Source of the DNA: Bacteroidota bacterium | GTDB taxonomy: Bacteria; Bacteroidota; Ignavibacteria; UBA10030 | NCBI GenBank assembly: GCA_021813905.1 | Contig: JAKAJH010000008.1 | Coordinates: 870-64,869, forward strand | DNA length: 64,000 bases | Direction of reading: 5' to 3' | Shown here: one piece after another, positions 1-64,000 of the stretch | How the letters are laid out: the number at the start of each line of letters is the position of its first letter | How positions within the stretch are numbered: the stretch's first letter is position 1 | The notes under the pieces: model-generated | Databases searched by the model: none | Seen by the model: only the letters and a program-made list of their open reading frames with translations | Told to the model about the DNA's origin: nothing | Program-made: the position numbers and the translations under genes

Positions 1-112
1 CATACACCGCGCTGCGAGACCGCAGTGCGCATCGCATCGATGATCAGGCGGACCACTTCGGAATCAAGGACCGCGCGAGAAGGGAAGATTCGGATGCGAA
101 CGGATTCGTCCA

Positions 113-1612
113 TCAGGCGCCTGCAGTCCCATGCGGGGTGCAATCGTGGATCCACCACCGCCCGTCGCGTCCCAGCAGATCATCCGCCGCCGCAGGCCCC
201 CAACTTCCCCGCGGGTACCGCTCCAGCGGCGGTGCGTAGTCGCTCTCCCAGCCTTCCCGGATCCCGTCCGCGATCTCCCAGGACGTTTCAATTTCGTCGC
301 TGCGGGCAAACAGCGATGCATCCCCGTTCAACGCATCGAGGAGCAGTCGCTCGTACGCCTCCGGCAACGGCGTACCAACAAATGAATCGCGGAAGTGAAA
401 ATCCATATCCACCGGATGCGTCTGCAATCCCTGATCAGGGACTTTCGCGAGGAAACGGAGATGAATGCCTTCGTCGGGCTGGATGCACATGCTGAGACGA
501 TTGGTGAATAGCTCTGTGCGGCCCGCTGCCACGTCGAGGATCTGCGTCGGCGGCCGCCGGAATTGAATGGCGATCTCCGAGGCCTTCTCCGCCATCCGCT
601 TTCCGGATCGGACGTAGAACGGAACCCCCTGCCACCGCCAGTTCTCCACGTGCAGCTTGATCGCAGTGAAGGTCTCCGTCATCGAATCCGGCGCGACACC
701 TTCTTCGGTGCGATATCCCTCATACTGTCCGCGCACCGTATGGCGGGCCGAGTATTCCGGCGAGATCCGGCGAATGGCTTTCAGCACCTTCACCTTCTCG
801 TTTCGCAGGGCATCGGCTTCGAACACAACCGGCGATTCCATTGCCACGAGCGTGACCAGCTGGAGGAGATGGTTCTGCACCATGTCCCGGAGGATGCCCG
901 TGTGATCGTAGTAGCCGGCGCGATGCTCGACGCCGACCGACTCCGCCACGGTAATCTGGACATGATCGACGTAGTTACGGTTCCAGAGGGGCTCAAAGAT
1001 GGCATTGCCGAAGCGGAAGACCAGAAGGTTCTGGACGGTCTCTTTGCCGAGATAGTGGTCAATGCGGTAGATCTGCGATTCGGAGAGGACCTCATGCAGA
1101 TCCCCGTTCAGCGCCAGGGCCGAGGCCAGATCGCGGCCGAACGGCTTCTCGATCACAACCCGGCGGAAGCCCTGCCCGTCCGATTCCTTCAACAGCGACG
1201 CACCGGCAAGCGCCCGAATGATCCGTGTATAGAGATCGGGAGCGGTCGCGAGGTAGTACACGACCGCCGCGGGACCGTGTCCGGATCCGGCCAGGCGAAG
1301 CGCCAGTTGCGCGGCGAATTCAGGACTTCCCCCGTCTCCCGAGAGGTACGAAAGGCTCTGCGCAAATGCAGTCCACATCGTTTCATCGAACGGTCCGGAA
1401 GCGACGCCGGCGACCGCTTCACGCATCCGATCGCGAAAGGCCTCATCGGAGAACGGCGTTCGGGCGACGCCGATGATGCGTGTGTGCTCCGGAAGCCGAT
1501 GCTTGCGGAAGTTGCTGAAGAGCGCAGGAACGAGTTTTCGGCTCGTCAAATCTCCCGACGCCCCGAAGATGACGATTGTGGTATCCATCGATCGATCGGC
1601 TGTGAGTGACAC
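113..1612 (-). CDS. zwf: glucose-6-phosphate 1-dehydrogenase
   Basis: 499-aa ORF. N-terminal NADP-binding motif IVIFGASGDLTSRKL and G6PD signature RIDHYLGKE are read directly from the translation. A downstream internal Met (MDTTIVIF) at about 1588 is an alternative start. Confidence 0.9.
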   Translation of the reverse strand: MSLTADRSMDTTIVIFGASGDLTSRKLVPALFSNFRKHRLPEHTRIIGVARTPFSDEAFRDRMREAVAGVASGPFDETMWTAFAQSLSYLSGDGGSPEFAAQLALRLAGSGHGPAAVVYYLATAPDLYTRIIRALAGASLLKESDGQGFRRVVIEKPFGRDLASALALNGDLHEVLSESQIYRIDHYLGKETVQNLLVFRFGNAIFEPLWNRNYVDHVQITVAESVGVEHRAGYYDHTGILRDMVQNHLLQLVTLVAMESPVVFEADALRNEKVKVLKAIRRISPEYSARHTVRGQYEGYRTEEGVAPDSMTETFTAIKLHVENWRWQGVPFYVRSGKRMAEKASEIAIQFRRPPTQILDVAAGRTELFTNRLSMCIQPDEGIHLRFLAKVPDQGLQTHPVDMDFHFRDSFVGTPLPEAYERLLLDALNGDASLFARSDEIETSWEIADGIREGWESDYAPPLERYPRGSWGPAAADDLLGRDGRWWIHDCTPHGTAGA

Positions 1613-1670
1613 CGGGAAGATACGAAATTGCGCGGCGCAAAGACAGCGCGATTCACACGAAGACGGCAGG

Positions 1671-1689
1671 ACCCCCGCGGTGCGGGGGT
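1671..1689 (-). terminator. possible hairpin downstream of msrAB (acccccgc-ggt-gcgggggt)
   Basis: Perfect 8-bp GC-rich inverted repeat in the 125-nt gap between msrAB and zwf. There is no clear U-tract, so this is weak. Confidence 0.25.
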
Positions 1690-1737
1690 TCAGACGGTCG
1701 GAGCAGCTGTCCGCTGCCCTTCAAGACCGGGTCGCGA

Positions 1738-2817
1738 TCACTTGAAGAGGTAGAGCAGGTATCCGTACCCTGCCTTTGCCATCTCTTCGCGGGGGATGAA
1801 CTTCAGCGAGGCGGAATTGATGCAGTACCGCAGGTGCGTCGGTCCCGGTCCGTCATCGAACACATGGCCCAGATGCGTCTGTCCCGACACGCTTTCCACC
1901 TGCACGCGGTTCATCCCCAGGGAGGTATCGGGCCGCTTGACGACAGAGCGGGGATCGATCGGTTTGGTGAAGCTCGGCCATCCCGTCCCGGAATCGAACT
2001 TGTCGCGAGAGCTGAACAATGGCTGGCCGGTCACAATGTCGACATAGATCCCTTGTTTCTCGTTGTTCCAGAACTCATTATTGAAGGCGCCTTCGGTTCC
2101 GCACATCTGCGTAACGTCGAACTGAAGCCCGCTCAGTTGTTTCTTCAGTTCTTCCGCCGACGGCTTTCTGAATTTCTTCAGCCCGATGTCGCCCCACACG
2201 CTCCGGATGAAGTCATCCCGCCCTGAAGCGCTGCGGTAGCTGTAGTAGCGCACGGGATTCTTTCTGCAATATTGCTGATGGTAGTCCTCCGCGGGGTAGA
2301 ATTCCGTGTACGGTCGGATCTCCGTCACGATCGGCTTCTCAAAGATGCCGGAGCGATCGAGTTCCTGTTTCGATTCTTCCGCAACCTTCTTTTGCAGGCC
2401 GTTGTGATAGAAGATCGCCGACCTGTACTGCGTGCCGCGGTCGTGAAACGATCCGCCGGCATCGGTCGGGTCGAACTGCCGCCAGTACATGTCGAGCAGT
2501 TCGGAATAGCTGATCAGCTCCGGATCGTACAGGATCTGCACTGACTCGAGGTGACCGGTCGTGCCGCTGCAGACCTGTTCATAGGTCGGGTTTTTGACAT
2601 GACCGCCGGCATATCCCGAGATGACCTTCTTCACGCCGTCGAGCGTGTCAAATGCAGCTTCGATGCACCAGAAACAGCCGCCGGCGAACGTGGCGGTATC
2701 GAGACGCGCACCGTCGGCGGGAATCATTCGCTCACCCATATCTTTCGAGTCCATGTTGGCGCAGGCGGCAAGGAACAGTCCTCCTGCAATGAGTATGAAG
2801 ACAGATTTCATGAACAA
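1738..2817 (-). CDS. msrAB: bifunctional peptide-methionine (S)/(R)-sulfoxide reductase, MsrA-MsrB fusion, probable lipoprotein
   Basis: 359-aa ORF. MsrA active-site motif GGCFWC sits in the N-terminal half. The C-terminal half carries SelR/MsrB motifs ([24 protein letters not shown]). The N-terminus [19 protein letters not shown] looks like a lipoprotein signal. Confidence 0.9.
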
Positions 2818-3046
2818 CGCTCCTCAATCGCTCCCGCCGGTCCAAGGGCAAGTCCAGATATCCGGCGGCGATCGTCGCTTTGAAATATAAGGCAACGAGC
2901 GGGGACAAAAGTTCCGCGGGCCGTTTCCGCGGCTCGTTTGCCCGAATGAGTTCCACATCGCAAAATCCCCCATTGTTCGCTGAAAAACAGGGCATCCCGA
3001 CACCACTTCCAATGAATCACCCCCGAACAATTCCCGGAAACTCTCG

Positions 3047-3155
3047 GAACCAAATTGGTTTTCTGTGCGTTCTTATGTATCGATTGGCGATAGAGCGCCC
3101 AATTAGACGTTATTTCACTGATGTGAAGGAAACCATTTATACCCAATTGGTTTCC
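3047..3155. promoter_or_regulatory. two related palindromic candidate TetR operators in the msrAB/tetR divergent intergenic region
   Basis: Site 1 is GGAACCAaatTGGTTTTC at about 3047-3064. Site 2 is GGAAACCA-12nt-TGGTTTCC at 3128-3155 and contains the perfect palindrome CCAATTGG. Site 2 ends about 20 nt upstream of the TetR start, which is preceded by the RBS aaaGGAGcc. Confidence 0.35.
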
Positions 3156-3177
3156 AAGAGCCCAAAAGGAGCCACAA

Positions 3178-3807
3178 ATGTCCGATCAGGAAACGAAGAA
3201 CAGGATCCTCGACAAAGCGCTGGATCACTTCCTGCAGTTCGGATTCAGCAAAGTGACCATGAACGAGATCGCCGAAGATCTCGGCATGAGCAAGAAGACG
3301 CTCTATCAGTACTTCACGGGAAAAGAAGAACTGCTCCTCGCCGTTTTGAACCGGATGCACACGGACACGGCGGTCCGCATCGACGCGCTCATCGACGACG
3401 TCCAGATGGACTTTCCGGAGAAGCTGAGGTCCATCCTGGGAATCGTCGCGTCCTTCCAGGCGCGGCTCACGCCCCACTTCCTGAGCGACATACAGAAACA
3501 TGTTCCGGAGGCCGAGCGCTGCTCGGATAAGTTCCGGAATGAGCGCATGCACCAGATGACTGCCCGACTCCTCGACGAAGGCGTTCAGAAAGGCATCTTC
3601 CGGAACGATCTTCCCGTCGACCTGATCGCACTCGTCTATGCCGGTGCCGTCCAGACGCTCTTGCGGCCGGAATCTCTGCATCAGCTTTCGATGCAGCCAT
3701 CCATGGCGCATGCCGCTGTTGCCGACGTGCTGTTCAACGGCATCCTCACCGCGGAAGGACGAACCCGGCTGCACCCGACATCCGCTCCGTCTGCCGTCCC
3801 GCTGTAA
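3178..3807 (+). CDS. TetR/AcrR family transcriptional regulator
   Basis: 209-aa ORF. N-terminal TetR helix-turn-helix ILDKALDHFLQFGFSKVTMNEIAEDLGMSKKTLYQYF. It lies immediately upstream of the efflux operon. Confidence 0.85.
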   Translation: MSDQETKNRILDKALDHFLQFGFSKVTMNEIAEDLGMSKKTLYQYFTGKEELLLAVLNRMHTDTAVRIDALIDDVQMDFPEKLRSILGIVASFQARLTPHFLSDIQKHVPEAERCSDKFRNERMHQMTARLLDEGVQKGIFRNDLPVDLIALVYAGAVQTLLRPESLHQLSMQPSMAHAAVADVLFNGILTAEGRTRLHPTSAPSAVPL

Positions 3808-3831
3808 CAGAACCAGAAAAGGATTCTCTCA

Positions 3832-5160
3832 ATGATCCGCTCCGTATCCAGACTGTTCCTCGCCGTCCTGTTGCCCCTCGCATCGCTGGCCGCGCAAGAG
3901 TCCATGTCCCTCTCCGTGGATGAGGCGATCCGCATCGCCTTCGACAAGAGCAAGGCGCTGCACGCGTCAGAGATGAAAGTGCAGTATGCCGACGCACGCT
4001 CGGGTGAAGCACGGACTGCGTTGCTGCCAACGCTCAAGTTCGGCGGCGCCTATACGCGGCTGAGCAACGTGCCGTCGTTCACCGTGTCGCTTCCCCTTCC
4101 CCCGCCGGCGCCACGCTCGTTCACGCTTGCACCCGCGATCCTTGACAATTACAACCTGCACCTGACACTTCAGCAGCCCCTGTTCACAGGGTGGAAGATC
4201 CGGAGCGCGGTGAACGCCGCCGAGTATTCCGCGAACGCGACACAAAAAGACTACGACAAGGACCGCAACGACCTGATCTACAACACCAAGCTTGCGTACT
4301 GGAATCTCTCGAAGGCATCGGAGCTCGCGACTGTGGTGAGCGACAATGTGGAGCAGATCAAGGCCCACCTGAAGGATGTGCAGAATCTGCACACCCAGGG
4401 CCTGGCGACCCGCAACGATGTGCTCAAGGTCCAGGTACAACTTTCGGAAGCACAGCTGCGTCAGATCGACGCCCAGAATGCCGTCCGCCTCGGGATGATC
4501 GCCTTGAACAACACCATCGGACTGCCGCTGGACACAGAGGTCTCCCTCACCAGCACGCTGGACCACCTGCCAAAGGCATCCGAGCCCCTTCCCGCACTGA
4601 TCAACAGGGCGCTTGAACGTCGTGCCGAGATCAAAGGTATGGAGTTCCGCGTGAAAGCCGGCGAGGCCGGTCTTGCCCAGGCGCGCTCGGGATGGTTTCC
4701 GCAGTTCTATCTCACGGGAGACTACTACTACAACCGTCCGAATCAGCGGTACCAGCCGCTGACCGACGCATTCAAGGATTCCTGGGATATCGGCGTCGCG
4801 GTCTCCTTTGATATCTGGAACTGGGGCGCGACGGTCCGCCAGACCGACGCCGCGGCGGCGCAACTCGCGCAGGCGCAGGACGGTCTGGACCAGATGCGCG
4901 ACGGTGTCACGCTGGACGTCACCAGCAACTACCTGAATCTGAAACGCGCCGTTGAGAAGATCACGGTGGCGGAACAGGGCGTGCGACAGGCCGAAGAGAG
5001 CTATCGGGTAACCCGAAGCCGCTTCCAGCAGGGACTCTCCACCAACACCGATCTGCTGGATGCGGAGGTGGCTCTGCTGCAGGCGAAAACGAACCGCACG
5101 CAGGCACGAACCGATTATGAGCTCGCGGAAGCGGGCCTTGAACGCGCGATCGGCGAATGA
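3832..5160 (+). CDS. TolC-like outer membrane efflux protein (OMF family)
   Basis: 442-aa ORF with signal peptide MIRSVSRLFLAVLLPLASLAAQ. It has two outer-membrane-efflux-protein-type coiled-coil repeats (LTLQQPLFTGWKI.., Q/L-rich helices). It sits 24 nt downstream of TetR and upstream of MFP and RND genes. Confidence 0.8.
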   Translation: MIRSVSRLFLAVLLPLASLAAQESMSLSVDEAIRIAFDKSKALHASEMKVQYADARSGEARTALLPTLKFGGAYTRLSNVPSFTVSLPLPPPAPRSFTLAPAILDNYNLHLTLQQPLFTGWKIRSAVNAAEYSANATQKDYDKDRNDLIYNTKLAYWNLSKASELATVVSDNVEQIKAHLKDVQNLHTQGLATRNDVLKVQVQLSEAQLRQIDAQNAVRLGMIALNNTIGLPLDTEVSLTSTLDHLPKASEPLPALINRALERRAEIKGMEFRVKAGEAGLAQARSGWFPQFYLTGDYYYNRPNQRYQPLTDAFKDSWDIGVAVSFDIWNWGATVRQTDAAAAQLAQAQDGLDQMRDGVTLDVTSNYLNLKRAVEKITVAEQGVRQAEESYRVTRSRFQQGLSTNTDLLDAEVALLQAKTNRTQARTDYELAEAGLERAIGE

Positions 5161-5199
5161 CCGCCGACCGCCGGAGCGATTTTCAATCAGGAGCCATTA

Positions 5200-6249
5200 A
5201 TGAAACGATCCAGGATCTTTGTTGTGTCCCTTGCCCTTCTCGGGCTCACCGTCACGATCCTTCTCATGAACCGATCGCGCATGAAAGCCGCCGCCCGGAG
5301 TGAGGAGGTCCGATTCCTCCCCGTCACGCTCGTGCAGCCGGAGCGCATCCCGCTGGACGAACAGCTGTCCCTCACCGGCACGATCGCCGGCAACAACGAC
5401 GTCCCGGTGATCGCGGAGACACAAGGGAAGGTCACACGGGTGTTCGTCTCGGTGGGCGATCAGGTCCGCGCCGGGCAGCCGCTGGTGCAGGTGGACGACG
5501 AACTGAAACACGCCAATTTCCAGGCCGCAACCGTCAACTATGAAAAAGCGCAGCGCGACTATGAGCGCTTCCAATCGCTCATCAAAGACAGCACCATCAG
5601 CGATGCGCAGCTCGAGTCCGGCCGGCTCGCCTACAAGTCTGCGGAAGCGCAGTACATCATCGCACGGCGCCAGTACGAGGACGCCACCATCAAATCGCCG
5701 ATCGCCGGCGTGGTCACGGCGCGCCCGGTGGACATCGGGGTGATGGTCCAGAACAATTCGATGGTCGCAGAAGTCGTGGACATTTCGCGGCTGAAAGTGG
5801 ATCTGCGTGTGGCGGAAGAAGACGTCTTCAAGATGCACGAGGGCGATTCGGTGGCGGTCACGACCGACGTGTACCCCGGCGTCACGTTCCGGGGAAGAAT
5901 CTCCACCATCAGCGACAAGGCGGACGACGGTCACACCTACGCAGTGCAGGCCGTCCTCCCGAACAGCACCCGGCACCCGCTGAAGGCCGGTATGTTCGGC
6001 CGCGTCTCGTTCGTGGCGATCGGACCGGTCGAGTCGCTGAGCATTCCACGCCGTGCGCTTGTCGGAAGCATTCGCACACCGCAAGTGTTCGTGGTCGACA
6101 ATAACATCGCCCATCTCCGATCGATCGTCGTCGGCGGCGAATATGACTCCCGTCTGCAGATCGTGTCCGGTTTGAGCGCCGGGGAACAGATCGTGGCCAG
6201 CGGACAGAACAATCTCAAGGACGGCGTCGCGGTGACGGTGGTCCAGTAA
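5200..6249 (+). CDS. efflux RND transporter periplasmic adaptor subunit (MFP/HlyD family)
   Basis: 349 aa with an N-terminal TM anchor and a biotinyl/lipoyl-like hairpin region (GTIAGNNDVPVIAETQGKVTRVFVSVGDQVRAGQPLVQVD). Position between the OMF and RND pump genes. Confidence 0.85.
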   Translation: MKRSRIFVVSLALLGLTVTILLMNRSRMKAAARSEEVRFLPVTLVQPERIPLDEQLSLTGTIAGNNDVPVIAETQGKVTRVFVSVGDQVRAGQPLVQVDDELKHANFQAATVNYEKAQRDYERFQSLIKDSTISDAQLESGRLAYKSAEAQYIIARRQYEDATIKSPIAGVVTARPVDIGVMVQNNSMVAEVVDISRLKVDLRVAEEDVFKMHEGDSVAVTTDVYPGVTFRGRISTISDKADDGHTYAVQAVLPNSTRHPLKAGMFGRVSFVAIGPVESLSIPRRALVGSIRTPQVFVVDNNIAHLRSIVVGGEYDSRLQIVSGLSAGEQIVASGQNNLKDGVAVTVVQ

Positions 6250-6279
6250 CGATCAGCCGCAGACCCGGAGAACAGATCC

Positions 6280-9200
6280 ATGACCATTACCGAACTTTCC
6301 ATCAAACGACCGACGCTGATCGTTGTCATCTTTGCCGCGCTTAGCGTGGTCGGTTTGTACAGTTACAGCCTGCTCAAGTACGAGCTGCTTCCGAAGATCT
6401 CGGCGCCGTTCGTGACGATCACCACGATCTATCCCGGCGCGTCTCCCTCGGAAGTCCAGAATTCGGTCTCGAAGCCGATCGAGGACGCGGTGTCCGGCCT
6501 CGATAAGGTCAATGCCGTGAACAGTACATCGTCCGAAGGCGTCTCGTTCGTCAGCATCGAGTTCGATCAGTCGGCCGACGTCAATCAATCCCTTCAGGAT
6601 GCGCAGCGCAAGGTCAACGAGATCGTCGCCACGCTCCCGGAAGACGCCCGGACGCCGACGATCACCAAGTTCGCTCTGGATGAGCTGCCCGTTCTGCGGA
6701 TGGGCGTCACCAGCACGCTTCCCAGCCGCCAGTTCTATCAGTTGCTCAAGGATCAGATCAAGCCGCGACTGTCGAAGCTCCCCGGTGTCGCGCAGATTAC
6801 GCTGGTCGGCGGCGAGGAGCGCGAGATCCGCATCAATCTTGACGCCGGCAAGCTGCGCTCCTACGGCCTGTCCCTGCTGCAGGTCGTGCAGGCGGTGCGA
6901 ACATCCAACCTCGACTTCCCCGCCGGGAATATCAAGGAAGGCGCGACCCAGTTCACGGTCCGCATGGCGGGCAAGTTTCTCTCGCTCGATGACATCCGGA
7001 ATCTCGTGGTGGGACGCACCCGTCAGGGGGGTGACATCACGCTGGCCAACGTCGGCGAGATCGAGGACGGCCAGAAGGAATACACGACCATCAGCCGCAT
7101 CAACGGCGTCACCGCGGTTGGCATGCTCGTTCAGAAGCAATCGGACGCCAATTCGGTTGATGTCAGCGCCGCTGTGCGGGCGGAGCTGCCGAAGATCGAG
7201 CAGACCTACAAGGACATCCACCTGTCGTTCGACATCGCCCAGGACGGCTCCACGTTTACCAGGGACGCCGCGGATGCGGTAAAGCATGACCTGATGCTCG
7301 CGGTGGTGCTCGTGGCGGTGGTGATGCTGGCGTTCCTGCACAGCATCCGGAACTCGCTCATCGTCATGATCGCGATCCCGGCTTCGATGATCTCGACGTT
7401 CATCGCGATGTATCTCTTCGGCCTGACGCTCAACCTCATGACGCTCCTCGGCCTCTCGCTCGTTGTCGGCATCCTTGTGGACGACTCGATCGTGGTACTG
7501 GAGAATATCTATCGTCACCTTGAACACGGCGAGGAGAAGCAGGCCGCCGCGCTCCACGGACGGAATGAGATCGGCTTTGCGGCCCTCTCGATCACCCTCG
7601 TGGACGTCGTGGTGTTCCTGCCGCTGTCGCTCGTCTCGGGTCTGATCGGCAACATCATGCGCGAGTTCGCCCTCACAGTGGTGTTCTCGACGCTGATGTC
7701 GCTGTTCGTCTCGTTCACGATCACGCCCATGCTCGCCTCCCGATTCGCCAAGCTGGAGCGCCTGACGAAGAACTCGATTCTTGGAGCATTCGCCCTCTGG
7801 TTCGAGGCACAGTACCGCGCCCTGACGCAGCAGTATCTGCGAACCCTGCGCTGGAGCCTAGCCCACCGCGGCAAGGTAGCGTTGCTCACGGTCGCGCTGC
7901 TGATCGGCTCGTTCGCGCTGGTCCCGCTCGGGTTCATCGGCACGGAATTCATTGCGGTCGCCGATCAGGGCGAATTCACCGTCACCATCGAGATGGCTCC
8001 CGGCTCCACGCTGGAGAACACCAACTTCGCCACCCAGCGCGTGGAACGGATCCTGGCACAGATCCCGGAGGTCCGCAAGATGTTCGTGACGGTCGGGGCG
8101 TCCAGCGAAGGACTGATTGGCCAGACGTCAAACAACGCGTCGGAGATTGATGTGGCACTCATTCCCCGCGAGCAGCGAAGCCGTTCGACCGACGAAATCA
8201 CACGGGAAATCAAGGCGAAAGCCTCGGGAATCCCCGGCGCCAGCGTCCGCGTCAACCCCATCGGCATCTTCGGCACGGCCAACCAGACCCCGATCCAGGT
8301 TCTGGTGAGCGGCACCGATTACGATCAGGTACGCGCAGCGGCGGAGCACGTCGCGGACCTCATCCGGACTGTCCCGGGCACCGCGGATATTCGCTTGTCC
8401 GCGGAAGACGGCAAACCGGAGACGCGGATCGAGCTCGACCGGCAGAAGATGGCCTCCCTGGGTGTCAACCTGGCCGACGTCGGCTCGACGCTACGCGTCG
8501 CATTCAGCGGAGACGAGAATTCGAAATTCCGCGACGGCAACACGGATTACGACATGCGCATCGTGCTGGACGAGTTCAATCGCTCCCGGATCGAGGATGT
8601 CGGATCGCTCACGGTGATGAACCGTCGCGGTGATCTCATCGAGCTGAAGCAGTTCGCGGACATCTACCAGGCCACGGGTCCGACGAAGCTGCAACGGCGT
8701 GATCGCAACTACGCGGTCACGGTGTATTCGCAGGCCATCGGCCGCCCGACCGGCAGCATCGGCGCGGATATCCAGCGTCTGCTCGCGCATGCGCTTCCCC
8801 CGGGGGTCAGCATCACTTATCTGGGCGACCTCAAGAACCAGGCGGACGGATTCGGCAGCCTCGGCATTGCGCTGTTGGCGGCGATCCTGTTCATGTACAT
8901 GATCATGGTTGCACTGTACGACTCGTACCTCTACCCGTTCGTTGTCATGTTCTCCGTTCCCGTCGCCATGGTAGGAGCGCTGCTGGCGCTTGCGCTGACC
9001 ATGAAGGCGCTCAGCATCTTCTCCGTCCTGGGCATTATCATGCTGGTGGGTCTGGTCGGAAAGAACGCGATCCTGCTTGTCGACCGCACCAATCAGATGA
9101 AACAGGAGCGGGGGCTGTCCACGCATGACGCGCTTCTCGAAGCGGGTGAGACACGGCTGCGGCCGATCCTGATGACGACGGTCGCCATGGTGTTCGGTAT

Positions 9201-9459
9201 GCTGCCGATCGCACTCAGCACGCAGGCCGGTGCCGAGTGGAAGTCTGGCCTCGCCTGGGCTATCATCGGCGGATTGACCAGTTCACTGCTGCTGACGCTG
9301 ATCCTGGTGCCGGTCGTGTACACAACGGTGGATGAATGGAAGGTCTCGCTCCCCGCGTACCTGCGCTTGCTCTCGGAGCATCTGCGGCGGCGACTGCGTC
9401 CGGACGCGTCCCCGGCTGCCGGAATCGCCGAGCCGGTCCGTTCGTCATTCAAGGACTGA
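6280..9459 (+). CDS. RND multidrug efflux transporter, AcrB/AcrD/AcrF (HAE1) family
   Basis: 1059 aa, 12-TM architecture with two large periplasmic loops. Typical AcrB-family motifs are present (GLSLVVGILVDDSIVVLENIYRH, LVGKNAILLVDRTNQ). Confidence 0.95.
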   Translation: MTITELSIKRPTLIVVIFAALSVVGLYSYSLLKYELLPKISAPFVTITTIYPGASPSEVQNSVSKPIEDAVSGLDKVNAVNSTSSEGVSFVSIEFDQSADVNQSLQDAQRKVNEIVATLPEDARTPTITKFALDELPVLRMGVTSTLPSRQFYQLLKDQIKPRLSKLPGVAQITLVGGEEREIRINLDAGKLRSYGLSLLQVVQAVRTSNLDFPAGNIKEGATQFTVRMAGKFLSLDDIRNLVVGRTRQGGDITLANVGEIEDGQKEYTTISRINGVTAVGMLVQKQSDANSVDVSAAVRAELPKIEQTYKDIHLSFDIAQDGSTFTRDAADAVKHDLMLAVVLVAVVMLAFLHSIRNSLIVMIAIPASMISTFIAMYLFGLTLNLMTLLGLSLVVGILVDDSIVVLENIYRHLEHGEEKQAAALHGRNEIGFAALSITLVDVVVFLPLSLVSGLIGNIMREFALTVVFSTLMSLFVSFTITPMLASRFAKLERLTKNSILGAFALWFEAQYRALTQQYLRTLRWSLAHRGKVALLTVALLIGSFALVPLGFIGTEFIAVADQGEFTVTIEMAPGSTLENTNFATQRVERILAQIPEVRKMFVTVGASSEGLIGQTSNNASEIDVALIPREQRSRSTDEITREIKAKASGIPGASVRVNPIGIFGTANQTPIQVLVSGTDYDQVRAAAEHVADLIRTVPGTADIRLSAEDGKPETRIELDRQKMASLGVNLADVGSTLRVAFSGDENSKFRDGNTDYDMRIVLDEFNRSRIEDVGSLTVMNRRGDLIELKQFADIYQATGPTKLQRRDRNYAVTVYSQAIGRPTGSIGADIQRLLAHALPPGVSITYLGDLKNQADGFGSLGIALLAAILFMYMIMVALYDSYLYPFVVMFSVPVAMVGALLALALTMKALSIFSVLGIIMLVGLVGKNAILLVDRTNQMKQERGLSTHDALLEAGETRLRPILMTTVAMVFGMLPIALSTQAGAEWKSGLAWAIIGGLTSSLLLTLILVPVVYTTVDEWKVSLPAYLRLLSEHLRRRLRPDASPAAGIAEPVRSSFKD

Positions 9460-9515
9460 TCCCGGAACGCTGACCAGCGATCATTCTGTCCCCCACAGTC
9501 TCTGTTGCAGTTGCG

Positions 9516-9541
9516 GAACGCCCGGCGCAGGTCGGGCGTTC
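9516..9541 (+). terminator. rho-independent-type hairpin after the RND operon
   Basis: gaacgcccg-gcgcaggt-cgggcgttc: a perfect 9-bp stem followed by gcaTTTcc, about 55 nt after the RND stop. Confidence 0.5.
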
Positions 9542-9603
9542 GCATTTCCGGCCCCCCTCACCCGTTCTGCTGTTGCCATTCAGGGCTTGAACTCCTACAT
9601 TGA

Positions 9604-10245
9604 ATGGCGACCCCGCGTTCCGTTATGACGTTTCCGATCATTATTCAGGGCATCATCATCGGTTTCTCGCTGGCAGCCCCCGTGGGGCCCATCGGGATTC
9701 TCTGCATCCGGCGCACGCTGGCCCACGGCTTCTGGCGCGGCATGCTGGTGGGATTGGGAGGGGCGCTCGCCGATATCGTGTACGCGTTCGCCGGCGCATT
9801 CAGCACGTCACTTATCTTCACGTTCATCGCCGGCCATCAGTATGGCATCCGCGTCGGTGGCGGCGTGCTGCTGATTGCGGTCGGGCTCTACACGTTCGGC
9901 TCGCACCCCGAATCATCCGCTGCATCCAACCGCACCAACGGCGAAACCCGCATCCTGCTGTCGACATTCTTCCTTGCGCTGACCAACCCGATGACGCTCT
10001 TTGCATTCGCGGCGGCCTTCACGAGCATCGGCCTCCAGCAGGTTCCACAGGACCCGCTTTCCGCACTGCTGCTGGTCGTCGGCGTGTTCATCGGTTCCCT
10101 GAGCTGGTTCTCCCTGCTGACGGGCTTTTCACTCATCTTCCGCGAGAAGATCTCCACGCGCGGGCTCGCCATCGTGAGTAAGATCGCCGGAACGCTCCTG
10201 GTCCTGATCGGGGTAGCCGGTATCATCATCGGCCTGATCGGCTGA
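9604..10245 (+). CDS. LysE/RhtB family amino-acid exporter
   Basis: 213-aa polytopic membrane protein. The N-terminal IIQGIIIGFSLAAPVGPIGILCIRRTL matches the LysE-type translocator signature. Confidence 0.7.
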   Translation: MATPRSVMTFPIIIQGIIIGFSLAAPVGPIGILCIRRTLAHGFWRGMLVGLGGALADIVYAFAGAFSTSLIFTFIAGHQYGIRVGGGVLLIAVGLYTFGSHPESSAASNRTNGETRILLSTFFLALTNPMTLFAFAAAFTSIGLQQVPQDPLSALLLVVGVFIGSLSWFSLLTGFSLIFREKISTRGLAIVSKIAGTLLVLIGVAGIIIGLIG

Positions 10246-10442
10246 GCCCACGCCTCCTGACGCCGCGGTACGACCTGTCCGACGATTTCGACCATTCCAC
10301 GATTCAACCCAATCTTGCCGGCCTACTGCACCGACCGCCTTGCCGTTGCTTCTCGGACAACTCTTGCTCATGTTGATGCCATGAGGTCAACCGAACCACC
10401 TGCAAGGCCACCATCACCGTCACGATCTATCCCTGCGCATCG

Positions 10443-10925
10443 ATGAGTCCTTCGAATCTCGAACGCATGATCGAACTGGCGACGAGCTTTTTCGACGCAA
10501 AGAACGACCCCGATCAAATCTCCGTCACGGAACACGATATCGAACGGCTGCGGGCGCTTCACCCGGCCTCGCTGTCGGAATCGACCGATGCGAACGGTCC
10601 GATCGCGTGGATGCTGGTCATTCCCACGACGGCGGCACTGATGGAACGCTTCCTCGCACGCGAAATCGGGGAACAGACGCTGCTGGACGAGACGCCGCCG
10701 GGGGGATCGTATGACGCACTCTATCTGTGCTCCGCCCTGGTGCTTCCGGAGTACCGCGGAAAAGGCGTGGCACGCACGCTTCTGGATTCGGCGATCGCGG
10801 CCATTCGTGCGGACCATCCGATCCGGACGCTGTTCTATTGGGGATTCAGCACGGAGGGAGAACGACTGGCCGTCTTGGTCGCACGGGCATGCGGCCTCCC
10901 GCTGCGACAGCGGGCCGATTCGTGA
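10443..10925 (+). CDS. GNAT-like N-acetyltransferase (putative)
   Basis: 160 aa. YRGKGVARTLL resembles the acetyl-CoA-binding motif A (Q/R-x-x-G-x-G/A) of GNAT enzymes. No other recognisable motif. Confidence 0.45.
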   Translation: MSPSNLERMIELATSFFDAKNDPDQISVTEHDIERLRALHPASLSESTDANGPIAWMLVIPTTAALMERFLAREIGEQTLLDETPPGGSYDALYLCSALVLPEYRGKGVARTLLDSAIAAIRADHPIRTLFYWGFSTEGERLAVLVARACGLPLRQRADS

Positions 10926-10944
10926 ATCCGACGGCTGCGCCGGT

Positions 10945-12096
10945 TTACTTCAGATACACAACCTTCCGAACCTCGCTGACCGGCGGGAATCCCCCCTCCG
11001 CCGGTATCACCTCCACCCGACAGAAGTACACGCCTCCGCTGACCTCCGGCGTCCACCGGACGTCAGAAACTCCCGGCTCCGCCATGCCATCCGCGAGATG
11101 CGCCACCTCCTGCCCTTTCAGCGAGAAGACGGTCACCACCACGCGGCTCCGCACCGCCAACCGATAGCGGATCGTCGTCGAGGGATTGAACGGGTTGGGA
11201 TAGGCCGGCTCGAGTGCGAAGATGGAGGGACTCGGCGGCGGCGGAACTGCGTTTACGGACGGGACGATCGGTTCACCGGCATTGACCCAGGCAGTGTATA
11301 ACAGACAGGCGTAGCGTTGCGCCGCATGCTGCAGCAGCATTGTCGTAAAGGCTCCTGTCCGTTGCCACAGCGCGGTATAGTAGGCCGAAGGGACGGTACC
11401 GGATCCGCTCCAGCCGGAGAGGAGCTTCGCGTCCGTGTCCGCCGCCATGATCGAATCGACGTACTGGGATGATTCGCCGATGTACCCGAAGACAAAATCG
11501 AGCGGTCGATCGACGAATGTTGCGCCGGATGCGGAAAAACCGATGATCTGCTGATACTGGTCGATCATCCCGCTTTCGTGGCGCGAGTGAATGCCCCGGT
11601 TTCCGGTGAGTTGTCCGTCATAGTTGACCGTGCAGTGGAGCGGCTCGTGCGCGTCGGCGACGTAATGTCCGAGATCCGCCGCCGTGGACCAAACCAGCGT
11701 CCAGTCTCCGCGCCGCATCCGGGCCGTCAACGAGTCGACGGCGGCGACGGTCGCCCAGGGAAGCAGGCCGTTGCTCTGGACGCGGGTTGCGCCGTAGCGC
11801 GCGATCATGGAGTCGAGGGTGTGCGGAAGTGTGCCGGCGGCGAACTCCGGATAATCGTCGATGTCGATGTAATGCTTCGGCGCTTCGGTCGGATCACTGC
11901 TCTTTCGTGTATCGGCGTTGGACGCATAGCTCGCCAGAAGCGAAGTCCGGGCCAGGAATCCGGCCATTCCGGGAGGCAGATCAGCCGGACCTGCCGCGTT
12001 CACCATGCGGTGAGCAGTCGCGCCCCACCCACCGAAGAGAATGAGGCAGGCACACGAAACGGCAATGACGGGGAGAGCCGAGAAGCGAAATCGCAT
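10945..12096 (-). CDS. S1/P1-type zinc nuclease with T9SS C-terminal sorting domain
   Basis: The track ORF runs 10945-12324. I place the start at the internal ATG (MRFRFSALPVIAVSCACLILFGGWGATA, a signal peptide). S1/P1 nuclease features are present (WGATAH, HYIDIDDYPE, EPLHCT). The C-terminal AYPNPFNPSTTIRYRL...VYFCRVEV...KVVYLK is a type-A CTD. Confidence 0.8.
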   Translation of the reverse strand: MRFRFSALPVIAVSCACLILFGGWGATAHRMVNAAGPADLPPGMAGFLARTSLLASYASNADTRKSSDPTEAPKHYIDIDDYPEFAAGTLPHTLDSMIARYGATRVQSNGLLPWATVAAVDSLTARMRRGDWTLVWSTAADLGHYVADAHEPLHCTVNYDGQLTGNRGIHSRHESGMIDQYQQIIGFSASGATFVDRPLDFVFGYIGESSQYVDSIMAADTDAKLLSGWSGSGTVPSAYYTALWQRTGAFTTMLLQHAAQRYACLLYTAWVNAGEPIVPSVNAVPPPPSPSIFALEPAYPNPFNPSTTIRYRLAVRSRVVVTVFSLKGQEVAHLADGMAEPGVSDVRWTPEVSGGVYFCRVEVIPAEGGFPPVSEVRKVVYLK

Positions 12097-12199
12097 CACA
12101 GGAGTACAGAACCTTTCCGGAGAGACTGATGATGGATGAGAATACCCGGCACGCGACCCAATCGCCTGTCGCCGGCTTCCCATGCTCCGGGCGCACGGC

Positions 12200-13303
12200 T
12201 CATCGTTGCAGACCCGGCTGATAGTCGCGCGGGAGCATCTCCGCGGCGCGCTCAAATGCCCAGTACCCGCGAACGATCGTCCCGAAGGTATCCACGACGT
12301 GGCCGTCCAGCGCGATGGTGACATCGGACTTCGTCAGGCACAGCCAGGACACCTGTCCCGAAGAGACCCCGGGGGGATGAAACAGGCGCCCTTCGAACCC
12401 GTCGTAGGCCCGATCTTCTTCTTCGTTGACATAGCGTACGACCAGGCAATCGTCGAACCGGAGCATGCGGGTGGACGGCGTTGAACCTCCGGAGAGCAGA
12501 GAAGACGGCTCCATCTCCATCGGCCGGCCGTCCAGCGTCCGATCACCGTGATACAGCTCAAATCCCTCCGCGCGAAGCGTCCCCGCCAGCAGCGAACGGA
12601 GGAAGTGCATCAGCGAGCCCCGATACGCCCTCATCCGGTTCACGATCCATTCCCGCTCCTCATCCGCCGACCGCGCTTTCAGCGGCTCAAAGCGCGGAAT
12701 GACATCGGAGTAGAGCTTCTCGTCACTGCGGAAGAACTTCCGGATCACCAGCGAAAGCCGGTAGCCCAGGGCATGATTCTCGATGACAAGTGGCGCCGTT
12801 CCCGCATCCACCTCGAACCCCCCGTGCCCGTCGTCGACGCTGAAATTCAGGATTTCCGGATTGACAATCGTGCATCGGCGGGCATTCGGTGTCGTACCGA
12901 TGAGCAGACGCCGGAACTCCTCCAGATTGCGCATCCATTCCACCGGCGGAACGCCGCTCACATCCACCGGCGGCGTCTGCAGGATCGTCGGACGCAGTCG
13001 AAGATCGAAGCGATGGGACGCGGTATCGTACAGTGCGACCGCCCCGATCACCGTCTCGTAGCCCACGAGTGATGCGATCAACCGGTATGTACCCGTGGGG
13101 ATGTGCGTGATGGCAAATCGCCCCGCGCTGTCGGCTGCGCACCCGAACGTCGTCTGTTCGAGGAAGACGTTCGCATGCATCAGCGGGACGCCGGTCGAGT
13201 CGTCCACGACCGTGCCGGTGATCGTCCCCTGGGCACGCAGTTCGGAGACGGGCAGTTGCACTGCCAGAAGGCACAGGAGAGGAAGTAAGGGAAGGAACTT
13301 CAT
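12200..13303 (-). CDS. carboxypeptidase-regulatory-like (CarbopepD_reg) domain protein, secreted, function unknown
   Basis: 367 aa. Signal peptide MKFLPLLPLLCLLAVQLPVSELRAQ, followed by GTITGTVVDDSTGVPLMHANVFLEQTTFGCAADSAGRFAITHIPTGTYRLIASLVGYE (CarbopepD_reg_2-type beta-sandwich). Confidence 0.6.
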   Translation of the reverse strand: MKFLPLLPLLCLLAVQLPVSELRAQGTITGTVVDDSTGVPLMHANVFLEQTTFGCAADSAGRFAITHIPTGTYRLIASLVGYETVIGAVALYDTASHRFDLRLRPTILQTPPVDVSGVPPVEWMRNLEEFRRLLIGTTPNARRCTIVNPEILNFSVDDGHGGFEVDAGTAPLVIENHALGYRLSLVIRKFFRSDEKLYSDVIPRFEPLKARSADEEREWIVNRMRAYRGSLMHFLRSLLAGTLRAEGFELYHGDRTLDGRPMEMEPSSLLSGGSTPSTRMLRFDDCLVVRYVNEEEDRAYDGFEGRLFHPPGVSSGQVSWLCLTKSDVTIALDGHVVDTFGTIVRGYWAFERAAEMLPRDYQPGLQR

Positions 13304-13384
13304 CGGCGCCTCGGGTGCGGGCGAGTGATCATCGGATCCCGCTTCCGTGAGTTCAACCGGGGATCGTGCTATCAGGCCCGGTCA

Positions 13385-14035
13385 TCAGAGATTCAGAAGC
13401 TCATCCACGGAGATCGCGGAAAGATCCGGCACTACGATATCCGCGTTGGGCAGGCGTTGCCGCGTCCCGATGCCGAGGGCCTTCATGCCGGCGCGGCGCG
13501 CCGCTTCAATGCCGGCGACCGCATCTTCAACGACCAGGCAGCGCTCAGGCGGCACATGGACGCTGCCAGCTGCCCGCAGAAACACCTCCGGATCGGGCTT
13601 GGAGTTCTCGATCGCATGTCCGTCCACGACCGCATCGATCAGATGGCCGATCTTCACGCGTTCGATGATCGGTTTCGCATTGCGGCTGTTGGATGCAACG
13701 GCGATTCGGATCCCGCGGGTGCGAAGCTGCTGCAGCACCGACAGCGCGCCCGGGAGGAGTTCGTCCGGCGTCACCGAGGCGAGCGACTCCACGAAGTAGC
13801 GGTTCTTCCGGTCGGCCAGTTCTTTCTTTTGTTCGGGTGTGTACGCGCGTCCGGAGGCCTGCGTAATGATTTCGATGCACTGCATCCGCCCGACGCCCCG
13901 GAACTTGTGATTAAACTCGTGGTCGAAGAAGTCGAATCCCTCGTCGGCCGAAATGCGCTGCCACGACCGGAAATGATACTCATCGGTGGAAACCAGAACG
14001 CCGTCCAGATCGAACAACACCGCATCAATCTTCAT
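13385..14035 (-). CDS. pgmB: beta-phosphoglucomutase / HAD-IA hydrolase
   Basis: 216 aa. HAD motif I is FDLDGVLV. The cap and core resemble beta-PGM (RGVGRMQCIE, VASNSRNAKPII, GHAIENSKPDPEVFL, VVEDAVAGIEAARRAGM). Confidence 0.75.
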   Translation of the reverse strand: MKIDAVLFDLDGVLVSTDEYHFRSWQRISADEGFDFFDHEFNHKFRGVGRMQCIEIITQASGRAYTPEQKKELADRKNRYFVESLASVTPDELLPGALSVLQQLRTRGIRIAVASNSRNAKPIIERVKIGHLIDAVVDGHAIENSKPDPEVFLRAAGSVHVPPERCLVVEDAVAGIEAARRAGMKALGIGTRQRLPNADIVVPDLSAISVDELLNL

Positions 14036-14124
14036 TGGTTCGTGGCTCAGTTCTCAGAGATAGGAATCGATGACTCGTTCAATGTACGGACAACCGTGAG
14101 ACTTTTCAAAGGACGAATCACGCA

Positions 14125-15504
14125 TCAGCGCAGCAACACAAGACGCAGCGTGCGAGCCTCTCCCCCGGACAGAACGCGACAGAGGTACACTCCGCCCGCC
14201 ATTCCGGCGGCGTTCCACCGCGTCTCGAACGTCCCGGCCGGCAAAGAACCCTCAAGCAATGTCGCCACCTCTCTTCCGAGGAGGTCGTAGATCCTGACGC
14301 TCACGGGCGCGGCGGTTGCAAGAGAGATCCGGATGGTCGTCGACGGATTGAAGGGGTTCGGATAGCTCGACAGCGCAAACCCATCGGGCCGCGCATGCGC
14401 CGGAAGGCGCGGCACTCCCGTGACCTGATAGCGGGCCTTCAGGGTCATGATGCGCGCGTACGACTCTTCGACGCGCGAGCGCGGGATCGCGCCCCTTTCC
14501 ACGCAAGCCGCCAGCGTATCCACCAATTGCCGGCAGAGCGAACCGCTATTCAGGGTGTTGGAGACATACAGCAAGATATCGACTCCGGCGTTGACCGCAT
14601 GCTCGGCGGCCTCGAAAAAGCCGAAATTGTCCGTGATGGCAGCCATGTTGTACAGGTCGTCCGTGATCACGACGCCCTGGTAGCCGAGCGAATCCCGCAG
14701 CAGCCCCTGGATCGTTGCACGCGAGATCGACGACGGATACACACTGTCAATCGTCGCGTTGAAGAGGTGACCGGCCATCACGATGTCCACGCGATCGGAG
14801 GCAAGCAGATCGGTGTACGGAATCAGTTCCGCGCGGGTCCAGGTGTCGGTGATGTCCGGCAGGGTCAGATGGGAGTCTGTGCCGGCACTGCCGTGGCCCG
14901 GGAAGTGTTTGAGCGTGGTGATGATCCCTCGGGCACGGAACGCGTCGATGAACGCCGCGCAGTGAGCGGCCACGATCGATGGATCGGCGGAGAAGCTCCG
15001 GCCGTAGTGTCCGATCGCCGGACTGTTCGGATTCACGTTCACATCAGCCACCGGGGCGAAGTTGAGGTTCATGCCGGAGGCACTCAGCCATCCCGCCATC
15101 ATCGCCGCCTGCTTCGCCGTCGAGTCCACAGAGGCGTACACCGTGCCCAATGTGTAGGCAGACAGAGTTGGAGCAAAGCCGTTCGACCCGTTCAGGCGCG
15201 CGACAAATCCTCCCTCCTGGTCGACAGCAATGAAGGGCGGCGTCTGCGCCGCGCCTCGGAGCTGCGCCGTCAGCTGCTGGATCTGGGACGGGGAAACGAG
15301 ATTCCCGTTTCCGGTCATCACAATGACACCGCCGAGATTCCTCTGCGAGAGGTCCTCCAGGAGACTGTCGGGAGCCGTCGAGCCGACGAATCCGGAGATG
15401 ATCATCTGCCCGATCATCGAGCGGAGGTCCACCCCGCTTTGTGCGGTCAGAGCGGACGTACGAAGCAGCAGGGCACAGCAAATCAGAACGGCGCGTCGGT
15501 TCAT
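14125..15504 (-). CDS. glycoside hydrolase family 3 (NagZ-like beta-N-acetylhexosaminidase/beta-glucosidase) with T9SS C-terminal domain
   Basis: 459 aa with a signal peptide. The GH3 N-domain signature KHFPGHGSAGTDSHLTLP is present. C-terminal CTD: SSYPNPFNPSTTIRISL...GVYLCRVL...LRLVLLR. Confidence 0.85.
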   Translation of the reverse strand: MNRRAVLICCALLLRTSALTAQSGVDLRSMIGQMIISGFVGSTAPDSLLEDLSQRNLGGVIVMTGNGNLVSPSQIQQLTAQLRGAAQTPPFIAVDQEGGFVARLNGSNGFAPTLSAYTLGTVYASVDSTAKQAAMMAGWLSASGMNLNFAPVADVNVNPNSPAIGHYGRSFSADPSIVAAHCAAFIDAFRARGIITTLKHFPGHGSAGTDSHLTLPDITDTWTRAELIPYTDLLASDRVDIVMAGHLFNATIDSVYPSSISRATIQGLLRDSLGYQGVVITDDLYNMAAITDNFGFFEAAEHAVNAGVDILLYVSNTLNSGSLCRQLVDTLAACVERGAIPRSRVEESYARIMTLKARYQVTGVPRLPAHARPDGFALSSYPNPFNPSTTIRISLATAAPVSVRIYDLLGREVATLLEGSLPAGTFETRWNAAGMAGGVYLCRVLSGGEARTLRLVLLR

Positions 15505-15684
15505 TGCGGTGGAAAAGTGATTTCTGATGGATCGACAGGAAGAACGACCGAAGGACCGGCAGGCGGGTCATGCTCGGGCGGAATCTTCACTCGGCACCGC
15601 GTTCCGCGGCGCATTGGAAGGTACAGGAATATCTTTCCGAAGTCCAGATTCCGGGAGAGGAAATGCGCTGAACCACAAACGGCA

Positions 15685-15711
15685 AAGGGCCCGGAGCGTA
15701 CCCGGGCCCTT
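15685..15711 (-). terminator. hairpin terminating the sulfur/cytochrome operon
   Basis: aagggcccgg-agcgtac-ccgggccctt: a perfect 10-bp stem, 25 nt downstream of the YeeE-rhodanese stop. On the minus strand it is followed by ugccguuugugg. Confidence 0.5.
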
Positions 15712-15735
15712 CGTCAGGAACTGCCGGTCAGGCGT

Positions 15736-16929
15736 TCAGCATCCTCCCTGGATCTTCTTCGCGGTCTTCACGACCTTGACCGCGTGCTTGCTCTCTTCAA
15801 TCTTCTTCAGGATATCGACGCGGGCGCCGGCACGGAAGGTATTCACGTCCGCGTCCCAGCGGCTGCCGGTCGAGACCGGTCCCGTGGGGTGAAGGATCGC
15901 CCGATCGAACGCACCGTATCCCCCCTCCAGCGCGGTGCAGTTCTCGTATCCGAGATCCTGCAGCAGCAGAACGGCCGTCCGCTCCTCCTGTTCGTTCTCC
16001 CCCACGATCACCTTCTTCACGTGTCGTGGAGACAGCAGCGGGATCCAGTCCTTTCCGAAGAAGTCACGGATGCGGGCGTTCACGGCATTCGGCAGTGCCG
16101 CCGCGGTGAACGCGTTCGCGCTCCGGATATCGATAATGCGGATGTTCGGCTCATTGTCCACGATCCGGAACGCCAGCTCATCCACCGGCATCACCGCCGT
16201 CGGGTGGGCGGCGATGTACTGCGGATCCGAGAAGCGTTCGACCAGCGCGGTCTTCCTGTCCGGCAGAATGAGAAAGACCACTCCGAGGAGCAGAACGCCG
16301 GCCGCCGCCGCCCGGTGCGAACCGACCGGAAACTGCAAGGACGGTGCCCCGTTCGGATCCACCTTCCGCTCGATACGCGTCGTGATGGCAAACGCGGCAA
16401 CCGCCACCACGATCAGCGCGAAGGCGAACACGCCCTGGGAAATGCCCAGCGACTGGAACACCGTGATCGCGCCGAGATCGGTCGAGTGGTAGAATCCTTC
16501 GTACAGCGGGAACAGCTCGCCGAAGATCAGCACGCCCAGCAGACCGCCGCCGACGAAGAACATCGCGTCCACCTTTCCGATCGCGGCCGCGCAGACGCTG
16601 GTGCCCGGGCAGTAGCCTCCGAGGACAAATCCCACGCCCATGATCGCTCCGCCGACAATCGCCGGCAGGAGCCAGGTCGGATTCACATAGATCACGTCGG
16701 TATCCAGAAGCCCCAGGGCGCCGAGAAGAACCACGCCGCTCATGGCGGTCACGGCGGCGGTGAAAAACACGCGCAGGACGGTGAAATCGTAGCCGTAGAA
16801 CACGCCGGCCAGCTTGCGCGATGAGGAGAAGCCTGCTTGCTCGAGCACGAATCCGAACGCGATACCGAGCAGCAGCGCAACGACGAGATTGAGTTGATCT
16901 GAGATCAGATCAGGTACGAACGGTCCCAT
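15736..16929 (-). CDS. YeeE/YedE family sulfur-compound (thiosulfate-type) transporter fused to a C-terminal rhodanese domain
   Basis: 397 aa. The N-terminal about 250 aa are a polytopic membrane domain with the YeeE/YedE GGYCPG motif. The C-terminal about 120 aa are rhodanese-like (PNIRIIDIRSANAFTAAALPNAVNARI..., ends ...KIQGGC). Confidence 0.8.
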   Translation of the reverse strand: MGPFVPDLISDQLNLVVALLLGIAFGFVLEQAGFSSSRKLAGVFYGYDFTVLRVFFTAAVTAMSGVVLLGALGLLDTDVIYVNPTWLLPAIVGGAIMGVGFVLGGYCPGTSVCAAAIGKVDAMFFVGGGLLGVLIFGELFPLYEGFYHSTDLGAITVFQSLGISQGVFAFALIVVAVAAFAITTRIERKVDPNGAPSLQFPVGSHRAAAAGVLLLGVVFLILPDRKTALVERFSDPQYIAAHPTAVMPVDELAFRIVDNEPNIRIIDIRSANAFTAAALPNAVNARIRDFFGKDWIPLLSPRHVKKVIVGENEQEERTAVLLLQDLGYENCTALEGGYGAFDRAILHPTGPVSTGSRWDADVNTFRAGARVDILKKIEESKHAVKVVKTAKKIQGGC

Positions 16930-16947
16930 GAGTTCACCTTCTTTCGA

Positions 16948-17460
16948 TCAGATCCAGAGCCGGCGGAACACATACGCGACCGCATAGCCGGTTCCGAAAA
17001 TGGCAAGCATCGTGATGAATCCCGCGGCAGAGAGCACCGCCATGCCGCTGAGGGCCGCGCCGCTGGTGCAGCCGCGGGCAAACTGCGCGCCGATGCCGAA
17101 CAAGGCACCTCCCGTCGCGGCAAAGAACCACCGGGCACGCGGACGGATACGCGGACCGGATTCGGTGACCACCTTCAGCCGGTCGGAGACGAGCCCGGAG
17201 ATGAATCCCCCGATCAGCACGCCCGCCACCTCGAAGACGAGCCACGATTTGAGCGGACTGTCCTTTCCCGGACCGACATAGGTCCCGTAGAAGTCCGACC
17301 GTTCGGCGTGGGCCGGCGCCACACCGTCCACCGCAAACACCACCAGGCTCTTGATCGCGCCGCTGGCGCCGAGACCGCGACCGGTGATGAAGATCGTTGC
17401 CAGCAGAACCAGACCGAGCAGAACGCCGGCCAGGTACGGATTCATATATTTTGTATTCAT
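16948..17460 (-). CDS. YeeE/YedE family membrane protein (half-size unit)
   Basis: 170 aa. The motif FARGCTSGAALSG is YeeE/YedE-type. The start overlaps the stop of the cytochrome b gene. Confidence 0.8.
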   Translation of the reverse strand: MNTKYMNPYLAGVLLGLVLLATIFITGRGLGASGAIKSLVVFAVDGVAPAHAERSDFYGTYVGPGKDSPLKSWLVFEVAGVLIGGFISGLVSDRLKVVTESGPRIRPRARWFFAATGGALFGIGAQFARGCTSGAALSGMAVLSAAGFITMLAIFGTGYAVAYVFRRLWI

Positions 17461-18110
17461 GAATGATCTCCTGTCGCGTTCGGTGCGGACGGAGCGTTCG
17501 TTGGTGCATCCGGCAGTTCCTCATAGCCGATGATCATGGCCTTCAGGTTGGATGTCACGGTGCGCCCCGTGGTGATGAGGTAGAGATGCGCGATGAAGAA
17601 CGCGACGAGCAGGAACGCGCCCAGCGTGTGGATCTCCGCGATCACTTCCAGACCGGCGACGTTCAGACTCAGGACCTCATAGCGCTGCGGATAGCGGTAG
17701 AACATGTAGAGGATCCCGGAGATGCCCATGGTCGGGATCACGAGGACCTTCAGACCGGCGTAGACCAGCTTCTGGAGCGGATTCAGCTTGCTGAGCACCG
17801 TCTTTCTGGTCGGATGCGGAGCGTTCCGGAAGATCCCGAACACATAGTACATCGCCTGTGCCCGGAGGTTCTTCCAGGTCGGCAAATACTGCTTCCACTC
17901 GCCGGTTGTGAAGTGCCAGAAGATGGCAAATGCCACCAGCACAAGCAGCACCGTTGCCGCCGCGTTATGATAGCGCACCGCCTCATCAAAACCGAAAAAA
18001 TGGATGTAGCCGTGGATCTCAAATCCGGTCAGACCCAGAAAGACGATGAGTCCGGCCTGTGTCCAGTGCCAGAACCGCTCAAATCGACGATAGACATATT
18101 CCTTTTTCAT
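17457..18110 (-). CDS. membrane-integral cytochrome b subunit (PhsC/FdnI/Ni-Fe-hydrogenase b-type cytochrome family)
   Basis: The track ORF runs 17457-18176. I chose the internal ATG (MKKEYVYRRFERFWHWTQAG). That start lies about 2 nt after the octaheme cytochrome stop. There are four to five TM helices with conserved His residues (WHW, HGYIHFF, IAHLYLI), typical of a di-heme b quinol-interacting subunit. Confidence 0.65.
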   Translation of the reverse strand: MKKEYVYRRFERFWHWTQAGLIVFLGLTGFEIHGYIHFFGFDEAVRYHNAAATVLLVLVAFAIFWHFTTGEWKQYLPTWKNLRAQAMYYVFGIFRNAPHPTRKTVLSKLNPLQKLVYAGLKVLVIPTMGISGILYMFYRYPQRYEVLSLNVAGLEVIAEIHTLGAFLLVAFFIAHLYLITTGRTVTSNLKAMIIGYEELPDAPTNAPSAPNATGDHS

Positions 18111-18111
18111 A

Positions 18112-19680
18112 TTACTTGACCTCCTGACGAGCACGTGAGATAAACACGCGTGCGATTCCGTGGACGAGGACGGCACCCAACGTCAGCAGAACGATGGACA
18201 GACCGATCGTCTCCACCCACGGATTGCTGTCCCTGCCCGGCAGATAGAATCCGCCCAGCTTCGCCAAACGCCCGTTGTCTCTCGTATGACATTCACTGCA
18301 TTTGACACTTTCGCTCTTCGGCGACACCATGTGGTTGACCGGCCAGTACATTTCCGTTTCGGCGAATCCGTAGGAGCCGCTGTACGGCAGTCCGACCTGC
18401 TTCATTCCCTCTTCCGCTGCCCGCTGCCAGTTGAATTCCGACCAGTAGCCGCCGTCTCCCGGCTTTGTGGAAACCGTCTTGGGCTGGATCAGAATGTGGT
18501 ACTTGGTGTCGTAAATCTGCCGCGCCCGGTGGATCTTCACAGGGTAGATCTTCGAGTCCGGATCATCGTAGCTGCCGTGCAGTTGATTGAGCATCAGAGG
18601 ACGCGACGGATCGACCGTGTCACCGGCAAGATAATGCGACGCTGTGCCATTGAACCAGACATAGTCGGGCTTGAGGTTCCGTCCCCAGACGAATGATCCT
18701 TTGATGGACATATACACATCCGTGCCGCTGGAATCCTTTACCTCGTACGGCTTGCCGTCCCGCAACTTGCCCGCGGTGGACCAGTCCCAGAAGAGTTTCG
18801 TCGGATTCACCTTCGCATAGACGGGGATGTGGCATGTCTGGCAGGCGACCTTCAGGGTGTGCTGGTTGAGGATGTCGTCGGCGTGCGGCATTGCGGTGTG
18901 GCACTGTTCGCACTGCACGCGGTTGCGGTTCATCGAGGAGACGGAGTACATCTTGCCCAGCATCTGGTGCTTTCGGGCCGTGTGGCAGTCGACGCATTGC
19001 ATATCGACGCCGTCTGTTCCCATATGGACATCTTCCGAACGTGGCGGATCGAACATCGACTGCTCCAGATCGCCGTGCTTCACGTTGTTCCCCCCGCCGC
19101 CGAAGAAGTGACAGGTTCCGCAATCGGTGCGCTGCGGGCGGCCGACATGCTGAGCCACGTACGTGAGGTTTACGGACGGATCGGGCATGCCGGCACCGCC
19201 GACCGCCTTCACATACGTATTGCTGTTGTCATGGCAGACGAGACAGTCCACATTCAGCGAATCCTTGAAATTGAAGGAAGCATCCGCATATCCATACCCG
19301 ACATGACACTTGTTGCAGCTTTGCTGGTTGCCGGAAATGCCGATGCAGAAATTATTGAAGATGTTGCGTTTGCCGACGGTCCGGATCCCTTTGCCTTCGA
19401 TGTATTCGGTCCGTTCCCAGTTCCAGTGCGTCGAGCGCATTACCTCTGCGGCACGGCCGTTGTGACACGAGATGCAAGCCGCGGTGACTTCCTCCGGCCG
19501 GGAGAAGTGACGGCGAAGCTGCGTGAACTGCGAGTGATCGACGGATGGTTTGTCTTTCACGGCGTACTTCTGCTTCAGCGCGCTCAGCGGGCTGGCATCT
19601 TCGCTGTTCTTGCGAAGCGCCATGATGACGAAGATACCGATGAGTGCGAGCGCCACGAGTGAGAAGAAGATCCTTTTCAT
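18112..19680 (-). CDS. octaheme c-type cytochrome (NrfA/ONR/OTR/HAO multiheme superfamily)
   Basis: 522 aa. Eight CxxCH motifs are read directly: CISCH, CNKCH, CLVCH, CGTCH, CVDCH, CEQCH, CQTCH, CSECH. There is an N-terminal signal/anchor MKRIFFSLVALALIGIFVIMALR and a C-terminal hydrophobic helix IGLSIVLLTLGAVLVHGIARVFI. Confidence 0.85.
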   Translation of the reverse strand: MKRIFFSLVALALIGIFVIMALRKNSEDASPLSALKQKYAVKDKPSVDHSQFTQLRRHFSRPEEVTAACISCHNGRAAEVMRSTHWNWERTEYIEGKGIRTVGKRNIFNNFCIGISGNQQSCNKCHVGYGYADASFNFKDSLNVDCLVCHDNSNTYVKAVGGAGMPDPSVNLTYVAQHVGRPQRTDCGTCHFFGGGGNNVKHGDLEQSMFDPPRSEDVHMGTDGVDMQCVDCHTARKHQMLGKMYSVSSMNRNRVQCEQCHTAMPHADDILNQHTLKVACQTCHIPVYAKVNPTKLFWDWSTAGKLRDGKPYEVKDSSGTDVYMSIKGSFVWGRNLKPDYVWFNGTASHYLAGDTVDPSRPLMLNQLHGSYDDPDSKIYPVKIHRARQIYDTKYHILIQPKTVSTKPGDGGYWSEFNWQRAAEEGMKQVGLPYSGSYGFAETEMYWPVNHMVSPKSESVKCSECHTRDNGRLAKLGGFYLPGRDSNPWVETIGLSIVLLTLGAVLVHGIARVFISRARQEVK

Positions 19681-20186
19681 GAGTCCGTTCTCTGGTGACA
19701 GTGTGCGGGATCAGCGAGCGTTGCCGGATCGATGTTGTGAATCAGGAACTTGATCCGTTCGCAGTCCGCGGAAAGATGATAGACGATGCATGCTTGGCAA
19801 TCCCGGGCCGCGCAGACATTCCCCTCGTGTCGGTACGTCCAGCAACCGGCGATGTTCCGCCGATACGCAGGACACTGCAGGCGTTGTTTCATCGGGCAAT
19901 CGAGATGCTTCCAGCACGGGATCAGAGCATGGATCCGGCGAATTCCTTCGATCGAGATCTTCTGCTCATTGATCGCCGTCCGGATGCACCGGAGACGTTC
20001 GACGTCCGCATCCGAATACGTCCGTCGGTTATGGTCGCCTTTGGCGGTCAGCAGGAGTCCTTTGCGTTCGTAGAGTCTTATCGACTCCACGGACACGTTC
20101 AGAATTTCTGCGACAGTGCCGATTGAATACTGCGGTTTGTCTGTGGAAGGATTACGCATAGCTGTATTTATAAATACAACTCTCAT
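19677..20186 (-). CDS. MerR family transcriptional regulator with a cysteine-rich C-terminal domain
   Basis: 169 aa. A downstream internal ATG gives MRNPSTDKPQYS... at about 20159. MerR HTH: YSIGTVAEILNVSVESIRLYERKGLL. The C-terminal 70 aa contain 9 Cys (CWKHLDCP...CPAYRRNIAGCWTYRHEGNVCAARDCQACIVYHLSADC). Its stop overlaps the octaheme cytochrome start by 4 nt. Confidence 0.8.
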   Translation of the reverse strand: MRVVFINTAMRNPSTDKPQYSIGTVAEILNVSVESIRLYERKGLLLTAKGDHNRRTYSDADVERLRCIRTAINEQKISIEGIRRIHALIPCWKHLDCPMKQRLQCPAYRRNIAGCWTYRHEGNVCAARDCQACIVYHLSADCERIKFLIHNIDPATLADPAHCHQRTDS

Positions 20187-20332
20187 ACCGTTGGGAAACG
20201 GGCATTTTTTGCAGATTTGCGGCCAATTCTTGCTTGAGTTGCCGAAATCCGGGAAAATGCGGGGCCTTGTTTGGCGGATTCAGGAAAACATTGACACGGG
20301 AGGGTGCAACCGAAAGCTGTCCCCTGAAACAC

Positions 20333-20360
20333 GAATGCCCCGCTTGTAGGCGGGGCATTC
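20333..20360 (-). terminator. hairpin downstream of the FN3/CTD protein gene
   Basis: gaatgccccgc-ttgtag-gcggggcattc: a perfect 11-bp stem, 22 nt after the stop at 20382. Confidence 0.45.
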
Positions 20361-20381
20361 TGAGACAGGGAATCAGACCGG

Positions 20382-22535
20382 TCAGCGAATAATGACCATC
20401 TTCCGAATCGCAGTGTCGCCTTTGCGGTACAGGAGCTGACCCGTGTTCGGATCGTTGTAATCCTGTGTGACGGTGAAGTGGACGATGTACACTCCGCTCA
20501 CGACGAGCTGCCGCGAAGACGTCACAGAGTTCCACGCCTCATCGCCGCTGCCGTTCTCATGGCTGATTGTGTTGACCAGGTCCCCGTTTTCCGTGTAGAT
20601 ACGGATCAGGCAATGTCCGGGGATATTCAGGAACATGATCTTATCCGGCTCCCCGGGGTACTGGGCGCCCGGGGCGGCGATGTTGTACGGATTCGGCACG
20701 ATGCGGATGCTGAGAGAATCCTCGAGACTCTTCCCCGCCTGTCGACGCAGATACGCCGGCTGATTCGTCCTCGTGTAGAATCGGCTGCTCAGCAGAATGC
20801 CGGCCGGATTCGGGCCGCCGGATGTGTTGTTGGTTCCGTCGCTGAACGCCGAAATGTAATAGTAGTATGAGTATCCGCGCAACGCGGTGACGTCATCAAA
20901 CGATGTCGTTCCCGGCGGTACGCTTGCGATTTCCATGTACGATGTATCCGGTCGTCCGGTTGCGCGGAAGATCTTGTATCCGCCAAAGCCGGCAGATCCG
21001 TCCTGCGAGCTCGGGGACCACGCCATGCTGATGCGGTCGCCGCCCGACGTCACGTTGAAGATCGGCGGAGGCGGAGGCGGTTGCGGAATGTTGTAGTTCG
21101 AATCGTAGTTCCGCTTGGCCCTGCTGAACGTGAGCATGATGGAGTCTTTGCCGGTGAACACCCACGTATTCTTGAACACATCCTTATTGGTCGTGGTCGA
21201 TCCGTCCGGCAGCGTGAACGGTCCCACATCGCTCGGATTGTCGTATGCCGCTTTCCAGCGACTGCCGAGCTGCTCGCACACCTGTCGGTTCAGCCCTGCA
21301 ACACCTTCCGCCATGACAACGACGACGCTGTCGCCGGGGGCGATATCCCACGGGCCATAGTTGATCCAAAGATTCGTCCCGCCGCCGTCACCATGCACGG
21401 AGTACGGATCCTTGTTGGAGGCCATATACACTTCATCCATCCGCTCAGAGGGATTGCCCAACCCCTTGTACGGGACACCACTAAGCATCTTGTAGAGCGC
21501 CGTCTGGTTCGACGCATATCCGAGACCCATGTCACCCAGGTCCGGATACGTATCACCGGCATGCCAACCCAGCGTATTCGGCTGGTTGGGATCATCAGAC
21601 CGGTCTGTCACGCTGCGATCCACGTGCAGAGTCACGATGCCGGCAAATTGCGGTGCCGCAAAGCGGCCGTTACGCAACCGATCCGGCGCACCGATGTTGT
21701 CCCAGGAAGCATTCTCAGACTGACCGACGTAGCAGAAACCGGCCCGCAGCCACTGGGGGATCCCGCTTGCTTCCGTCAGGGCATCACCGGCGTGAAGCGG
21801 ATAATCCTCGCCCCGGCGAGTGACCCACGTGTGCTTGCCGTACGTCTGTGCGCCGTCGATCATGTTGGCGCCGTCGCGGCTGACGCTGTACCGGATACCG
21901 AACCCGAACCGGAAGCCCTTCACGGTGGCGTTCAGCTTCTGGATGTTCGTGGCGTCGACATAGCCGGTGTTCTTAAATGTGAACTCCTTGATGAAATAGT
22001 TGTCGTGATATTGCTGACTGAACGCCAGGATGCGGCGTGTCATGGTGATTCCCATCGAGGTATTCACGACGTTGACCACGATGCGGTCGGGAACCTGGTT
22101 GGGGTTGATCGCGTCGACATCGCCGGCGTACGGCCCGTTGATGTCCGCACCGTCCACATTGACGGTGGGAAGATCGTACTTCGCCGTCTCGTAGTCCGAC
22201 ATCGGGAACACGGAAATCCCGGCGAATCCGGCCGTGAATGACACGCAGTACTCGGTCCAGTGCTGAGTCTTGGCATCGGTGAAATCCTGGCAGCCGATCC
22301 ATTGCCGTTCGATGACCGCGTTGTCGGTGTAGGCGTAGTCCGCCGGCCAGATCATTCCTTCGTAATACACGTCGTTCCACGCGCGCTCCGCTCCGTAGGC
22401 GGTAAAGCGGCTTTGCAGTGATCCGACCCGCACGTACCGCTTTTGAGTTTCCGGGACCTGTGCGCGCACCGGCGTCACGCCGGACAGCAGGACGGTCGCG
22501 GCCAGAAGAGGAATACATGTACGCATGAGGGACAT
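20382..22535 (-). CDS. secreted FN3-domain protein with divergent T9SS/FlgD-Ig-like C-terminal sorting domain (paralog of 47513-49543)
   Basis: The track ORF runs to 22556. Start moved to MSLMRTCIPLLAATVLLSGVTPVRAQ, a signal peptide. It has an FN3-like segment (PPPPPPIFNVTSGGDRISMAWSPS...YKIFRATG...YSYYYYISAF). The C-terminal domain is VPNPYN...IMFLNIPGHCLIRIYTENGDLVNTI...SGVYIVHF...RKMVIIR. Confidence 0.6.
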   Translation of the reverse strand: MSLMRTCIPLLAATVLLSGVTPVRAQVPETQKRYVRVGSLQSRFTAYGAERAWNDVYYEGMIWPADYAYTDNAVIERQWIGCQDFTDAKTQHWTEYCVSFTAGFAGISVFPMSDYETAKYDLPTVNVDGADINGPYAGDVDAINPNQVPDRIVVNVVNTSMGITMTRRILAFSQQYHDNYFIKEFTFKNTGYVDATNIQKLNATVKGFRFGFGIRYSVSRDGANMIDGAQTYGKHTWVTRRGEDYPLHAGDALTEASGIPQWLRAGFCYVGQSENASWDNIGAPDRLRNGRFAAPQFAGIVTLHVDRSVTDRSDDPNQPNTLGWHAGDTYPDLGDMGLGYASNQTALYKMLSGVPYKGLGNPSERMDEVYMASNKDPYSVHGDGGGTNLWINYGPWDIAPGDSVVVVMAEGVAGLNRQVCEQLGSRWKAAYDNPSDVGPFTLPDGSTTTNKDVFKNTWVFTGKDSIMLTFSRAKRNYDSNYNIPQPPPPPPIFNVTSGGDRISMAWSPSSQDGSAGFGGYKIFRATGRPDTSYMEIASVPPGTTSFDDVTALRGYSYYYYISAFSDGTNNTSGGPNPAGILLSSRFYTRTNQPAYLRRQAGKSLEDSLSIRIVPNPYNIAAPGAQYPGEPDKIMFLNIPGHCLIRIYTENGDLVNTISHENGSGDEAWNSVTSSRQLVVSGVYIVHFTVTQDYNDPNTGQLLYRKGDTAIRKMVIIR

Positions 22536-22571
22536 CGTTGTTCTCCCAATCATCATGTCAGGAAACTGCCG

Positions 22572-25500
22572 TCAGAAATTGATCCGCAGACCAAACGTGT
22601 AACTGCGCGGGTTCAGGAACGTCGTGGACGTGACATCCGGCATGTCGATGTACGACTTCTTGTCCTTCCGCGCCTGGTTTCGGGCGCTGATGGCCGGGTC
22701 ATTGCTCGGGTTCGGCTCGAGCGGATCATACGCCACGCCATTCGGCCGGTAATCGCCGATCCGGTCGTTCCCCTTCTTGTCTCCCTCCATCCACGGGAAG
22801 CACAGCGACGCCAGATAGTCGTCATAGTCGTACTGACTGGAGAATCCCGCGTAGTTCAGGTGCTTGAAGTTGAACACGTTCTGAACGTCCATGTAGACCT
22901 GGAGTTCCACGCCGCTGATGCGGAGTGCCTTGGTGAGACGCAGGTCGATGTTGTAGCTGTCCGTCCACTGGACGTTATCGACGATGCCCGGGATGGAATT
23001 CGGATTGTAGGTGGCGTAGCTGCCCGCCCGCCAGTCGCCGAGGAGGTTCAGCGTCCACGCACCGAGCACCGAGACGCCGGCGAATTCCGGGCCGAACGTG
23101 TTCGGCGTAAAGAAGGAAAGGCTCGCCCGCGCGTACGGCTGCGGGTGCGGTTTCGACTGGTACGGATTCAGACGCAGATAGTCCCGCTGCTTGTTCACGT
23201 CCTGATAGTATTGAGTAAGGCCGAAGTAGCCGGAAGTACCGACGTCATAGGTGTAGTTGACAAAACCGCTGATCCATGGACCAGAGATCTTCGTGATCGT
23301 CAGTTCGAATCCGCGGATGTCCGCATAATTGTTGTTCTCCGCCTTATAATAGTGCACGGAGGTGTTGATGTTCTGGTAGTAGACCCATCCCGGCTGGTTC
23401 GACACGTCCTTGTAGTACGCGGCCAGATTGACCTTAAACATGTCGAATGCATTCTGCTCGAAGCCCAGCTCATACGCGATCGTCTTCTCGAGCTTCATAT
23501 TCGGATTGCCGATGTACGTCACCAATCCGTTGGATTCCCGCTGCAGCCGGAAGCGGAATGTGGACGACGGCTCGGAAAGGAAGTGGCCGTAGTTGAAGTA
23601 CAGTTTCGAGTTCTCGGTGATCGGATGCGAGATACCCAGCCGTGGACTCACGTACATCTCCGCACTCGCCCGCTCCTTCGGGGCCGTCTGACCGATCGCC
23701 TTCCCCAGTCCGGCGCTGTAGGAGAGATCGTAGTCGGACAGCGCGTAATAGTCACCGTTGGGATTGGAATAGTCCAGCCGGACACCGATATTCGCGATGA
23801 AGCCCCGGAATTCCAGTTTGTCCTGCACGTACGCACCCAGCCGGTACGGGAAGACATGATAGACCATGCTGCGCGTCCACGTGGACATGGAGGGGCTGTA
23901 GGTACCGGAATTCACATTCAGGTCGTCGTACGTGAACTGGAATCCCGCCTTCGCCTGGTTGTTCTCGTCCATCTGACTGGTGATGCCGAACTTGATCGCC
24001 GTCGAGGCGATCACACTCTGATCGCGGCCCAGGTTCATCCATCCCCCCATACTCATCACGCCATCGATCGCGCCCGTGCTGTATCCCCAATAGCCGTACG
24101 GCGATTCGTCCACAAAGATCCCCGACACGGGCTCGAAGACTTTGGCCGTGTCGCGCGTCGGCATCTGGAACGTATTGTACTGACTCCGGTTGTATTGTGC
24201 GCTCAGTTCATAGAACGTCCGCGGATTCAGCATGTGCGTCAGTGTCGCGCCGACCATGGTCCGATACACAGAGCTGGGGCTGTACCGGTCCGGCATGTAG
24301 AGCACGTTCATACCGTCCGTCGAGCTGAGCAGATCAGCCACCTCGGACTGGCTGCGCATCAGATAGCCGGTCGGCGCCGTGGTCCATTCGTACGGCGACA
24401 CGGAATTCGACTCCCCATACAATCCGATGACGTTCAGCTTCATGGTGGAAGTCAGATCGGACGTCAGTTTCAGCTGCGTGTGGTTGTCCGTGTATGCATC
24501 GCGAGAGAGAGGGACGATGAACATGTCGCGCTCATTGAAATGCGACAGATAGAAGCGGAGATTGCCGAGAACCTCCCCGATCACCGGCACCGGGCCGCCC
24601 ACGCCCGCATCGATGGTGTAGTCCGGTTTCACAATATCCCCGGTACGGCGGCGCTGCCACTCCCACAGTCGTTTGGCTCCCTCGGGGGTGAGATCATTGT
24701 TGGGGTTCTTGTCCGCCAGGGTAGCCGCCGACACGGCGTTCCAGCCCTGGAAGTATGGATACTCCTTCTGCGTCGCAGCATTCCACGCGCCGTTGCGGGT
24801 GCCGGTCCAGCACACGGTCGGGTCGGTGTACGGCCGGTTGAAGTATGAGTTCGGATCGTAGGGGGAGATACCGAAATGTTTTGGCGCCGGCGGTGTCAGG
24901 GAAAGATTGATCGTTCCGCTGTACCGATTGCGGTCACCTTCTTTGGTCACCACATTGACAACACCGGAACGGACGTTGCCATATTCCGCGTTGAATCCGC
25001 CCGTCTGCACCTGAATCGCCTGAGCGGCCGAAAGGCTCACTGCCGCGTACGGGATGTTCGTCCTCTCGTCATTCAACGTGAAACCGTCGACCACGAACAC
25101 TGTCTGGTTGGTGCCGCCGCCACGCACCACGATGCCGTCGCTCCCCTGCTCGATTCCGGCCTGCAGCGTCAGCACCTGACTCAGGGTTTGGATGGGCATC
25201 GTTTCGACGACTTTGGTGGCAATGTCAAACTGACTGGCCGAGATGTCCCTCGTAACGACCGGGCGTTCCGCGGTCACAACCATCTCATCCATTGCCACCG
25301 CGGACGGGCGCAGCTTCACATCCACGGTCGACGTCAGGTCGATCTCAACCTTGACCTGCTCCACCAGAGTCTTGGCATATCCGACAAGACTGACCTTGAC
25401 GGAGTAGGTCCCCGGGGGAACATTCAGCAGCGTATAGACGCCGTCCACATCGGTGACCACACCCATAGTCGATCCTTCGATCGTCACCGCAACACCGGGA

Positions 25501-25619
25501 AGCGGCTGACCCGTTTCAGCGTCCGTCACCCGTCCCGCGATCTTTCCCCGCGTTCCCGCGAAGAGGACGTTCGCGGTGCAGCACAGCAACAGCATGAATA
25601 CAATCGTCGCATTCCTCAT
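22572..25619 (-). CDS. TonB-dependent receptor with N-terminal carboxypeptidase-regulatory-like domain
   Basis: 1015 aa. Signal peptide, then GKIAGRVTDAETGQPLPGVAVTIEGSTMGVVTDVDGVYTLLNVPPGTYSVKVSLVGYA (CarbopepD_reg). A plug follows (IVVRGGGTNQTVFVVDGFTLNDER). A long beta-barrel ends ...TFGLRINF with a terminal aromatic residue. Paralog of 49594-52581. Confidence 0.9.
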   Translation of the reverse strand: MRNATIVFMLLLCCTANVLFAGTRGKIAGRVTDAETGQPLPGVAVTIEGSTMGVVTDVDGVYTLLNVPPGTYSVKVSLVGYAKTLVEQVKVEIDLTSTVDVKLRPSAVAMDEMVVTAERPVVTRDISASQFDIATKVVETMPIQTLSQVLTLQAGIEQGSDGIVVRGGGTNQTVFVVDGFTLNDERTNIPYAAVSLSAAQAIQVQTGGFNAEYGNVRSGVVNVVTKEGDRNRYSGTINLSLTPPAPKHFGISPYDPNSYFNRPYTDPTVCWTGTRNGAWNAATQKEYPYFQGWNAVSAATLADKNPNNDLTPEGAKRLWEWQRRRTGDIVKPDYTIDAGVGGPVPVIGEVLGNLRFYLSHFNERDMFIVPLSRDAYTDNHTQLKLTSDLTSTMKLNVIGLYGESNSVSPYEWTTAPTGYLMRSQSEVADLLSSTDGMNVLYMPDRYSPSSVYRTMVGATLTHMLNPRTFYELSAQYNRSQYNTFQMPTRDTAKVFEPVSGIFVDESPYGYWGYSTGAIDGVMSMGGWMNLGRDQSVIASTAIKFGITSQMDENNQAKAGFQFTYDDLNVNSGTYSPSMSTWTRSMVYHVFPYRLGAYVQDKLEFRGFIANIGVRLDYSNPNGDYYALSDYDLSYSAGLGKAIGQTAPKERASAEMYVSPRLGISHPITENSKLYFNYGHFLSEPSSTFRFRLQRESNGLVTYIGNPNMKLEKTIAYELGFEQNAFDMFKVNLAAYYKDVSNQPGWVYYQNINTSVHYYKAENNNYADIRGFELTITKISGPWISGFVNYTYDVGTSGYFGLTQYYQDVNKQRDYLRLNPYQSKPHPQPYARASLSFFTPNTFGPEFAGVSVLGAWTLNLLGDWRAGSYATYNPNSIPGIVDNVQWTDSYNIDLRLTKALRISGVELQVYMDVQNVFNFKHLNYAGFSSQYDYDDYLASLCFPWMEGDKKGNDRIGDYRPNGVAYDPLEPNPSNDPAISARNQARKDKKSYIDMPDVTSTTFLNPRSYTFGLRINF

Positions 25620-25678
25620 GATGGCACTCCTCTATCCAGTCACGCTCAATAGTGTTCGCTCGACCATTCGGCTGCCGG

Positions 25679-26713
25679 TCACATCGAGAACCGGAGCGAG
25701 AACCGATGCACATCCTTGAAGACCTTCTGCGGCATGTACGAGTAATCGAGGCCGAATCCGAATTTGCGCAGCCCCAGACCCGCCGTCACGTCGTAGTCCG
25801 GGTGTCCCGTGATATACCCCGCGCGCAGGATGAGCGTCTTGAGAAACACATATTCTCCGCCGATGTTCAGATACTCCGCGAACGACCGCGGATGGACAGC
25901 ATCGACGGACACGTACAGCGAATGATTCTCGGACGCCCCGGGGACCAGATCCATCAGATCCATGGAGACGCCGATCTTGAAGGTCAAGGGAAGCTGGAAG
26001 CTCTCACGCTCGTATCGGATCTCGCGGGAGAAGTTGCTGATCGACATGCCGAACACCAGACTCTTCAGACCGGTTCTGAACGTCGTGCCGAAATCAAAAG
26101 CCAGGACGCTCAGATTGTAGTCCCGCACCACGCTTGACGTGTCGACCGTGGGAGCGCCGGAATCCGGGATCACCTGCGTGTACACCGGCACGATGCTCTT
26201 TCCGAGACTCTGGTAGGCGTACTTCAACTCGCCGCCGACCGAAAAGCGATCGGTCAGCTTCTTGCCGTAGCCCAATCCGACCACATACGCACTCGGATTC
26301 GGGAAGTCTGTGATGTCTTCGTATCCCTGCTCATTTGCCGCAACCCGCGTGAACTTGAAGGCACCATAGTTGACGGTCGTAAAGCTGAGACCGATGACAC
26401 CGTACTGCCCTTCCGCCGGCGCGACCGCGACCGCCCCGGAGAGGTAGCGGATATCCGCGATCCACGTCATCTGATTGATGGAAAGATCAACCAATGACGT
26501 CATGCCGGCAATCCCCGCCGGATTATAGAACATCGACGTTGACGATCCCTCGACCGTCGTGAACGCCTCGCCCATCCCGGTGGCGCGGGCATCGGTGCTG
26601 ACACTCATGAACATGAATCCGGTCTGCGCCAGTTTCTGCTGCGCCTCCGCCGGGAGTGTCAACAGCGAGACCATGCACAGGATTGCGAGAACAGAGCATG
26701 CCGCTTTTTTCAT
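25679..26713 (-). CDS. PorV/PorQ-like (FadL-like) outer-membrane beta-barrel protein, T9SS-associated (PorP/SprF-like not excluded)
   Basis: The track ORF runs to 27082. Start moved to MKKAACSVLAILCMVSLLTLPAEAQ, a signal peptide. The N-terminal signature FMFMSVSTDARATGMGEAFTTV...SMFYNPAGIAG resembles PorV/PorQ-family N-termini. The C-terminus ...HRFSLRFSM has alternating hydrophobic residues. Confidence 0.45.
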   Translation of the reverse strand: MKKAACSVLAILCMVSLLTLPAEAQQKLAQTGFMFMSVSTDARATGMGEAFTTVEGSSTSMFYNPAGIAGMTSLVDLSINQMTWIADIRYLSGAVAVAPAEGQYGVIGLSFTTVNYGAFKFTRVAANEQGYEDITDFPNPSAYVVGLGYGKKLTDRFSVGGELKYAYQSLGKSIVPVYTQVIPDSGAPTVDTSSVVRDYNLSVLAFDFGTTFRTGLKSLVFGMSISNFSREIRYERESFQLPLTFKIGVSMDLMDLVPGASENHSLYVSVDAVHPRSFAEYLNIGGEYVFLKTLILRAGYITGHPDYDVTAGLGLRKFGFGLDYSYMPQKVFKDVHRFSLRFSM

Positions 26714-27281
26714 GGAGAATTCCCTCACGTGGCTTCGTGACATACGGACTGCTACACTCCCCCTTCCGGAACACTGCCCGCCGCACCGGATCAGGCCAAT
26801 CGCACTCCGGCGCATGTCTGTTGACTCGCCTGAACGCGCCTCCGATGCCCGAGAGCGTTGATGACCGTTCCGGTGTTGACTGGTGCTGTGGAAAGTGTCC
26901 CGAACAATTCTGGTAACCCCGGGACTGCCCGCCTGACACGCGCGCGTCATCCCTGGTGATCGGGTTACGTACCGCTTCGAAATGGAGTCAGAACATCCCG
27001 CGGACGGGATCGAGTGGATGCACCCCCCAACAACTTCATGCCTCCATCGATCTGCGGATCTCCAGAGGTTTCTCTCTCGCAACCAAGCCCGCTCTCCGTG
27101 AAGCCGCTGGTAGGATTCGACTTAACCTACAGGAATAGAAGTTGAATGTCAAGAGGTCGGCGACCCGGGAATCCGACGGCGGACGAAACGAACAGGTGTC
27201 CTGGTCAGTCCGATATCGAGCGCCAATCCGGTCAGGATCCGGCAGCGCTGGGAGGTTCCGCCGACGATCGCCCGAAGAAGT

Positions 27282-27623
27282 TCACCCCGTGACCGACTGG
27301 GCGGGCTGCATCGTTCGCACGAGGTCGCGGAGCCGAAGACCGATGCCGGTCTCGAACAGGATGACGATCAGCGTGACCGTCGTGAAGATCGGCCCGACCG
27401 CGCCGAAATACGCCGGTGTGACCAGGTGGAACACAAGACTGACAAGGACGCCGAGGAGGCACAAGAAAGGAGATCCGGAATGCTCGTAGAACTGAAGATT
27501 TCCGCCAGAACGTGGGCGAAGAATACGATCACGCCGATCCATGCGATCACAACTGCGGTGTCCGCCGTCCCGCCTTTCGGAGTGGTACGGGAACGCAGTA
27601 CGGATCCGAAGTGCGTCCCTCAC
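27282..27623 (-). pseudogene. possible remnant of a cation/proton antiporter N-terminus (gene fragment)
   Basis: The roughly 86-aa segment FLCLLGVLVSLVFHLVTPAYFGAVGPIFTTVTLIVILFETGIGLRLRDLVRT resembles the first TM helices and the LFEAGLELDL-type motif of CPA1/NhaP antiporters. It stops after only about two helices. Confidence 0.2.
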
Positions 27624-27657
27624 GGGTTCACCGCGCGGATTCGCTCCCGCTCTGCCA

Positions 27658-27855
27658 TCACATTTTCAGGTATTCCAACAACTTGTAGATCAGCACAGCC
27701 GGCCAGACGAGCGCTTTGACGAATCCCAGGAGGCCCTCCCAGAACGTCGTCGCATGCTGAATGAAGTAGATGGCTGCGCCAACGAATGCCATGCCATAGA
27801 TGCCGCCGCTGACGCCGTTGTCTTTCATGGCGGTCGTTCCGCGAATTTCGCTCAT
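27658..27855 (-). CDS. small hydrophobic protein (65 aa), function unknown
   Basis: Internal ATG with a GGGAGG RBS about 8 nt upstream. Product MSEIRGTTAMKDNGVSGGIYGMAFVGAAIYFIQHATTFWEGLLGFVKALVWPAVLIYKLLEYLKM has two predicted TM helices. Confidence 0.35.
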   Translation of the reverse strand: MSEIRGTTAMKDNGVSGGIYGMAFVGAAIYFIQHATTFWEGLLGFVKALVWPAVLIYKLLEYLKM

Positions 27856-28229
27856 GGTGACGGATTCCTCCCGAATGACTTTCCCCCTCCGTACGGTGCC
27901 GCATTGAGGGTCCCAACTAATGTATTTTCCTTCGGCCGAAGAATCAAGAGGACTCTCCGTAATGCCCCGATTGCTTTTGGGCCGTGGAATATCTATGTTC
28001 CTCTGCGCACCGCAGCACGTGCGCCACTCACATCGGATGCGCGGCGTCGATACCATGCCGTTCCTGCCGGGGAGGCTCGAACGGTAGCCGCTCACCGATC
28101 CGAGGAACGGGCGGCAGTGCAAAATACGGGGTCGCACCATTTACCGCCCGCTGTTCATCGATTCAGCGATCCACGACTCAGTCGTTCAGCAATCCGGCAC
28201 TGGGGAGGTCATATGATCGGAGGGAAACC

Positions 28230-28676
28230 ATGCCGCAACTCCTGCTTCCACACGAGCCGTATGTGACCACGGAACAGCTTCTGGCCGACATCCGCCGCAC
28301 CGCAGAGCGGCTCCGTCGGCCCACGCTCACGCTTCGTGAATACCGCGAACACGGCAGTTATGATCTGCGTCGGATGTACGGGGTGTTCGGATCGTGGTTC
28401 ACCGCACTGCACGACGCCGGACTTCAGCCGTCGCGGACTCAGCTTCGGGTTTCAAAAGCGGATCTGCTGGCGGACGTCAAGCGGGTTGCCCGCACGCGAT
28501 CACAGGAAACGCTGACCATCGGCGACTACAATCGCCTCGGCAAGTATCATGCAGCGACCGTGGCGCATGCGTTCGGAGGATGGACGCTCGCGATGGAGCA
28601 CGCGGGATTGCGTACGGGGGGAAAGGTGCGTGGGCGAAACCACGGATCGCCGTCACACCGTGGCCTTCGATCGTAG
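28230..28676 (+). CDS. protein with two tandem homing-endonuclease-associated-type repeats, function unknown
   Basis: Start at ATG MPQLLLPHEPY with a GGAGGG RBS 7 nt upstream. Two about 35-aa repeats: LTLREYREHGSYDLRRMYGVFGSWFTALHDAGL and LTIGDYNRLGKYHAATVAHAFGGWTLAMEHAGL. Confidence 0.5.
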   Translation: MPQLLLPHEPYVTTEQLLADIRRTAERLRRPTLTLREYREHGSYDLRRMYGVFGSWFTALHDAGLQPSRTQLRVSKADLLADVKRVARTRSQETLTIGDYNRLGKYHAATVAHAFGGWTLAMEHAGLRTGGKVRGRNHGSPSHRGLRS

Positions 28677-28713
28677 CGGGTGAGCTTGCGCAACGCGACG
28701 GCGCTCAACGCGC

Positions 28714-29895
28714 TCATGGCGCATCCATCATCTCTTCCAGGATCTTCCACCCGTACAGAAGAGCCCGGGGAAGATGGAACGGCCCCTTCCAGGCGGATCC
28801 TTTTAGAGGGGAGGAGACGGTTCCGTCGTGGTGCAGATATCCGTACCATTCACCGAACTGGCGGTCGGGGAAATGATCGAACGCCCACTGGTGAACTTTC
28901 CAGTACCATTCCTCGTACTTCGGATTCCCCGTCAACCGCAAGGCAAGAAGCAGCGCGTAGAGCGCTTCCGTGTGAGGCCACCAGAGTTTCATGTCCCATT
29001 CCAGCTGCTCCGGGGGCTTCCCTTCTGCATCCACGAAATAGAGCAGTCCGCCGAACTCCCGATCCCATCCCCAGGTCAGCGACCAGTCCAGGATCGTGAG
29101 CGCGGTACGCAGCAGTGCGTCATCGTGACGGAATCGTGCCTCGTGCATCAGGAACCAGCTGGTCTCAATGGCATGCCCCGGATTGATGCACCGTCCTTCC
29201 GGGGAGTCCATTCGTTCGCCGTTGGGTCCGACGGTCTCGAGCAGGGCGTGGATCTCCGGTTTCAGAAAGTACTGCTGGATCTCACGCAGCGCCCGATCAA
29301 CGATTTCGCGGCAAAGAGGATCGTCGCTCACCCTCCGGATCTCCTGCGTGGTTGCCATCAGGATCATCGGAATGGCATGTGCGCGCGACGTGCGTGTCTG
29401 CGGGATCACCTTGGGCATCAGCTGTTCCGGGTGCGTGTAGAGATGGGCGAGCAGCCGATAGATCTCCATCGCGGTGTTTAGGGCCCGGCGGTCACCTGAT
29501 GCTCTTCCGTACTCCGCACAGGCGATGGCGGCGAACGTTTCAGTGTAGAAGTAGCGGCGTTTCCGAAGTGGACGACCATCGCGGGTCACCAGGAAGTACA
29601 TGCGGCGATCGGTGTCGAAGCCGTGCCGCATGATAAATTCGTATCCGGAGCGCGCCTGCTGCAGCCACTCCTCCCGCTGTTCAACTTCCGTATAGAGTTT
29701 TGAGAACATCCAGACGGCCCGGCACTGGATCCACATCGCCTTGTCCGTGTTGTAGACCGCGCCGGTGCGGTCCACACAATTCAGAATCCCGCCATGCTCC
29801 GGATCGGGCGCATGCTCCATCCAGAACGGGATCACATCCTCCAGGAGTGTGGAGCGGTACTGATCGCGAAGCTGCCGGATCTGTTCAGTGGTCAT
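28714..29895 (-). CDS. N-acylglucosamine 2-epimerase (AGE) family protein
   Basis: 393 aa, all-alpha (alpha/alpha)6-type sequence with an AGE-like N-terminus (LLEDVIPFWMEHAPDPEHGGILNCVDRTGAVYNTDKAMWIQCRAVWMFSKLY) and C-terminal WWPHTEALYALLLA. Confidence 0.8.
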   Translation of the reverse strand: MTTEQIRQLRDQYRSTLLEDVIPFWMEHAPDPEHGGILNCVDRTGAVYNTDKAMWIQCRAVWMFSKLYTEVEQREEWLQQARSGYEFIMRHGFDTDRRMYFLVTRDGRPLRKRRYFYTETFAAIACAEYGRASGDRRALNTAMEIYRLLAHLYTHPEQLMPKVIPQTRTSRAHAIPMILMATTQEIRRVSDDPLCREIVDRALREIQQYFLKPEIHALLETVGPNGERMDSPEGRCINPGHAIETSWFLMHEARFRHDDALLRTALTILDWSLTWGWDREFGGLLYFVDAEGKPPEQLEWDMKLWWPHTEALYALLLALRLTGNPKYEEWYWKVHQWAFDHFPDRQFGEWYGYLHHDGTVSSPLKGSAWKGPFHLPRALLYGWKILEEMMDAP

Positions 29896-29905
29896 ACTGG
29901 CCCCT

Positions 29906-31060
29906 TCACTGCGACATTCTCACCGGTGTCCGTGCGTCCGTGTTTCGGGTCGCTGGTTTGATCCGGTAGGTACCCTTCACAAAATCACAGATGTCCTGGT
30001 AGTATTCCCGTTCGATCGGATCTGCATGCCGATGCATCCGTGCGAGCGAACCCACGCCGTGAAAGTGTGCACACGCCGATTCGGTCATGTAGCCGTACGT
30101 CACTCCGCCGTTCAGGTACTCTCGGAACCTCGCGTGCCGCTCTCCCTCAACAGCGATCGGCTCGTTGAGCTCAAGGTAGTATTCCATTTCGATCCCGGCA
30201 TTCCGGGCCAGGGCAGCATGCGCAGCCGCCTCGACCGTCTTGCCGCTCTTGTAAAACATGTAATTCGGCTGCAAGAAGGCCAGGTCAAAGTAGTACCGCT
30301 GGTAATCGTCGAGCAGATGCACGTTGTACGAGCTCCAAAACGGGATCCAGAGGAACTTCAGCCCGTGACGGTGCAGATGGGGCCGAAGCTCCTTGAGGAG
30401 CCAGTGGTCGTCCACATCCCATCCGCGATAGACAGTCTCGAACATCCAGTAGACGCCGAGCAGGTGCACATGTCCCCAGGATCGGCTGTTCCACCGCCGT
30501 ACGATCTCGTCCACCATCCACCGTTCCGCCTCAAGACGCTGCGCCGTTGCGCGGGCGAGATTCTGACGGGCGGTCGTGAAGTCCAGAGAGCGCGACGCGC
30601 CGTCAGGGGTGCCGAAATCCGCCTGTGTGATATGCGGATACGGAAGCATCAGCACCACATTGCGCCGGTGCGTGGGAAACCTCCCAATGTCCGACGCGCA
30701 TCGGGCGACGGTCTGATCGAGCGTCTCGACCGCGCCGGATGGACCAAGGTAGAACTCGAGAAGCTCCCGCCAGTCTTCCAGATTCGCGGGCCTTGGGGAG
30801 CACACCGGCGTGAAGTCTCCCTCGCCCGACATGGTCGTTCCCACATTCACGTCGGCACAGAAGTCGCGCCCGGAGGACGCGCTGACATTCAGGAATAGAA
30901 ATGAGTCGAACAGCCAGTCCGTCGGACGTCCGTCCTGGTCCATTCGAGCAACGAGATATTTCAGATCGTCGAACGCCCACGCTGTATGGGCGTTGCCGTA
31001 CATCAGCATCAGATGTCGAAGATGATTGAATTGAGGATCGTCTTGTGGAAAATACGCCAT
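29906..31060 (-). CDS. DUF4855-like protein (glycan-locus associated, function unknown)
   Basis: 384 aa, no signal peptide. The family assignment is from memory of Bacteroidota DUF4855 proteins that neighbour AGE genes. It is not motif-proven. Confidence 0.4.
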   Translation of the reverse strand: MAYFPQDDPQFNHLRHLMLMYGNAHTAWAFDDLKYLVARMDQDGRPTDWLFDSFLFLNVSASSGRDFCADVNVGTTMSGEGDFTPVCSPRPANLEDWRELLEFYLGPSGAVETLDQTVARCASDIGRFPTHRRNVVLMLPYPHITQADFGTPDGASRSLDFTTARQNLARATAQRLEAERWMVDEIVRRWNSRSWGHVHLLGVYWMFETVYRGWDVDDHWLLKELRPHLHRHGLKFLWIPFWSSYNVHLLDDYQRYYFDLAFLQPNYMFYKSGKTVEAAAHAALARNAGIEMEYYLELNEPIAVEGERHARFREYLNGGVTYGYMTESACAHFHGVGSLARMHRHADPIEREYYQDICDFVKGTYRIKPATRNTDARTPVRMSQ

Positions 31061-31068
31061 GGCAGTGG

Positions 31069-33279
31069 TTAAGCCTGTTTTCGTGAGAGAACAACAACGG
31101 CAGGTTCCTGCGGTGCAAATCGCTCCAGCTCCGTGCGCAGCAGCGAGAGCATTTGTTCCTTGCCCATCAGTCCCGTGAGATCAATGATCCGGTGGTGAAC
31201 GATAATATAGACATCCGGCTCGAGTCCTCCGGCATCGCCGTAGGTCGTCGCCTCATCGATGAAGCGTCCGAGATCGGTGACGGCCTGCCCCGCGGTGCTT
31301 GCGTGGACATCCGCATGACCGCACTTCAGCCGTACGATGCCCTCCCGGTCGACGACCCGGACCGGTCGCACCACCGACCGGAGCAGTCCGAGAAACCGAG
31401 ATCGAACGGCGGCGACCTGGATGACGGTGAGAAATTCCGTCCGGGCAGCCACGCGGCATTCTGCGGGTGCCACGCGACAGGATTCTGCGGCTGTCCGGAG
31501 GATCTCCTCCGCCGACACAGTCCGCACCGAGGGCATTCGGGTACGAAGTTCCGGCACTCCGGTCGCCGTTGCCATCAGCTTTCGCTGACGCGCATCCACT
31601 TCCACAAACACCTCGATCGACTCGGGTGACGCGCCCATCCGGGCTACCGACGCCTCCGCGTCCGTCCGGATCCGGAGAATATCTGCTGCCGTCGGCTGAG
31701 CGATATTCCGTTCGATCGTATCACGGATCATTCCCAGCGCGACACCGATCGCAGAGATCACCTCGGCGTTCTTCGCAATGGCATGCTGCATCCCGAGACG
31801 TCGTGCAACGGCCGGGACTACCGTTTCCGCCCCACCCCCGCCTCCGACACACACGAACAGTGCGGGATCCACCCGGTATTCGCGGATGAACTGCTGCGCC
31901 GGCTCCGCGAGCTTTCCCGCCACGATCTCAAGAATCTCCTGCGCCACGGCATCCCCTGCACGGCGAAACGTCGCCGCCAGCGCACGCCCCAACGCACCAA
32001 TCGCACCGGCATTGCCCCGCGCGTACGAGGTAGGAATCCGGAGGACGTTCGCAGCATCCGTGACTGTGAGCGCGAACTCGGGGCGCTGCCCCGCCGTGCT
32101 GCTGATGCCCACGTAGTCAGGCGGATCGGATGGCAACGGTTGCACGTCCGCACAGGCCGAATCGCCGAGTTCCTGCTCGGTCGCGAAGGACGGATACCGC
32201 AGTCCGGCGATATGTGCCGATCGCGGTCCCACGTCCACAATCCGCTGATGCTTCGATCGTACCATCGATCCACCGCCAATGCCGACCGTCCGGATGTCCA
32301 GCGTTCGGACGTAGAGCTTGTGTCCGCCCACTTCCGCAGAACGGACCATCGGCCGCCCGTTGCGAATGATCGACACGTCCGTACTTGTGCCTCCGACCTC
32401 GAAGAACAGCCCATCGGAGATCCGGACGAACATCAGCGCAGCCGCGACACCCGCCGCGGGACCCGACAGCATCGTGAGGATCGGACGCCGCCGCATCTCG
32501 TCGATCGTCATGATCCCGCCGTCGCTGCGCATGATCATCAGCGGGGCGCCGATTTTCATTCGGCGGACCGAGCGCTCGGTGAGGTTCGCCGTCTCGAGCA
32601 TCTTGGGGAGCATACAGGCATTAATGACTGCCGTGCGGGTGCGCACGCGCAGACCGTACAATTCTGAAATTTCCGACGCGGCCGTCACCAGATCGCCCCG
32701 GGAGCGGATGAGCTCTGCCGCCTTCCGTTCCCGCGCGGGATCCTCGATGCTGTAGGCTTCACTGACCACGAACACTTCCGCCCCCTCGCCGCGCAATTCG
32801 TCGACGAGGGACAGGAGCCGCTGACCATCCACGCCGTCCGAAGAATCGAGGAACCGGTGATAGGTCCGGATGAATTTGCCGGGTGCCAGCTCGATCGCCC
32901 CCACTCGGGATTGGTGGCGCGCACGCCAGAGGTCGCGGCCGGGGGACATGCCGATGATGCCCACGCGAGCGACATCACCTTCCAGCAGGGCATTGGTGGC
33001 CTGCGTCGTGCTGTGGGCCACCAGAATGACATCAGCGGGACGGATCTTTGTCGACGCAAGGAGCTTCTCCATCGACCGAACAACGCCTTCGGCGACCCCG
33101 GAGCGGGCCTGATGCGTCGTCGGCACCATGGCGGTGCCCACGAGGGCGAGCGTTGCGGCATCCAGCGCAACCGCATGCGTAAAGGTTCCGCCGACATCGA
33201 TGCCGATCTTGACCCGCCGGCGGGATGCGGTGCCGCGTGCGGCGGACCGCCGGGGCGATATGCGGGAAGTGCGTGCCAT
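31069..33279 (-). CDS. hydantoinase/oxoprolinase A (HyuA-like) ASKHA-fold ATPase family protein
   Basis: The track ORF starts at GTG 33330. I prefer the ATG MARTSR at 33279. That ATG overlaps the upstream stop as TGATG. The N-terminal KIGIDVGGTFTHAVALD matches the HyuA N-domain signature (IGIDVGGTFTD). Length about 735 aa. Confidence 0.7.
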   Translation of the reverse strand: MARTSRISPRRSAARGTASRRRVKIGIDVGGTFTHAVALDAATLALVGTAMVPTTHQARSGVAEGVVRSMEKLLASTKIRPADVILVAHSTTQATNALLEGDVARVGIIGMSPGRDLWRARHQSRVGAIELAPGKFIRTYHRFLDSSDGVDGQRLLSLVDELRGEGAEVFVVSEAYSIEDPARERKAAELIRSRGDLVTAASEISELYGLRVRTRTAVINACMLPKMLETANLTERSVRRMKIGAPLMIMRSDGGIMTIDEMRRRPILTMLSGPAAGVAAALMFVRISDGLFFEVGGTSTDVSIIRNGRPMVRSAEVGGHKLYVRTLDIRTVGIGGGSMVRSKHQRIVDVGPRSAHIAGLRYPSFATEQELGDSACADVQPLPSDPPDYVGISSTAGQRPEFALTVTDAANVLRIPTSYARGNAGAIGALGRALAATFRRAGDAVAQEILEIVAGKLAEPAQQFIREYRVDPALFVCVGGGGGAETVVPAVARRLGMQHAIAKNAEVISAIGVALGMIRDTIERNIAQPTAADILRIRTDAEASVARMGASPESIEVFVEVDARQRKLMATATGVPELRTRMPSVRTVSAEEILRTAAESCRVAPAECRVAARTEFLTVIQVAAVRSRFLGLLRSVVRPVRVVDREGIVRLKCGHADVHASTAGQAVTDLGRFIDEATTYGDAGGLEPDVYIIVHHRIIDLTGLMGKEQMLSLLRTELERFAPQEPAVVVLSRKQA

Positions 33280-34796
33280 CAATAGAAATACATCCCGGCC
33301 ACCACGAGCCCGAGGATCGCGACGCCCCACGCATACGGAAGCGTTCGCCAGAGGATCTCATTCACGCCGACGCGGAGTTCGTTCGCGACCCAGACATTTT
33401 GCGTGTTGGTCGGATCGCTGACCCCCTGGATCATGCCGAGCGACATGAGGATCCCCATGACGCCTCCGGCCGGGACTCCCGTTGCCAGAAGCACGCCGCC
33501 GACTCCGTAGCCGAGGCCCCACACGTTCAGCGGTCCCCGGTACAAAGCCAGCGGACCGAGCAAGGCAAAGATGAGGATATAGGACAACCGGGATCCCGGC
33601 ACGATCGATTCGATGAGCGGCTTCATGTCGCCGGTCACCGGCCATTCGCGCTGGGTGGTGACTCCGGGCGCTGCAGCGGCTGGTGCCGACACGGCCGGCA
33701 CGCTGTACCACGAGGCTCCGGGTCCGTTCCGCGTGGGGCCCAGGATCGCGCTGATCAGCATGCCGATGCCCATCATCAGCACGACCGCCGGCATCACGCT
33801 GGCGCTTCCCTCGAGGATCGAGCGCGACAGCATATTCAGCGATCCCCGCCGCAACGTCGTCAGCCACCCATAGGCGATGCCGCAGAGGAATGCGGTGATA
33901 AACGGCATGCCGAAGACCAGGATCAGCAAGAGCGGAACCACGGTTGTCAGGTAGGCGTACGAGTGGACGACCGGTGCGCGTTCCGATGAACGCCCCCTCC
34001 AGTAATCGCGGATGGCCAGGGCAATGCCCATCGCGAGCGCGGCAAACGTGGCAATACGGAGGACAAGAATCAGTGAGGTCCATTCCACCTGTTCGATGAG
34101 TGCGCCGAGGATCACGATGCCTGCAACGAGCCCCAGCATCCATCCGATGGACGAACGGATCACGGCGATCCGAACCGTGCCGGACCGGATCAGCTCGATC
34201 GTCACAAAGATCACCACACCGGCCATGGAGACGCCGAAGAGCATGAGCGCATACGATGCCACGGCGGCATCGGGCAGGCGCAGGACGGTCTTGTAGAGCG
34301 CCCAGTTGTTCGCGTTGAGGAGGCCGCCGATGCTGATTCCGAACAGAAGGATGCCGCCGCTGATGACCTCCCGGATGCCGATGGAGGCGAGGATTGGCAG
34401 GACGATCGTGCCGACCATGATGACCGCTCCCAATCCGCCGATCGTGGTGAACAGCAGCGCGATCAGCGCCGTCATCAGGATCGAGACGAGCCAGGGATTG
34501 TCGCCGGCCAATTCCGCACCGCGCCGCACGATATTTTCGGCCACACCGGATTTCTGGAGCAGAACGCTCAGGATCCCGCCGAACATTGAGATGATCATCG
34601 GTTCATAGAGCCGAACCGCACCATCGGCGATGACGATCAGAGAACAATCCGCCAGCGTGATCCGTCCCGAGAGGACTTCGATCACACCGATGCCGACCGC
34701 CATGAGGGGCAATGCAAGGAGGGCGGGAAGCTTCCGGAAGAACATCAGAAGCGCCGCAATGACGAAGAGCAGGAGGATAAGAACAGGAATGATCAT
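33279..34796 (-). CDS. ion-transporter (IT) superfamily permease (GntP/DcuC/CitMHS-like)
   Basis: 505 aa, polytopic, Gly-rich re-entrant-like segments (FGISIGGLLNANNW, MMGIGMLISAILGP). The stop is translationally coupled to the HyuA-like gene. Confidence 0.6.
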   Translation of the reverse strand: MIIPVLILLLFVIAALLMFFRKLPALLALPLMAVGIGVIEVLSGRITLADCSLIVIADGAVRLYEPMIISMFGGILSVLLQKSGVAENIVRRGAELAGDNPWLVSILMTALIALLFTTIGGLGAVIMVGTIVLPILASIGIREVISGGILLFGISIGGLLNANNWALYKTVLRLPDAAVASYALMLFGVSMAGVVIFVTIELIRSGTVRIAVIRSSIGWMLGLVAGIVILGALIEQVEWTSLILVLRIATFAALAMGIALAIRDYWRGRSSERAPVVHSYAYLTTVVPLLLILVFGMPFITAFLCGIAYGWLTTLRRGSLNMLSRSILEGSASVMPAVVLMMGIGMLISAILGPTRNGPGASWYSVPAVSAPAAAAPGVTTQREWPVTGDMKPLIESIVPGSRLSYILIFALLGPLALYRGPLNVWGLGYGVGGVLLATGVPAGGVMGILMSLGMIQGVSDPTNTQNVWVANELRVGVNEILWRTLPYAWGVAILGLVVAGMYFY

Positions 34797-34842
34797 GGCC
34801 GGAGATTCCGCTGCGCGTCCCGCGGCCCCCGCGAATGGGCGG

Positions 34843-36234
34843 TCATAGCCGTCCTCCCTGCACCTTCAGCGCCGCGCGCACGTCCCGTCCGTCGATCGCG
34901 CGTGGCGTGATCCCCCTGCGGATGGAAAGCGCGGAGGCCACCGCCGCCGCTTCCCCCATCGCCCGGCAGTTGGACTGAATGCGGATCGAACTCTGGGCCA
35001 GAAACGAGGCGGACAGACACCGACCGGCCACCAGAAGGTTTTCGACGTTCCGTGGGACCAGGCTCCGGTACGGCACTTCGTGATATTCCCCGGCGGGCAG
35101 CCGGCCGCCGCCCGGCATGGGTTTTTCGGAATCACTGTGGACATCGAGCGGATAATTGTTCCGGAGGATCGCATCATCGAATTTCCTCGCGCCCAGGACA
35201 TCCTCCACGGTCACCGTATATTCCCCGCGTATCCGGCGGGATTCCCGGACGCCGACCATCGGCGCCGTCATAACCAAGTACGCCTGCTCGCATCCCGGCA
35301 CGTATCGACGAAAGAACGCCACATAGCGCTGGACGATGCGACGGGCCTGCATTTGCGCGCGTGTCAAGTGAAACGGATCAGTTCCATCCGTCTCGAGACT
35401 GATGCGGGGACAGTTCAGCGCCAGCTCGCCCGGACGTCCCGCCATCGTGAACGCCTGAAAGTAGTTGCCGTCGGTCGGCTGCAAGACGCCATCCTTCACC
35501 GCCGTGCGAAAGAGCGGCTCGAGCGTCCAGCCTTTCTCCCACACCATCGCCGTGTGGATCAACGGGACATCCGTTCCCTCGGCCTGCTCCATCACATCGT
35601 GCCGGCCCAGGGAGCGAAGGAACGCGGCGAGACGCGCCAGATCGACATTCCCGAGGTTGAACCGGACCGAGAACGGCTGATTCTTCCCTGTCTCCGGGTC
35701 GCCAATCTCGCACGGCACGCCCGACCGGAATGCCACATCTGCATCGCCGGTGCAGTCGATCACGCGTTTTGCCAGAAGCGCACTGCGCCCGGCTTTGTTC
35801 ACAACCACGATTCCGCGAACTTCCGTCTCCGCGACGATCACATCCTCGACAAATGTATAATAGAGTAGTTCCGCCCCGGCTTCCTGATTCATCTCCTCCA
35901 GGAGACTCTTCAGCGTCTCCGGATTGAACCAGCCACGGTTGCCGTCCTTCCAGACACCGGACTCACGCCGCTCGATCAGGCGGGTGTTGATCTCGAAATC
36001 GATCCCGCCGTTCAGCGGAACGCCCTCGACCTGATTCGGCATCATCGGCGTGACGAGCGCTCCCGTCTGCGATCCGCCGAGGAAGCCGAATTGCTCGACC
36101 ACGAGCGTCTTCATCCCCTGTCGTGCGGCCGCGATCCCGGCAACAGCGCCGGCGGTCCCGCCGCCGACAACCAGGACATCGACGTCGCGCAGGATCGGAA
36201 TGGTTTGCTCGGAGAGTGATCGGTGCGTGAGCAT
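34843..36234 (-). CDS. FAD-dependent oxidoreductase (FAD_oxidored / GIDA-like Rossmann)
   Basis: Start moved from track 36327 to internal MLTHRSL... The dinucleotide-binding motif is VLVVGGGTAGAVAGIAAARQGMKTLVVEQ. Length about 463 aa. Confidence 0.75.
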   Translation of the reverse strand: MLTHRSLSEQTIPILRDVDVLVVGGGTAGAVAGIAAARQGMKTLVVEQFGFLGGSQTGALVTPMMPNQVEGVPLNGGIDFEINTRLIERRESGVWKDGNRGWFNPETLKSLLEEMNQEAGAELLYYTFVEDVIVAETEVRGIVVVNKAGRSALLAKRVIDCTGDADVAFRSGVPCEIGDPETGKNQPFSVRFNLGNVDLARLAAFLRSLGRHDVMEQAEGTDVPLIHTAMVWEKGWTLEPLFRTAVKDGVLQPTDGNYFQAFTMAGRPGELALNCPRISLETDGTDPFHLTRAQMQARRIVQRYVAFFRRYVPGCEQAYLVMTAPMVGVRESRRIRGEYTVTVEDVLGARKFDDAILRNNYPLDVHSDSEKPMPGGGRLPAGEYHEVPYRSLVPRNVENLLVAGRCLSASFLAQSSIRIQSNCRAMGEAAAVASALSIRRGITPRAIDGRDVRAALKVQGGRL

Positions 36235-36344
36235 GGAATGGTTCAGTACCCCCGGAGCTCCGGAGATCTCCCATCCCCGGTGTGCACTGGAGTTGAAGGT
36301 ATGCACCCTCAACTCCAGATGCAACACACCGGAGCGGGATGTTC

Positions 36345-39300
36345 TTACTTCAGCAACATCAGTTTCTTGACATTTATAAATCGCGTCCCGTCAGCCCCCG
36401 TCGCTTCGATGCGATAGAAGTACACGCCGCTCGCGAGCGCATTCGCGTTGAAGGTGACTGCATGCGTTCCGGGCATCAGCTGGTTCTCGAGAAGATCCGC
36501 CACCTGCTGGCCGAGCATGTTGTACACCTTTAGCGAGACCTTCGCGTTCATCGGAAGCGTGAACCGGATCGTCGTCGCCGGATTGAAGGGATTGGGATAG
36601 TTCTGATCGAGACTGAACTGCCTCGGCAGCGCATCCGGCGTCGGTTCGACAGCCGTGGTCGTGCCCTTCGTGTAATAGGCGGCGATCCAGAGATCGATGT
36701 CAATTTGCCAGGAATAGGTCGTGTTTGTGAAGTCATTGTACGTGCTGTCACTGAACATCTCCCAGACCCGGTTGGCGTTGTTGCCCTCCCCGTTCTTGTC
36801 GGAGTACAGCGCGATCGTATCGTTCCCCGACGTGGTGAATTCAAAACCGATGAACGCCGGACCGGTCAGGGTCACGGGGGCATTCAGGACGAACGTATTG
36901 CCGTTGACCGTGTCGATCTTGTCGGTCGTGATCATCGTGCTGGCAATGGTGGCGCCGGGAGCGCCGTTGGGCATCACCGGTTTCACGTCGAGCTTCACAG
37001 TATCCGGAGATCCGACAATCTGCTTGTATCCAAAGTAGAACGTAAATCCCGACAACTTGTCGCCGGCCGTGAAGTCAAAGCGCTGGTACTTCCCAAGATC
37101 GCCGTAACTGTTGGTGCCGACGATATAGCCGGCGCCGTAGGGATTCTTGAGAAGATTCTTCGTCGTGCCGTAGAACAGCGTGTCAAGACCACTGATCGCC
37201 ACAGACGCACTGTTGGCAAACGCTGCGACGCCGTTGTTGGTCCCCATGATGAAGACCAGGAAGTTGTCGTTCGCCAGCGGCAGATAATCCACCGCCCCCG
37301 TGCCGTTCAGATTGGCCACGTTGCCGATGGACGGTGAGCGGTAGGCCTCGAACGGCTTCAGCGGATCCGTGATATCGACGAGCGTGAACCGCTCATCCGT
37401 GTACGGGGTGCCGTCGTTCGGATAGTAGCACACGAGATACTTCTTGCCCGCCAGGGTCATGTACTTGATATCCGTGACGTCGGTCCCGATCACCGCCGAG
37501 GAAACGCTATCGATCAACGCGCCCGCCGACGTGTAGTGGTAGACCTGCTTGCCGTACGACTTGATGTAGAGCTTCGTATCCGGCGCAAGCGCCACATTCG
37601 GGTTGCTGCCCATGGGGCCGTTCGCGATCGTCAGGATCAGCGGCGTGAACGTCATGCCATGGTCGGCTGTTGTAAACTTGACGACCTTGTCCTTGCCGGA
37701 CGCCGCAACAAAGATCGTCAGCGTATTATCGCTCGCATTTCCGAAGACGGAGATGATGTCGCCGAGCCGGCAGCCGGAGAGACCGGCGTCCGTGTAGTTG
37801 ATGACCGTGAGCGCCGTGTCTGTTTCGCTGTTCCAGCGATAGAGCTTGAACGCCGAGGTCGACGCGTCGAGCGTCATGTTTCCGGCGAAGATGATGCCGT
37901 CATCCGAGACATCGACGAAATTGAGCGGGAACGTCCCGCCGGTCACCGAGGCCTGCGGGAAGATCGTGCCGACGCTGTCGCCCTTCAGCGCATCGAAGAT
38001 GACGATGCGCGGTCCGCCGGTGCGCGCGACGACGTACACGCGGTCCTTGCCGCCGACCTTGCCGTATGCCATACCGCGCTCATAGTTCCCCGTCGAAAAA
38101 TAGGACGGGAAGGTTCCAGCAGCCTGGGTTTTGGCCCACACCGGATACACCGGTTGCGCCGGCGGCACGATCACGATCTTGTACGTGGCAGATGCGATAT
38201 CGCTCGGAAGCATCCCGGCCGCGTAGGCGATCGCTTTTACCGTCGTCAGCGTGTCGCTGATCTGCAGCGAATCCGCGAACAATGTTCCGGTCGTGGAATC
38301 GGGATCCGCGCCGCTCAGCGTGTAGTAGATCTTCGCGTTAAGCGTGCTGACGGACAGTTTGATCCAGATCGGATTGTTGTACGTTCCCGCCAACGGCGTG
38401 AATTCCGGCGTGGCCACCTTGGACGGCGGTGTAAAGACGTACGCCCCGATCCCGTTGTTTGTGCCCAGGACATAAATTGTCTCCGTGCCGTCGCCATTCG
38501 CTTTGAGGCTTACGTCACCCGTCCCGTTGGCGTTGGAGACCGAACCCATCGGCGAGGTCGTGCCCATGGAGACGGCCGACCCCAGACCGTTTGTGATGTC
38601 CACGATGCGTGCAAACTCATTGCCGGCACCATAGGTGTAGACCGCGAGATACTTCTTCGCATTCAGCTCAAAGTACCGAAGGGCGTTGCTGCCCGTGCCG
38701 ACGATCGAGCCAGAGATCGAATCCACCAACGTGCCGTTCGCAAGGTACCGTTTCACATACGTGCCATTCGAATTCACAAAGAACTCCGAGGCGTCGTTGT
38801 TCAGACACACCGCGGGCGATCCGCTCACCGGCGCACCTGTGAACGTGATCTCCGTCGGCGTGAAAGTCTTCCCGCTGTCGGCCGTCGCGAACTGTACGAG
38901 CTTTGTATTGCCGGCCGCCACCGCCCAGATCTTCACCGTGCTGTTGGCCGTCGAACCCGTCACGGTGATCTTGTCGCCGTACCGCAGCGTCGAGCCGGTA
39001 TAGCTCACGACGAGCTGCGGCGTCGCGGATTCGTTCTTCCACTGATAGATCTTGAACGCGGAGGTGCTGGCGTTGGTCGTCAGGTTGCAGACATAGATCA
39101 CGCCATCTGTCGAGACTTCAGCATCGTTGACCCACAGTGTACCTGACGCGATCGTCGCCAGGCCCGTTGTGTCGAGTCGGCCGACGCTGTCGCCCGTCGC
39201 CGCATTGAGGACGTACACCTGGTTGCCGGACTTGCGCCCGACCAGATACATCCGGTCAGCCGGGCCATAGTTGACGGGATTCAGCGTGTATGCGCCGATT

Positions 39301-40382
39301 CCGTTGTTGGTACTGAGAACATACACTGTGACGGTGTTGTCGTTGTTCATTCGGATGGCAACATCGCCGGAGCCGTTCGGGTTGGAAGTGGAGCCCAGCG
39401 ACGGTGACGCACCGACCAGGACAGCGCTGCTGAGTCCGTTCGTGACATCCACCGTACGGGCATTCTCGTTCCCTGCACCGTACGCGTACACCGAGAGATA
39501 CTTCTTTCCATTCACTTCAAAGTACCGGAGGGCGTTGCTGCCCGTGCCGATCAGCGACCCGGAAACAGAGTCGACCAGCGTGCCGTTCGCAAGGTAGCGC
39601 TTCACGTACGTGCCGTTGGAATTCACATAGAATTCCGAGCCATCGTTGTTCGGATAGACCGCCGGTGCACTGCTGTTCGGCGACCCGGTCAGGGTGATTT
39701 CGGCTGGGGTGAAGGTCTTGCCGCTGTCCGGCGAGGTGAATTTCACCACCTTGCTGCTACTTGCAGCGCCGGCCCAGATGGTGATAGAACCGTCCGCGGT
39801 CGAACCGGTCACCGTGAATTTGTCACCATACCGGAAGGCGGTTCCCGTGTACGTCAGTGCGAGCTGTGGGGTAGCAGACTCATTGGCCCATGAGTAGACC
39901 TTGAACGCCGAGGTGGTTGCATTGAGCGTCAGATTGCAGACGTAGATGACTCCGTCGGCGGAGACTTCCACATCATTGATGAAGAGAGTCCCCGACGCGA
40001 TCGCGGCAAGTCCCGTCGTGTCGAGCCGGCCCACGCTGTCGCCCGTGGCGGCATCCAGCACGAAGATCTGATTTCCGGACTTCCGATCGGCCAGGAGAAT
40101 GCGATCGTTGCCGCCAATCTTCCCGAAGGCGAATCCCCGCTCCGTGTTCGCTGTTCCCATGAACGCGGGAAGCGTTCCCGTCGCCGACGATCGCTGCCAG
40201 ACGGTCGTATACGGCTGCAGGGTCCGCGTGACGGTTCCCATACCGCGCTCCGTACTGGTGGTCCCCATGAACGCAGGATAATTCGCCTGCGCGGCGCTTC
40301 GTTCCCAGACACGCGTCTGCGACCACGCCATGCTCCCGCACAGCAGGAGCATCGTGACGAGTCTCAAGATACGCATAGCCAC
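36345..40382 (-). CDS. giant T9SS-secreted repeat protein with chitobiase/hexosaminidase C-terminal-type domain
   Basis: 1345 aa. Signal peptide MAMRILRLVTMLLLCGSMAWSQ. Three about 320-aa repeats each begin with ...AFMGT.NTERG.A.GK.GG.DR... and contain ATGDSVGRLDTTGLA...DGVIYVCNLT. A CHB_HEX_C-like segment sits between repeats 2 and 3 (KIYYTLSGADPDSTTGTLFADSLQISDTLTTVKAIAYAAG). C-terminal type-A CTD: NYPNPFNPATTIRFTL...VYFYRIEA...KKLMLLK. Confidence 0.85.
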   Translation of the reverse strand: MAMRILRLVTMLLLCGSMAWSQTRVWERSAAQANYPAFMGTTSTERGMGTVTRTLQPYTTVWQRSSATGTLPAFMGTANTERGFAFGKIGGNDRILLADRKSGNQIFVLDAATGDSVGRLDTTGLAAIASGTLFINDVEVSADGVIYVCNLTLNATTSAFKVYSWANESATPQLALTYTGTAFRYGDKFTVTGSTADGSITIWAGAASSSKVVKFTSPDSGKTFTPAEITLTGSPNSSAPAVYPNNDGSEFYVNSNGTYVKRYLANGTLVDSVSGSLIGTGSNALRYFEVNGKKYLSVYAYGAGNENARTVDVTNGLSSAVLVGASPSLGSTSNPNGSGDVAIRMNNDNTVTVYVLSTNNGIGAYTLNPVNYGPADRMYLVGRKSGNQVYVLNAATGDSVGRLDTTGLATIASGTLWVNDAEVSTDGVIYVCNLTTNASTSAFKIYQWKNESATPQLVVSYTGSTLRYGDKITVTGSTANSTVKIWAVAAGNTKLVQFATADSGKTFTPTEITFTGAPVSGSPAVCLNNDASEFFVNSNGTYVKRYLANGTLVDSISGSIVGTGSNALRYFELNAKKYLAVYTYGAGNEFARIVDITNGLGSAVSMGTTSPMGSVSNANGTGDVSLKANGDGTETIYVLGTNNGIGAYVFTPPSKVATPEFTPLAGTYNNPIWIKLSVSTLNAKIYYTLSGADPDSTTGTLFADSLQISDTLTTVKAIAYAAGMLPSDIASATYKIVIVPPAQPVYPVWAKTQAAGTFPSYFSTGNYERGMAYGKVGGKDRVYVVARTGGPRIVIFDALKGDSVGTIFPQASVTGGTFPLNFVDVSDDGIIFAGNMTLDASTSAFKLYRWNSETDTALTVINYTDAGLSGCRLGDIISVFGNASDNTLTIFVAASGKDKVVKFTTADHGMTFTPLILTIANGPMGSNPNVALAPDTKLYIKSYGKQVYHYTSAGALIDSVSSAVIGTDVTDIKYMTLAGKKYLVCYYPNDGTPYTDERFTLVDITDPLKPFEAYRSPSIGNVANLNGTGAVDYLPLANDNFLVFIMGTNNGVAAFANSASVAISGLDTLFYGTTKNLLKNPYGAGYIVGTNSYGDLGKYQRFDFTAGDKLSGFTFYFGYKQIVGSPDTVKLDVKPVMPNGAPGATIASTMITTDKIDTVNGNTFVLNAPVTLTGPAFIGFEFTTSGNDTIALYSDKNGEGNNANRVWEMFSDSTYNDFTNTTYSWQIDIDLWIAAYYTKGTTTAVEPTPDALPRQFSLDQNYPNPFNPATTIRFTLPMNAKVSLKVYNMLGQQVADLLENQLMPGTHAVTFNANALASGVYFYRIEATGADGTRFINVKKLMLLK
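37172..40211 (-). repeat. three diverged tandem copies of an about 0.95-kb unit inside the giant CDS
   Basis: Protein-level repeats at about aa 58-370, 370-680 and 760-1070. At DNA level there are stretches of about 75% identity and short near-identical blocks, e.g. gtaccgaagggcgttgctgcccgtgccga at about 38.67 kb versus gtaccggagggcgttgctgcccgtgccga at about 39.52 kb. Boundaries are approximate. Confidence 0.55.
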
Positions 40383-40485
40383 TCCTCCATGATAATGTGA
40401 CGATGGTGTGAGTTATGGATGATACTGGTGTCCGATGGTACGTGCATCAACTCTTCCGTGCGGTCAACGCACCGGGACCGCGTGC

Positions 40486-41907
40486 TCAGGTCCTCCAGAA
40501 CAGCCGGTTCCGCGTGAAGACGCTGGTGGCGATCGCCACGAGTGCGGTGAAGAACACTCCGCGCAAGAAGCCAAGCCATGGCGACGACGAGAGAACTCCG
40601 AGAAGAACCTGGATCGACGTCAGCGAGAGAATCGGCAGGACGAGATTGCTGCCCGCGATATACGCGATCATGGGATTCTGTCCGTTCTCGACCAGCAACC
40701 GCACGGACCGCGTCTTCCGGAACCGGTCTACCAGTACCGAGAAGCCCGTGAATGCGAATCCCGCCAGGCCTGCAGTGACGAAATAGTAGCTCAGCGTCGG
40801 ATGATCCTTCTTGATCCCTCCCTCGAACACTTCAAAACAGATCCCCAACAGGAGCCAGTAGCTTCCCCACTGCACCAGCGCACGATGGAGACGGGCCAGC
40901 GATGTCCCCGCCTCGGTGGTCAGCCAGAGGGCAAGCGCGCAAAGAATACCGTCCGCAATCGCGGTGGCAACCAGCGACCGCGTGAATAAACCCGCCAGAT
41001 TGACACCCACCGTCAATACTGTGACCCCCAGGACCGTGACAGATCGCCATCCATCTGCCGGCCGGACAGCCGGATCGTCCGTGGAACGCGTCCACCGGTA
41101 CACCAGATCACCGGCGATTGTCCCGGGGATCACGATGAACAGATACTGCAGATAGTAGAAGCTGTACATCCATGGCGCCGGCGTGAAATTCCAGATCCAC
41201 TGGTTCCAGCTGCCGTCCACGCCGTGCGTCAGCCGGAATGCAAGCAGGACCCCGAGTACTCCCAGACGGGGAAGGATCCCGTCGCGTGTGACCAGCCACA
41301 GGAGCGCGCCGAACACGGACATGTTTGCAAGGACGATGATGATGATGTCGCTGCGATACACGGAGAAGCCGGTCCCATCGGGAAACCGGATGAACAGCAT
41401 CAGCGCCGCCGCACCGACTAGTCCGCCTCCCCGCAGCAACAGACGCCAGATCGGCTTCCACGCCGCCGGCAGCCGGAGCAGGATCGGGAAAAGCAGCGCA
41501 AATCCCAGAAGACCGATCAGCCAATCCACCGCCGTCGGCTGCGTGGCAAACGCGAACGGCTTGATGTGCTGCAGATAGATCGCGAATCCCGTCAGCAGCA
41601 GTCCCCGCTCCAGGATCTGGAGGGCGATCCGCCACCGCGACACGCCGGCGTCGAGCTTCTTCGTCATCGCGAACGGGAAGGCCATGCCCATCGCGAAGAG
41701 GAAGAATGGAAACACCAGGTCCACCCACGTGATCCCCGGGAGGTTCGGGTTGAAGATGAAATTTGGCGGGCCGACCTGCGCGTGGTACATCCATGCCGGC
41801 AACGGATGTTCACCATGAATGTTCCCCGACAGGACCATCAGCAGGATCGCCAGGCCGCGCAATGCGTCGAGCGATTCCGATCTCGTGCCGGGGGAAGTCT
41901 TCGTCAT
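40486..41907 (-). CDS. HGSNAT/DUF5009-like polytopic membrane acyltransferase
   Basis: 473 aa with about 11 TM helices. N-terminal SLDALRGLAILLMVLSGNIHGEHPLPAWMYHAQV matches the heparan-alpha-glucosaminide N-acetyltransferase-like (DUF1624/DUF5009) family entry motif. Confidence 0.6.
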   Translation of the reverse strand: MTKTSPGTRSESLDALRGLAILLMVLSGNIHGEHPLPAWMYHAQVGPPNFIFNPNLPGITWVDLVFPFFLFAMGMAFPFAMTKKLDAGVSRWRIALQILERGLLLTGFAIYLQHIKPFAFATQPTAVDWLIGLLGFALLFPILLRLPAAWKPIWRLLLRGGGLVGAAALMLFIRFPDGTGFSVYRSDIIIIVLANMSVFGALLWLVTRDGILPRLGVLGVLLAFRLTHGVDGSWNQWIWNFTPAPWMYSFYYLQYLFIVIPGTIAGDLVYRWTRSTDDPAVRPADGWRSVTVLGVTVLTVGVNLAGLFTRSLVATAIADGILCALALWLTTEAGTSLARLHRALVQWGSYWLLLGICFEVFEGGIKKDHPTLSYYFVTAGLAGFAFTGFSVLVDRFRKTRSVRLLVENGQNPMIAYIAGSNLVLPILSLTSIQVLLGVLSSSPWLGFLRGVFFTALVAIATSVFTRNRLFWRT

Positions 41908-41914
41908 CGTGGGT

Positions 41915-43858
41915 TCACCGTACCAGAAGCATCTTCTTCGCGGAGACAGCGTTCCCCGCCTTCAGTTCATACACATAGGTTCCGGACGACACGGGTGCGC
42001 CATGCGCATTCTTTCCGTCCCAGGAGATGCGGTATTCGCCGGGCCGCATCGGTTCATCCACCAGCGTCGCCACTTCGCGACCCAGCATGTCGAATACCGT
42101 GAGCGTCACATGGACAGAGGAGGTTTCCTGCTCCGCCATGCCCGGACGTGCCTCCGTTGCGGAGATCCGGAATCGGATCGTGGTCGACGGGTTGAAGGGA
42201 TTCGGGTAATTGTCGAACAGCTGCATTCCCGTCGGGACGGCGGATCCCGACGCGCCGCCAGGAACACGGGTGATCACGGCTGTCGGGGAGAGCCGTCGAT
42301 TCAGCATCAGCATGGCCGCATCAGCCACGAGGTATTCGCCGGACGCAAGCTGCGAATTGTCAACCGTCAGCACGGCGAAGGTGCCGGGCGAGAGGTGCAC
42401 GGTCCCGATCTTCTCCCATCCCTTCCGCGTCAGATCGGTCTGGTCAACAACGACCACGGAGGAGTCCCCATCGCCGCGGAGGGTATACACTGCGTGCCGG
42501 GTCCAGATGGTGTTGGGGGTCATGTAAGCGTACACATCATAGAATCCGGACGCACTGATCGTGAAGTCATAGCGGATGCTGGCGGCATTGACCGTGTCGC
42601 TCGTCCGGTCGATCATCCCCTGGTAGCCCTTCATGGCGTAGCTCGTCCAGACTCCCGACACTTCGGCCGCGGCGTCGGTCTCGTTCACGATCTGTGCCGG
42701 TGCGATCCACCGGATGCCGTTCCGGTACGGCAACAGAGCCGGGGACTGGTAGAAGTTCCGCTTGAGATAGCTCCCGATTGCATCGCCGTTCGCCCGGAGT
42801 CCTTCATAGAAGAAGAAGCACTCCCCGTTCGCTCCTTTCGTCCGCGAGGCTGAGATCATCTGACCGAGGAACATCGTGTCCACCACATATGTCCCGACAC
42901 GTGCCAGAATGCCGGCCGTGAAGGCCAGCGGATCGTACTGGCCCACGTCGGTCCATGTCGTATTCAGGGCGTACGTGTAATCGCTGAGGTTGTACTGGTA
43001 GAGCTGGGGAATGATGTTATCGACGAGCTTCTGTTGAGCCCACGTTTTCGAATCCTGCAGCAGTTCGCGATATCCCCAATAGTATGGGGCCGGAGAGACC
43101 GACAGGATCAGGTTCGTGTCGCGCGCGGCGACCGAGTCGCGGAGACGGCTCAGGAATTGCGTCAGCTTGTCCGCCCGCCATCGCATCCACGCAGTGTCGT
43201 ACATGTCGGTCGGCGGGGCCTGGCCCGCATGCTCTGCCTTGTAGATCTGGACGGTGACCGAGTCATATCCGCCCTGTACCGGCATCGCCGGCAAACGGTC
43301 ATCTCCCTGCACGCCGTCCACGTTGTAGCGGTCGAGCACTTCGGTCATCAATGACAGGATGAAGTTCTGCGCATCCGGATTGATCGCGGACATCCAGTCG
43401 AAACCGTTGTCCACGACGAGATTGCCGTTCACATCATCAAGAGCCCAGGACGGATACTCTGCAATGATGTGTCCGCCGTTCAGACTGTATGAGGTCGAGA
43501 ATCCGAACTCGAACCACGGGATGACCTCGATGCCGTTCCGGTGCGCTTCGATCACCAGGCGGTCCAGGAAGTCACGGCCGACGAACGGCGAATTCGGCAA
43601 TACCGGCGCGCCGAAAAGATTCGTCATGATCGGGCTGGGATAGAGCGTGTACCCTTTGTTGTAGACGACCGGGAAGACCACGTTGACGCCGATGGAGGCG
43701 AGATAGTCCATCGCATCGGCGATGTTCTGATCGGTGAAGAGGACGTTGCTGTCGACATTCGTCAGCCACACCGCCCGAAGCTCGGACGGTTGCTGCGCCC
43801 GGGCGGGAACCGCAAGAGCAATTGCCAGCACGGCCGGCACGAATCGTTTCAGCGTCAC
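41915..43858 (-). CDS. GHL10-type (family-10-like glycosylhydrolase, DUF187) secreted protein with T9SS C-terminal domain
   Basis: Track ORF to 44317. I prefer the GTG start VTLKRFVPAVLAIALAVPARAQ, with GGAGAG upstream, which overlaps the stop of the upstream paralog as GTGA. Hydrolase core LRAVWLTNVDS...IEVIPWFEFGF...DGVQGDDR. C-terminal CTD DNYPNPFNPSTTIRFRI...KKMLLVR. Confidence 0.7.
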   Translation of the reverse strand: MTLKRFVPAVLAIALAVPARAQQPSELRAVWLTNVDSNVLFTDQNIADAMDYLASIGVNVVFPVVYNKGYTLYPSPIMTNLFGAPVLPNSPFVGRDFLDRLVIEAHRNGIEVIPWFEFGFSTSYSLNGGHIIAEYPSWALDDVNGNLVVDNGFDWMSAINPDAQNFILSLMTEVLDRYNVDGVQGDDRLPAMPVQGGYDSVTVQIYKAEHAGQAPPTDMYDTAWMRWRADKLTQFLSRLRDSVAARDTNLILSVSPAPYYWGYRELLQDSKTWAQQKLVDNIIPQLYQYNLSDYTYALNTTWTDVGQYDPLAFTAGILARVGTYVVDTMFLGQMISASRTKGANGECFFFYEGLRANGDAIGSYLKRNFYQSPALLPYRNGIRWIAPAQIVNETDAAAEVSGVWTSYAMKGYQGMIDRTSDTVNAASIRYDFTISASGFYDVYAYMTPNTIWTRHAVYTLRGDGDSSVVVVDQTDLTRKGWEKIGTVHLSPGTFAVLTVDNSQLASGEYLVADAAMLMLNRRLSPTAVITRVPGGASGSAVPTGMQLFDNYPNPFNPSTTIRFRISATEARPGMAEQETSSVHVTLTVFDMLGREVATLVDEPMRPGEYRISWDGKNAHGAPVSSGTYVYELKAGNAVSAKKMLLVR

Positions 43859-44994
43859 TGTCTCTCCTCGATGGCCGGGAATTCCGCCCGGTCGTGATAC
43901 CATTCGCGAAATACATCTGCGTGTGCGCGCAGTCCTTCGTAGAAGAACATCACTTCCCCCTGGATCCCGTGCGACCGGTTCTCCTGCAACATGCCGGTCA
44001 GGAATTCCCTGGACGGCGTGTACGAACCGAGCTTCAGAAGGACTCCGGGGAGGCACTTCGCCAGTTCTTCCTTCGTCAGCTGTCCGTCGACCATTTCCCG
44101 CAGTGTGGCCGCGTATTCTGTCAGCGAGTACCGGTAGACCTGCGGATGCACCATGTCGACCCAGCCGCGCTTGACCCAGGTCGGCCAGTCCTGCAGGTAT
44201 TCCTCCTTGCTCCACGGATACACGCTCGGCGACATGGAGATGATCAGCCTCGGGTTGAACGCTTTCACCGTGTCGTGGATCCTCTTCATGAAGGCATTGA
44301 GCAGGTCCGCGCGCCACTGCACCCAGTCAGGATCCTTTGCGTCGGTCGGCGGATTCGCACCGCAATGCTCAGCGCGGTAGAGACTCACGGTGTACGCATC
44401 GTATCCACTTTCGGACGGCATAGCGGGCAACCGGTCATCCCCCTGGATGCCGTCAACGTCGTAGTGCGTCACGACCTCCATGATCAGCGAGAGCATGAAG
44501 TCCTGCACATCCGGTAGGAATCCATTCATCCATTCAAATCCATTCTTCGTCACCAGGTCGCCGTGGATATCACGCGACGCCCACGCCGGCCTCGCCCGCA
44601 GGATCGGTCCGCCCTGCTGCTGGTAGGAGGCTGAGAAGCCGAACTCGAACCACGCGATGACCTGAATCTGCTTCCGGTGCGCCGCGCTGATCAGCTCGCG
44701 CAGCGGATCGCGTCCGGTGAACTGAGTGTCGATCGCGACTCCCGTCAGCCGCTCCATGATCGCACTCGGATACGTCGTCATGGATTTGTTCCAGGTGACG
44801 ACGAAGATCGTGTTGAATCCCAGCGAGTCGCACAAATCCACGGCCTGCTCGATCCCGGCACGCGAGTTCAGCACACGGCTGTCGACGTTGGTGAGCCACA
44901 CACCGCGGACGGCCCGAGGCTGTCCGGCGAACGCGATGGAGGCACACACGCCGACGGCAATGAGGATAATCAACGCACGCAAACGGATCACCAT
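43855..44994 (-). CDS. GHL10-type family-10-like glycosylhydrolase, secreted, no CTD
   Basis: Start moved to MVIRLRALIILIAVGVCASIAFAG, a signal peptide. Same core motifs as the neighbour (VRGVWLTNVDS, IQVIAWFEFGF, DGIQGDDR). Length 379 aa. Confidence 0.7.
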   Translation of the reverse strand: MVIRLRALIILIAVGVCASIAFAGQPRAVRGVWLTNVDSRVLNSRAGIEQAVDLCDSLGFNTIFVVTWNKSMTTYPSAIMERLTGVAIDTQFTGRDPLRELISAAHRKQIQVIAWFEFGFSASYQQQGGPILRARPAWASRDIHGDLVTKNGFEWMNGFLPDVQDFMLSLIMEVVTHYDVDGIQGDDRLPAMPSESGYDAYTVSLYRAEHCGANPPTDAKDPDWVQWRADLLNAFMKRIHDTVKAFNPRLIISMSPSVYPWSKEEYLQDWPTWVKRGWVDMVHPQVYRYSLTEYAATLREMVDGQLTKEELAKCLPGVLLKLGSYTPSREFLTGMLQENRSHGIQGEVMFFYEGLRAHADVFREWYHDRAEFPAIEERQ

Positions 44995-45013
44995 CGCTCC
45001 TTCCGTTTCAGGA

Positions 45014-45730
45014 TCACAATTCCACCTTGAGGCCGCCGCGAACGGTGACCATCTGGATGCCGGAGACGTTTTCCATATCGAATTCGAGGGCCGGCCAAAG
45101 CTCACCGATGATCAGCCGATAATCCGCTCCCAGCGTCACGGAGACCGGGCCGGTGATCGCGATGCCGAGATCGACGCCAAGATTGATGCTGCCGCTCCAG
45201 TCCGTTTGCTGGTTGTCCGGCACCGCAAGCGTCGCCGCATTAGTCCGGAGTCCCGTCACGGTACTGATGACGAACAGCGAGTCGTTGTAGGCGTCGCGGG
45301 AAAATTCCCAGTGGTAAAATCCGAATCCGAGATGGCTGTTCACTTCCAGGCGCGTCCAGCGGGCCACATTCGTGATTGCCTCCGCGGTGAAGCCGGAGGC
45401 CCGAAACCGCATCGTCAGCCCCGGGAGCGGCACCCGGTATTCCTGCGTCCCGCCGCCTTCCTGTAACTTGACCGTTTTGAACAAACGGTCTGTGTTCAGC
45501 GTCCGCAGTTCGAAGTACTCAAACTTGCCAACCCAGGCCCAGTCCGGGCTCGTGCGCTGTCCTGCGTAGATCATGACTCCCGCCGCCGGCTTGAACCGAA
45601 CGCTCAGGGAACCCACAGGCATCTCCGCCACACCGGCGATTCCCGCGACGAACGCGCCGGATTGCGCGCGAAGGGACGGCACTGCCGCCAGCACAGCCAG
45701 GATGAAGAACAGATACTTCTTCACGATCAT
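45014..45730 (-). CDS. outer-membrane beta-barrel-like hypothetical protein
   Basis: 238 aa. Signal peptide MIVKKYLFFILAVLAAVPSLRAQ and amphipathic beta-strand pattern. Confidence 0.5.
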   Translation of the reverse strand: MIVKKYLFFILAVLAAVPSLRAQSGAFVAGIAGVAEMPVGSLSVRFKPAAGVMIYAGQRTSPDWAWVGKFEYFELRTLNTDRLFKTVKLQEGGGTQEYRVPLPGLTMRFRASGFTAEAITNVARWTRLEVNSHLGFGFYHWEFSRDAYNDSLFVISTVTGLRTNAATLAVPDNQQTDWSGSINLGVDLGIAITGPVSVTLGADYRLIIGELWPALEFDMENVSGIQMVTVRGGLKVEL

Positions 45731-45734
45731 CGTC

Positions 45735-46445
45735 CTAGTAGTGGAAAATCAGACCGAGATTCAGAGCGACGGAACTGATCAGCGGAAATTCACCGTCCCC
45801 GCTCAGGACCGACACATACTCCCGGTACGTTGCTCCGGCGACGAGGCTCACACCCGTCGCCACATGGTACTCGGCCGATCCCCCGACGTCGATGAACGCC
45901 GACCTCCCATTCTTATCCGGTGCGAAGTTCCGGAGATTGTAGGTGAGCGTGTAGTCCGCCTGCGGGAACGCCTTCGTCCACGTTTCATCCGCGTAGAGCG
46001 TTCGGGTGAAGAACGCGACGCCGCCCCCGACTGCCGGGATCAGACGTACCGCATCGTTCACGGCAAACTCGTACTCGAGACAGAGAGACACGGGAAGCAA
46101 ATCCATACCCTGAACGGAATTAATTACCGACTTCAGATTGGGATCAGCCTTCATATCCGCCTGGATTTTGGGATAGTAGCGTTCATTCCAGAACCTCCAG
46201 TTCCAGCGATTCAGCTGATCGGGTTGATCAAGCGCAAAAAAAGCGTAGCCCCCTTTGACCCCGAGGAGCACATCGCCGAACAGATGGAAGCGTACTTCCG
46301 CCCCGCCCCCGATCGCACGGATGTTCCGTGCGCTCATTCTCGAGGAGAGACCGACCGTTCCATCGCCGGTCGTACTGATGGAACGCACTTGCGCTCCAGC
46401 GACAGAGATGAACAGCAGCAGGCAGCACACCAGCATTCGCGCCAT
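45735..46445 (-). CDS. outer-membrane beta-barrel hypothetical protein
   Basis: Start at internal MARMLVCCLLLFISVAGAQ. Alternating hydrophobic strands. The C-terminus ...LNLGLIFHY carries a terminal aromatic residue typical of OMPs. Confidence 0.5.
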   Translation of the reverse strand: MARMLVCCLLLFISVAGAQVRSISTTGDGTVGLSSRMSARNIRAIGGGAEVRFHLFGDVLLGVKGGYAFFALDQPDQLNRWNWRFWNERYYPKIQADMKADPNLKSVINSVQGMDLLPVSLCLEYEFAVNDAVRLIPAVGGGVAFFTRTLYADETWTKAFPQADYTLTYNLRNFAPDKNGRSAFIDVGGSAEYHVATGVSLVAGATYREYVSVLSGDGEFPLISSVALNLGLIFHY

Positions 46446-46501
46446 GATTCCTGTTCCTTGCGTGGACGGCGCCGACAGGCGATTTGCGGGCATTTCTTTC
46501 A

Positions 46502-47473
46502 TCATATGCCACACTGGACGGTCAAACGCGAGATTGTGCCGAGACGCCCGTAATCGGAAACTGCGATATCGAGACTCACCGGGACGGTCAGCCCGGGATT
46601 GATGCCAAGGCCGAGACTGTACGATTCCTCATCCGCAAAGAACTTGTACCCGCCGCGCAGGATGAGCACATTCCGCCACCCCACCTCGCCACCCACGTTG
46701 ATCTTTTCGGAAGCGTCGTTGGGGTGCAGTGCTTCTGCCATAAGCGTGATGGTGGTCTCCGCATCCTTCCCGCCGAGGACATCCATCGCCGCCCCCATCT
46801 TCAGTACCGACGGCATCTTGAACTGATCGTTGATGAACGTGGCGTTCACACCGAAGTTCTGAATGCTCGCAGCAATGCGAAGCGTCCCGAGCCCCGTGTA
46901 GTAGAGTACGCCGCCGTCGAACAGAACGTTGCTGGCGGAGTAGATATCGATCGTTTCCTTCACATATTTCACCGTCGTGCCGAACGCGAACCTGTCAGTC
47001 AACATGCGCGAGTATGTCAGTCCGACGGCCAGAGATCGCGCGTTGAACGAGCCGATGATGTCGTACACCTTCTGCCCGTCGCCGATCACCGTCCGCGGCA
47101 TCGTCCCGTAGTCGAACAGGATCGCTCCAAGGGCAATCACTCCCTCCCCCGGGTTGAATGCGTAGGAGAATCCGTAGTTCTTGATGTCGGCAAACCACGG
47201 AGCGTACGAAGCCGAGATCGAGTGCGTCATCGTGGTGAATCCCAGTCCCGCCGGATTGTCGAACACCGACGCCGAACCCTGGTCGGAGAGCGCCAGCGAG
47301 GATTCGCCAAGAGCAGCCACCCGCGCACTCACGGGGACCTCCAGGAATGTGAATCCCGCCGTGGCATTGCTTTTGAACATCTGCGCACCCAGCATCGCCG
47401 GCAGGAGGGTCAGCAGAACAGGCAGCAGGCCGAAACACCATCTCCGGGGCTGACGCGGCCGGGGCGCATTCAT
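46502..47473 (-). CDS. PorV/PorQ-like (FadL-like) outer-membrane beta-barrel protein, T9SS-associated (second copy)
   Basis: Signal peptide (MNAPRPRQPRRWCFGLLPVLLTLLPAMLGAQ or 8 aa longer). N-terminal signature FTFLEVPVSARVAALGESSLAL...SVFDNPAGLGF is related to 25679-26713. It lies immediately downstream of the FN3/CTD gene. Confidence 0.45.
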   Translation of the reverse strand: MNAPRPRQPRRWCFGLLPVLLTLLPAMLGAQMFKSNATAGFTFLEVPVSARVAALGESSLALSDQGSASVFDNPAGLGFTTMTHSISASYAPWFADIKNYGFSYAFNPGEGVIALGAILFDYGTMPRTVIGDGQKVYDIIGSFNARSLAVGLTYSRMLTDRFAFGTTVKYVKETIDIYSASNVLFDGGVLYYTGLGTLRIAASIQNFGVNATFINDQFKMPSVLKMGAAMDVLGGKDAETTITLMAEALHPNDASEKINVGGEVGWRNVLILRGGYKFFADEESYSLGLGINPGLTVPVSLDIAVSDYGRLGTISRLTVQCGI

Positions 47474-47512
47474 CGTCGAGGATCTCGCGACACGCATCTC
47501 AGGAATGCTCCG

Positions 47513-49543
47513 TCATCGCACAATGGCAAGTTTTCCGATCTTGCTGCCGACCGGCGATTCAACGTGATAGATGTAGATTCCGCTCTTGACGAACTGGCCA
47601 TAGTCGGTGACCTGATCCCACGAGGCGATCGCTCCCGCCCCGTCCGCCACGCGGATCGTTTTCACCAGATCGCCCCGCACCGTGTAGATCCGGATCGTGC
47701 AGGGATTCGGGATGTTGACGAACTCGATCTGATCCCCGGCTCCGGGCTGGGAGAATCCTGCGCCAATCACAAACGGATTGGGCACAGCAAGGACGTTGTC
47801 TACTGTCTGCGACGGCGCGAGCGTCGCCACGAACGGCATCGACGTCCGGTTCGCGAAGATCGACGACTCCATCGGCGGGACATTCGTGACCGTCTGAACG
47901 CCCGTCCAGCTTGCCCGTCCCGAATTGAAGGCCGTCACCGCATAGTAATATCCTTTGCCGATGTCGACCGTGGAATCGATGTAGGTGTAGAGCGATCCGG
48001 ACAGGTGCGCCGGACTCCCCTTCCACACGGTATCAAGCGCGCTCCACGGGCCGATCGGGAGATAGCCGGACCGGTACACGATGTAGCCGGCCAGGGAATT
48101 CCCTCCGTCATAGGCGTCCGGGATGCGCTCCGCGTCGGTCGTCCAGCTCAGGACGTTCGCGACCGTGCGGCCGGTCCGATTGTAGTCCACCGTGAATGCC
48201 GGGGCGGCCGGTGGATTCGGGTGCGAGTAGTTGTTGTCGAACGTGAACTGCGCCCGGGCCGCCGTCGCGTTGAACGCCTTCCGGCCATCCTGATAGATCT
48301 GCGTCGCCGTATTGTGCGCCGGATCGATGGCACGCGCATAATCCACGCCGTCGACCATCTCCGCAAGCACGATGCGGATCGAATCGCCGGGAAGGATCGT
48401 CCAGGGGCCGATCGACATCAACGACCACATGCGCGATTTCCGCATGAAGACGGTATCGAACGGACTACTCACGAAGTTGAACGCGAGACGGATGTCGCGC
48501 AGGACGCCGTACATCGGTTCCGGCAAGGCCGGAATATTCGTGAATGGACCCCGGTCCTGCGTGCTGCTGCCCGCAGACCATCCATATTGATTGATTGTGC
48601 TTGTGCGCCCCGCATTGTCCCGGGAGGAATACAGCAGCGAGAATCCTGCGATCCCGGGCGCGAGGTATTCTCCCGTCGGCGTGCCATTCACTACCGGTCC
48701 CATCGACGCCGCGTAGCCCATATCCTCGCTGATGCCGATCGTGCTCGGATCGTCGACCGCCCGGCCGAGGATGAGCCGGCGTGCGGCATCATAGATGAAC
48801 GCCGTGTTTCGGGCGCCGGGTGACAGCGAGGGGAACAGCACGGTCCACTCACGGGAATTGCAGTGAATGCCGTACGAGATCATAGCGGAGAAATCATAGA
48901 GCGTGTCCGCCACAAATCGACCGGGAGGCGCAGAGGCACGGATCTCGGGCGAGATGTTCCGGATGACATACTCCACGATGATGTAGTTCTCATCGGTCTT
49001 CGAGCCGCTCCACTGATGCACCGTGCGCGTCACCCGGATCGGAAGCATCCGCTTGTACATCTCTTCATTGTTGTCGGTGTAGTTCTTGTTGTATTCCCAG
49101 ACGGTCCGAAACGCCTGCTCGCCGGCATGGTCATCGGCCTGCACCCAGAAGTTGCCGCCGTTCGGGTACAGTTCCTTGTTCGTGGTCACCACGTATTTCG
49201 CGTTCGCGCCGTCCGAGATCGATCCGGCGTACATCGCCCAGTCATCGACCGTGATGACGCTGTCGGGACTCCACTTCGCGCCGACGTACAGACCGCCCGA
49301 GACGAGATAGGACGCCGATCCGCCGATGTTCTCGCTGATGAGCGTCGGGTCGAATCCCGGCCAGTCCAGACCAACCCCTTTCGTCGACCAGTCACTGAAC
49401 GGCGGTCCGGACTTGCCGTAGCTGAAGGTCTCCCACAGTTTTCCCCGGTTCAGGATCATCAGGGAGGATGCCTCGACCTGGCCGAAGGCCTCCATGATCC
49501 CTCCGAAGAGGAGCAACGCAAGCAGAGACACCCGAGTGCTCAT
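47513..49543 (-). CDS. secreted FN3-domain protein with divergent T9SS/FlgD-Ig-like C-terminal domain (paralog of 20382-22535)
   Basis: Track ORF to 49768. Start moved to MSTRVSLLALLLFGGIMEAFGQ, a signal peptide. C-terminal VPNPFVIGAGFSQPGAGDQIEFVNIPNPCTIRIYTVRGDLVKTI...SGIYIYHV...GKLAIVR parallels the C-terminus of the other copy. Confidence 0.6.
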   Translation of the reverse strand: MSTRVSLLALLLFGGIMEAFGQVEASSLMILNRGKLWETFSYGKSGPPFSDWSTKGVGLDWPGFDPTLISENIGGSASYLVSGGLYVGAKWSPDSVITVDDWAMYAGSISDGANAKYVVTTNKELYPNGGNFWVQADDHAGEQAFRTVWEYNKNYTDNNEEMYKRMLPIRVTRTVHQWSGSKTDENYIIVEYVIRNISPEIRASAPPGRFVADTLYDFSAMISYGIHCNSREWTVLFPSLSPGARNTAFIYDAARRLILGRAVDDPSTIGISEDMGYAASMGPVVNGTPTGEYLAPGIAGFSLLYSSRDNAGRTSTINQYGWSAGSSTQDRGPFTNIPALPEPMYGVLRDIRLAFNFVSSPFDTVFMRKSRMWSLMSIGPWTILPGDSIRIVLAEMVDGVDYARAIDPAHNTATQIYQDGRKAFNATAARAQFTFDNNYSHPNPPAAPAFTVDYNRTGRTVANVLSWTTDAERIPDAYDGGNSLAGYIVYRSGYLPIGPWSALDTVWKGSPAHLSGSLYTYIDSTVDIGKGYYYAVTAFNSGRASWTGVQTVTNVPPMESSIFANRTSMPFVATLAPSQTVDNVLAVPNPFVIGAGFSQPGAGDQIEFVNIPNPCTIRIYTVRGDLVKTIRVADGAGAIASWDQVTDYGQFVKSGIYIYHVESPVGSKIGKLAIVR

Positions 49544-49593
49544 CGATATCCTCGCAAAACGTCTGTGGGTCGCGTCAAGGGCATCCGTCCCGC

Positions 49594-52581
49594 TCAGTTG
49601 AATCCGAGGCCGAGCGTAAAGAAGATCTGGCGCGGGATGTTCCGGTATGCCGCATAGGATGCCACGACGTAATCCCGGCGCAACGGATTGTCCGCCGGAT
49701 CGGCAATGGTCACGCCTTTCTGGACCCACGCCTGAAGATCTTCCGCGTTGGCCGGCGGGGTCAGCCACTTGTTGTCGAACAGATTCATGATCCGCACGCC
49801 GAAAATAAGCCGTTCCGAGCCGATCTCAATCGTACGTGTAAAGTTGAGGTCCACGCTTGATTCCAGCGGATACCGCCGATTGTACACGGCATCCCGCAGC
49901 GAGAAGTCGGTGATGTAGGTATAGGGCGTTCCGGACTGAGCGGAATACGTCATGCTCAGGATCGAGTTCTCCAGCAGCCGGATGTGGGCGATGGATGGCC
50001 CCTCATTCGCCCCCCACGCGTACTGCACCAACGCACGAAAGTTGTGCGTCCGGTCCCACGGCGCGAGGAACTCGCCGGTGTAATTGCGGGTCGAGTAGTT
50101 CCGGGAGTTGTCCGGATAGACCGTATTCGAGCCGTAGTTGCCGGCGGTCGTCTGCGACAGGCTGTAGCTCAGGCGGTACGACCAATGCTCCGTGTGGACA
50201 GTCTCAAACGTCGCCTCGAATCCGATGGTCGATCCGAATGCGTTGTTCGCGTAGCTCGAGTAGAAATAGAGAGGGACGTTATTGCCGGAGAATCCGGCGA
50301 AATGGTTGATGGAGCCCGTGTACGACGCGACGCTCTGCGAGCCGATCTGCGTGGTCCGATCATTGTAATAGAGGACGAAATCGGATCGATACGCGTCACC
50401 GATCGCCTGCTGCAGTCCGAATTCGTAGTTGATCGTCTTCTTCGGGTCGAGGTCGGGGTTGCCGATACCGTTCCAGCCCTTCCAGGTCATGTTGGAAAAT
50501 GCCTGCGCGAAGGTCGGCATCGACGCGAAGTGGCCGTACTGAATGCGCAGCGCCGTACTGGTTCCGACAGGAAACGAGATCCCGAGGCGCGGCTGCACCA
50601 TGTACTTCGTCTGCGACCAGACCGTGTTCGGATTTCCCGGATTAGAGGGACCGTCGGTGCCGGGGTAGAGATAGCTGAACGGGTCGGCGGGAACGCGCGC
50701 CTGGAAATTGTACGCCTCGACGCGCAATCCCACATTCGCGATGAGCCCGGAGTATTCCATCTTGTCCTGCACGTACGCCGACACGTCGATCGGGTAGCCG
50801 CGGTAGTACTCCGCGAATCCGTTCCGGGCGGCGTACGAATTGGCCTGATAGCTCCCGTACACGCCGTTGTCGAGCATGTCGTAGTAGTGCACGCCGAGGC
50901 CGGCCTTGATGAAATTCGATTCGGTGATCTGGTTGGCGTAGTCCGCGCGCAGGCTGTACGTCTCCGTGCGGCTGTCCTGGTACCAGTTCGTGCTCACCCG
51001 CTCGAGCGACGTGAAGTAATTATCGTCCCACCACGTACCGGCGCGCAGCACCGACCCCGACGGATCGTAGAGGCTGTCGAGGCGATCCACCATCTGGCTG
51101 TAGCCCGGCAGATACCGGTACGGCAGCTCGTAGCGTTCGCTCTGGTGCGCCAGCGTGACGTCGAGATACGAACTGACGTTGAATGAGTGCACCCAGTTGA
51201 CCGATTGCGTGATCGTCCGCTCGGTCCGCACGGGATCGAAATTGATATCGTACTTCCGCGACTGATTCGGCGGCGAACCGCTCAATCCCGAATAGCGGAT
51301 GTCGTCCGAGCCGTCCCACAGCCCGCCGACGTATTCCTGGTAATTCCCCATGAAGCGGAGCTTGTTGTTCGGGATGGGATTGTACGTGACGCTCACCAGG
51401 TAATTCTGCGAGATCTGCGTTCGCTCGGGAGACGGAAGCCGGGTCGGATTGCTCTTGTACTCTCCGGAGAGATAGAATTTGAGGACGTTGGGATCGGGGC
51501 CCAGCGGGCCGCCAAAGCCGAACAGGTACCGCTGATACGCATAGGTCCGGTAATCGTAGACGCCGAGCACATTGTTGTCGCCCGGCTCGTGGTTCTTCAC
51601 CCACACGTCGTGCGCCCAGGCGATCTCCCGGTCGACGATCTGATTGTACTTCACGCTGTCCGTCGCTTTCACGCCGGCGTACCGGACGGGCAAGCCCAGC
51701 TCATTGGCGATGTTGTCCCGGTTCGCCATCCACTTGTCGAGCGTTCCCCACTTCTGCCATTCATAATTCGAATGGTCATAGAGGTACGCGCCCCAGTGGT
51801 ACTGCCCCGGCGGACGGTACTCGACGCGGAATTCTCCGCTGAGCTTCGGCGTCCCTTCCTTCAGCGCCACCTTCACGACGCCGGCCTGGGCGTTACCGTA
51901 CTCCGCCGAGAATCCGCCGGTGATCAGCTCCATCTGCTGCACGCCGAGCGGATTCACATCGAACTTCCACGAATTGTTCGCCTTGTCCGCGCCGAATTCT
52001 CCCGGCGCGCTGGTGTTTGACGTCAGCTGCTGCACGCCGTTGATCTGAAAGTTCAGCTCGTACGCCCCGGATCCGCGGACGGAGTACTCGCCCGACGCGC
52101 TCTTCTGGAAGCCGGCGTAGAGATCCATGGCGCCGCGCAATCCCTCGATCGGCGCCGCGGCGATCTGCGCGTCATCCAGTGTCGTCGACGTGGAGGTCCG
52201 ATCCTTGACGACGGGCGGCTTGGCGGCTACGACCACGACCTGGTCCATCTGGATGGAGGATTCGCGGAGCTGGAAGTCCGCCGTCGTGGTCCGGTCGATG
52301 TAGATTTCCACATTCTCCTGCACGACCGCGGTGTACCCGAGAAATGTCGCGCGCACCGAGTACCGGCCCGGCGGAACGTTCAGGACCGTATACCGGCCGT
52401 TGATGTCGGTCGCCGCCCCCATGTTCGTCCCGACGATGACGACGTTGACGCCGGCGAGCGGTTCCCGGTTCGAGGCGTCACTCACGATGCCGACGAGCTT
52501 GCCCGACTGTCCGAGCGCGATGCCGGTCAGTATCGGAAGGGCGAGCAGGGCCGCAACCAGACTGCGAAGCATGGTGTGCAT
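49594..52581 (-). CDS. TonB-dependent receptor with N-terminal carboxypeptidase-regulatory-like domain (second copy)
   Basis: Track ORF to 52665. Start moved to MHTMLRSLVAALLALPILTGIALGQ. CarbopepD_reg (GKLVGIVSDASNREPLAGVNVVIVGTNMGAATDINGRYTVLNVPPGRYSV), a plug and a long barrel ending ...TLGLGFN. Confidence 0.9.
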   Translation of the reverse strand: MHTMLRSLVAALLALPILTGIALGQSGKLVGIVSDASNREPLAGVNVVIVGTNMGAATDINGRYTVLNVPPGRYSVRATFLGYTAVVQENVEIYIDRTTTADFQLRESSIQMDQVVVVAAKPPVVKDRTSTSTTLDDAQIAAAPIEGLRGAMDLYAGFQKSASGEYSVRGSGAYELNFQINGVQQLTSNTSAPGEFGADKANNSWKFDVNPLGVQQMELITGGFSAEYGNAQAGVVKVALKEGTPKLSGEFRVEYRPPGQYHWGAYLYDHSNYEWQKWGTLDKWMANRDNIANELGLPVRYAGVKATDSVKYNQIVDREIAWAHDVWVKNHEPGDNNVLGVYDYRTYAYQRYLFGFGGPLGPDPNVLKFYLSGEYKSNPTRLPSPERTQISQNYLVSVTYNPIPNNKLRFMGNYQEYVGGLWDGSDDIRYSGLSGSPPNQSRKYDINFDPVRTERTITQSVNWVHSFNVSSYLDVTLAHQSERYELPYRYLPGYSQMVDRLDSLYDPSGSVLRAGTWWDDNYFTSLERVSTNWYQDSRTETYSLRADYANQITESNFIKAGLGVHYYDMLDNGVYGSYQANSYAARNGFAEYYRGYPIDVSAYVQDKMEYSGLIANVGLRVEAYNFQARVPADPFSYLYPGTDGPSNPGNPNTVWSQTKYMVQPRLGISFPVGTSTALRIQYGHFASMPTFAQAFSNMTWKGWNGIGNPDLDPKKTINYEFGLQQAIGDAYRSDFVLYYNDRTTQIGSQSVASYTGSINHFAGFSGNNVPLYFYSSYANNAFGSTIGFEATFETVHTEHWSYRLSYSLSQTTAGNYGSNTVYPDNSRNYSTRNYTGEFLAPWDRTHNFRALVQYAWGANEGPSIAHIRLLENSILSMTYSAQSGTPYTYITDFSLRDAVYNRRYPLESSVDLNFTRTIEIGSERLIFGVRIMNLFDNKWLTPPANAEDLQAWVQKGVTIADPADNPLRRDYVVASYAAYRNIPRQIFFTLGLGFN

Positions 52582-52677
52582 AGGGATTCTGTATCGGTCA
52601 ACGGACGTCACGAGCGGCGATCCTGTGCGGTACCGCCGGCGTCGTGCGTGCACGGCCGGCGGCACCGGGCAGAGGAG

Positions 52678-54117
52678 TTATTTCATCAGCACCATCTTCC
52701 GCGTGATACGCGCGGACGGTGTCATCAGCGTGTAGAAGTACACCCCGCTCGGGTACTGGTCGCCGCGGAACACTTCCGCATGCGGCCCGGCCGGGAGTGT
52801 CCCATCGACCAGGGTCGTCACCTCCCGTCCAAGAAGATCCGTCACCACCAGGCGCACGGGGACCGCGGAGGAGAGCGTGAACGAAATGATGGTCGAGGGA
52901 TTGAACGGATTGGGATAATTCTGGCGAAGCGAGAAATCGAGCGGCCGGTGAACATCGGGTCCGACGCTCGTCGTCCCGTTCGTGAATTTCCAGGCGCAGC
53001 GGGCATAGCGGTCGATCACGTAGATCGTGCCGCCGTCCTTCGTCACCGCGACGTCACTCGGTGCAAGCATCGGCGCCCCGTTCGGCGAGGGAACATCCGT
53101 GCTGTTCTGGCTCGGCAGGTCGTACGTCGCGAGCGCGTTGATGCCGTCCACGGTGAATCCTTTTACCCATCGCCGCGTGGAGTCAACCCCGGCGACCCAG
53201 AGCGTTCCCGACGTATCGACGGTGATGCCGTACGGGAAGTACTCGATGAATGCCAGGAAGCCGTCGAAATCGGTGATTCGGGAGGGCGTGTACTGGATCG
53301 GCTGCACCTGCGTCCCGCCGGTCCAGACGGCGATGCCGCCCGTAATCTGCGTCCCGGAGATTGAGTTGCGGGAAGTGTAGAACGGCGTGGACTTGGCATA
53401 GTAGTCCCCGTTCGGGACCAGCGCGACGTCGCGGATCAGGTCCAGACCGCTGGTCTGCGGTCCGCCCGGCTCCGTCGCATTGCTGAAGATTGTATTGTTC
53501 GTCGTGTCGGGCAGATTCCATGATCCACGGGCGGATTTCTTGAAGGTGTATCCCCAATTATACCAGCGCACGGACGTGCCAAAATCGATCCCTGCGATCA
53601 GCATCGAATCGCACGACATGTCGGCGCCGTTGATGAAGGATCCGTACCCGGAGCCGGCGATATTGAAGCCGAACCGCTCCACCTGGTTCGTGTCGGCATT
53701 GGTGTAGTAGTACGCCGCGGCCAGCGTGTTCGGCTTCGTCTTCGGATACGGTTGCGAGGCCGTGATGATCACGTCATTCTTCAGCGTCGTGATCCCGCGC
53801 AACGCGCCGATGTTGCCGCTGGTCGTGTCGGAATCCCCGTTCAGGTCGTAGTCGATGAACTTCGAGAAGACGGTGTCGCCCGGATTGGCATAGTAGATGG
53901 CGTTGTGGGCTTTCGGATCGTCGACTTTCGCCGAGATTACGTAGAGCCGGCCATTCTGATCCAGCGTACAGAGGTAGGGACGGGCAGCGATGCTGTCCGC
54001 CACGGGAAAGACGATCCGTCCGACGTACGACCACGGATTCGTCTGGGCGAATCCCGCCGACAGACCGAGGATAAGTGCAACAACGGTCAGCGCTGTGCTG
54101 TATCGTGCGTTCTTCAT
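52678..54117 (-). CDS. secreted beta-propeller-like hypothetical protein with T9SS C-terminal domain
   Basis: 479 aa with a signal peptide. Repeated G(T)LYVI/GTLWVAG/GTIYVID strand motifs. CTD RQNYPNPFNPSTIISFTL...GVYFYTLM...RKMVLMK. Confidence 0.7.
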   Translation of the reverse strand: MKNARYSTALTVVALILGLSAGFAQTNPWSYVGRIVFPVADSIAARPYLCTLDQNGRLYVISAKVDDPKAHNAIYYANPGDTVFSKFIDYDLNGDSDTTSGNIGALRGITTLKNDVIITASQPYPKTKPNTLAAAYYYTNADTNQVERFGFNIAGSGYGSFINGADMSCDSMLIAGIDFGTSVRWYNWGYTFKKSARGSWNLPDTTNNTIFSNATEPGGPQTSGLDLIRDVALVPNGDYYAKSTPFYTSRNSISGTQITGGIAVWTGGTQVQPIQYTPSRITDFDGFLAFIEYFPYGITVDTSGTLWVAGVDSTRRWVKGFTVDGINALATYDLPSQNSTDVPSPNGAPMLAPSDVAVTKDGGTIYVIDRYARCAWKFTNGTTSVGPDVHRPLDFSLRQNYPNPFNPSTIISFTLSSAVPVRLVVTDLLGREVTTLVDGTLPAGPHAEVFRGDQYPSGVYFYTLMTPSARITRKMVLMK

Positions 54118-54210
54118 GGCACACTCATTCTAGTGGGTTGATGGATACTGGTCGTCGATCGACGGGCAGCGGCGAACCCTCGGCACTCCGCACTCGCTCG
54201 CGCGCCCGTT

Positions 54211-55425
54211 CTACCGGGGAGCGGGCTCCGCCGACTCGCGGGTCGGGCGGAACAGATCAAACAGGACGTGTCCTACACTGCCGAGCAACACACCGTCTTC
54301 TTTCAACGCTGAGGCGGCGATCCTCACCGCGTTGGCCGGCACCGGCAGGATATCGCTCTTCACCTTCAGCTGAACCACATTCACGAGTTGTTCCGAACGC
54401 CAGAACAGGTCCCCGCCAAGGATGACGATTTCCGGATTCAGCATGTTCACGAGTGCGATGCTGAGCGAACCAATCACATCGCCAATCTCGCCAAGCAGTT
54501 GCTCCGCCCGCTTCTCTTTGCGCGCCAACCGTGCCATCAGATCGTCCGTGGATGACGTGGCGGCCCGCGCTCCGCCGAGCGCACGCAGAATGTTTGACTC
54601 GGAAAGCAGTTCGCCGATATCATGCTGGCCGTTGTAGAGCAGCGGCGTGCCCGACCGTCCGAGGGATGGCACCACGCCGTTATAGCCGATCTCTCCGGCG
54701 CTGGACGTGAAGCCGTGATGCAGGCGGCCGCCGATGACGAGACCGGCGCCGATGCCGTCGCCCAGCCAGAGATACACAGCATCCCGCACATGACGGCCGG
54801 AGCCGAAGATCAGCTCTCCAAGGGTACGTGCCTTGACATCATTCTCGATAAAGATGGGGAGGTCAAATTCTTTTCTCAGTTCCGCCGCGATGTCGAACCC
54901 CGCCCAGCCCTGGAGCGTATCGGCGACCCTGATCACGCCCGTGTCGCGGTCGATCACGCCGGGAAGTCCGATGCCGATACCCACGGCCTTCTGATGAATG
55001 TCTTTGGATTGCGCTTCGAGGTCGTGCAGTGCGGTGATCAGATTCTTCAGGACGCGCTTGGGGGGAGTACCGGCGGGATACGCGAAGGAGGAACGTCGCA
55101 GGATGGTTGCATCGAGATTCGTGACCGCCACGTCGGTTCGTGTGCGCTCAATATCGATGCCGAACACGCACGCCGCGCCGGGATTGAATTCGAGAAGTTC
55201 GCGTTTGCGGCCACCGCGGCTTCCTGCCGGTCCCTGGCCCACCGGAACGAGGAATCCCGAATCCACGAGGCGTCCAGCGATTTCGGAGACGGTCGCTTTG
55301 GAAAGTCGGGTGCGATTTGCAATCTCGATGCGGGAAATCCGTCGCGCTTCGCGCACCATGCGCAGCACGCGATTGGTGTTCGGTTCCGCCGCATACTCGC
55401 TCGTTCGTCGGAGCTCGCGCAGCAT
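54211..55425 (-). CDS. ROK family transcriptional regulator (NagC/XylR-like)
   Basis: 404 aa. N-terminal HTH (ISRIEIANRTRLSKATVSEIAGRLVDSGFL). The ROK sugar-kinase-like fold has GIGIGLPGVID and ENDVKARTLGE. Confidence 0.85.
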   Translation of the reverse strand: MLRELRRTSEYAAEPNTNRVLRMVREARRISRIEIANRTRLSKATVSEIAGRLVDSGFLVPVGQGPAGSRGGRKRELLEFNPGAACVFGIDIERTRTDVAVTNLDATILRRSSFAYPAGTPPKRVLKNLITALHDLEAQSKDIHQKAVGIGIGLPGVIDRDTGVIRVADTLQGWAGFDIAAELRKEFDLPIFIENDVKARTLGELIFGSGRHVRDAVYLWLGDGIGAGLVIGGRLHHGFTSSAGEIGYNGVVPSLGRSGTPLLYNGQHDIGELLSESNILRALGGARAATSSTDDLMARLARKEKRAEQLLGEIGDVIGSLSIALVNMLNPEIVILGGDLFWRSEQLVNVVQLKVKSDILPVPANAVRIAASALKEDGVLLGSVGHVLFDLFRPTRESAEPAPR

Positions 55426-55470
55426 CGGGTGTGAGTCCCTGGATTCGGACCGCCGGTGAAGGTTGGTTTG

Positions 55471-55492
55471 TTCGGTTAACGAACTAACCGAA
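55471..55492. promoter_or_regulatory. AT-richer imperfect palindrome upstream of the ROK regulator (candidate operator)
   Basis: TTCGGTTAacgaacTAACCGAA: 8-bp perfect arms with a 6-nt spacer, about 45 nt upstream of the ROK start in a 505-bp divergent intergenic region. Confidence 0.3.
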
Positions 55493-55930
55493 TCTACCTC
55501 TTTGCAACTCCTTTGTCAAGTACAAAATGGCCAAAACACAACAGAATAGACATTACCGGTTACGTCAAAAACGCCCGCAAACGCCCCCCGCTTTCTCCCC
55601 CTCGCCGCGCAGGCAGCGCACCCCCGAAGACGCTTCGGAGACCAGGCCGATCATCCGGCGCCGAACTCTCCGCCTCCGGTCCGCAGCGTCTCTCAGGATA
55701 AAACGCCCGACGAACGACACGTTCACTACGAAGAGTTGTCCCTCTGCCAATCACTCCGACTCATCCGCACGTTACCGCCGCATCGCCTTCCGGCTCCCAA
55801 CCGGCGACGTCCCTGCGCCTCACTGATCGCACGCCGGATGTATTCCCTTCGCATTCTTTGCCGCTGCTCGCCTCAGATTGCGCCTCCGCTCTCTTCTTTC
55901 TACCTTGCTCCCCATTGGAATCCACCCGCG

Positions 55931-57979
55931 ATGAAGAAGATCCTCCTGCTCATTCTGCTGACGTCTTCCGGCGTGTACGCTCAGACCGCGTACCATGCCG
56001 TCCTCTTTGACGGCAGTGCGGCCACTCCCTGGGTCAGGTTGATGGCCATGACATTGGCCGGCATCGTCAATCGTGATTCCGCGCGTCTCTATCTGCAGAA
56101 TGTGTACGAGCCCTGGAGCGACAACCAGACCGACGAGCGCTGGGCCACCATCTACCGTACACGCGGCAATGTCACATTCGACGTAGTCACCTCCGACACG
56201 GTGCTCGTCAACCGCTTTCGCTCGTTCATCCGCGGCGGCATTCGCTACGATTACTCCCGATACTTCGGCAACTTTCCGGGACAGACGTTCATGTGGCAGG
56301 GAGAATATGCCGCACTCATCGGCGGACTGACCGATCGCCTGCCATTGACCATGAACCAGTGGGTGCGCTATCGACTGCCGATTGACGATTCTGTGCTGGT
56401 CACCGACGCATTCGACGGAGACTCCGCCGCCTGGGTGCCGGGCAAGCTTGACACCGCGTCGCTCGCGTGGAACAATCCATCGCTCCTCACCGAAGAGAGC
56501 CGCTACCTCACGCTCCTCGACTGGGGCATCCGCACGCTCCTCCCGCGCTGTAATCCCCGCGAGGGGTACATCCGTGAGATCACGGATTTCACCGTCCAGC
56601 GTCGGATGTTCCAGCTCAACCTTGCCGGCACCAGCGACCTGAAGATCGATTCCATTCCGGCAGCCCGCTTCGATCTCATCGAGCGCATGGTGACCTTCCT
56701 TCACGCGCAGAATCCCTCCTCGATCGTTCATCTCTACGGATGGGTCCAGCCGGAAGCGCTCGTCCAGTGGCTGGCCTATTTCGGCGCAAGCTTCCATGAA
56801 ACGCTGCTGGCGAATCTTTCCTGGCATGATACCTTTCCCGCGGCGGTGCGATCGTTCGCTCCACCATCGCAGGTCTGTCCGGACACGGTGCAGGTGCGCG
56901 ACAAGTATTACCTTCTCTTCCTCAGCTCGGAGGGCGACGCCTCCAACTGGGTCTTCTCGCTCCAGTCAGGCGCGTGGCTTTCTCCGAAACGCGGGACGGT
57001 ACCCATGGGCTGGGGCTGGAATCTCCATCTGCTCAGCCTCTGTCCGTTCGTCGCCGGCTATTACTACGACACGGCCACACCGAACGACGGCTTCGTCAGC
57101 GTCCTCACGCCGCTGGGCTACTCCTATCCGGACTATTGGCAAGACGACGTCTTCCAGTCGGCCGTCGACTCATCCCGGGACCTGATGCAGCGTTTCGGCG
57201 TTTCCGTGATCTACGGGTACAAGCATTACGAAGGAAGCGGCGCGAAGACCTACCGCGGAAAGCTCATCACCGACGATTTTCAGATCGACCGGTACGCCCT
57301 CTTCCAGAATGCCATCGGGGCGTCCGCCACTCTGTTCTTCAATTCAAGTCCCGCGTCGCACGTCCCGACCGTGTATCAGCAGGCGCTTCTGTTCAACCAC
57401 AAGACGGATGGCACATTCTACGCCGATGTCCATGACCTTTCGGCAACCGCCACCCGCCTGGTACAGTTGATCCAGACACTCCCCCGGCCCGGATTCCTGC
57501 TTGCCGGCTATCAGCGGTTCCGGAGCGATAACATCGCGCCCGGATCGATGGGCACGGAGGACCTGACCGTGAGCCGGCTGGACAGCCTGGTGCGTCTGAT
57601 CAAGTCCGACCCGACGGTCGGGGCCGACGTCGAGGTGGTGACGTCGGAGTACTTCGCCGCGCTGATGCGAACTTCTCTGGGAATGACCCCTGTGCACCCG
57701 GATGCCGTTCCGCCGTCGCGCTTTGTGCTTCGTCCGAATTACCCGAATCCGTTCAATCCCTCCACGCTCATTTCCGTGGAGGTGCCCGTCGGAGGGCTCG
57801 TGTCCGTCACCATTCACGATCTCCTCGGGCGCACGGTCGCTGTGCTGCAGAACGGCCCGCTCCAGCCTGGAGTCCACCGATTCCGGTGGGATGCTTCCGG
57901 CGCATCCAGCGGCGTGTACTTCTGCCGCGCAACCGCCGGCGGGACGACCACCACCCGACGCATGATGCTCATCCGGTAA
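55931..57979 (+). CDS. secreted putative glycoside hydrolase (GxGYxYP-like motif) with T9SS C-terminal domain
   Basis: The track ORF starts at 55736. I chose ATG MKKILLLILLTSSGVYAQ, a signal peptide. It contains PLGYSYPDYW (GxGYxYP-like). CTD RPNYPNPFNPSTLISVEVP...GVYFCRAT...RMMLIR. Confidence 0.6.
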   Translation: MKKILLLILLTSSGVYAQTAYHAVLFDGSAATPWVRLMAMTLAGIVNRDSARLYLQNVYEPWSDNQTDERWATIYRTRGNVTFDVVTSDTVLVNRFRSFIRGGIRYDYSRYFGNFPGQTFMWQGEYAALIGGLTDRLPLTMNQWVRYRLPIDDSVLVTDAFDGDSAAWVPGKLDTASLAWNNPSLLTEESRYLTLLDWGIRTLLPRCNPREGYIREITDFTVQRRMFQLNLAGTSDLKIDSIPAARFDLIERMVTFLHAQNPSSIVHLYGWVQPEALVQWLAYFGASFHETLLANLSWHDTFPAAVRSFAPPSQVCPDTVQVRDKYYLLFLSSEGDASNWVFSLQSGAWLSPKRGTVPMGWGWNLHLLSLCPFVAGYYYDTATPNDGFVSVLTPLGYSYPDYWQDDVFQSAVDSSRDLMQRFGVSVIYGYKHYEGSGAKTYRGKLITDDFQIDRYALFQNAIGASATLFFNSSPASHVPTVYQQALLFNHKTDGTFYADVHDLSATATRLVQLIQTLPRPGFLLAGYQRFRSDNIAPGSMGTEDLTVSRLDSLVRLIKSDPTVGADVEVVTSEYFAALMRTSLGMTPVHPDAVPPSRFVLRPNYPNPFNPSTLISVEVPVGGLVSVTIHDLLGRTVAVLQNGPLQPGVHRFRWDASGASSGVYFCRATAGGTTTTRRMMLIR

Positions 57980-57982
57980 TCC

Positions 57983-58879
57983 ATGACCCGACACTCCCGC
58001 TTCCGAATACCGCATACCGCGAGGTACATTCTCCCGATGATCCTCGTGCTCGGCATCGGGTTCTCCACCCTGCGCGGGCAGACGCACGAGCCGCGAACGA
58101 TCTGCGTCGCGATCCGGGTCGACGACATCTTCATGCGATCCAGTCCGCTGCAGCCCCAGGAGATCGACGGATTCATCCGCGTCTGCGAACGGCACGGGGC
58201 GCACGTGATCCTGGCGGTGATACCGCACCGATTGCTGGAACCGCAAAACGCTGACGGTGCCATGGCAGGAACGCTTCGCCGGCTCGTCCAGCGGGGACAC
58301 ATGGTGGCGCTGCATGGATACGCACATCAATGCTCCCGGTGCGGGAGTACGGACCACGAATTTGACTGCCCGGTCCATGGCCCGGCTCCCACCAACACGG
58401 AAATGCGGGAGCTGTCGGACGGGAAGAGACTGCTCGAAGAGATCACGGGGGCTCCGGTCACCACCTATATCAGCCCGGGATCGGATGACCAGCTGAGCCC
58501 GCAGACTGCCTCGATCCTCACGACGCTCGGCATCCGCTGGGTCACGGACACGACCGTCCTTGTGCCCACCGCCCGACGCCCACTGAACCGTGTGCCCGAC
58601 CTCCCGGAATACACGTGGGACCTGTCCGACTCCACCTTCGAAGCTTCTCTGCAACGGGCGTTGACGGATTTCGCAACGGCGACCGCGCGGAGCAATTTCT
58701 TCGGCATCGCGCTGCACGATCACTTCACGCGCCAGGCATTCCGTCACGGGATCGTCCTTCGATGGACGGACCAGTTCCTCACCGCCATCCAACGCATTCC
58801 CGGCATCCGGATCCGGTTCGTCACGAACGACGAAATGGATCCCGCGTGGTTCTCTGCCGCACCGGAGCAGCCACGATGA
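57983..58879 (+). CDS. polysaccharide-deacetylase-like / DUF2334-type protein
   Basis: 298 aa. N-terminal TM/signal. Metal-ligand-like HGYAH and DDxF motifs (VAIRVDDIFMRS, VALHGYAHQC). Confidence 0.5.
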   Translation: MTRHSRFRIPHTARYILPMILVLGIGFSTLRGQTHEPRTICVAIRVDDIFMRSSPLQPQEIDGFIRVCERHGAHVILAVIPHRLLEPQNADGAMAGTLRRLVQRGHMVALHGYAHQCSRCGSTDHEFDCPVHGPAPTNTEMRELSDGKRLLEEITGAPVTTYISPGSDDQLSPQTASILTTLGIRWVTDTTVLVPTARRPLNRVPDLPEYTWDLSDSTFEASLQRALTDFATATARSNFFGIALHDHFTRQAFRHGIVLRWTDQFLTAIQRIPGIRIRFVTNDEMDPAWFSAAPEQPR

Positions 58880-60165
58880 GGCACGACCGATACCTCCCGT
58901 CCGTACGTCGGCTGCTGCACCTCGCTCCGTTGCTCGTCAGCCTGCTCCTCGGCTGCGGCCGGCAGGACAACAGCGTAGTCATTGAATTCTGGACTCTCCA
59001 GCTCTCTCCGACATTCAACGATTACTTCCACCGGCTTGTGGCCTCATATGAACGTCAGCATCCCGGGGTGCGGATCCGCTGGGTGGACATTCCCTACGAC
59101 GCCGCCGTGCAGAAGCTGCTGTCCTCCGCCGTGGCGGGCAACGCCCCTGACGTGGTCAATCTCTCCGCCGACTTCCTGGCGAAGTTCAACGGCATGCACG
59201 CGTGCATTGACCTGACTCCGGCGGTCGCCCGATGCGGATACACGTTCCTTCCCAACGCGCTCGACATCTGCACCTGCAACGGGACGCTGGCTGGAATCCC
59301 GTGGTACCTCAACACCTATGTTCTGATCTTCAACACCCGGCTGATCCGTGCCGCCGGTTTCACGGAGCGCACGTTGCCCCGCACGTATGCTGAGCTCATT
59401 CCGTTCGTCCGACAGTACAAGGATCGGACCGGGAAGTATGCCTTGTTCTGGAACATCGGGAAGGACAGCTATCTGCCGATGATGCTCGGCTCCGAGGGGA
59501 TCCCGATGACCGACAGCGCGCTGACGCACGCGACGTTCAATACGGAGCGCGGTGTAGCGCTGGTCGACCAGTGGGTCCAGTCGTACCGCGAAGGGTATCT
59601 GCCGCGTGAATCGGTCATCAAGCCGGGCTCGGCGGTCGTGGAGGCATACCAGTCCGGGCAGGTGGCGATGCTGATGACCGGACCGGTGTTTCTGAAACGG
59701 ATCCGTACCAATGCGCCGGCGATCTATGCGGAAACCGACGTCGCGCCTGCCATCGTCGGAGCGACCGGCATGCATGAGCTGGCCGCGATGTCGATCTCTG
59801 TTCTTTCCACGAGTGCGCACCCCAAGGAAGCGGCCGACTTCGCGCTGTACGTGACGAATCCGGAGAACCAGCTGGCCTTCAGCCGCATGACGACGACGCT
59901 TCCTTCCGTCGTTGAAGCGCTGCGCGATCCGTTCTTCACCACGGAGGTCGGTTCCGTGGAGACACGCGCACGCGTACTCAGCGCACGGCAACTCCCGTTC
60001 GCGACCCGCCTGCAATCTCATTTGCTGGACGCGGATTTTGATGTGCTTCGCGATGCGTTCGACGAAGCGATCCAGAAAGCCTGCTTCGGGGAGCTTTCGA
60101 CCCGGGAAGCGCTGGCGCAGGCCGCCCGCACCTGGGACGGCGTTCTCCGAAAGAACCGGCGCTGA
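58876..60165 (+). CDS. carbohydrate ABC transporter substrate-binding lipoprotein (family 1 SBP)
   Basis: Start moved to MRHDRYLPS.., which overlaps the upstream stop as ATGA. Lipobox LLLGCG. IEFWTLQLSPTFNDYF..., AVAGNAPDVVNLSADF and WYLNTYVLIFN are typical of sugar-binding SBPs. Confidence 0.8.
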   Translation: MRHDRYLPSVRRLLHLAPLLVSLLLGCGRQDNSVVIEFWTLQLSPTFNDYFHRLVASYERQHPGVRIRWVDIPYDAAVQKLLSSAVAGNAPDVVNLSADFLAKFNGMHACIDLTPAVARCGYTFLPNALDICTCNGTLAGIPWYLNTYVLIFNTRLIRAAGFTERTLPRTYAELIPFVRQYKDRTGKYALFWNIGKDSYLPMMLGSEGIPMTDSALTHATFNTERGVALVDQWVQSYREGYLPRESVIKPGSAVVEAYQSGQVAMLMTGPVFLKRIRTNAPAIYAETDVAPAIVGATGMHELAAMSISVLSTSAHPKEAADFALYVTNPENQLAFSRMTTTLPSVVEALRDPFFTTEVGSVETRARVLSARQLPFATRLQSHLLDADFDVLRDAFDEAIQKACFGELSTREALAQAARTWDGVLRKNRR

Positions 60166-60171
60166 CCCCGC

Positions 60172-61017
60172 ATGAACCGAGCGATCCCCTATTATTTCCT
60201 TTTGCCCGCGCTCCTGCTTCTGGGTGTGTTTGTCCTGTACCCCATGGCTGAAGTTGTCGGTTTCAGCTTCCTCCACTACTCGTTCTTCGGACCCCACGAA
60301 TTTGCAGGACTGGGCAATTACAGCCGGCTGTTTCAGGATGGGGATTTCTGGCGAACACTGCTGAATTCCCTGCTGTGTGTGCTCGTCACGCCGATACTAA
60401 TGGCCGTCTCACTTGCCCTGGCACTGAGCGTTCGTCACCAGGTTCATCGTGCGTCGGGTGTGCGGCTTCTGCTCTTCCTCCCCGTGATCACGCCGGTTGT
60501 GGTCGTCGGCATCATGTGGCGGTGGATCTTCAACGAGGATACGGGCATCATCAATTATCTGCTTTCCCTCCTCACCGTCCGACCGGTGCACTGGCTGACG
60601 CAGTATCCGGTCAACCTGGGCAGCGTGCTTATCCTCACGCTCTGGCGGGGATTCGGGTACTACATGATGCTGTTCCTCGCGGGGCTCGCGCTCATTCCGA
60701 AGGAGATCGAAGAGGCCAGCCTGCTGGACGGCGTCACCCCCTGGCAACAGGCGACGCGGATCATTCTGCCGAACCTGAAGCCGACCTTGCTGTTCATGGC
60801 GGTGGTCTCCTCGTCGGCGGCGATCAAGCTGTTCACGGAGGTGTACGTGCTCATTCCGGGCGTGCCGATGAACAACAAGACGCTGGTCGCGTTTCTGTAT
60901 CGGCAGGCGTTCGAGCGATTTGACTTCGGGTACGGCTCCGCCATCGCGGTCGTGCTGTTCGCCCTGACGTTTGCACTCTCCGCCGCCAATATCCGGATCA
61001 TGGAGGACCGCGCATGA
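60172..61017 (+). CDS. carbohydrate ABC transporter permease (MalF/UgpA-like)
   Basis: 281 aa, 6 TM. The EAA-type loop is EEASLLDGVTPWQQATRIILPNLKP. Confidence 0.85.
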   Translation: MNRAIPYYFLLPALLLLGVFVLYPMAEVVGFSFLHYSFFGPHEFAGLGNYSRLFQDGDFWRTLLNSLLCVLVTPILMAVSLALALSVRHQVHRASGVRLLLFLPVITPVVVVGIMWRWIFNEDTGIINYLLSLLTVRPVHWLTQYPVNLGSVLILTLWRGFGYYMMLFLAGLALIPKEIEEASLLDGVTPWQQATRIILPNLKPTLLFMAVVSSSAAIKLFTEVYVLIPGVPMNNKTLVAFLYRQAFERFDFGYGSAIAVVLFALTFALSAANIRIMEDRA

Positions 61018-61817
61018 CTGCCGCCCGTCGCCTCGTCCTTCTGATCGCCTCGGTCGCCGCGGTGGCTCCGTTCCTGTGGCTCCTGAGCACCTCACTCAAA
61101 GGGGCCGAGGAGCTGTTCGCCTATCCGCCGCGGCTGATCCCGTCGACGATCGTCTGGGAGAACTATCGCGGGGTGTGGAACGCCATTCCGATGGCGGCGT
61201 ACTTCATCAACACCACCATCGTCACCGTGACGGCGGTTACGCTGAACCTCCTGCTCTCCTCGCTGGCGGGCTTCGCCTTCGCCCGGTTCCGGTTCCGTGC
61301 CCAGCGGCCGCTGTTCTACGCGGTCATTGCCGCCATCCTGATCCCCAAAGAGGTGATCATTCTTCCGTTGTACGCTATGGTCCTTCGCATGCATCTGGCG
61401 GATTCGCTGACGGGCGTGGTGCTCCCCTTCGCCGTGGACGGGCTCGGCATCTTTCTGATGCGGCAGGCATTCGCGGCGATCCCTCGGGAGGTGGAGGATG
61501 CCGCGCGGGTGGACGGCGCGTCCCCGCTGCGGTTGTGGTGGGATGTGATGCTGCCGATGACGCGACCGACGCTGGCCACGCTGGCGATCTTCACGTTCAT
61601 CGGCGCGTGGGGCGACTTCCTCTGGCCTCTGGTCGTGTTGAAATCGCCGGAGCACTACACGCTGCAGGTCGGATTGAGCTTTATGACCGGCACGTTCGTC
61701 GACAACTTCCGCTATGTCGCGGCCGGCGCGGTCCTGTCACTCCTGCCGGTTCTCATCGTCTTCATGCTCATGCAGAAGCATTTCGAGCGCGGGCTCTTCG
61801 CCGGCAGCACGCACTGA
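61014..61817 (+). CDS. carbohydrate ABC transporter permease (MalG/UgpE-like)
   Basis: 267 aa. 4-nt overlap with the upstream permease. EAA motif EDAARVDGASPLRLWWDVMLPMTRP. Confidence 0.85.
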   Translation: MTAARRLVLLIASVAAVAPFLWLLSTSLKGAEELFAYPPRLIPSTIVWENYRGVWNAIPMAAYFINTTIVTVTAVTLNLLLSSLAGFAFARFRFRAQRPLFYAVIAAILIPKEVIILPLYAMVLRMHLADSLTGVVLPFAVDGLGIFLMRQAFAAIPREVEDAARVDGASPLRLWWDVMLPMTRPTLATLAIFTFIGAWGDFLWPLVVLKSPEHYTLQVGLSFMTGTFVDNFRYVAAGAVLSLLPVLIVFMLMQKHFERGLFAGSTH

Positions 61818-61889
61818 TCCGACCGGCCGCGCTGACTCCCGCAACACCGGAGACACGCGGCAGCGCCGACACACACCGCTGCGAAGACT

Positions 61890-63998
61890 CTACACTGTCG
61901 CCGGACCCGATCCCAGATGTGTATTCAGCATCCCCACAAGCTCACGCTTGCGGAAGGGCTTGCAGATGCTCGAGGTGAACCCGTATTCAGCGGGATTCTT
62001 CATCACCGGATCGTCCGAGTAACCGCTGGCCACGAAGACCGGAACGGTCGCATCGAGCGTCCGGACTTGCCGGACCGCGGTTGCTCCGTCCATTCCCCCG
62101 GGGACAGTCAGGTCAAAGATTATTCCGGCGAACCTCTTCCCCTTGCCGCGTTCCGACCGGAACCGGGCAATCGCATCCTCACCGTTCACCGCACACACCA
62201 CCTCATAGCCGAGCGAACCCAGCATTTCACAGATGGTTTCCCGCACAACATCTTCATCGTCCATCACCAGAAACATGGCGTGACCGGCGTGTGAGGCGGC
62301 GAGGTCGGGCGATGCGGCCGGGACGGGCTGGTCCACCGCCGGCAGGTACACATGGAATGCACTGCCTTTCCCCAACTCGGATTCCACCTCGATCCGTCCC
62401 CCATGCCGATTGATAATGGAATAACAGGTCGCGAGGCCGAGACCATGCCCCTTGGCTTTCGTGGTGAAGAACGGATCGAAGATGCGCGGGAGCAGTTCTT
62501 TCGGGATCCCGGTGCCCCGGTCGTGAACGGAGATCTTCACGTACCGGCCTCCGGGTAATGCCACCCCTTCGTTTCCCGTCAGCACGACGTTCGAAGCCGC
62601 AAGATCGATCGTCCCGCCGAGCGGCATCGCCTGCTGCGCATTGATGACCAGATTGTCGATGACCTGCGCGATCTGATTCCGGTCGAAGCTGCACGGCCAG
62701 AGATCGTCGGGGATCGATGTCCGACACGACACATTCGAACCGCTCAGGGCAAAGTGCGCCGTCTCCTCGACGAAGGGGAACAGGTGATCGACCTTTTGGA
62801 TGGGAGCGCCGCCCTTGGAGAACGTCAGCAGCTGGGTGGTCAGCGCCCGCGCCCGGTCGATGGTGGCCAGCGCTTTCGTCAGGTATGTCGTGTGCCGCTT
62901 CTCGTCCGTCTGCTGCGCCGCCAGATCGATGTATCCGTAAATGCCGCCCAACAGATTATTGAAGTCATGAGCAATGCCGGCCGCAAGGACGCCGATGGAC
63001 TCGAGCTTCTGCGCATTCTGCGCAGACTCCAGAAGTTCCTGCTTCTCGGTCATATCGCGAAACACTAGGACGACACCGATGGTGACGCTGTTCCGATCCT
63101 TGATCGGCGCGGCACTGTCAGCGATCGCCCGCTCCACGCCGTCCTTCGAGACGAGAAGTGTATGATTCGCAAGCTCGACGATCATCCCTGAAGAAAGCAC
63201 CCGGTTCACGGGGTCTTCCAGACGCTCGCGGGTGTGTTCATTGATAACGACAAAGACACGCGTCAGCGGCTCCCCGACAACTTCCTGCATCGACCAGCCG
63301 GTGAGTTCCTCGGCCACTTTGTTCATCAGGGCGACACGCCCCTGCACGTCGGTCGCAATGACGGCATCGCCGATGCTTCGCAGCGTCACCAGCAGCCGTT
63401 CCTTTTCGTTGGCGATGGACGCTTCGGCCCGCTTCCGCTCGGCAATCTCCTCCTCGAGCTCTTTTGTCTTGCGACGGACGCGCGTCTTGAGACTCGAATT
63501 GAAGAACATCAGCACGAGGAGGGAGAAGAACCCGGCTCCGGACGCTGCGGCAAGGACCGACGCGATGCGGCCTTCCGATTCGATGGGGACGCGCAGTGAC
63601 TCGATGGCGCGGATATCACCGACCTTCTCGTGAAATCCGCCGTCGCGCGGATACAGCCGCCGCAACCCGGGAGGCGCGTCGGCAGGATCCCCGTGACACA
63701 CCATGCATCGCTGCTCGTTCCGCAGGAACGGAATCGCGTAGTACAGGTAGCTCGTGTCGTTCCGGCTGATGATCTCCTGTTGCTCATGCACGGATGAATC
63801 ACTGTTGAACAGTCGAATCTTCTCCGACTCCCACGCATCCGCCATATTCACGGGGTTCCGCGGATTCAGCGCCGCGAGTTTGTAGTACACGGGCTGCATA
63901 CCCAGCTTCGCCCGTTCGTCGTTATAAAATCGGTGCATCTCCCGCACGATGTAGGTCGACGACATCGCCTCGGGCTCGTAGAAGTTCCGGTCGATCAT
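61890..63998 (-). CDS. hybrid sensor histidine kinase/response regulator with PAS domain and a CxxCH-containing periplasmic sensor domain (probably 5'-truncated by window end)
   Basis: 702-aa ORF reaching the window edge. Periplasmic segment ...NEQRCMVCHGD (a c-type heme motif, DUF3365-like). TM helix. PAS. HisKA H-box AAGIAHDFNNLL. HATPase_c. C-terminal receiver FLVMDDEDV...DLTVPGGMDG. Confidence 0.8.
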   Translation of the reverse strand: MIDRNFYEPEAMSSTYIVREMHRFYNDERAKLGMQPVYYKLAALNPRNPVNMADAWESEKIRLFNSDSSVHEQQEIISRNDTSYLYYAIPFLRNEQRCMVCHGDPADAPPGLRRLYPRDGGFHEKVGDIRAIESLRVPIESEGRIASVLAAASGAGFFSLLVLMFFNSSLKTRVRRKTKELEEEIAERKRAEASIANEKERLLVTLRSIGDAVIATDVQGRVALMNKVAEELTGWSMQEVVGEPLTRVFVVINEHTRERLEDPVNRVLSSGMIVELANHTLLVSKDGVERAIADSAAPIKDRNSVTIGVVLVFRDMTEKQELLESAQNAQKLESIGVLAAGIAHDFNNLLGGIYGYIDLAAQQTDEKRHTTYLTKALATIDRARALTTQLLTFSKGGAPIQKVDHLFPFVEETAHFALSGSNVSCRTSIPDDLWPCSFDRNQIAQVIDNLVINAQQAMPLGGTIDLAASNVVLTGNEGVALPGGRYVKISVHDRGTGIPKELLPRIFDPFFTTKAKGHGLGLATCYSIINRHGGRIEVESELGKGSAFHVYLPAVDQPVPAASPDLAASHAGHAMFLVMDDEDVVRETICEMLGSLGYEVVCAVNGEDAIARFRSERGKGKRFAGIIFDLTVPGGMDGATAVRQVRTLDATVPVFVASGYSDDPVMKNPAEYGFTSSICKPFRKRELVGMLNTHLGSGPATV

Positions 63999-64000
63999 TC

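Follow-up and report, generated by a model that had tools for sequence, protein, structure and literature searches.

The question raised by this locus is why an octaheme cytochrome c should be encoded together with transporters of the YeeE/YedE type and a rhodanese domain, and on which compounds such an assembly might act. In the window analyzed here, a stretch of 64,000 nucleotides, five ORFs are tightly packed on the minus strand and encode a MerR-family regulator, an octaheme cytochrome c, a cytochrome b, the C-terminal half of a YeeE protein, and a YeeE N-terminal half fused to a rhodanese domain. Two strong hairpins enclose the unit. The one at 20333–20360 (minus strand; −22.6 kcal/mol, z = −6.0) is a terminator-like structure that belongs to the 724-aa gene upstream and marks the 5′ boundary, and a second terminator-like hairpin lies past the last gene at 15685–15711 (minus strand; −25.2 kcal/mol, z = −4.2); neither was equaled by any shuffle (0/200). 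The MerR ORF shares a 4-nt ATGA overlap with that of the octaheme cytochrome, the cytochrome b and YeeE C-half ORFs also overlap by 4 nt, and 18 nt separate the YeeE C-half from the fused gene (15736–16929, minus strand; 397 aa). The packed five-gene arrangement between hairpins, these junctions, and the gene identities had all been described correctly in a first-pass annotation of the sequence, and the family assignments were upheld by Pfam and NCBIfam profile searches. Only the start of cytochrome b, ATG 18110, had been placed about 2 nt from the cytochrome c stop and was found 1 nt from it.

The octaheme cytochrome (18112–19680, minus strand; 522 aa) is, on profile and active-site evidence, a member of the Otr family. 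It scored 601.5 bits with TIGR04315 (cutoff 375) and matched Shewanella oneidensis Otr (PDB 1SP3) with E = 5e-137, with about 50% of 405 aligned residues identical. The eight CxxCH motifs counted earlier were confirmed; they are invariant in 80 sequences, as are K104 and C112, which are equivalent to Lys56, the ligand of the active site heme in the Shewanella enzyme, and to the neighboring Cys64. No CxxCK motif was found in the cytochrome. The first-pass annotation had left the choice between Otr, ONR, HAO, and NrfA to a profile search and an inspection of the active site ligands, and the TIGR04315 score, the invariant Lys56/Cys64 equivalents, and the lack of CxxCK rule out the latter three. 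The window protein nevertheless differs from the Shewanella type. The latter is soluble, has a length of about 460 aa, and is encoded behind a monoheme cytochrome c and a DUF3373 protein without cytochrome b or YeeE genes, whereas the former is anchored at its N terminus, has a transmembrane helix at its C terminus (a hydrophobic helix is present there in 78 of 79 sequences), is predicted to expose its catalytic domain to the periplasm, and is always followed by cytochrome b.

The literature on Otr and tetrathionate is contradictory (PMC12949373 versus PMC8528874). Tetrathionate was reduced by Otr in vitro (Mowat 2004, as cited in PMC12949373) and induced otr 36-fold in sediment microcosms (PMC8528874), but deletion of otr in Shewanella caused no tetrathionate phenotype (PMC12949373). 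We regard tetrathionate as a possible substrate.

The cytochrome b (17457–18110, minus strand; 217 aa) belongs to PF01292 (95.7 bits) and has the conserved His residues of a di-heme protein. Its nearest named NCBIfam model is PhsC, at 98 bits, which is below the equivalog cutoff of 204. The gene adjoins otr in 80/80 loci, and in P0114 the two proteins are naturally fused by a short basic linker. Cytochrome b presumably oxidizes quinol and serves Otr as its partner in the membrane, and its assignment to the quinol side in the first-pass annotation is borne out by the family and by the natural fusion.

The gene order otr-cytB-yeeC-yeeN::rhd was kept in every locus that extended far enough among 80 species-representative genomes of many phyla (53–76% Otr identity) and is more than chance; the linkage of the cytochrome pair to YeeE genes, on which the first-pass annotation had staked its proposal, is thus strikingly conserved. 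Even a more distant fused homologue with a rhodanese part of 35% identity occurs in the same context. Around the four genes no further conserved gene was found in the homologous loci, nor was a TusA, YeeD, or DsrE cytoplasmic sulfur acceptor conserved beside them. Most of the hosts are heterotrophs with an anaerobic or facultative way of life (Ignavibacteriota, Marinilabiliales, Acidobacteriota). A search of the literature yielded no description of the four-gene module; only the Otr–cytochrome b pair had been noted. The module offers a testable role in sulfur metabolism for an Otr-type octaheme cytochrome.

The accessory genes also occur with other enzymes. A set of YeeC, YeeN, and a rhodanese ending in Gly-Gly-Cys (Rhd-GGC) stands behind genes for PsrA/PhsA-like, PsrB, and NrfD proteins in L050, L031, L060, L064, L014, L091, and L092, with Rhd-GGC as a separate protein carrying its own signal anchor. 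The quinol-dependent thiosulfate and polysulfide reductases PhsABC and PsrABC work as proposed for the present module, with electrons reaching a periplasmic reductase from a quinol dehydrogenase subunit in the membrane, and Psr/Phs-like operons of related genomes bear the same accessory genes; the catalytic subunit, however, is a molybdoenzyme there and a multiheme cytochrome here. This exchange bears on a reading in which the window enzyme is a nitrite or hydroxylamine reductase, or a detoxifier, that merely lies beside sulfur transport genes. Shewanella Otr does turn over both compounds much faster than tetrathionate in vitro (Atkinson 2007, as cited in PMC12949373, PMC10949509, and PMC4911364). 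Linkage to the YeeE family in all far-reaching loci, exchange of the accessory set with Psr/Phs-like enzymes, the missing CxxCK, and the lack of any conserved nitrogen cycle gene nearby in the homologous loci make such a role very improbable.

The two YeeE genes appear to encode a split channel. The C-half subunit (16948–17460, minus strand; 170 aa) is PmpA/YedE-like, covers positions 175–308 of the 310 of PF04143, and carries the cysteine motif RGCTSGA. The N-half core with its linking helix TM5 (residues 1–194 of the 397-aa protein; 16348–16929, minus strand) covers positions 10–161 and contains GGYCPGTSVC, with C107 and C113 conserved. Adjacent genes for a C-half and an N-half, with one conserved core cysteine motif each, are likewise found for the YeeE halves PmpA and PmpB of Serratia and for YedE1 and YedE2 of Cupriavidus and Sinorhizobium (PMC11582611), and split YedE1E2 imports zero-valent sulfur via essential cysteines (PMC10812762). 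The window N-half differs from these by two extra helices and a rhodanese-GGC extension, predicted to be periplasmic. Moreover, the window genes are tied to a respiratory-type reductase, whereas PmpAB and YedE1E2 are tied to persulfide dioxygenase or ArsR-type regulators. Positive-inside analysis (K+R of 5.07 in loop 93–110) predicts that both termini of the C-half are inside. For the fused protein, loop K+R counts of 0, 2.0, 0.01, 1.0, 1.3, and 4.35 predict an outside N terminus. AF2 placed six helices in this protein, at low confidence in the membrane part (pLDDT 40–70). The sixth (about residues 202–225, AF2 helix 202–221; 16254–16326, minus strand) is hydrophobic in all homologues and is the positional homologue of the signal anchor of stand-alone Rhd-GGC proteins. 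A profile search of the PDB did not recover StYeeE.

Because YedE-type proteins have been linked to selenium metabolism, the reductase might act on selenite or selenotrisulfides: both halves weakly match YedE/FdhT selenium models of NCBIfam (E = 7.6e-5 and 7e-4), and the stand-alone rhodanese proteins weakly match models for rhodanese-related selenoproteins. All these scores are far under the cutoffs, the loci showed neither Sec codons nor any selD, selA, or selB gene, and the Psr/Phs-like and Otr partners indicate sulfur, so that we consider selenium or tellurium handling the least probable of all explanations. Full-length YeeE/TsuA is a thiosulfate importer that passes its cargo to a cytoplasmic sulfurtransferase (PMC11073785). 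In line with this, the first-pass annotation took Otr and cytochrome b for a quinol:tetrathionate reductase, whose product, thiosulfate, would be taken in and processed by the co-encoded YeeE and rhodanese; spelled out, this reading has thiosulfate enter via a TsuA-like YeeE and the fused rhodanese desulfurate it in the cytoplasm. The tetrathionate data cited above, the match of both halves to PF04143, and the conserved linkage agree with that proposal. The TsuA equivalog score, however, is far under the cutoff (37 versus 400), and the first TsuA cysteine is absent. Because the Psr/Phs-like molybdoenzymes share the accessory set and make no thiosulfate, import of product thiosulfate cannot be its general logic.

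The rhodanese domain itself speaks further against that proposal. It comprises about residues 245–346 (15892–16197, minus strand; PF00581, 35.2 bits; pLDDT 80–90) and has Foldseek matches to rhodaneses, but its catalytic position is occupied by A, G, S, D, or T and never by Cys in 69 homologues, and the modules that align best with it in profile searches are inactive ones (Alr3790). Three independent sequence arguments predict a periplasmic rather than a cytoplasmic position for the domain. These are the loop charges, the stand-alone paralogues, in which a basic n-region leads into a hydrophobic signal anchor, and the construction of the fused protein, which equals a 200-aa YeeN with a K/R tail end plus a signal-anchored Rhd-GGC protein; the latter protein of L050 aligns from its residue 14 to window residues of about 212–397. 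The sole conserved cysteine of the domain is the last residue, C397. It is 100% conserved, and Gly-Gly-Cys stands at the C terminus or at most 2 residues from it in about 70 homologues, an ending shared by the stand-alone paralogues. Processing of imported thiosulfate by the co-encoded rhodanese does not agree with these findings, and we consider the first-pass proposal as a whole unlikely.

The conserved cysteine ends a flexible Lys-rich tail (residues 382–397; 15739–15786, minus strand), which is disordered in the AF2 model (pLDDT <50 for residues 384–397) behind a helix of residues 359–381 and is a candidate carrier "swinging arm." SoxY, the SoxYZ carrier with a C-terminal GGCGG swinging arm, is likewise periplasmic and has a flexible tail, at whose very end Gly-Gly precedes an invariant cysteine. 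SoxY is a β-sandwich and not a rhodanese fold, no SoxZ accompanies the module, and its carrier, unlike SoxY, is either joined to a YeeE half or has its gene next to one. What the two have in common is a three-residue motif and a flexible tail, a functional analogy only. Sud of Wolinella and other periplasmic rhodaneses of psr operons, in which rhodaneses with signal peptides occur (PMC12142623), likewise come with a sulfur reductase, which they presumably supply with sulfur. Sud (1QXN) weakly matches the domain (E = 0.002), but its sulfur sits on a catalytic loop cysteine, whereas only the C-terminal cysteine is conserved here.

We propose, with a probability of about one-half, that the products of the four core genes form a single membrane complex, in which quinol-driven reductive sulfur chemistry in the periplasm is coupled to a sulfur channel by a SoxY-like carrier cysteine. 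Electrons from menaquinol would pass via the di-heme cytochrome b to Otr, tethered by its N- and C-terminal helices with the Lys-ligated active site heme in the periplasm. The YeeE halves would form an antiparallel channel similar to PmpAB and YedE1E2, and the two extra helices of the N-half subunit would put the inactive rhodanese fold into the periplasm. By analogy with SoxY, we infer that the terminal Gly-Gly-Cys of the 16-residue tail acts as a swinging arm, whose cysteine would take up sulfur, bound as a Cys-S-Sn or Cys-S-S-SO3 adduct, from tetrathionate, polysulfide/S0, or thiosulfate. This adduct would be offered to the Otr active site and reduced there; the arm cysteine, or a released product, would then supply the cysteine relay within YeeE, by which sulfur would cross the membrane. 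Both the substrates, S–S-bonded sulfur compounds, and the direction of transport are suggested by comparison with the related systems.

In Shewanella, the soluble Otr needs no carrier to reduce tetrathionate, nitrite, and hydroxylamine in free form, and its gene lies in a different context, observations that stand against this proposal. Because that enzyme needs none, has another context, and can be deleted without a tetrathionate phenotype, Otr function may differ between subfamilies or involve no tetrathionate at all.

The same components could be run in the oxidative direction, with Otr oxidatively attaching thiosulfate or sulfide at the cysteine of the arm in the manner of SoxXA, electrons flowing via cytochrome b to quinone, and sulfur being imported via YeeE. 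The SoxY-like ending would fit, import of SoxYZ-bound sulfur via the YeeE-like SoxT (SoxT1A) has been proposed (PMC11582611), and a divergent soxY/soxZ pair (soxY-S3/soxZ) adjoins otr in sulfur-oxidizing lucinid symbionts (PMC11237559). The exchangeable partner, however, is a reductase of the Psr/Phs type, the hosts live mostly as described above, and conserved sulfur oxidation genes were not found near the module in the homologous loci. The potential of the tetrathionate/thiosulfate couple makes menaquinone reduction unfavorable. That potential is quoted at +198 mV (PMC8528874). Taken together, oxidation appears improbable. A slightly poorer prospect is a sulfite reductase like MccA/SirA, with YeeE moving sulfite or sulfide and Rhd-GGC as a structural or assembly factor. 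The heme cores of Otr and MccA superimpose, and sulfite accumulation was higher in a ttr otr double mutant of Shewanella ANA-3, from which the authors suggested such a role (PMC12949373). Yet partners of the MccB/C/D type are absent here, the invariant terminal cysteine on a flexible tail would be left unexplained, and the Shewanella enzyme belongs to a subfamily of different context.

In the proposed complex, expression would be turned on by the MerR-family regulator (19677–20159, minus strand; 160 aa; PF13411, 64.8 bits), which combines an N-terminal HTH with a C-terminal, putative sensor domain of 8 conserved cysteines (C91, C97, C104, C115, C125, C130, C133, and C142 in the numbering of the 169-aa ORF), a pattern kept in 19 homologues. 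The longer ORF first called (19677–20186, 169 aa) starts at ATG 20186, which was rejected; the true start is almost certainly ATG 20159, because this position behind a palindrome is conserved in homologues and that of ATG 20186 is not. The perfect palindrome TGTATTTATAAATACA (20163–20178, minus strand), 3 nt upstream of the ATG, is a candidate MerR operator; identical or extended palindromes (e.g. GTTGATATTTATAAATATCAAC) occupy the same position in L007, L008, L010, L012, L027, L045, and L076. A σ54-like −24/−12 element, GGTATGAGAGTTGT (GG(C/T)A-N6-TTG; 20176–20189, minus strand), is a tentative promoter. It lies at an identical distance from the merR start across MerR-bearing loci. Of 75 loci, 18 have the motif, against an expectation of about 0.08 per locus, and nearly all occurrences immediately precede merR-type genes. 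Unlike the four core genes, the regulator gene differs from lineage to lineage. In L064, the Psr-type set has the same eight-cysteine MerR regulator, and the promoter motif stands upstream of the otr operon as well as of the merR-psr operon.

The operon occupies the minus strand of the window and consists of a MerR-type regulator gene (19677-20186), an octaheme cytochrome c gene (otr, 18112-19680), a cytochrome b gene (cytB, ATG at 18110, stop at 17457), a gene for the C-terminal half of a YeeE protein (ATG at 17460) and a gene in which the N-terminal half of YeeE is fused to a rhodanese domain (YeeN-Rhd, 15736-16929). The ORF map gave the same close packing and junctions as the first-pass annotation, i.e. 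a 4-nt overlap of the MerR and cytochrome genes, an overlap of the cytochrome b stop with the next ATG at 17457-17460 and an 18-nt gap before the last gene. The cytochrome b ATG at 18110 was also confirmed, but its distance from the cytochrome stop is 1 nt and not about 2 nt. Both flanking hairpins were reproduced, with folding energies of -25.2 kcal/mol (z = -4.2) for the downstream one and -22.6 kcal/mol (z = -6.0) for the upstream one, values that no shuffled sequence equaled; the upstream hairpin is the terminator of the preceding 724-aa gene. The gene families were assigned as before, with Pfam and NCBIfam returning MerR_1, TIGR04315, PF01292, the C-terminal half of PF04143, and the N-terminal half of PF04143 plus PF00581. 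A MAG contig of GCA_027347005.1 matches the window.

The operon neighbors in the window are unrelated and encode a receptor of the TonB type, a GH3 enzyme whose tail is for type IX secretion, and a HAD hydrolase. The secreted neighbors at 10945-12324 and 14125-15504 (minus strand) finish with sorting domains of the type IX system (PNPFNPSTTIRY...), as would be expected for a member of the Bacteroidota/Ignavibacteriota group; upstream lie a PorV-like gene and a gene for a 1015-aa TonB-type receptor. An 809-aa open frame on the plus strand (14395-16824), antisense to the GH3 and YeeN-Rhd genes, is most likely no gene but a consequence of the G+C content of 62%. Neither Rfam nor tRNA scanning of the window gave a hit.

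The octaheme cytochrome matched TIGR04315, the model named "tetrathionate reductase family octaheme c-type cytochrome," over profile positions 1-440 of 440 with 601.5 bits (cut-off 375). Its alignment with Shewanella oneidensis Otr (PDB 1SP3) had an E value of 5e-137 at ~50% identity. A scan of GTDB representatives, one genome per species, yielded 582 Otr (TIGR04315) relatives, and the best 80 of these 582 (53-76% identity) were taken together with their flanks. The eight CxxCH motifs counted previously begin at residues 69, 122, 146, 187, 229, 257, 280, and 461 and are invariant in the 80 sequences. Lys104 and Cys112, which align with the active-site heme ligand Lys56 and the adjacent Cys64 of 1SP3, are likewise invariant (80/80) and may play the same part at the heme, the lysine being provided from outside a CxxCH motif. 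CxxCK, the catalytic-heme motif of NrfA and ONR, does not occur in the protein, and an NrfA/ONR identity was rejected for this reason; NrfH and other multiheme models of NCBIfam gave only marginal partial matches. On the basis of the eight CxxCH motifs, the lack of CxxCK, the 1SP3 alignment and the conserved Lys56/Cys64 equivalents, the protein is assigned by sequence to the Otr family and not to NrfA, ONR or HAO. Whereas Shewanella Otr is soluble, the window protein is anchored at its N terminus and has a hydrophobic helix at its C terminus, and this helix is present in 78 of 79 relatives.

Cytochrome b scored 95.7 bits against PF01292 (gathering threshold 30.1), and the histidines of its FWHW, YH, FWH, HT, and H.Y motifs, the transmembrane heme ligands, are conserved in 73 homologues. 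By profile comparison, PhsC (NF011582) is the closest named model but no orthologue, as the score of 98.1 bits stays below the equivalog cut-off of 204. A 742-aa metagenome protein (P0114) is a natural one-chain fusion of Otr, the C-terminal helix, a short basic linker and cytochrome b, an arrangement that fits a predicted topology with Otr outside and both the linker and the cytochrome b N terminus inside.

Conserved linkage of the cytochrome pair with the YeeE genes, on which the earlier proposal had been made to depend, was evident from tblastn searches of the 80 loci with the window proteins. Genes for Otr, cytochrome b, the YeeE C-half and YeeN-Rhd follow each other in one and the same order at all loci but five, in which the contig ends first. 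These loci span Bacteroidota, Ignavibacteriota, Acidobacteriota, Planctomycetota, Armatimonadota, and candidate phyla, and all-against-all ORF clustering of their 10-kb flanks revealed no conserved genes beyond the four core genes. A remote fused homologue, 35% identical in its rhodanese part, also comes after cytochrome b and C-half genes. Because the strictly conserved context links this Otr subfamily, which is large and of wide phylogenetic range, with the trafficking of sulfur and not with nitrogen chemistry, reduction of nitrite or hydroxylamine is very improbable as its function. The linkage does not extend throughout the Otr family, being absent from the Shewanella/Marinobacter-type and Malonomonas otr contexts; the Malonomonas gene is an orphan. 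Genes for a monoheme cytochrome c and for a DUF3373 protein of 570 aa precede the soluble Shewanella/Marinobacter-type otr (locus L087, 3814-7401; locus L088, 3900-7383); this different context is also conserved and may be meaningful in itself. In a remote version of the module (L090, 2454-3617), a gene for a class-V aminotransferase (cysteine desulfurase-like, PF00266) directly follows the YeeN-Rhd gene. Cultured carriers of the module are Mariniphaga anaerophila DSM 26910, Gaoshiqia sediminis, Sunxiuqinia rutila, and a Saccharicrinis sp., so that the question of Otr function is directly testable.

The two YeeE halves matched complementary parts of PF04143 (cut-off 27), the C-half at profile positions 175-308 with 66.1 bits and the N-half at positions 10-161 with 48.8 bits. 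Their scores against the NCBIfam model of the TsuA/YeeE thiosulfate transporter, 37 and 16 bits, are far from the cut-off of 400. Full-length TsuA/YeeE is a single polypeptide with nine transmembrane helices and three cysteines, whereas two genes are used in the window and the first conserved cysteine is lacking, the first re-entrant motif reading AGFSS. The motifs GGYCPGTS and RGCTSGA are conserved in the halves. Like the split PmpAB/YedE1E2 type, the window has adjacent C-half and N-half genes with one core cysteine each, and if the published correspondence for these split proteins (PMC11582611) is followed, the N-half and the C-half would be the equivalents of PmpB and PmpA, respectively. 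Proteins of the YedE1E2 type import zero-valent sulfur via essential cysteines (PMC10812762). In full-length YeeE, thiosulfate is passed on by three cysteines until it reaches the cysteine of a partner protein in the cytoplasm (PMC11073785).

The rhodanese domain was recognized by PF00581 (35.2 bits versus 22.2), and Foldseek confirmed the fold with TM-scores, normalized by target length, of 0.66-0.79 to single-domain rhodaneses. A profile of the YeeN-Rhd protein retrieved only rhodaneses from the PDB sequences and not StYeeE; the best matches were inactive rhodanese modules, namely Alr3790 and domain 3 of 1YT8. As evident from an alignment of 69 full-length homologues, the catalytic-loop position is occupied by Ala (47 sequences), Gly (14), Ser (6), Asp (1), or Thr (1), and never by Cys. 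The only conserved cysteines are Cys107 and Cys113 in the YeeE core and the last residue, Cys397 in the window protein. Every intact homologue ends with a Lys/Arg-rich stretch and Gly-Gly-Cys, sometimes followed by one or two more residues, and we refer to this domain as Rhd-GGC. AlphaFold predicted the rhodanese domain with pLDDT values of 80-90; residues 359-381 form a long helix in the model, and residues 384-397, with pLDDT below 50, a disordered tail. SoxY bears sulfur on a C-terminal GGCGG arm. The window protein resembles SoxY in its Gly-Gly-Cys end on a low-pLDDT tail, but it has the rhodanese fold instead of the SoxY fold, and no soxZ-like partner gene is conserved across the loci. 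Three loci have YeeN-Rhd genes without the GGC end: in L007 (12764-13958) the frame changes inside the rhodanese part, in L011 (12762-13502) the protein ends early at 246 aa, and in L019 (12768-13913) the end is different. These copies may be assembly errors or decayed genes.

Three independent sequence arguments predict a periplasmic location of the Rhd-GGC domain. First, the mean numbers of Lys plus Arg per loop of YeeN-Rhd are 0 (N terminus), 2.0, 0.01, 1.0, 1.3, and 4.35 (loop 186-206); by the positive-inside rule the N terminus would be outside, and with six helices the domain following helix 6 would also be outside. The C-half is predicted to have both termini inside, which agrees with the cytoplasmic C terminus of YeeE (PMC11073785) and with an antiparallel pair. 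Second, when the library was searched with only this domain, a small family of 282 representatives emerged. Among them are stand-alone Rhd-GGC proteins (~200 aa) that begin with a basic n-region and a hydrophobic signal anchor, continue with the rhodanese domain and finish with a Lys-rich linker and GGC. Third, their genes are preceded by a gene for a 200-aa YeeE N-half ending in a Lys/Arg tail. Window YeeN-Rhd is a fusion of these two proteins, with the signal anchor turned into helix 6. Sidedness could not be read from the structure match, because the membrane part of the AF2 model was of low confidence.

The first-pass annotation had proposed that tetrathionate is reduced and that the resulting thiosulfate is imported by YeeE and processed by the co-encoded rhodanese. 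Given the missing catalytic cysteine and the predicted periplasmic domain, this import model is unlikely, and a cytoplasmic catalytic rhodanese was rejected on the same grounds.

In seven loci (L050, L031, L060, L064, L014, L091, and L092), the YeeE genes are preceded by a different enzyme, in which a Tat-type PsrA/PhsA-like molybdoenzyme is combined with a PsrB-like Fe-S subunit and an NrfD/PsrC subunit. Of the NCBIfam models, thiosulfate reductase PhsA matches the molybdoenzyme best; the scores of 435-507 bits lie below the equivalog cut-off. Next come genes for the C-half of YeeE, for its N-half (200 aa) and for one or two Rhd-GGC proteins with a signal anchor (L050, 3176-9456; L031, 33-5037; L060, 17829-21517; L064, 14170-20181; L091, 1952-9990), and L091 and L092 contain two extra rhodanese genes. 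The Psr-type operon of L064 adjoins an Otr module and is preceded by the same type of regulator and promoter motif as found in the window. Because it occurs behind both Otr-cytochrome b and Psr/Phs-type genes, the YeeE pair with Rhd-GGC is a portable accessory of two unrelated quinol-dependent periplasmic reductases. For both enzyme types, cleavage of S–S bonds is either established or assumed, and Psr receives sulfur from periplasmic rhodaneses.

We favor a composite model, to which we give a probability of about one-half, in which periplasmic sulfur reduction driven by quinol would be coupled via a carrier cysteine to the YeeE channel. The invariant terminal cysteine would be the carrier: it would take sulfur from tetrathionate, polysulfide or thiosulfate, offer the bound sulfur to the active site of Otr (or Psr/Phs) and link it to the YeeE channel. 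More tentatively, the substrate of the membrane-anchored Otr type might be not free tetrathionate but sulfur held covalently on a dedicated carrier cysteine, a non-Sox "swinging arm" formed by the invariant GGC with which a dead rhodanese, tethered to the split YeeE channel, ends. The YeeE C-half, N-half and Rhd-GGC would then be a portable accessory by which either Otr-cytochrome b or a molybdoenzyme of the Psr/Phs type is plugged into the traffic of sulfur across the membrane, and symbionts with otr-soxY-soxZ islands would be another case of Otr combined with a carrier cysteine. Counter-evidence to the composite model is that Shewanella Otr works in vitro without a carrier and that deletion of its gene caused no tetrathionate phenotype, its physiological substrate being disputed (PMC12949373). 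Independent hints in its favor from the literature are the divergent soxY/soxZ genes adjoining otr in lucinid symbionts (PMC11237559) and the 36-fold induction of otr by tetrathionate in a sediment acidobacterium (PMC8528874). An oxidative, SoxXA-like role is improbable, activity as a sulfite reductase even more so, and selenium handling is the least probable of the readings considered.

Each part comes from a known family; what is new is how they are combined, together with the carrier tail. The Otr-cytochrome b pair has been mentioned in genome papers (PMC4911364, PMC7509429), and in existing models periplasmic rhodaneses and YeeE proteins hand sulfur inward (PMC12142623, PMC11582611). The full-text literature searched (Otr/octaheme or polysulfide reductase with YeeE/YedE, rhodanese, cytochrome b) held no description of the four-gene module, of a dead rhodanese with a GGC end or of an accessory set common to Otr-type and Psr/Phs-type enzymes. 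Metagenome surveys routinely count Otr as "tetrathionate reduction," e.g. in 73 genomes of 14 phyla from one spring (PMC9040765), although its role in the cell has been an unsettled matter since 2004 (PMC12949373). With Rhd-GGC, a previously unremarked candidate carrier-cysteine protein has been identified in an accessory set used by both reductase types, which bears on the handover of periplasmic sulfur to YeeE-type channels, an open point in current models (PMC11582611).

Regulators vary among the 80 loci: about 19-20 have a MerR-family protein with a C-terminal eight-cysteine domain as in the window, 14 a MarR-like protein and 6 an NtrC-type sigma-54 activator. The MerR start conserved among homologues is the ATG at 20159. 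Directly upstream, a perfect AT-rich palindrome, TGTATTTATAAATACA (20163-20178, minus strand), is overlapped by a GG(C/T)A-N6-TTG element (20176-20189, minus strand) that looks like a candidate sigma-54 -24/-12 promoter; a sigma-70 consensus scan upstream gave nothing convincing. The element was present in 18 of 75 loci versus about 0.08 expected per locus. Element and palindrome are conserved upstream of merR-type genes only, also in L007, L008, L010, L012, L027, L045, L076, and L064. In L064, the otr operon as well as the merR-psr operon has the element in front of it, and two copies of TTTATAcTATAAA flank the element there. The N-terminal HTH of the regulator matched PF13411 with 64.8 bits, and none of the NCBIfam MerR equivalogs (HspR, MerR, CueR, SoxR, and others) reached its cut-off. 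The C-terminal half (19677-19916, minus strand), with conserved cysteines in the pattern CW..C..C..CW..C..C..C..C, matched no Pfam family and may be a sensor of the Fe-S or persulfide type; it recurs in the regulator of the L064 Psr-type module.

Follow-up and report, generated by a model that had tools for sequence, protein, structure and literature searches.

The receptor-partner systems closest to the locus described here are the SusC/SusD and RagA/RagB pairs, in which the receptor gene comes first and the gene for the surface partner follows after a short gap. In the SusC-type receptor, a CarbopepD_reg extension precedes a TonB-box-like strand and a plug. The SusC/SusD pair lies within an operon that also encodes a regulator and glycan-degrading enzymes, either secreted or at the surface, and such pairs duplicate and diverge as units. 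All of these features recur in the present locus. The partner in these pairs belongs to the SusD/RagB family, whose fold is alpha-helical and TPR-based and whose members carry a lipoprotein signal.

[quoted passage not shown] In the PorQ-PorZ and PorV-PorU pairs of Porphyromonas gingivalis, a T9SS substrate goes with a PorV/PorQ-family barrel, as is probably also the case in the locus examined here, and PorZ and PorU retain an atypical C-terminal domain (CTD) that is used for anchoring (PMC10947112, PMC10202324). For type B CTD cargo, such as SprB-SprF and PG1035-PorP, a cargo-specific barrel encoded next to the cargo mediates both secretion and surface anchorage (PMC10202324, PMC9143113); the principle of encoding a dedicated barrel beside its cargo would be shared with the locus analysed here, whereas those pairs lack a receptor. 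In addition, one proposal is that cognate PorV-like barrels shield CTDs from cleavage (PMC10202324). Finally, non-SusC TonB-dependent transporters of Bacteroides have alternative lids that were found through conserved proximity (Price, Deutschbauer and Arkin, bioRxiv 10.1101/2023.03.17.533168). These lids are lipoproteins, and they differ from the partner described below in having neither a T9SS tail nor a PorV-family barrel at their side; we claim no relationship in sequence.

Our literature search found no description of a module made of a receptor, a T9SS-tailed partner and a PorV-family barrel. It appears to be a so far undescribed means of equipping a nutrient importer with a surface partner. 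On balance, we lean towards the reading that a T9SS-exported partner, held by a cognate barrel, serves the TonB-dependent receptor as a substrate-capturing protein. If so, the partner would take the role that SusD and surface glycan-binding lipoproteins have in Bacteroidia while needing no lipid anchor.

A duplicated outer-membrane cassette of three genes

A cassette of three outer-membrane genes occurs twice, in diverged form, in the window, the 64,000-nucleotide stretch of DNA analysed here, and all features with coordinates given in this text lie on the minus strand. Copy A consists of a PorV/PorQ-family outer-membrane beta-barrel with a signal peptide (barrel A; 25679..26713, 344 aa), a TonB-dependent receptor (receptor A; 22572..25619, 1015 aa) and a partner protein (FN-A; 20382..22535, 717 aa), with gaps of 59 nt between barrel and receptor and 36 nt between receptor and partner; these three products are identical in deposited gene calls (GCA_027347005.1, DAIERF010000012.1). 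Copy B consists of a receptor with CarbopepD_reg, plug and barrel domains (receptor B; 49594..52581, 995 aa), a partner (FN-B; 47513..49543, 676 aa) and a PorV/PorQ-family beta-barrel (barrel B; 46502..47473, 323 aa), with gaps of 50 nt between receptor and partner and 39 nt between partner and barrel.

The first-pass annotation had described the copies as pairwise paralogous, with the barrel at opposite ends of the two copies (first in A, last in B) and with no SusD-like protein, and each of these points held. The barrels share 30% identity (E 2e-35), the receptors 26% over ~990 aa (E 5e-64), and the partners 29% over their C-terminal ~420 aa (E 2e-35), the N-terminal ~260-290 residues of the partners being far more diverged than the rest. 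Among the ~50 ORFs scanned, FN-A and FN-B included, there were no matches to SusD-family Pfam domains. With no susD-like gene among these ORFs and receptors that lie outside the SusC subfamily, the locus does not qualify as a polysaccharide utilisation locus (PUL), which strictly requires an adjacent susC-like and susD-like pair, and is PUL-like in layout only.

TonB-dependent receptors outside the SusC/RagA subfamily

Both receptors have the N-terminal layout of SusC-type transporters, namely a CarbopepD_reg extension, a TonB-box-like strand and a plug, followed by a large barrel. In receptor A, the extension (nt 25275-25541; Pfam CarbopepD_reg_2, 74.6 bits) leads into the TonB-box-like sequence DEMVVTA (nt 25269-25289), which lies ahead of the plug (nt 24924-25250; Plug PF07715, 30.6 bits, cut-off 23.9 bits), and the barrel that follows is backed by partial NCBIfam TonB-receptor matches at residues 428-792. 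Receptor B matches CarbopepD_reg_2 (71.7 bits), Plug (31.0 bits) and TonB_dep_Rec_b-barrel (PF00593, 47 bits). Every one of the 66 homologs spanning the region has the motif E-V-V-V-[VT]-A-x-R-P, and the position of E-V-V-V-[VT]-A suggests that it is the TonB box. However, the receptors fail the SusC/RagA model TIGR04056 (cut-off 368), with 76.9 bits for A and 58.9 for B. The matches are confined to the first 130-210 residues, which comprise the CarbopepD_reg extension and, in A, part of the plug; past the first ~210 residues, the likeness to SusC/RagA ends. Judged by these profile scores, they are TonB-dependent receptors that fall outside the SusC/RagA subfamily.

A beta-rich partner with an atypical T9SS-type tail

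FN-A comprises a signal peptide (nt 22461-22535), a novel beta-rich N-terminal domain (nt 21090-22460) with a Pro-rich linker after it, an FN3 domain (nt 20811-21065) and a divergent T9SS-type C-terminal domain (nt 20385-20714). FN-B follows the same plan, with a signal peptide, a diverged N-domain (nt 48224-49480), FN3 (about nt 47918-48199) and a T9SS-type tail (nt 47516-47791). The partners matched no Pfam family, the fn3 model included; FN3 membership was instead established by PDB profile search (profile positions 481-571, E 9e-5 and 1e-3) and by Foldseek (probability 1.00 to FN3 tandems). The earlier label of FN3 protein is thus correct as to the domain and undersells the protein, since ~455 of its ~700 residues form the novel N-terminal domain.

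The AF2 model of FN-A is mostly beta (pLDDT 80.8, pTM 0.77). A model of the N-domain by itself reached pLDDT 70, and this domain has a weak fold match (TM 0.29 normalised to query) to the supersandwich domains of GH94/GH161/GH116 enzymes, which are accessory domains of glycoside phosphorylases and hydrolases. Pfam, PDB profile and fold searches detected no catalytic fold or family in the partner; its N-domain contains many invariant His, Asp, Glu and Trp residues, which would be compatible with an active site. Long variants of the family carry beta-helix modules (pectinesterase-like, PMP-repeat), and such modules are typical of secreted enzymes or adhesins.

The partner signal peptides are of the Sec, SPase I type, and a lipobox Cys is not conserved in the family. 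In contrast to the alpha-helical, lipid-anchored SusD, the partner is predicted to be all-beta with FN3, has no conserved lipid anchor and ends in a T9SS-type tail. With no SusD Pfam match, a mostly beta model and no conserved lipobox Cys, the partner is not a member of the SusD/RagB family.

At least five other proteins in the window match Por_Secre_tail/TIGR04183 at or above curated cut-offs, so the organism uses the T9SS. The tails of FN-A and FN-B are less canonical. FN-A has no match to TIGR04183, and FN-B scores 16.3 bits against this model (cut-off 23) and 12.2 against PF18962 (cut-off 27), so that both fall under the curated T9SS thresholds. An hhalign comparison of partner tails with nine genuine CTDs nevertheless gave a probability of 88.9% (E 2.4e-6) and brought the PNPxN, strand and SGVY motifs into register. 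The PorZ and PorU C-termini are the best matches of the window tails, though weak: the PorZ C-terminus is weakly matched in 29 of 34 orthologs of FN-A, and FN-B gives weak PorZ, PorU and TIGR04183 matches. Furthermore, the conserved C-terminus K[LM][VI]IIR resembles the ends of genuine cargo in the window, longer family members approach or pass the Por_Secre_tail cut-off of 27 (33.7 for P0218, with P0126 at 25.4 and P0122 at 22.5 slightly under), and some FN-B orthologs bear the NCBI product name 'T9SS type A sorting domain-containing protein'. The earlier claim that these proteins have an export signal and a divergent T9SS tail is supported by the Sec signal peptides and by the homology of the tails to genuine CTDs, with the reservation on thresholds noted above. 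The tails align with type A-like CTDs, not type B, and seem from these comparisons to be systematically atypical and PorZ-like instead of standard type A. Apart from the tail, the partners are unrelated to PorZ and PorU.

PorV/PorQ-family barrels

The barrels were classified by scoring PorV_fam, PorV, PorQ and PorP/SprF HMMs against their curated cut-offs. Over their full length, barrels A and B scored 194.4 and 171.1 bits against PorV_fam (NF033709; cut-off 90). Both fell below the cut-offs for PorV proper (NF033710; 83 and 60.9 against 250 bits) and PorQ proper (NF033711; 81 and 119.3 against 220 bits), PorQ being the top-scoring equivalog for barrel B, and in this they differ from the barrels of the P. 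gingivalis pairs. The Pfam PorV scores (25.6 and 24.4 bits) were slightly under the gathering score of 27. The PorP/SprF model of type B systems (TIGR03519; cut-off 90.55 bits) gave 22.1 bits for barrel A and no match for barrel B. These scores bear out the PorV/PorQ-like assignment of the first-pass annotation: both barrels belong to the family, as paralogs distinct from PorV and PorQ.

PorV-family proteins are FadL homologs, as has been described for PorV (PMC12578637), and the barrels score under both equivalog cut-offs, so one may ask whether they are working FadL-type channels that import a small hydrophobic or amphipathic product beside the receptor and have no role with T9SS cargo. We consider this very unlikely, given how strongly the family model is passed, that the only solved relative found is PorV (6h3i_F, E 6e-7 for barrel A), that all surveyed barrels stand beside a protein with a T9SS-like tail, and that barrel and tail show weak covariation (below).

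Conserved linkage and co-divergence

The cassette was surveyed in 79 loci from other species, labelled as Ignavibacteriota, Kryptoniota, Calditrichota, KSB1, Fidelibacterota/Marinimicrobia and Zhuqueibacter. In all 75 loci having upstream sequence, receptor and partner share a strand, with the receptor gene directly 5' (median gap 57 nt). A PorV-family barrel adjoins the pair in 43 of 52 testable loci and does not in the other nine, and every barrel gene seen in the survey (70/70) adjoins either the receptor start or the partner end. Four loci (L059, L065, L073 and L060) contain two receptor-partner pairs and 0 or 1 barrel within 22 kb, so not every pair has a barrel of its own. The arrangement is far above chance expectation, and the survey of FCB genomes that the first-pass annotation proposed as a check bears out a linkage kept across several SusD-poor relatives of Bacteroides. 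The computational checks named in that annotation all favoured its reading, which is partly supported, and none of the outcomes that it listed as refuting was observed.

Pairwise distances between receptors track those between partners (r = 0.92, 87 pairs), and the same holds for paralogs inside one locus. In an exploratory partial correlation, receptor distance followed the partner N-domain (partial r 0.92) and not the tail (0.02). Barrel distance, in the same exploratory analysis, did not track the N-domain and was weakly associated with the tail (partial r 0.17, permutation p ~0.007), with barrel assignment being ambiguous in tandem arrays. Each genome carries several diverged paralogs of the module, a further difference from the PorQ-PorZ and PorV-PorU pairs, which are also not coupled to a TonB-dependent receptor. 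The cassette genes thus move, duplicate and diverge jointly across several phylum-level lineages as labelled.

A looser coupling within one operon would have the partner as ordinary T9SS cargo, an enzyme or binding protein released or attached to LPS via the general PorV/PorU route. It would act at a step ahead of the receptor and not in a complex with it, and the barrel would be an additional PorV paralog whose role is to raise or specialise the secretion of the many CTD-bearing proteins of these loci, not to anchor them. Canonical CTD cargo is abundant in the loci, some pairs have no nearby barrel, and the strong conservation, the invariant polar N-domain residues and the beta-helix modules of the long variants would all suit an enzyme. 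Yet the invariant adjacency, the short gaps and the correlated distances tie receptor and partner more closely than any of the loci's enzyme genes (GHL10 occurs in 18 of 40), the tail is consistently PorZ-like, and the searches for a catalytic fold came back empty. We regard this explanation as rather unlikely, although it is the alternative that deserves most weight.

FN-B orthologs share 50-81% identity. A-type partners share 55-88% across phyla, far above the conservation of SusD-like binding proteins; the A-type partner may instead be an enzyme or a structural machine component. Such machinery-like conservation, together with the precedent of SprB/SprF-type adhesin-anchor pairs (PMC10202324, PMC9143113), would also suit a surface or secretion module with no part in nutrition, such as an adhesin plus anchor, or a unit accessory to the T9SS or to outer-membrane biogenesis that employs a receptor-like barrel. 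We consider this reading very unlikely as well. The receptor has the complete layout of a TonB-dependent importer, the paralogs within a genome are several and diverged, and the operons also hold secreted glycosidase-like enzymes, sugar regulators and sugar-metabolism genes.

Under the substrate-capture reading that we favour, the partner would be exported by T9SS, and its atypical tail would stay uncleaved and be captured by the cognate barrel, in the manner of PorQ-PorZ and PorV-PorU. This capture would tether the partner on the cell surface next to the receptor, where its N-domain could bind substrate and pass it on, and the receptor would then import the substrate with TonB energy. The substrate may be a glycan degraded by the T9SS-tailed GHL10 enzymes encoded alongside.

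The copy B operon and its possible substrate

Copy B sits inside a larger conserved operon whose order is matched gene for gene in two other genomes (L084 and L085), barrel B included. At the head of the cluster stands a ROK-family regulator or kinase (54211..55425; ROK 136 bits and a winged-helix HTH), which by its position is a candidate regulator of the cluster. The first gene of the operon encodes an NHL/beta-propeller protein with a canonical T9SS CTD (52678..54117; NHL match, TIGR04183 33.3 bits, cut-off 23), in the place of which L084 has a 477-aa CTD protein. Barrel B is followed by a small secreted beta-rich protein (45735..46445), a putative small outer-membrane barrel judging by the signal peptide and alternating beta pattern of its translation, and by a second protein that likewise appears to be small, secreted and beta-rich (45014..45730). 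Neither product has a family match, and L084 and L085 carry genes of 242-249 aa and 237-240 aa, respectively, at these positions.

Next comes a GHL10 glycosyl-hydrolase-like enzyme of 416 aa without a CTD (43855..45105; PF02638 230.6 bits), also found in L084 and L085, and then an enzyme combining GHL10, Golvesin_C and a T9SS CTD (41915..44317; PF02638 191 bits, with Golvesin_C and FlgD_ig/Por_Secre_tail matches and TIGR04183 at 23.0, exactly the cut-off). Across loci, the neighbours of the cassette are T9SS-tailed GHL10 enzymes, a TIG/propeller protein and a propeller protein with a CTD, joined in some loci by an Amidase_3 protein with a CTD. Because T9SS-tailed GHL10 enzymes are conserved neighbours, an amino-sugar glycan, perhaps peptidoglycan, can be put forward speculatively as the substrate. 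Cwp19, a characterised GHL10 member, is a peptidoglycan lytic transglycosylase (PMC6016235), and the substrate assignment leans on this one enzyme; another GHL10 member is reported to be active on starch (PMC9967864). The ORF at 41915..44317 is too long at its 5' end, where it overlaps the upstream GHL10 gene; the true start probably lies near 43.85 kb.

Two diverged copies of an outer-membrane cassette

The window, whose G+C content is 61%, contains two copies of a three-gene cassette encoding a TonB-dependent receptor, a PorV/PorQ-family barrel, and a third "partner" protein of about 700 aa, which consists of an N-domain, an FN3 domain and a T9SS-type tail. All six ORFs listed in the first-pass annotation are present on the minus strand, with the barrel (25679-26713), receptor (22572-25619) and partner (20382-22535) forming copy A, and the receptor (49594-52581), partner (47513-49543) and barrel (46502-47473) forming copy B. 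The deposited gene calls for copy A (DAIERF010000012.1, GCA_027347005.1, a metagenome-assembled genome) give products of 344, 1015, and 717 aa, identical to those of the ORFs, and the closest relatives of the window genes are labeled Ignavibacteria or Bacteroidota. Gaps between cassette genes measure 36-59 nt in both copies, and copy A occurs here in a bare three-gene form. Between the copies, identity amounts to 30% for the barrels (E 2e-35), 26% end to end for the receptors (E 5e-64), and 29% over the C-terminal ~420 residues for the partners (E 2e-35), the first ~260-290 residues of which can hardly be aligned even with the family profile included. Judged by this divergence, copies A and B are old paralogs. 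Chance co-location and a simple recent duplication were ruled out, as the copies are only 26-30% identical and the A and B types each have their own orthologs elsewhere.

Family membership of the barrels and receptors

The earlier assignment of both barrels to the PorV/PorQ group was borne out by the NCBIfam PorV/PorQ family model, which scores 194 bits for barrel A and 171 bits for barrel B (cut-off 90), and PorV (6h3i_F) is the sole solved relative found. Both barrels score far below the cut-offs of the separate PorV (250), PorQ (220) and PorP/SprF (90.55) models. A FadL-type channel is a very improbable identity for the barrel.

Receptors A and B share a CarbopepD_reg N-terminal extension and a plug. 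The strand motif E-V-V-V-[VT]-A-x-R-P lies between the two and is kept, by alignment columns, in every homolog covering that region; its position suggests that it is the TonB box. Since the SusC/RagA subfamily model covers just the first 130-210 residues, the receptors are SusC-like in layout and not members of the SusC family.

Domain structure of the partner protein

The partner belongs to no Pfam family and is annotated by NCBI as "fibronectin" or "hypothetical". It represents a large protein family that is covered by neither a Pfam nor an NCBIfam model and comprises 496 clusters (E <= 1e-30, clustering at 50% identity, 1.84 billion cluster representatives searched), most of them 660-760 aa long. 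An AlphaFold2 model built from 34 orthologs (pLDDT 80.8, pTM 0.77) places a signal peptide, a mostly-beta domain of ~455 aa containing a few helices, a poly-proline linker, FN3 at residues ~491-575 and, at ~608-717, a beta-sandwich that forms the C-terminus, in that order. Foldseek and a PDB profile search confirmed the FN3 domain, and Foldseek with the full-length model retrieved FN3 tandems only. For the N-domain, the PDB sequence-profile search gave no match, and Foldseek with an N-domain-only model gave weak matches (E 6e-6 but TM 0.29) to the N-terminal supersandwich domains of GH94, GH161, GH149, GH116, GH65, and GH63 enzymes, a resemblance that is weak because the model itself is of lower quality (pLDDT 70). 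In this comparison, the N-domain carries no attached catalytic domain.

Unlike SusD, the A-type partner is highly conserved, with 55-88% identity across phyla and many invariant His, Asp, Glu, and Trp residues, features that an enzyme or a machine component could show as well. In view of the receptor's TonB-dependent importer layout, a non-nutritional surface module is a very improbable reading of the trio.

A lipoprotein identity of the partner was ruled out, as a lipobox-like Cys occurs in 6 of 34 orthologs, is not conserved, and is followed by a conserved SPase I site. A subset of the family reaches 1350-1600 aa through extra beta-helix modules. These variants, including family members P0122 and P0126, keep the N-domain and FN3, continue with ~900 residues of beta-helix (Chlamydia PMP repeats, pectinesterase-like), and end in a T9SS-type tail, with Por_Secre_tail just under the Pfam cut-off and FlgD_ig over it. 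Another member, P0218, has an N-terminal BNR/sortilin propeller instead of the beta-helix addition.

Relation of the partner tail to T9SS sorting domains

At least five other window proteins lie at or over the curated thresholds for the T9SS C-terminal domain (CTD), so the organism clearly uses this secretion system. Both window partner proteins fall below threshold with the curated T9SS models, and four lines of evidence beyond those models appear to connect the partner tail with the sorting domains of T9SS cargo. When 35 tails were combined into a profile, it matched a profile of nine genuine CTDs from the window and two related loci (probability 88.9%, E 2.4e-6), in an alignment spanning the PNPxN, central-strand and SGVY motifs. 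The conserved K[LM][VI]IIR end of the partner is similar to the K-x-hydrophobic-[KR] termini of genuine cargo in the window, and the C-terminal region of the PorZ model matches 29 of 34 orthologs weakly. At the same position in other family members, Por_Secre_tail scores 33.7 bits in P0218 (cut-off 27) and slightly under the cut-off in P0126 and P0122, while some orthologs of the copy B partner are named "T9SS type A sorting domain-containing protein" by NCBI.

Conserved linkage and co-divergence

A degenerate two-motif scan of one genome per GTDB species identified relatives of the partner in 245 genomes, and the best 79 loci were surveyed by tblastn with the six window proteins as queries. 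By record title, these loci belong to Ignavibacteriota, Kryptoniota, Calditrichota, KSB1, Fidelibacterota/Marinimicrobia, and Ca. Zhuqueibacter; the automatic labels "Chitinophagaceae", "Cytophagia" and "Acidobacteriota" are probably unreliable. The pairing of receptor and partner first noticed in the window extends to all 75 loci with upstream sequence, where the receptor lies directly upstream on the same strand (median gap 57 nt). The proposed association with a barrel likewise held up, a PorV-family barrel adjoining the pair in 43 of the 52 loci that could be fully tested (upstream of the receptor in 42, downstream of the partner in 4). All 70 barrel genes adjoin a receptor start and/or a partner end, some loci contain receptor-partner pairs with no barrel nearby, and a second, diverged module lies within 22 kb in 32 of 52 loci.

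Pairwise distances of receptors and partners are strongly correlated (r = 0.92, 87 pairs, paralogs included), and paralog distances within one locus run parallel (receptor/partner, e.g., 0.26/0.29, 0.37/0.41, and 0.65/0.71). When the partner was split into domains for 53 receptor-partner-barrel triples, receptor distances gave a partial r of 0.92 with the N-domain and 0.02 with the tail, and barrel distances gave a weak partial r of 0.17 with the tail (reached by 2 of 300 permutations) and -0.32 with the N-domain. Such a pattern would be expected if the receptor touches the N-domain and the barrel touches the tail, and is treated as exploratory, because shared ancestry inflates correlations, only a short stretch of tail can be aligned, and tandem arrays make it ambiguous which barrel belongs to which pair. 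The pairs with no nearby barrel are compatible with the partner being an ordinary T9SS cargo and the barrel a helper PorV paralog; given the atypical tail and the receptor-partner adjacency in all 75 loci, we regard this explanation as unlikely, yet the most probable of the alternatives.

Gene neighborhood and candidate substrate

For the neighborhood analysis, all ORFs of the survey loci were clustered and representatives annotated. Around the A-type module, recurrent genes encode a beta-propeller + CTD protein of ~450 aa (27 loci), a GHL10 + Big_5 + CTD enzyme of ~1034 aa (18 loci by clustering, with a GHL10 catalytic-domain match in 18 of 40 full-length loci) and an Amidase_3 + Big_5 + CTD protein (6 loci). 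Directly after the A-type partner, 51 of 79 loci encode a TIG + propeller protein of ~414 aa (e.g., L031:5154-6398, a survey locus). In conservation, this gene ranks fourth within the A-type module, and it is absent after copy A in the window; its N-terminus matches lipoprotein models weakly, and it could be a further surface component.

The copy B operon encodes a CTD protein, the receptor, the partner, the barrel, two ~240-aa proteins, GHL10, and GHL10 + Golvesin_C + CTD in that order, and is matched gene for gene in a Melioribacteraceae and an Ignavibacteriaceae genome. It lies inside a minus-strand cluster of ~26 kb with genes for a ROK regulator, an NHL + CTD protein, two GHL10 proteins, DUF5009, DUF4623 + CTD, DUF4855, an FAD oxidoreductase, a hydantoinase, and a GlcNAc 2-epimerase. 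The tandem GHL10 genes (41915-45105, minus strand) are ~50% identical in the catalytic domain; the first (43855-45105) encodes 416 aa and lacks a CTD, and the second carries Golvesin_C and a T9SS CTD. Its mechanical ORF (41915-44317) is over-extended at the 5' end and overlaps the upstream GHL10 gene. GHL10 doublets or triplets also occur in survey loci L084 (Melioribacteraceae) and L085 (Ignavibacteriaceae). The two ~240-aa proteins (45014-46445, minus strand) have signal peptides and beta-rich sequences, are matched by no Pfam or NCBIfam model, and could be small barrels of the outer membrane. Two other genomes have B-type operons in which genes for proteins of 237-249 aa, alike by size and position, directly follow the PorV-like barrel.

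The DUF5009, DUF4623, DUF4855, epimerase, hydantoinase, and FAD oxidoreductase genes, which form a block between the copies, have no counterparts near A-type modules elsewhere, and this sugar-metabolism block is therefore uninformative on the A-type substrate. Genes at 28714-36327 (minus strand) encoding a hydantoinase/oxoprolinase-like protein, a 505-aa protein of no family and a PF12831 FAD oxidoreductase recur beside a B-type operon at L084:1-5228, which suggests that they belong to the same pathway as that operon.

NagZ-type enzymes are normally cytoplasmic and act in peptidoglycan recycling. The window encodes a NagZ-like GH3 beta-N-acetylhexosaminidase (14125-15504, minus strand; PRK05337 175 bits, below the cut-off of 207) with a canonical T9SS CTD, and this protein would thus be a form of the enzyme placed outside the cell or on its surface. 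Among GHL10 enzymes, only Cwp19 of C. difficile has a defined activity on a structural polymer, being a lytic transglycosylase of peptidoglycan (PMC6016235), and starch hydrolysis has been reported for one other GHL10 member (PMC9967864). Based on the co-encoded enzymes and the activity of Cwp19, a plausible though speculative candidate for the substrate is an amino-sugar glycan, perhaps peptidoglycan.

Proposed mechanism and significance

SusCD-type pairs are regarded as the hallmark of glycan foraging in Bacteroidota and rely on surface lipoproteins. Many abundant environmental relatives from soils, sediments, wastewater, and the deep ocean, such as Ignavibacteria, Calditrichota, KSB1, and Marinimicrobia/Fidelibacterota, have few SusD genes, although they encode T9SS cargo as well as TonB-dependent receptors. 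The cassette is a concrete candidate for how such SusD-poor relatives provide the receptor with a surface partner, and it resembles SusCD in gene order, the N-terminal layout of the receptor, a PUL-like context, and duplication as a unit. It also resembles PorQ-PorZ and PorV-PorU, in that a PorV-family barrel is encoded beside a protein with an atypical T9SS-type tail. PorZ and PorU retain their C-terminal domains, and the barrels PorQ and PorV keep these two proteins on the cell surface (PMC10947112); a review has proposed that cognate PorV-like barrels shield such tails from cleavage, extending the idea to type B cargo and PorP/SprF barrels (PMC10202324; PMC9143113).

Strong comparative-genomic evidence supports viewing the cassette as a putative combination of two known pairings, a transporter with its lid and a T9SS cargo with its cognate barrel. 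Following transporter-lid logic and the cognate-barrel principle of T9SS, the T9SS would carry the partner across the outer membrane, the partner's own PorV-family barrel would catch the atypical tail, the partner would remain tethered beside the receptor, and the N-domain would bind substrate released by secreted GHL10 enzymes. We tentatively propose, as one possible reading, a lipoprotein-independent counterpart of SusCD, in which a TonB-dependent importer has a substrate-capturing lid that is delivered by T9SS and held by its own PorV-family barrel via an uncleaved PorZ-like tail. Such a three-protein outer-membrane complex would occur in Ignavibacteriota, Kryptoniota, Calditrichota, KSB1, Fidelibacterota, and Zhuqueibacterota, and its highly conserved A-type unit would harvest peptidoglycan (bacterial necromass) together with the GHL10, amidase, and NagZ-like companions.

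If true, T9SS would take part in nutrient import directly, as a structural contributor, and several SusD-poor FCB lineages would have their main device for glycan uptake identified. Nutrient uptake would also come under an emerging rule by which PorV-like barrels retain particular T9SS substrates in uncleaved form (PorQ-PorZ, PorP-type B cargo). If the substrate is peptidoglycan, the cassette would mark a widespread necromass-recycling route. A literature search of incomplete coverage found no description of a module of receptor, T9SS-tailed partner and PorV-like barrel, although one may exist elsewhere, and the genome papers on Melioribacter roseus and Caldithrix abyssi do not mention it. The closest concept is that of alternative lids for non-SusC transporters in Bacteroides, which differ in being lipoproteins only.

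Other features of the window

Directly downstream of copy A (17457-20186, minus strand) lie genes for a MerR regulator, a 522-aa multihaem cytochrome c (Cytochrome_cB, c7, and MtrC-like matches) and cytochrome b561, a redox module that has no relation to the cassette and at which the copy A operon ends. A scan for sigma-70 promoters and terminators around copy A performed no better than on shuffles, and an Rfam scan of the whole window gave no match. The otherwise gene-poor 1.6-kb gap from the GlcNAc 2-epimerase gene to copy A holds an ORF (27984-28676, plus strand) with two homing-endonuclease-associated repeats (PF18780, 80.9 bits), opposite which lies a possible 65-aa membrane peptide (~27658-27850, minus strand). 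In addition, a 367-aa protein (12200-13303, minus strand) has CarbopepD_reg as its sole recognizable part and lacks a plug or barrel; similar CarbopepD_reg-only genes, encoding 271 and 333 aa, flank the B-type operon of L085.
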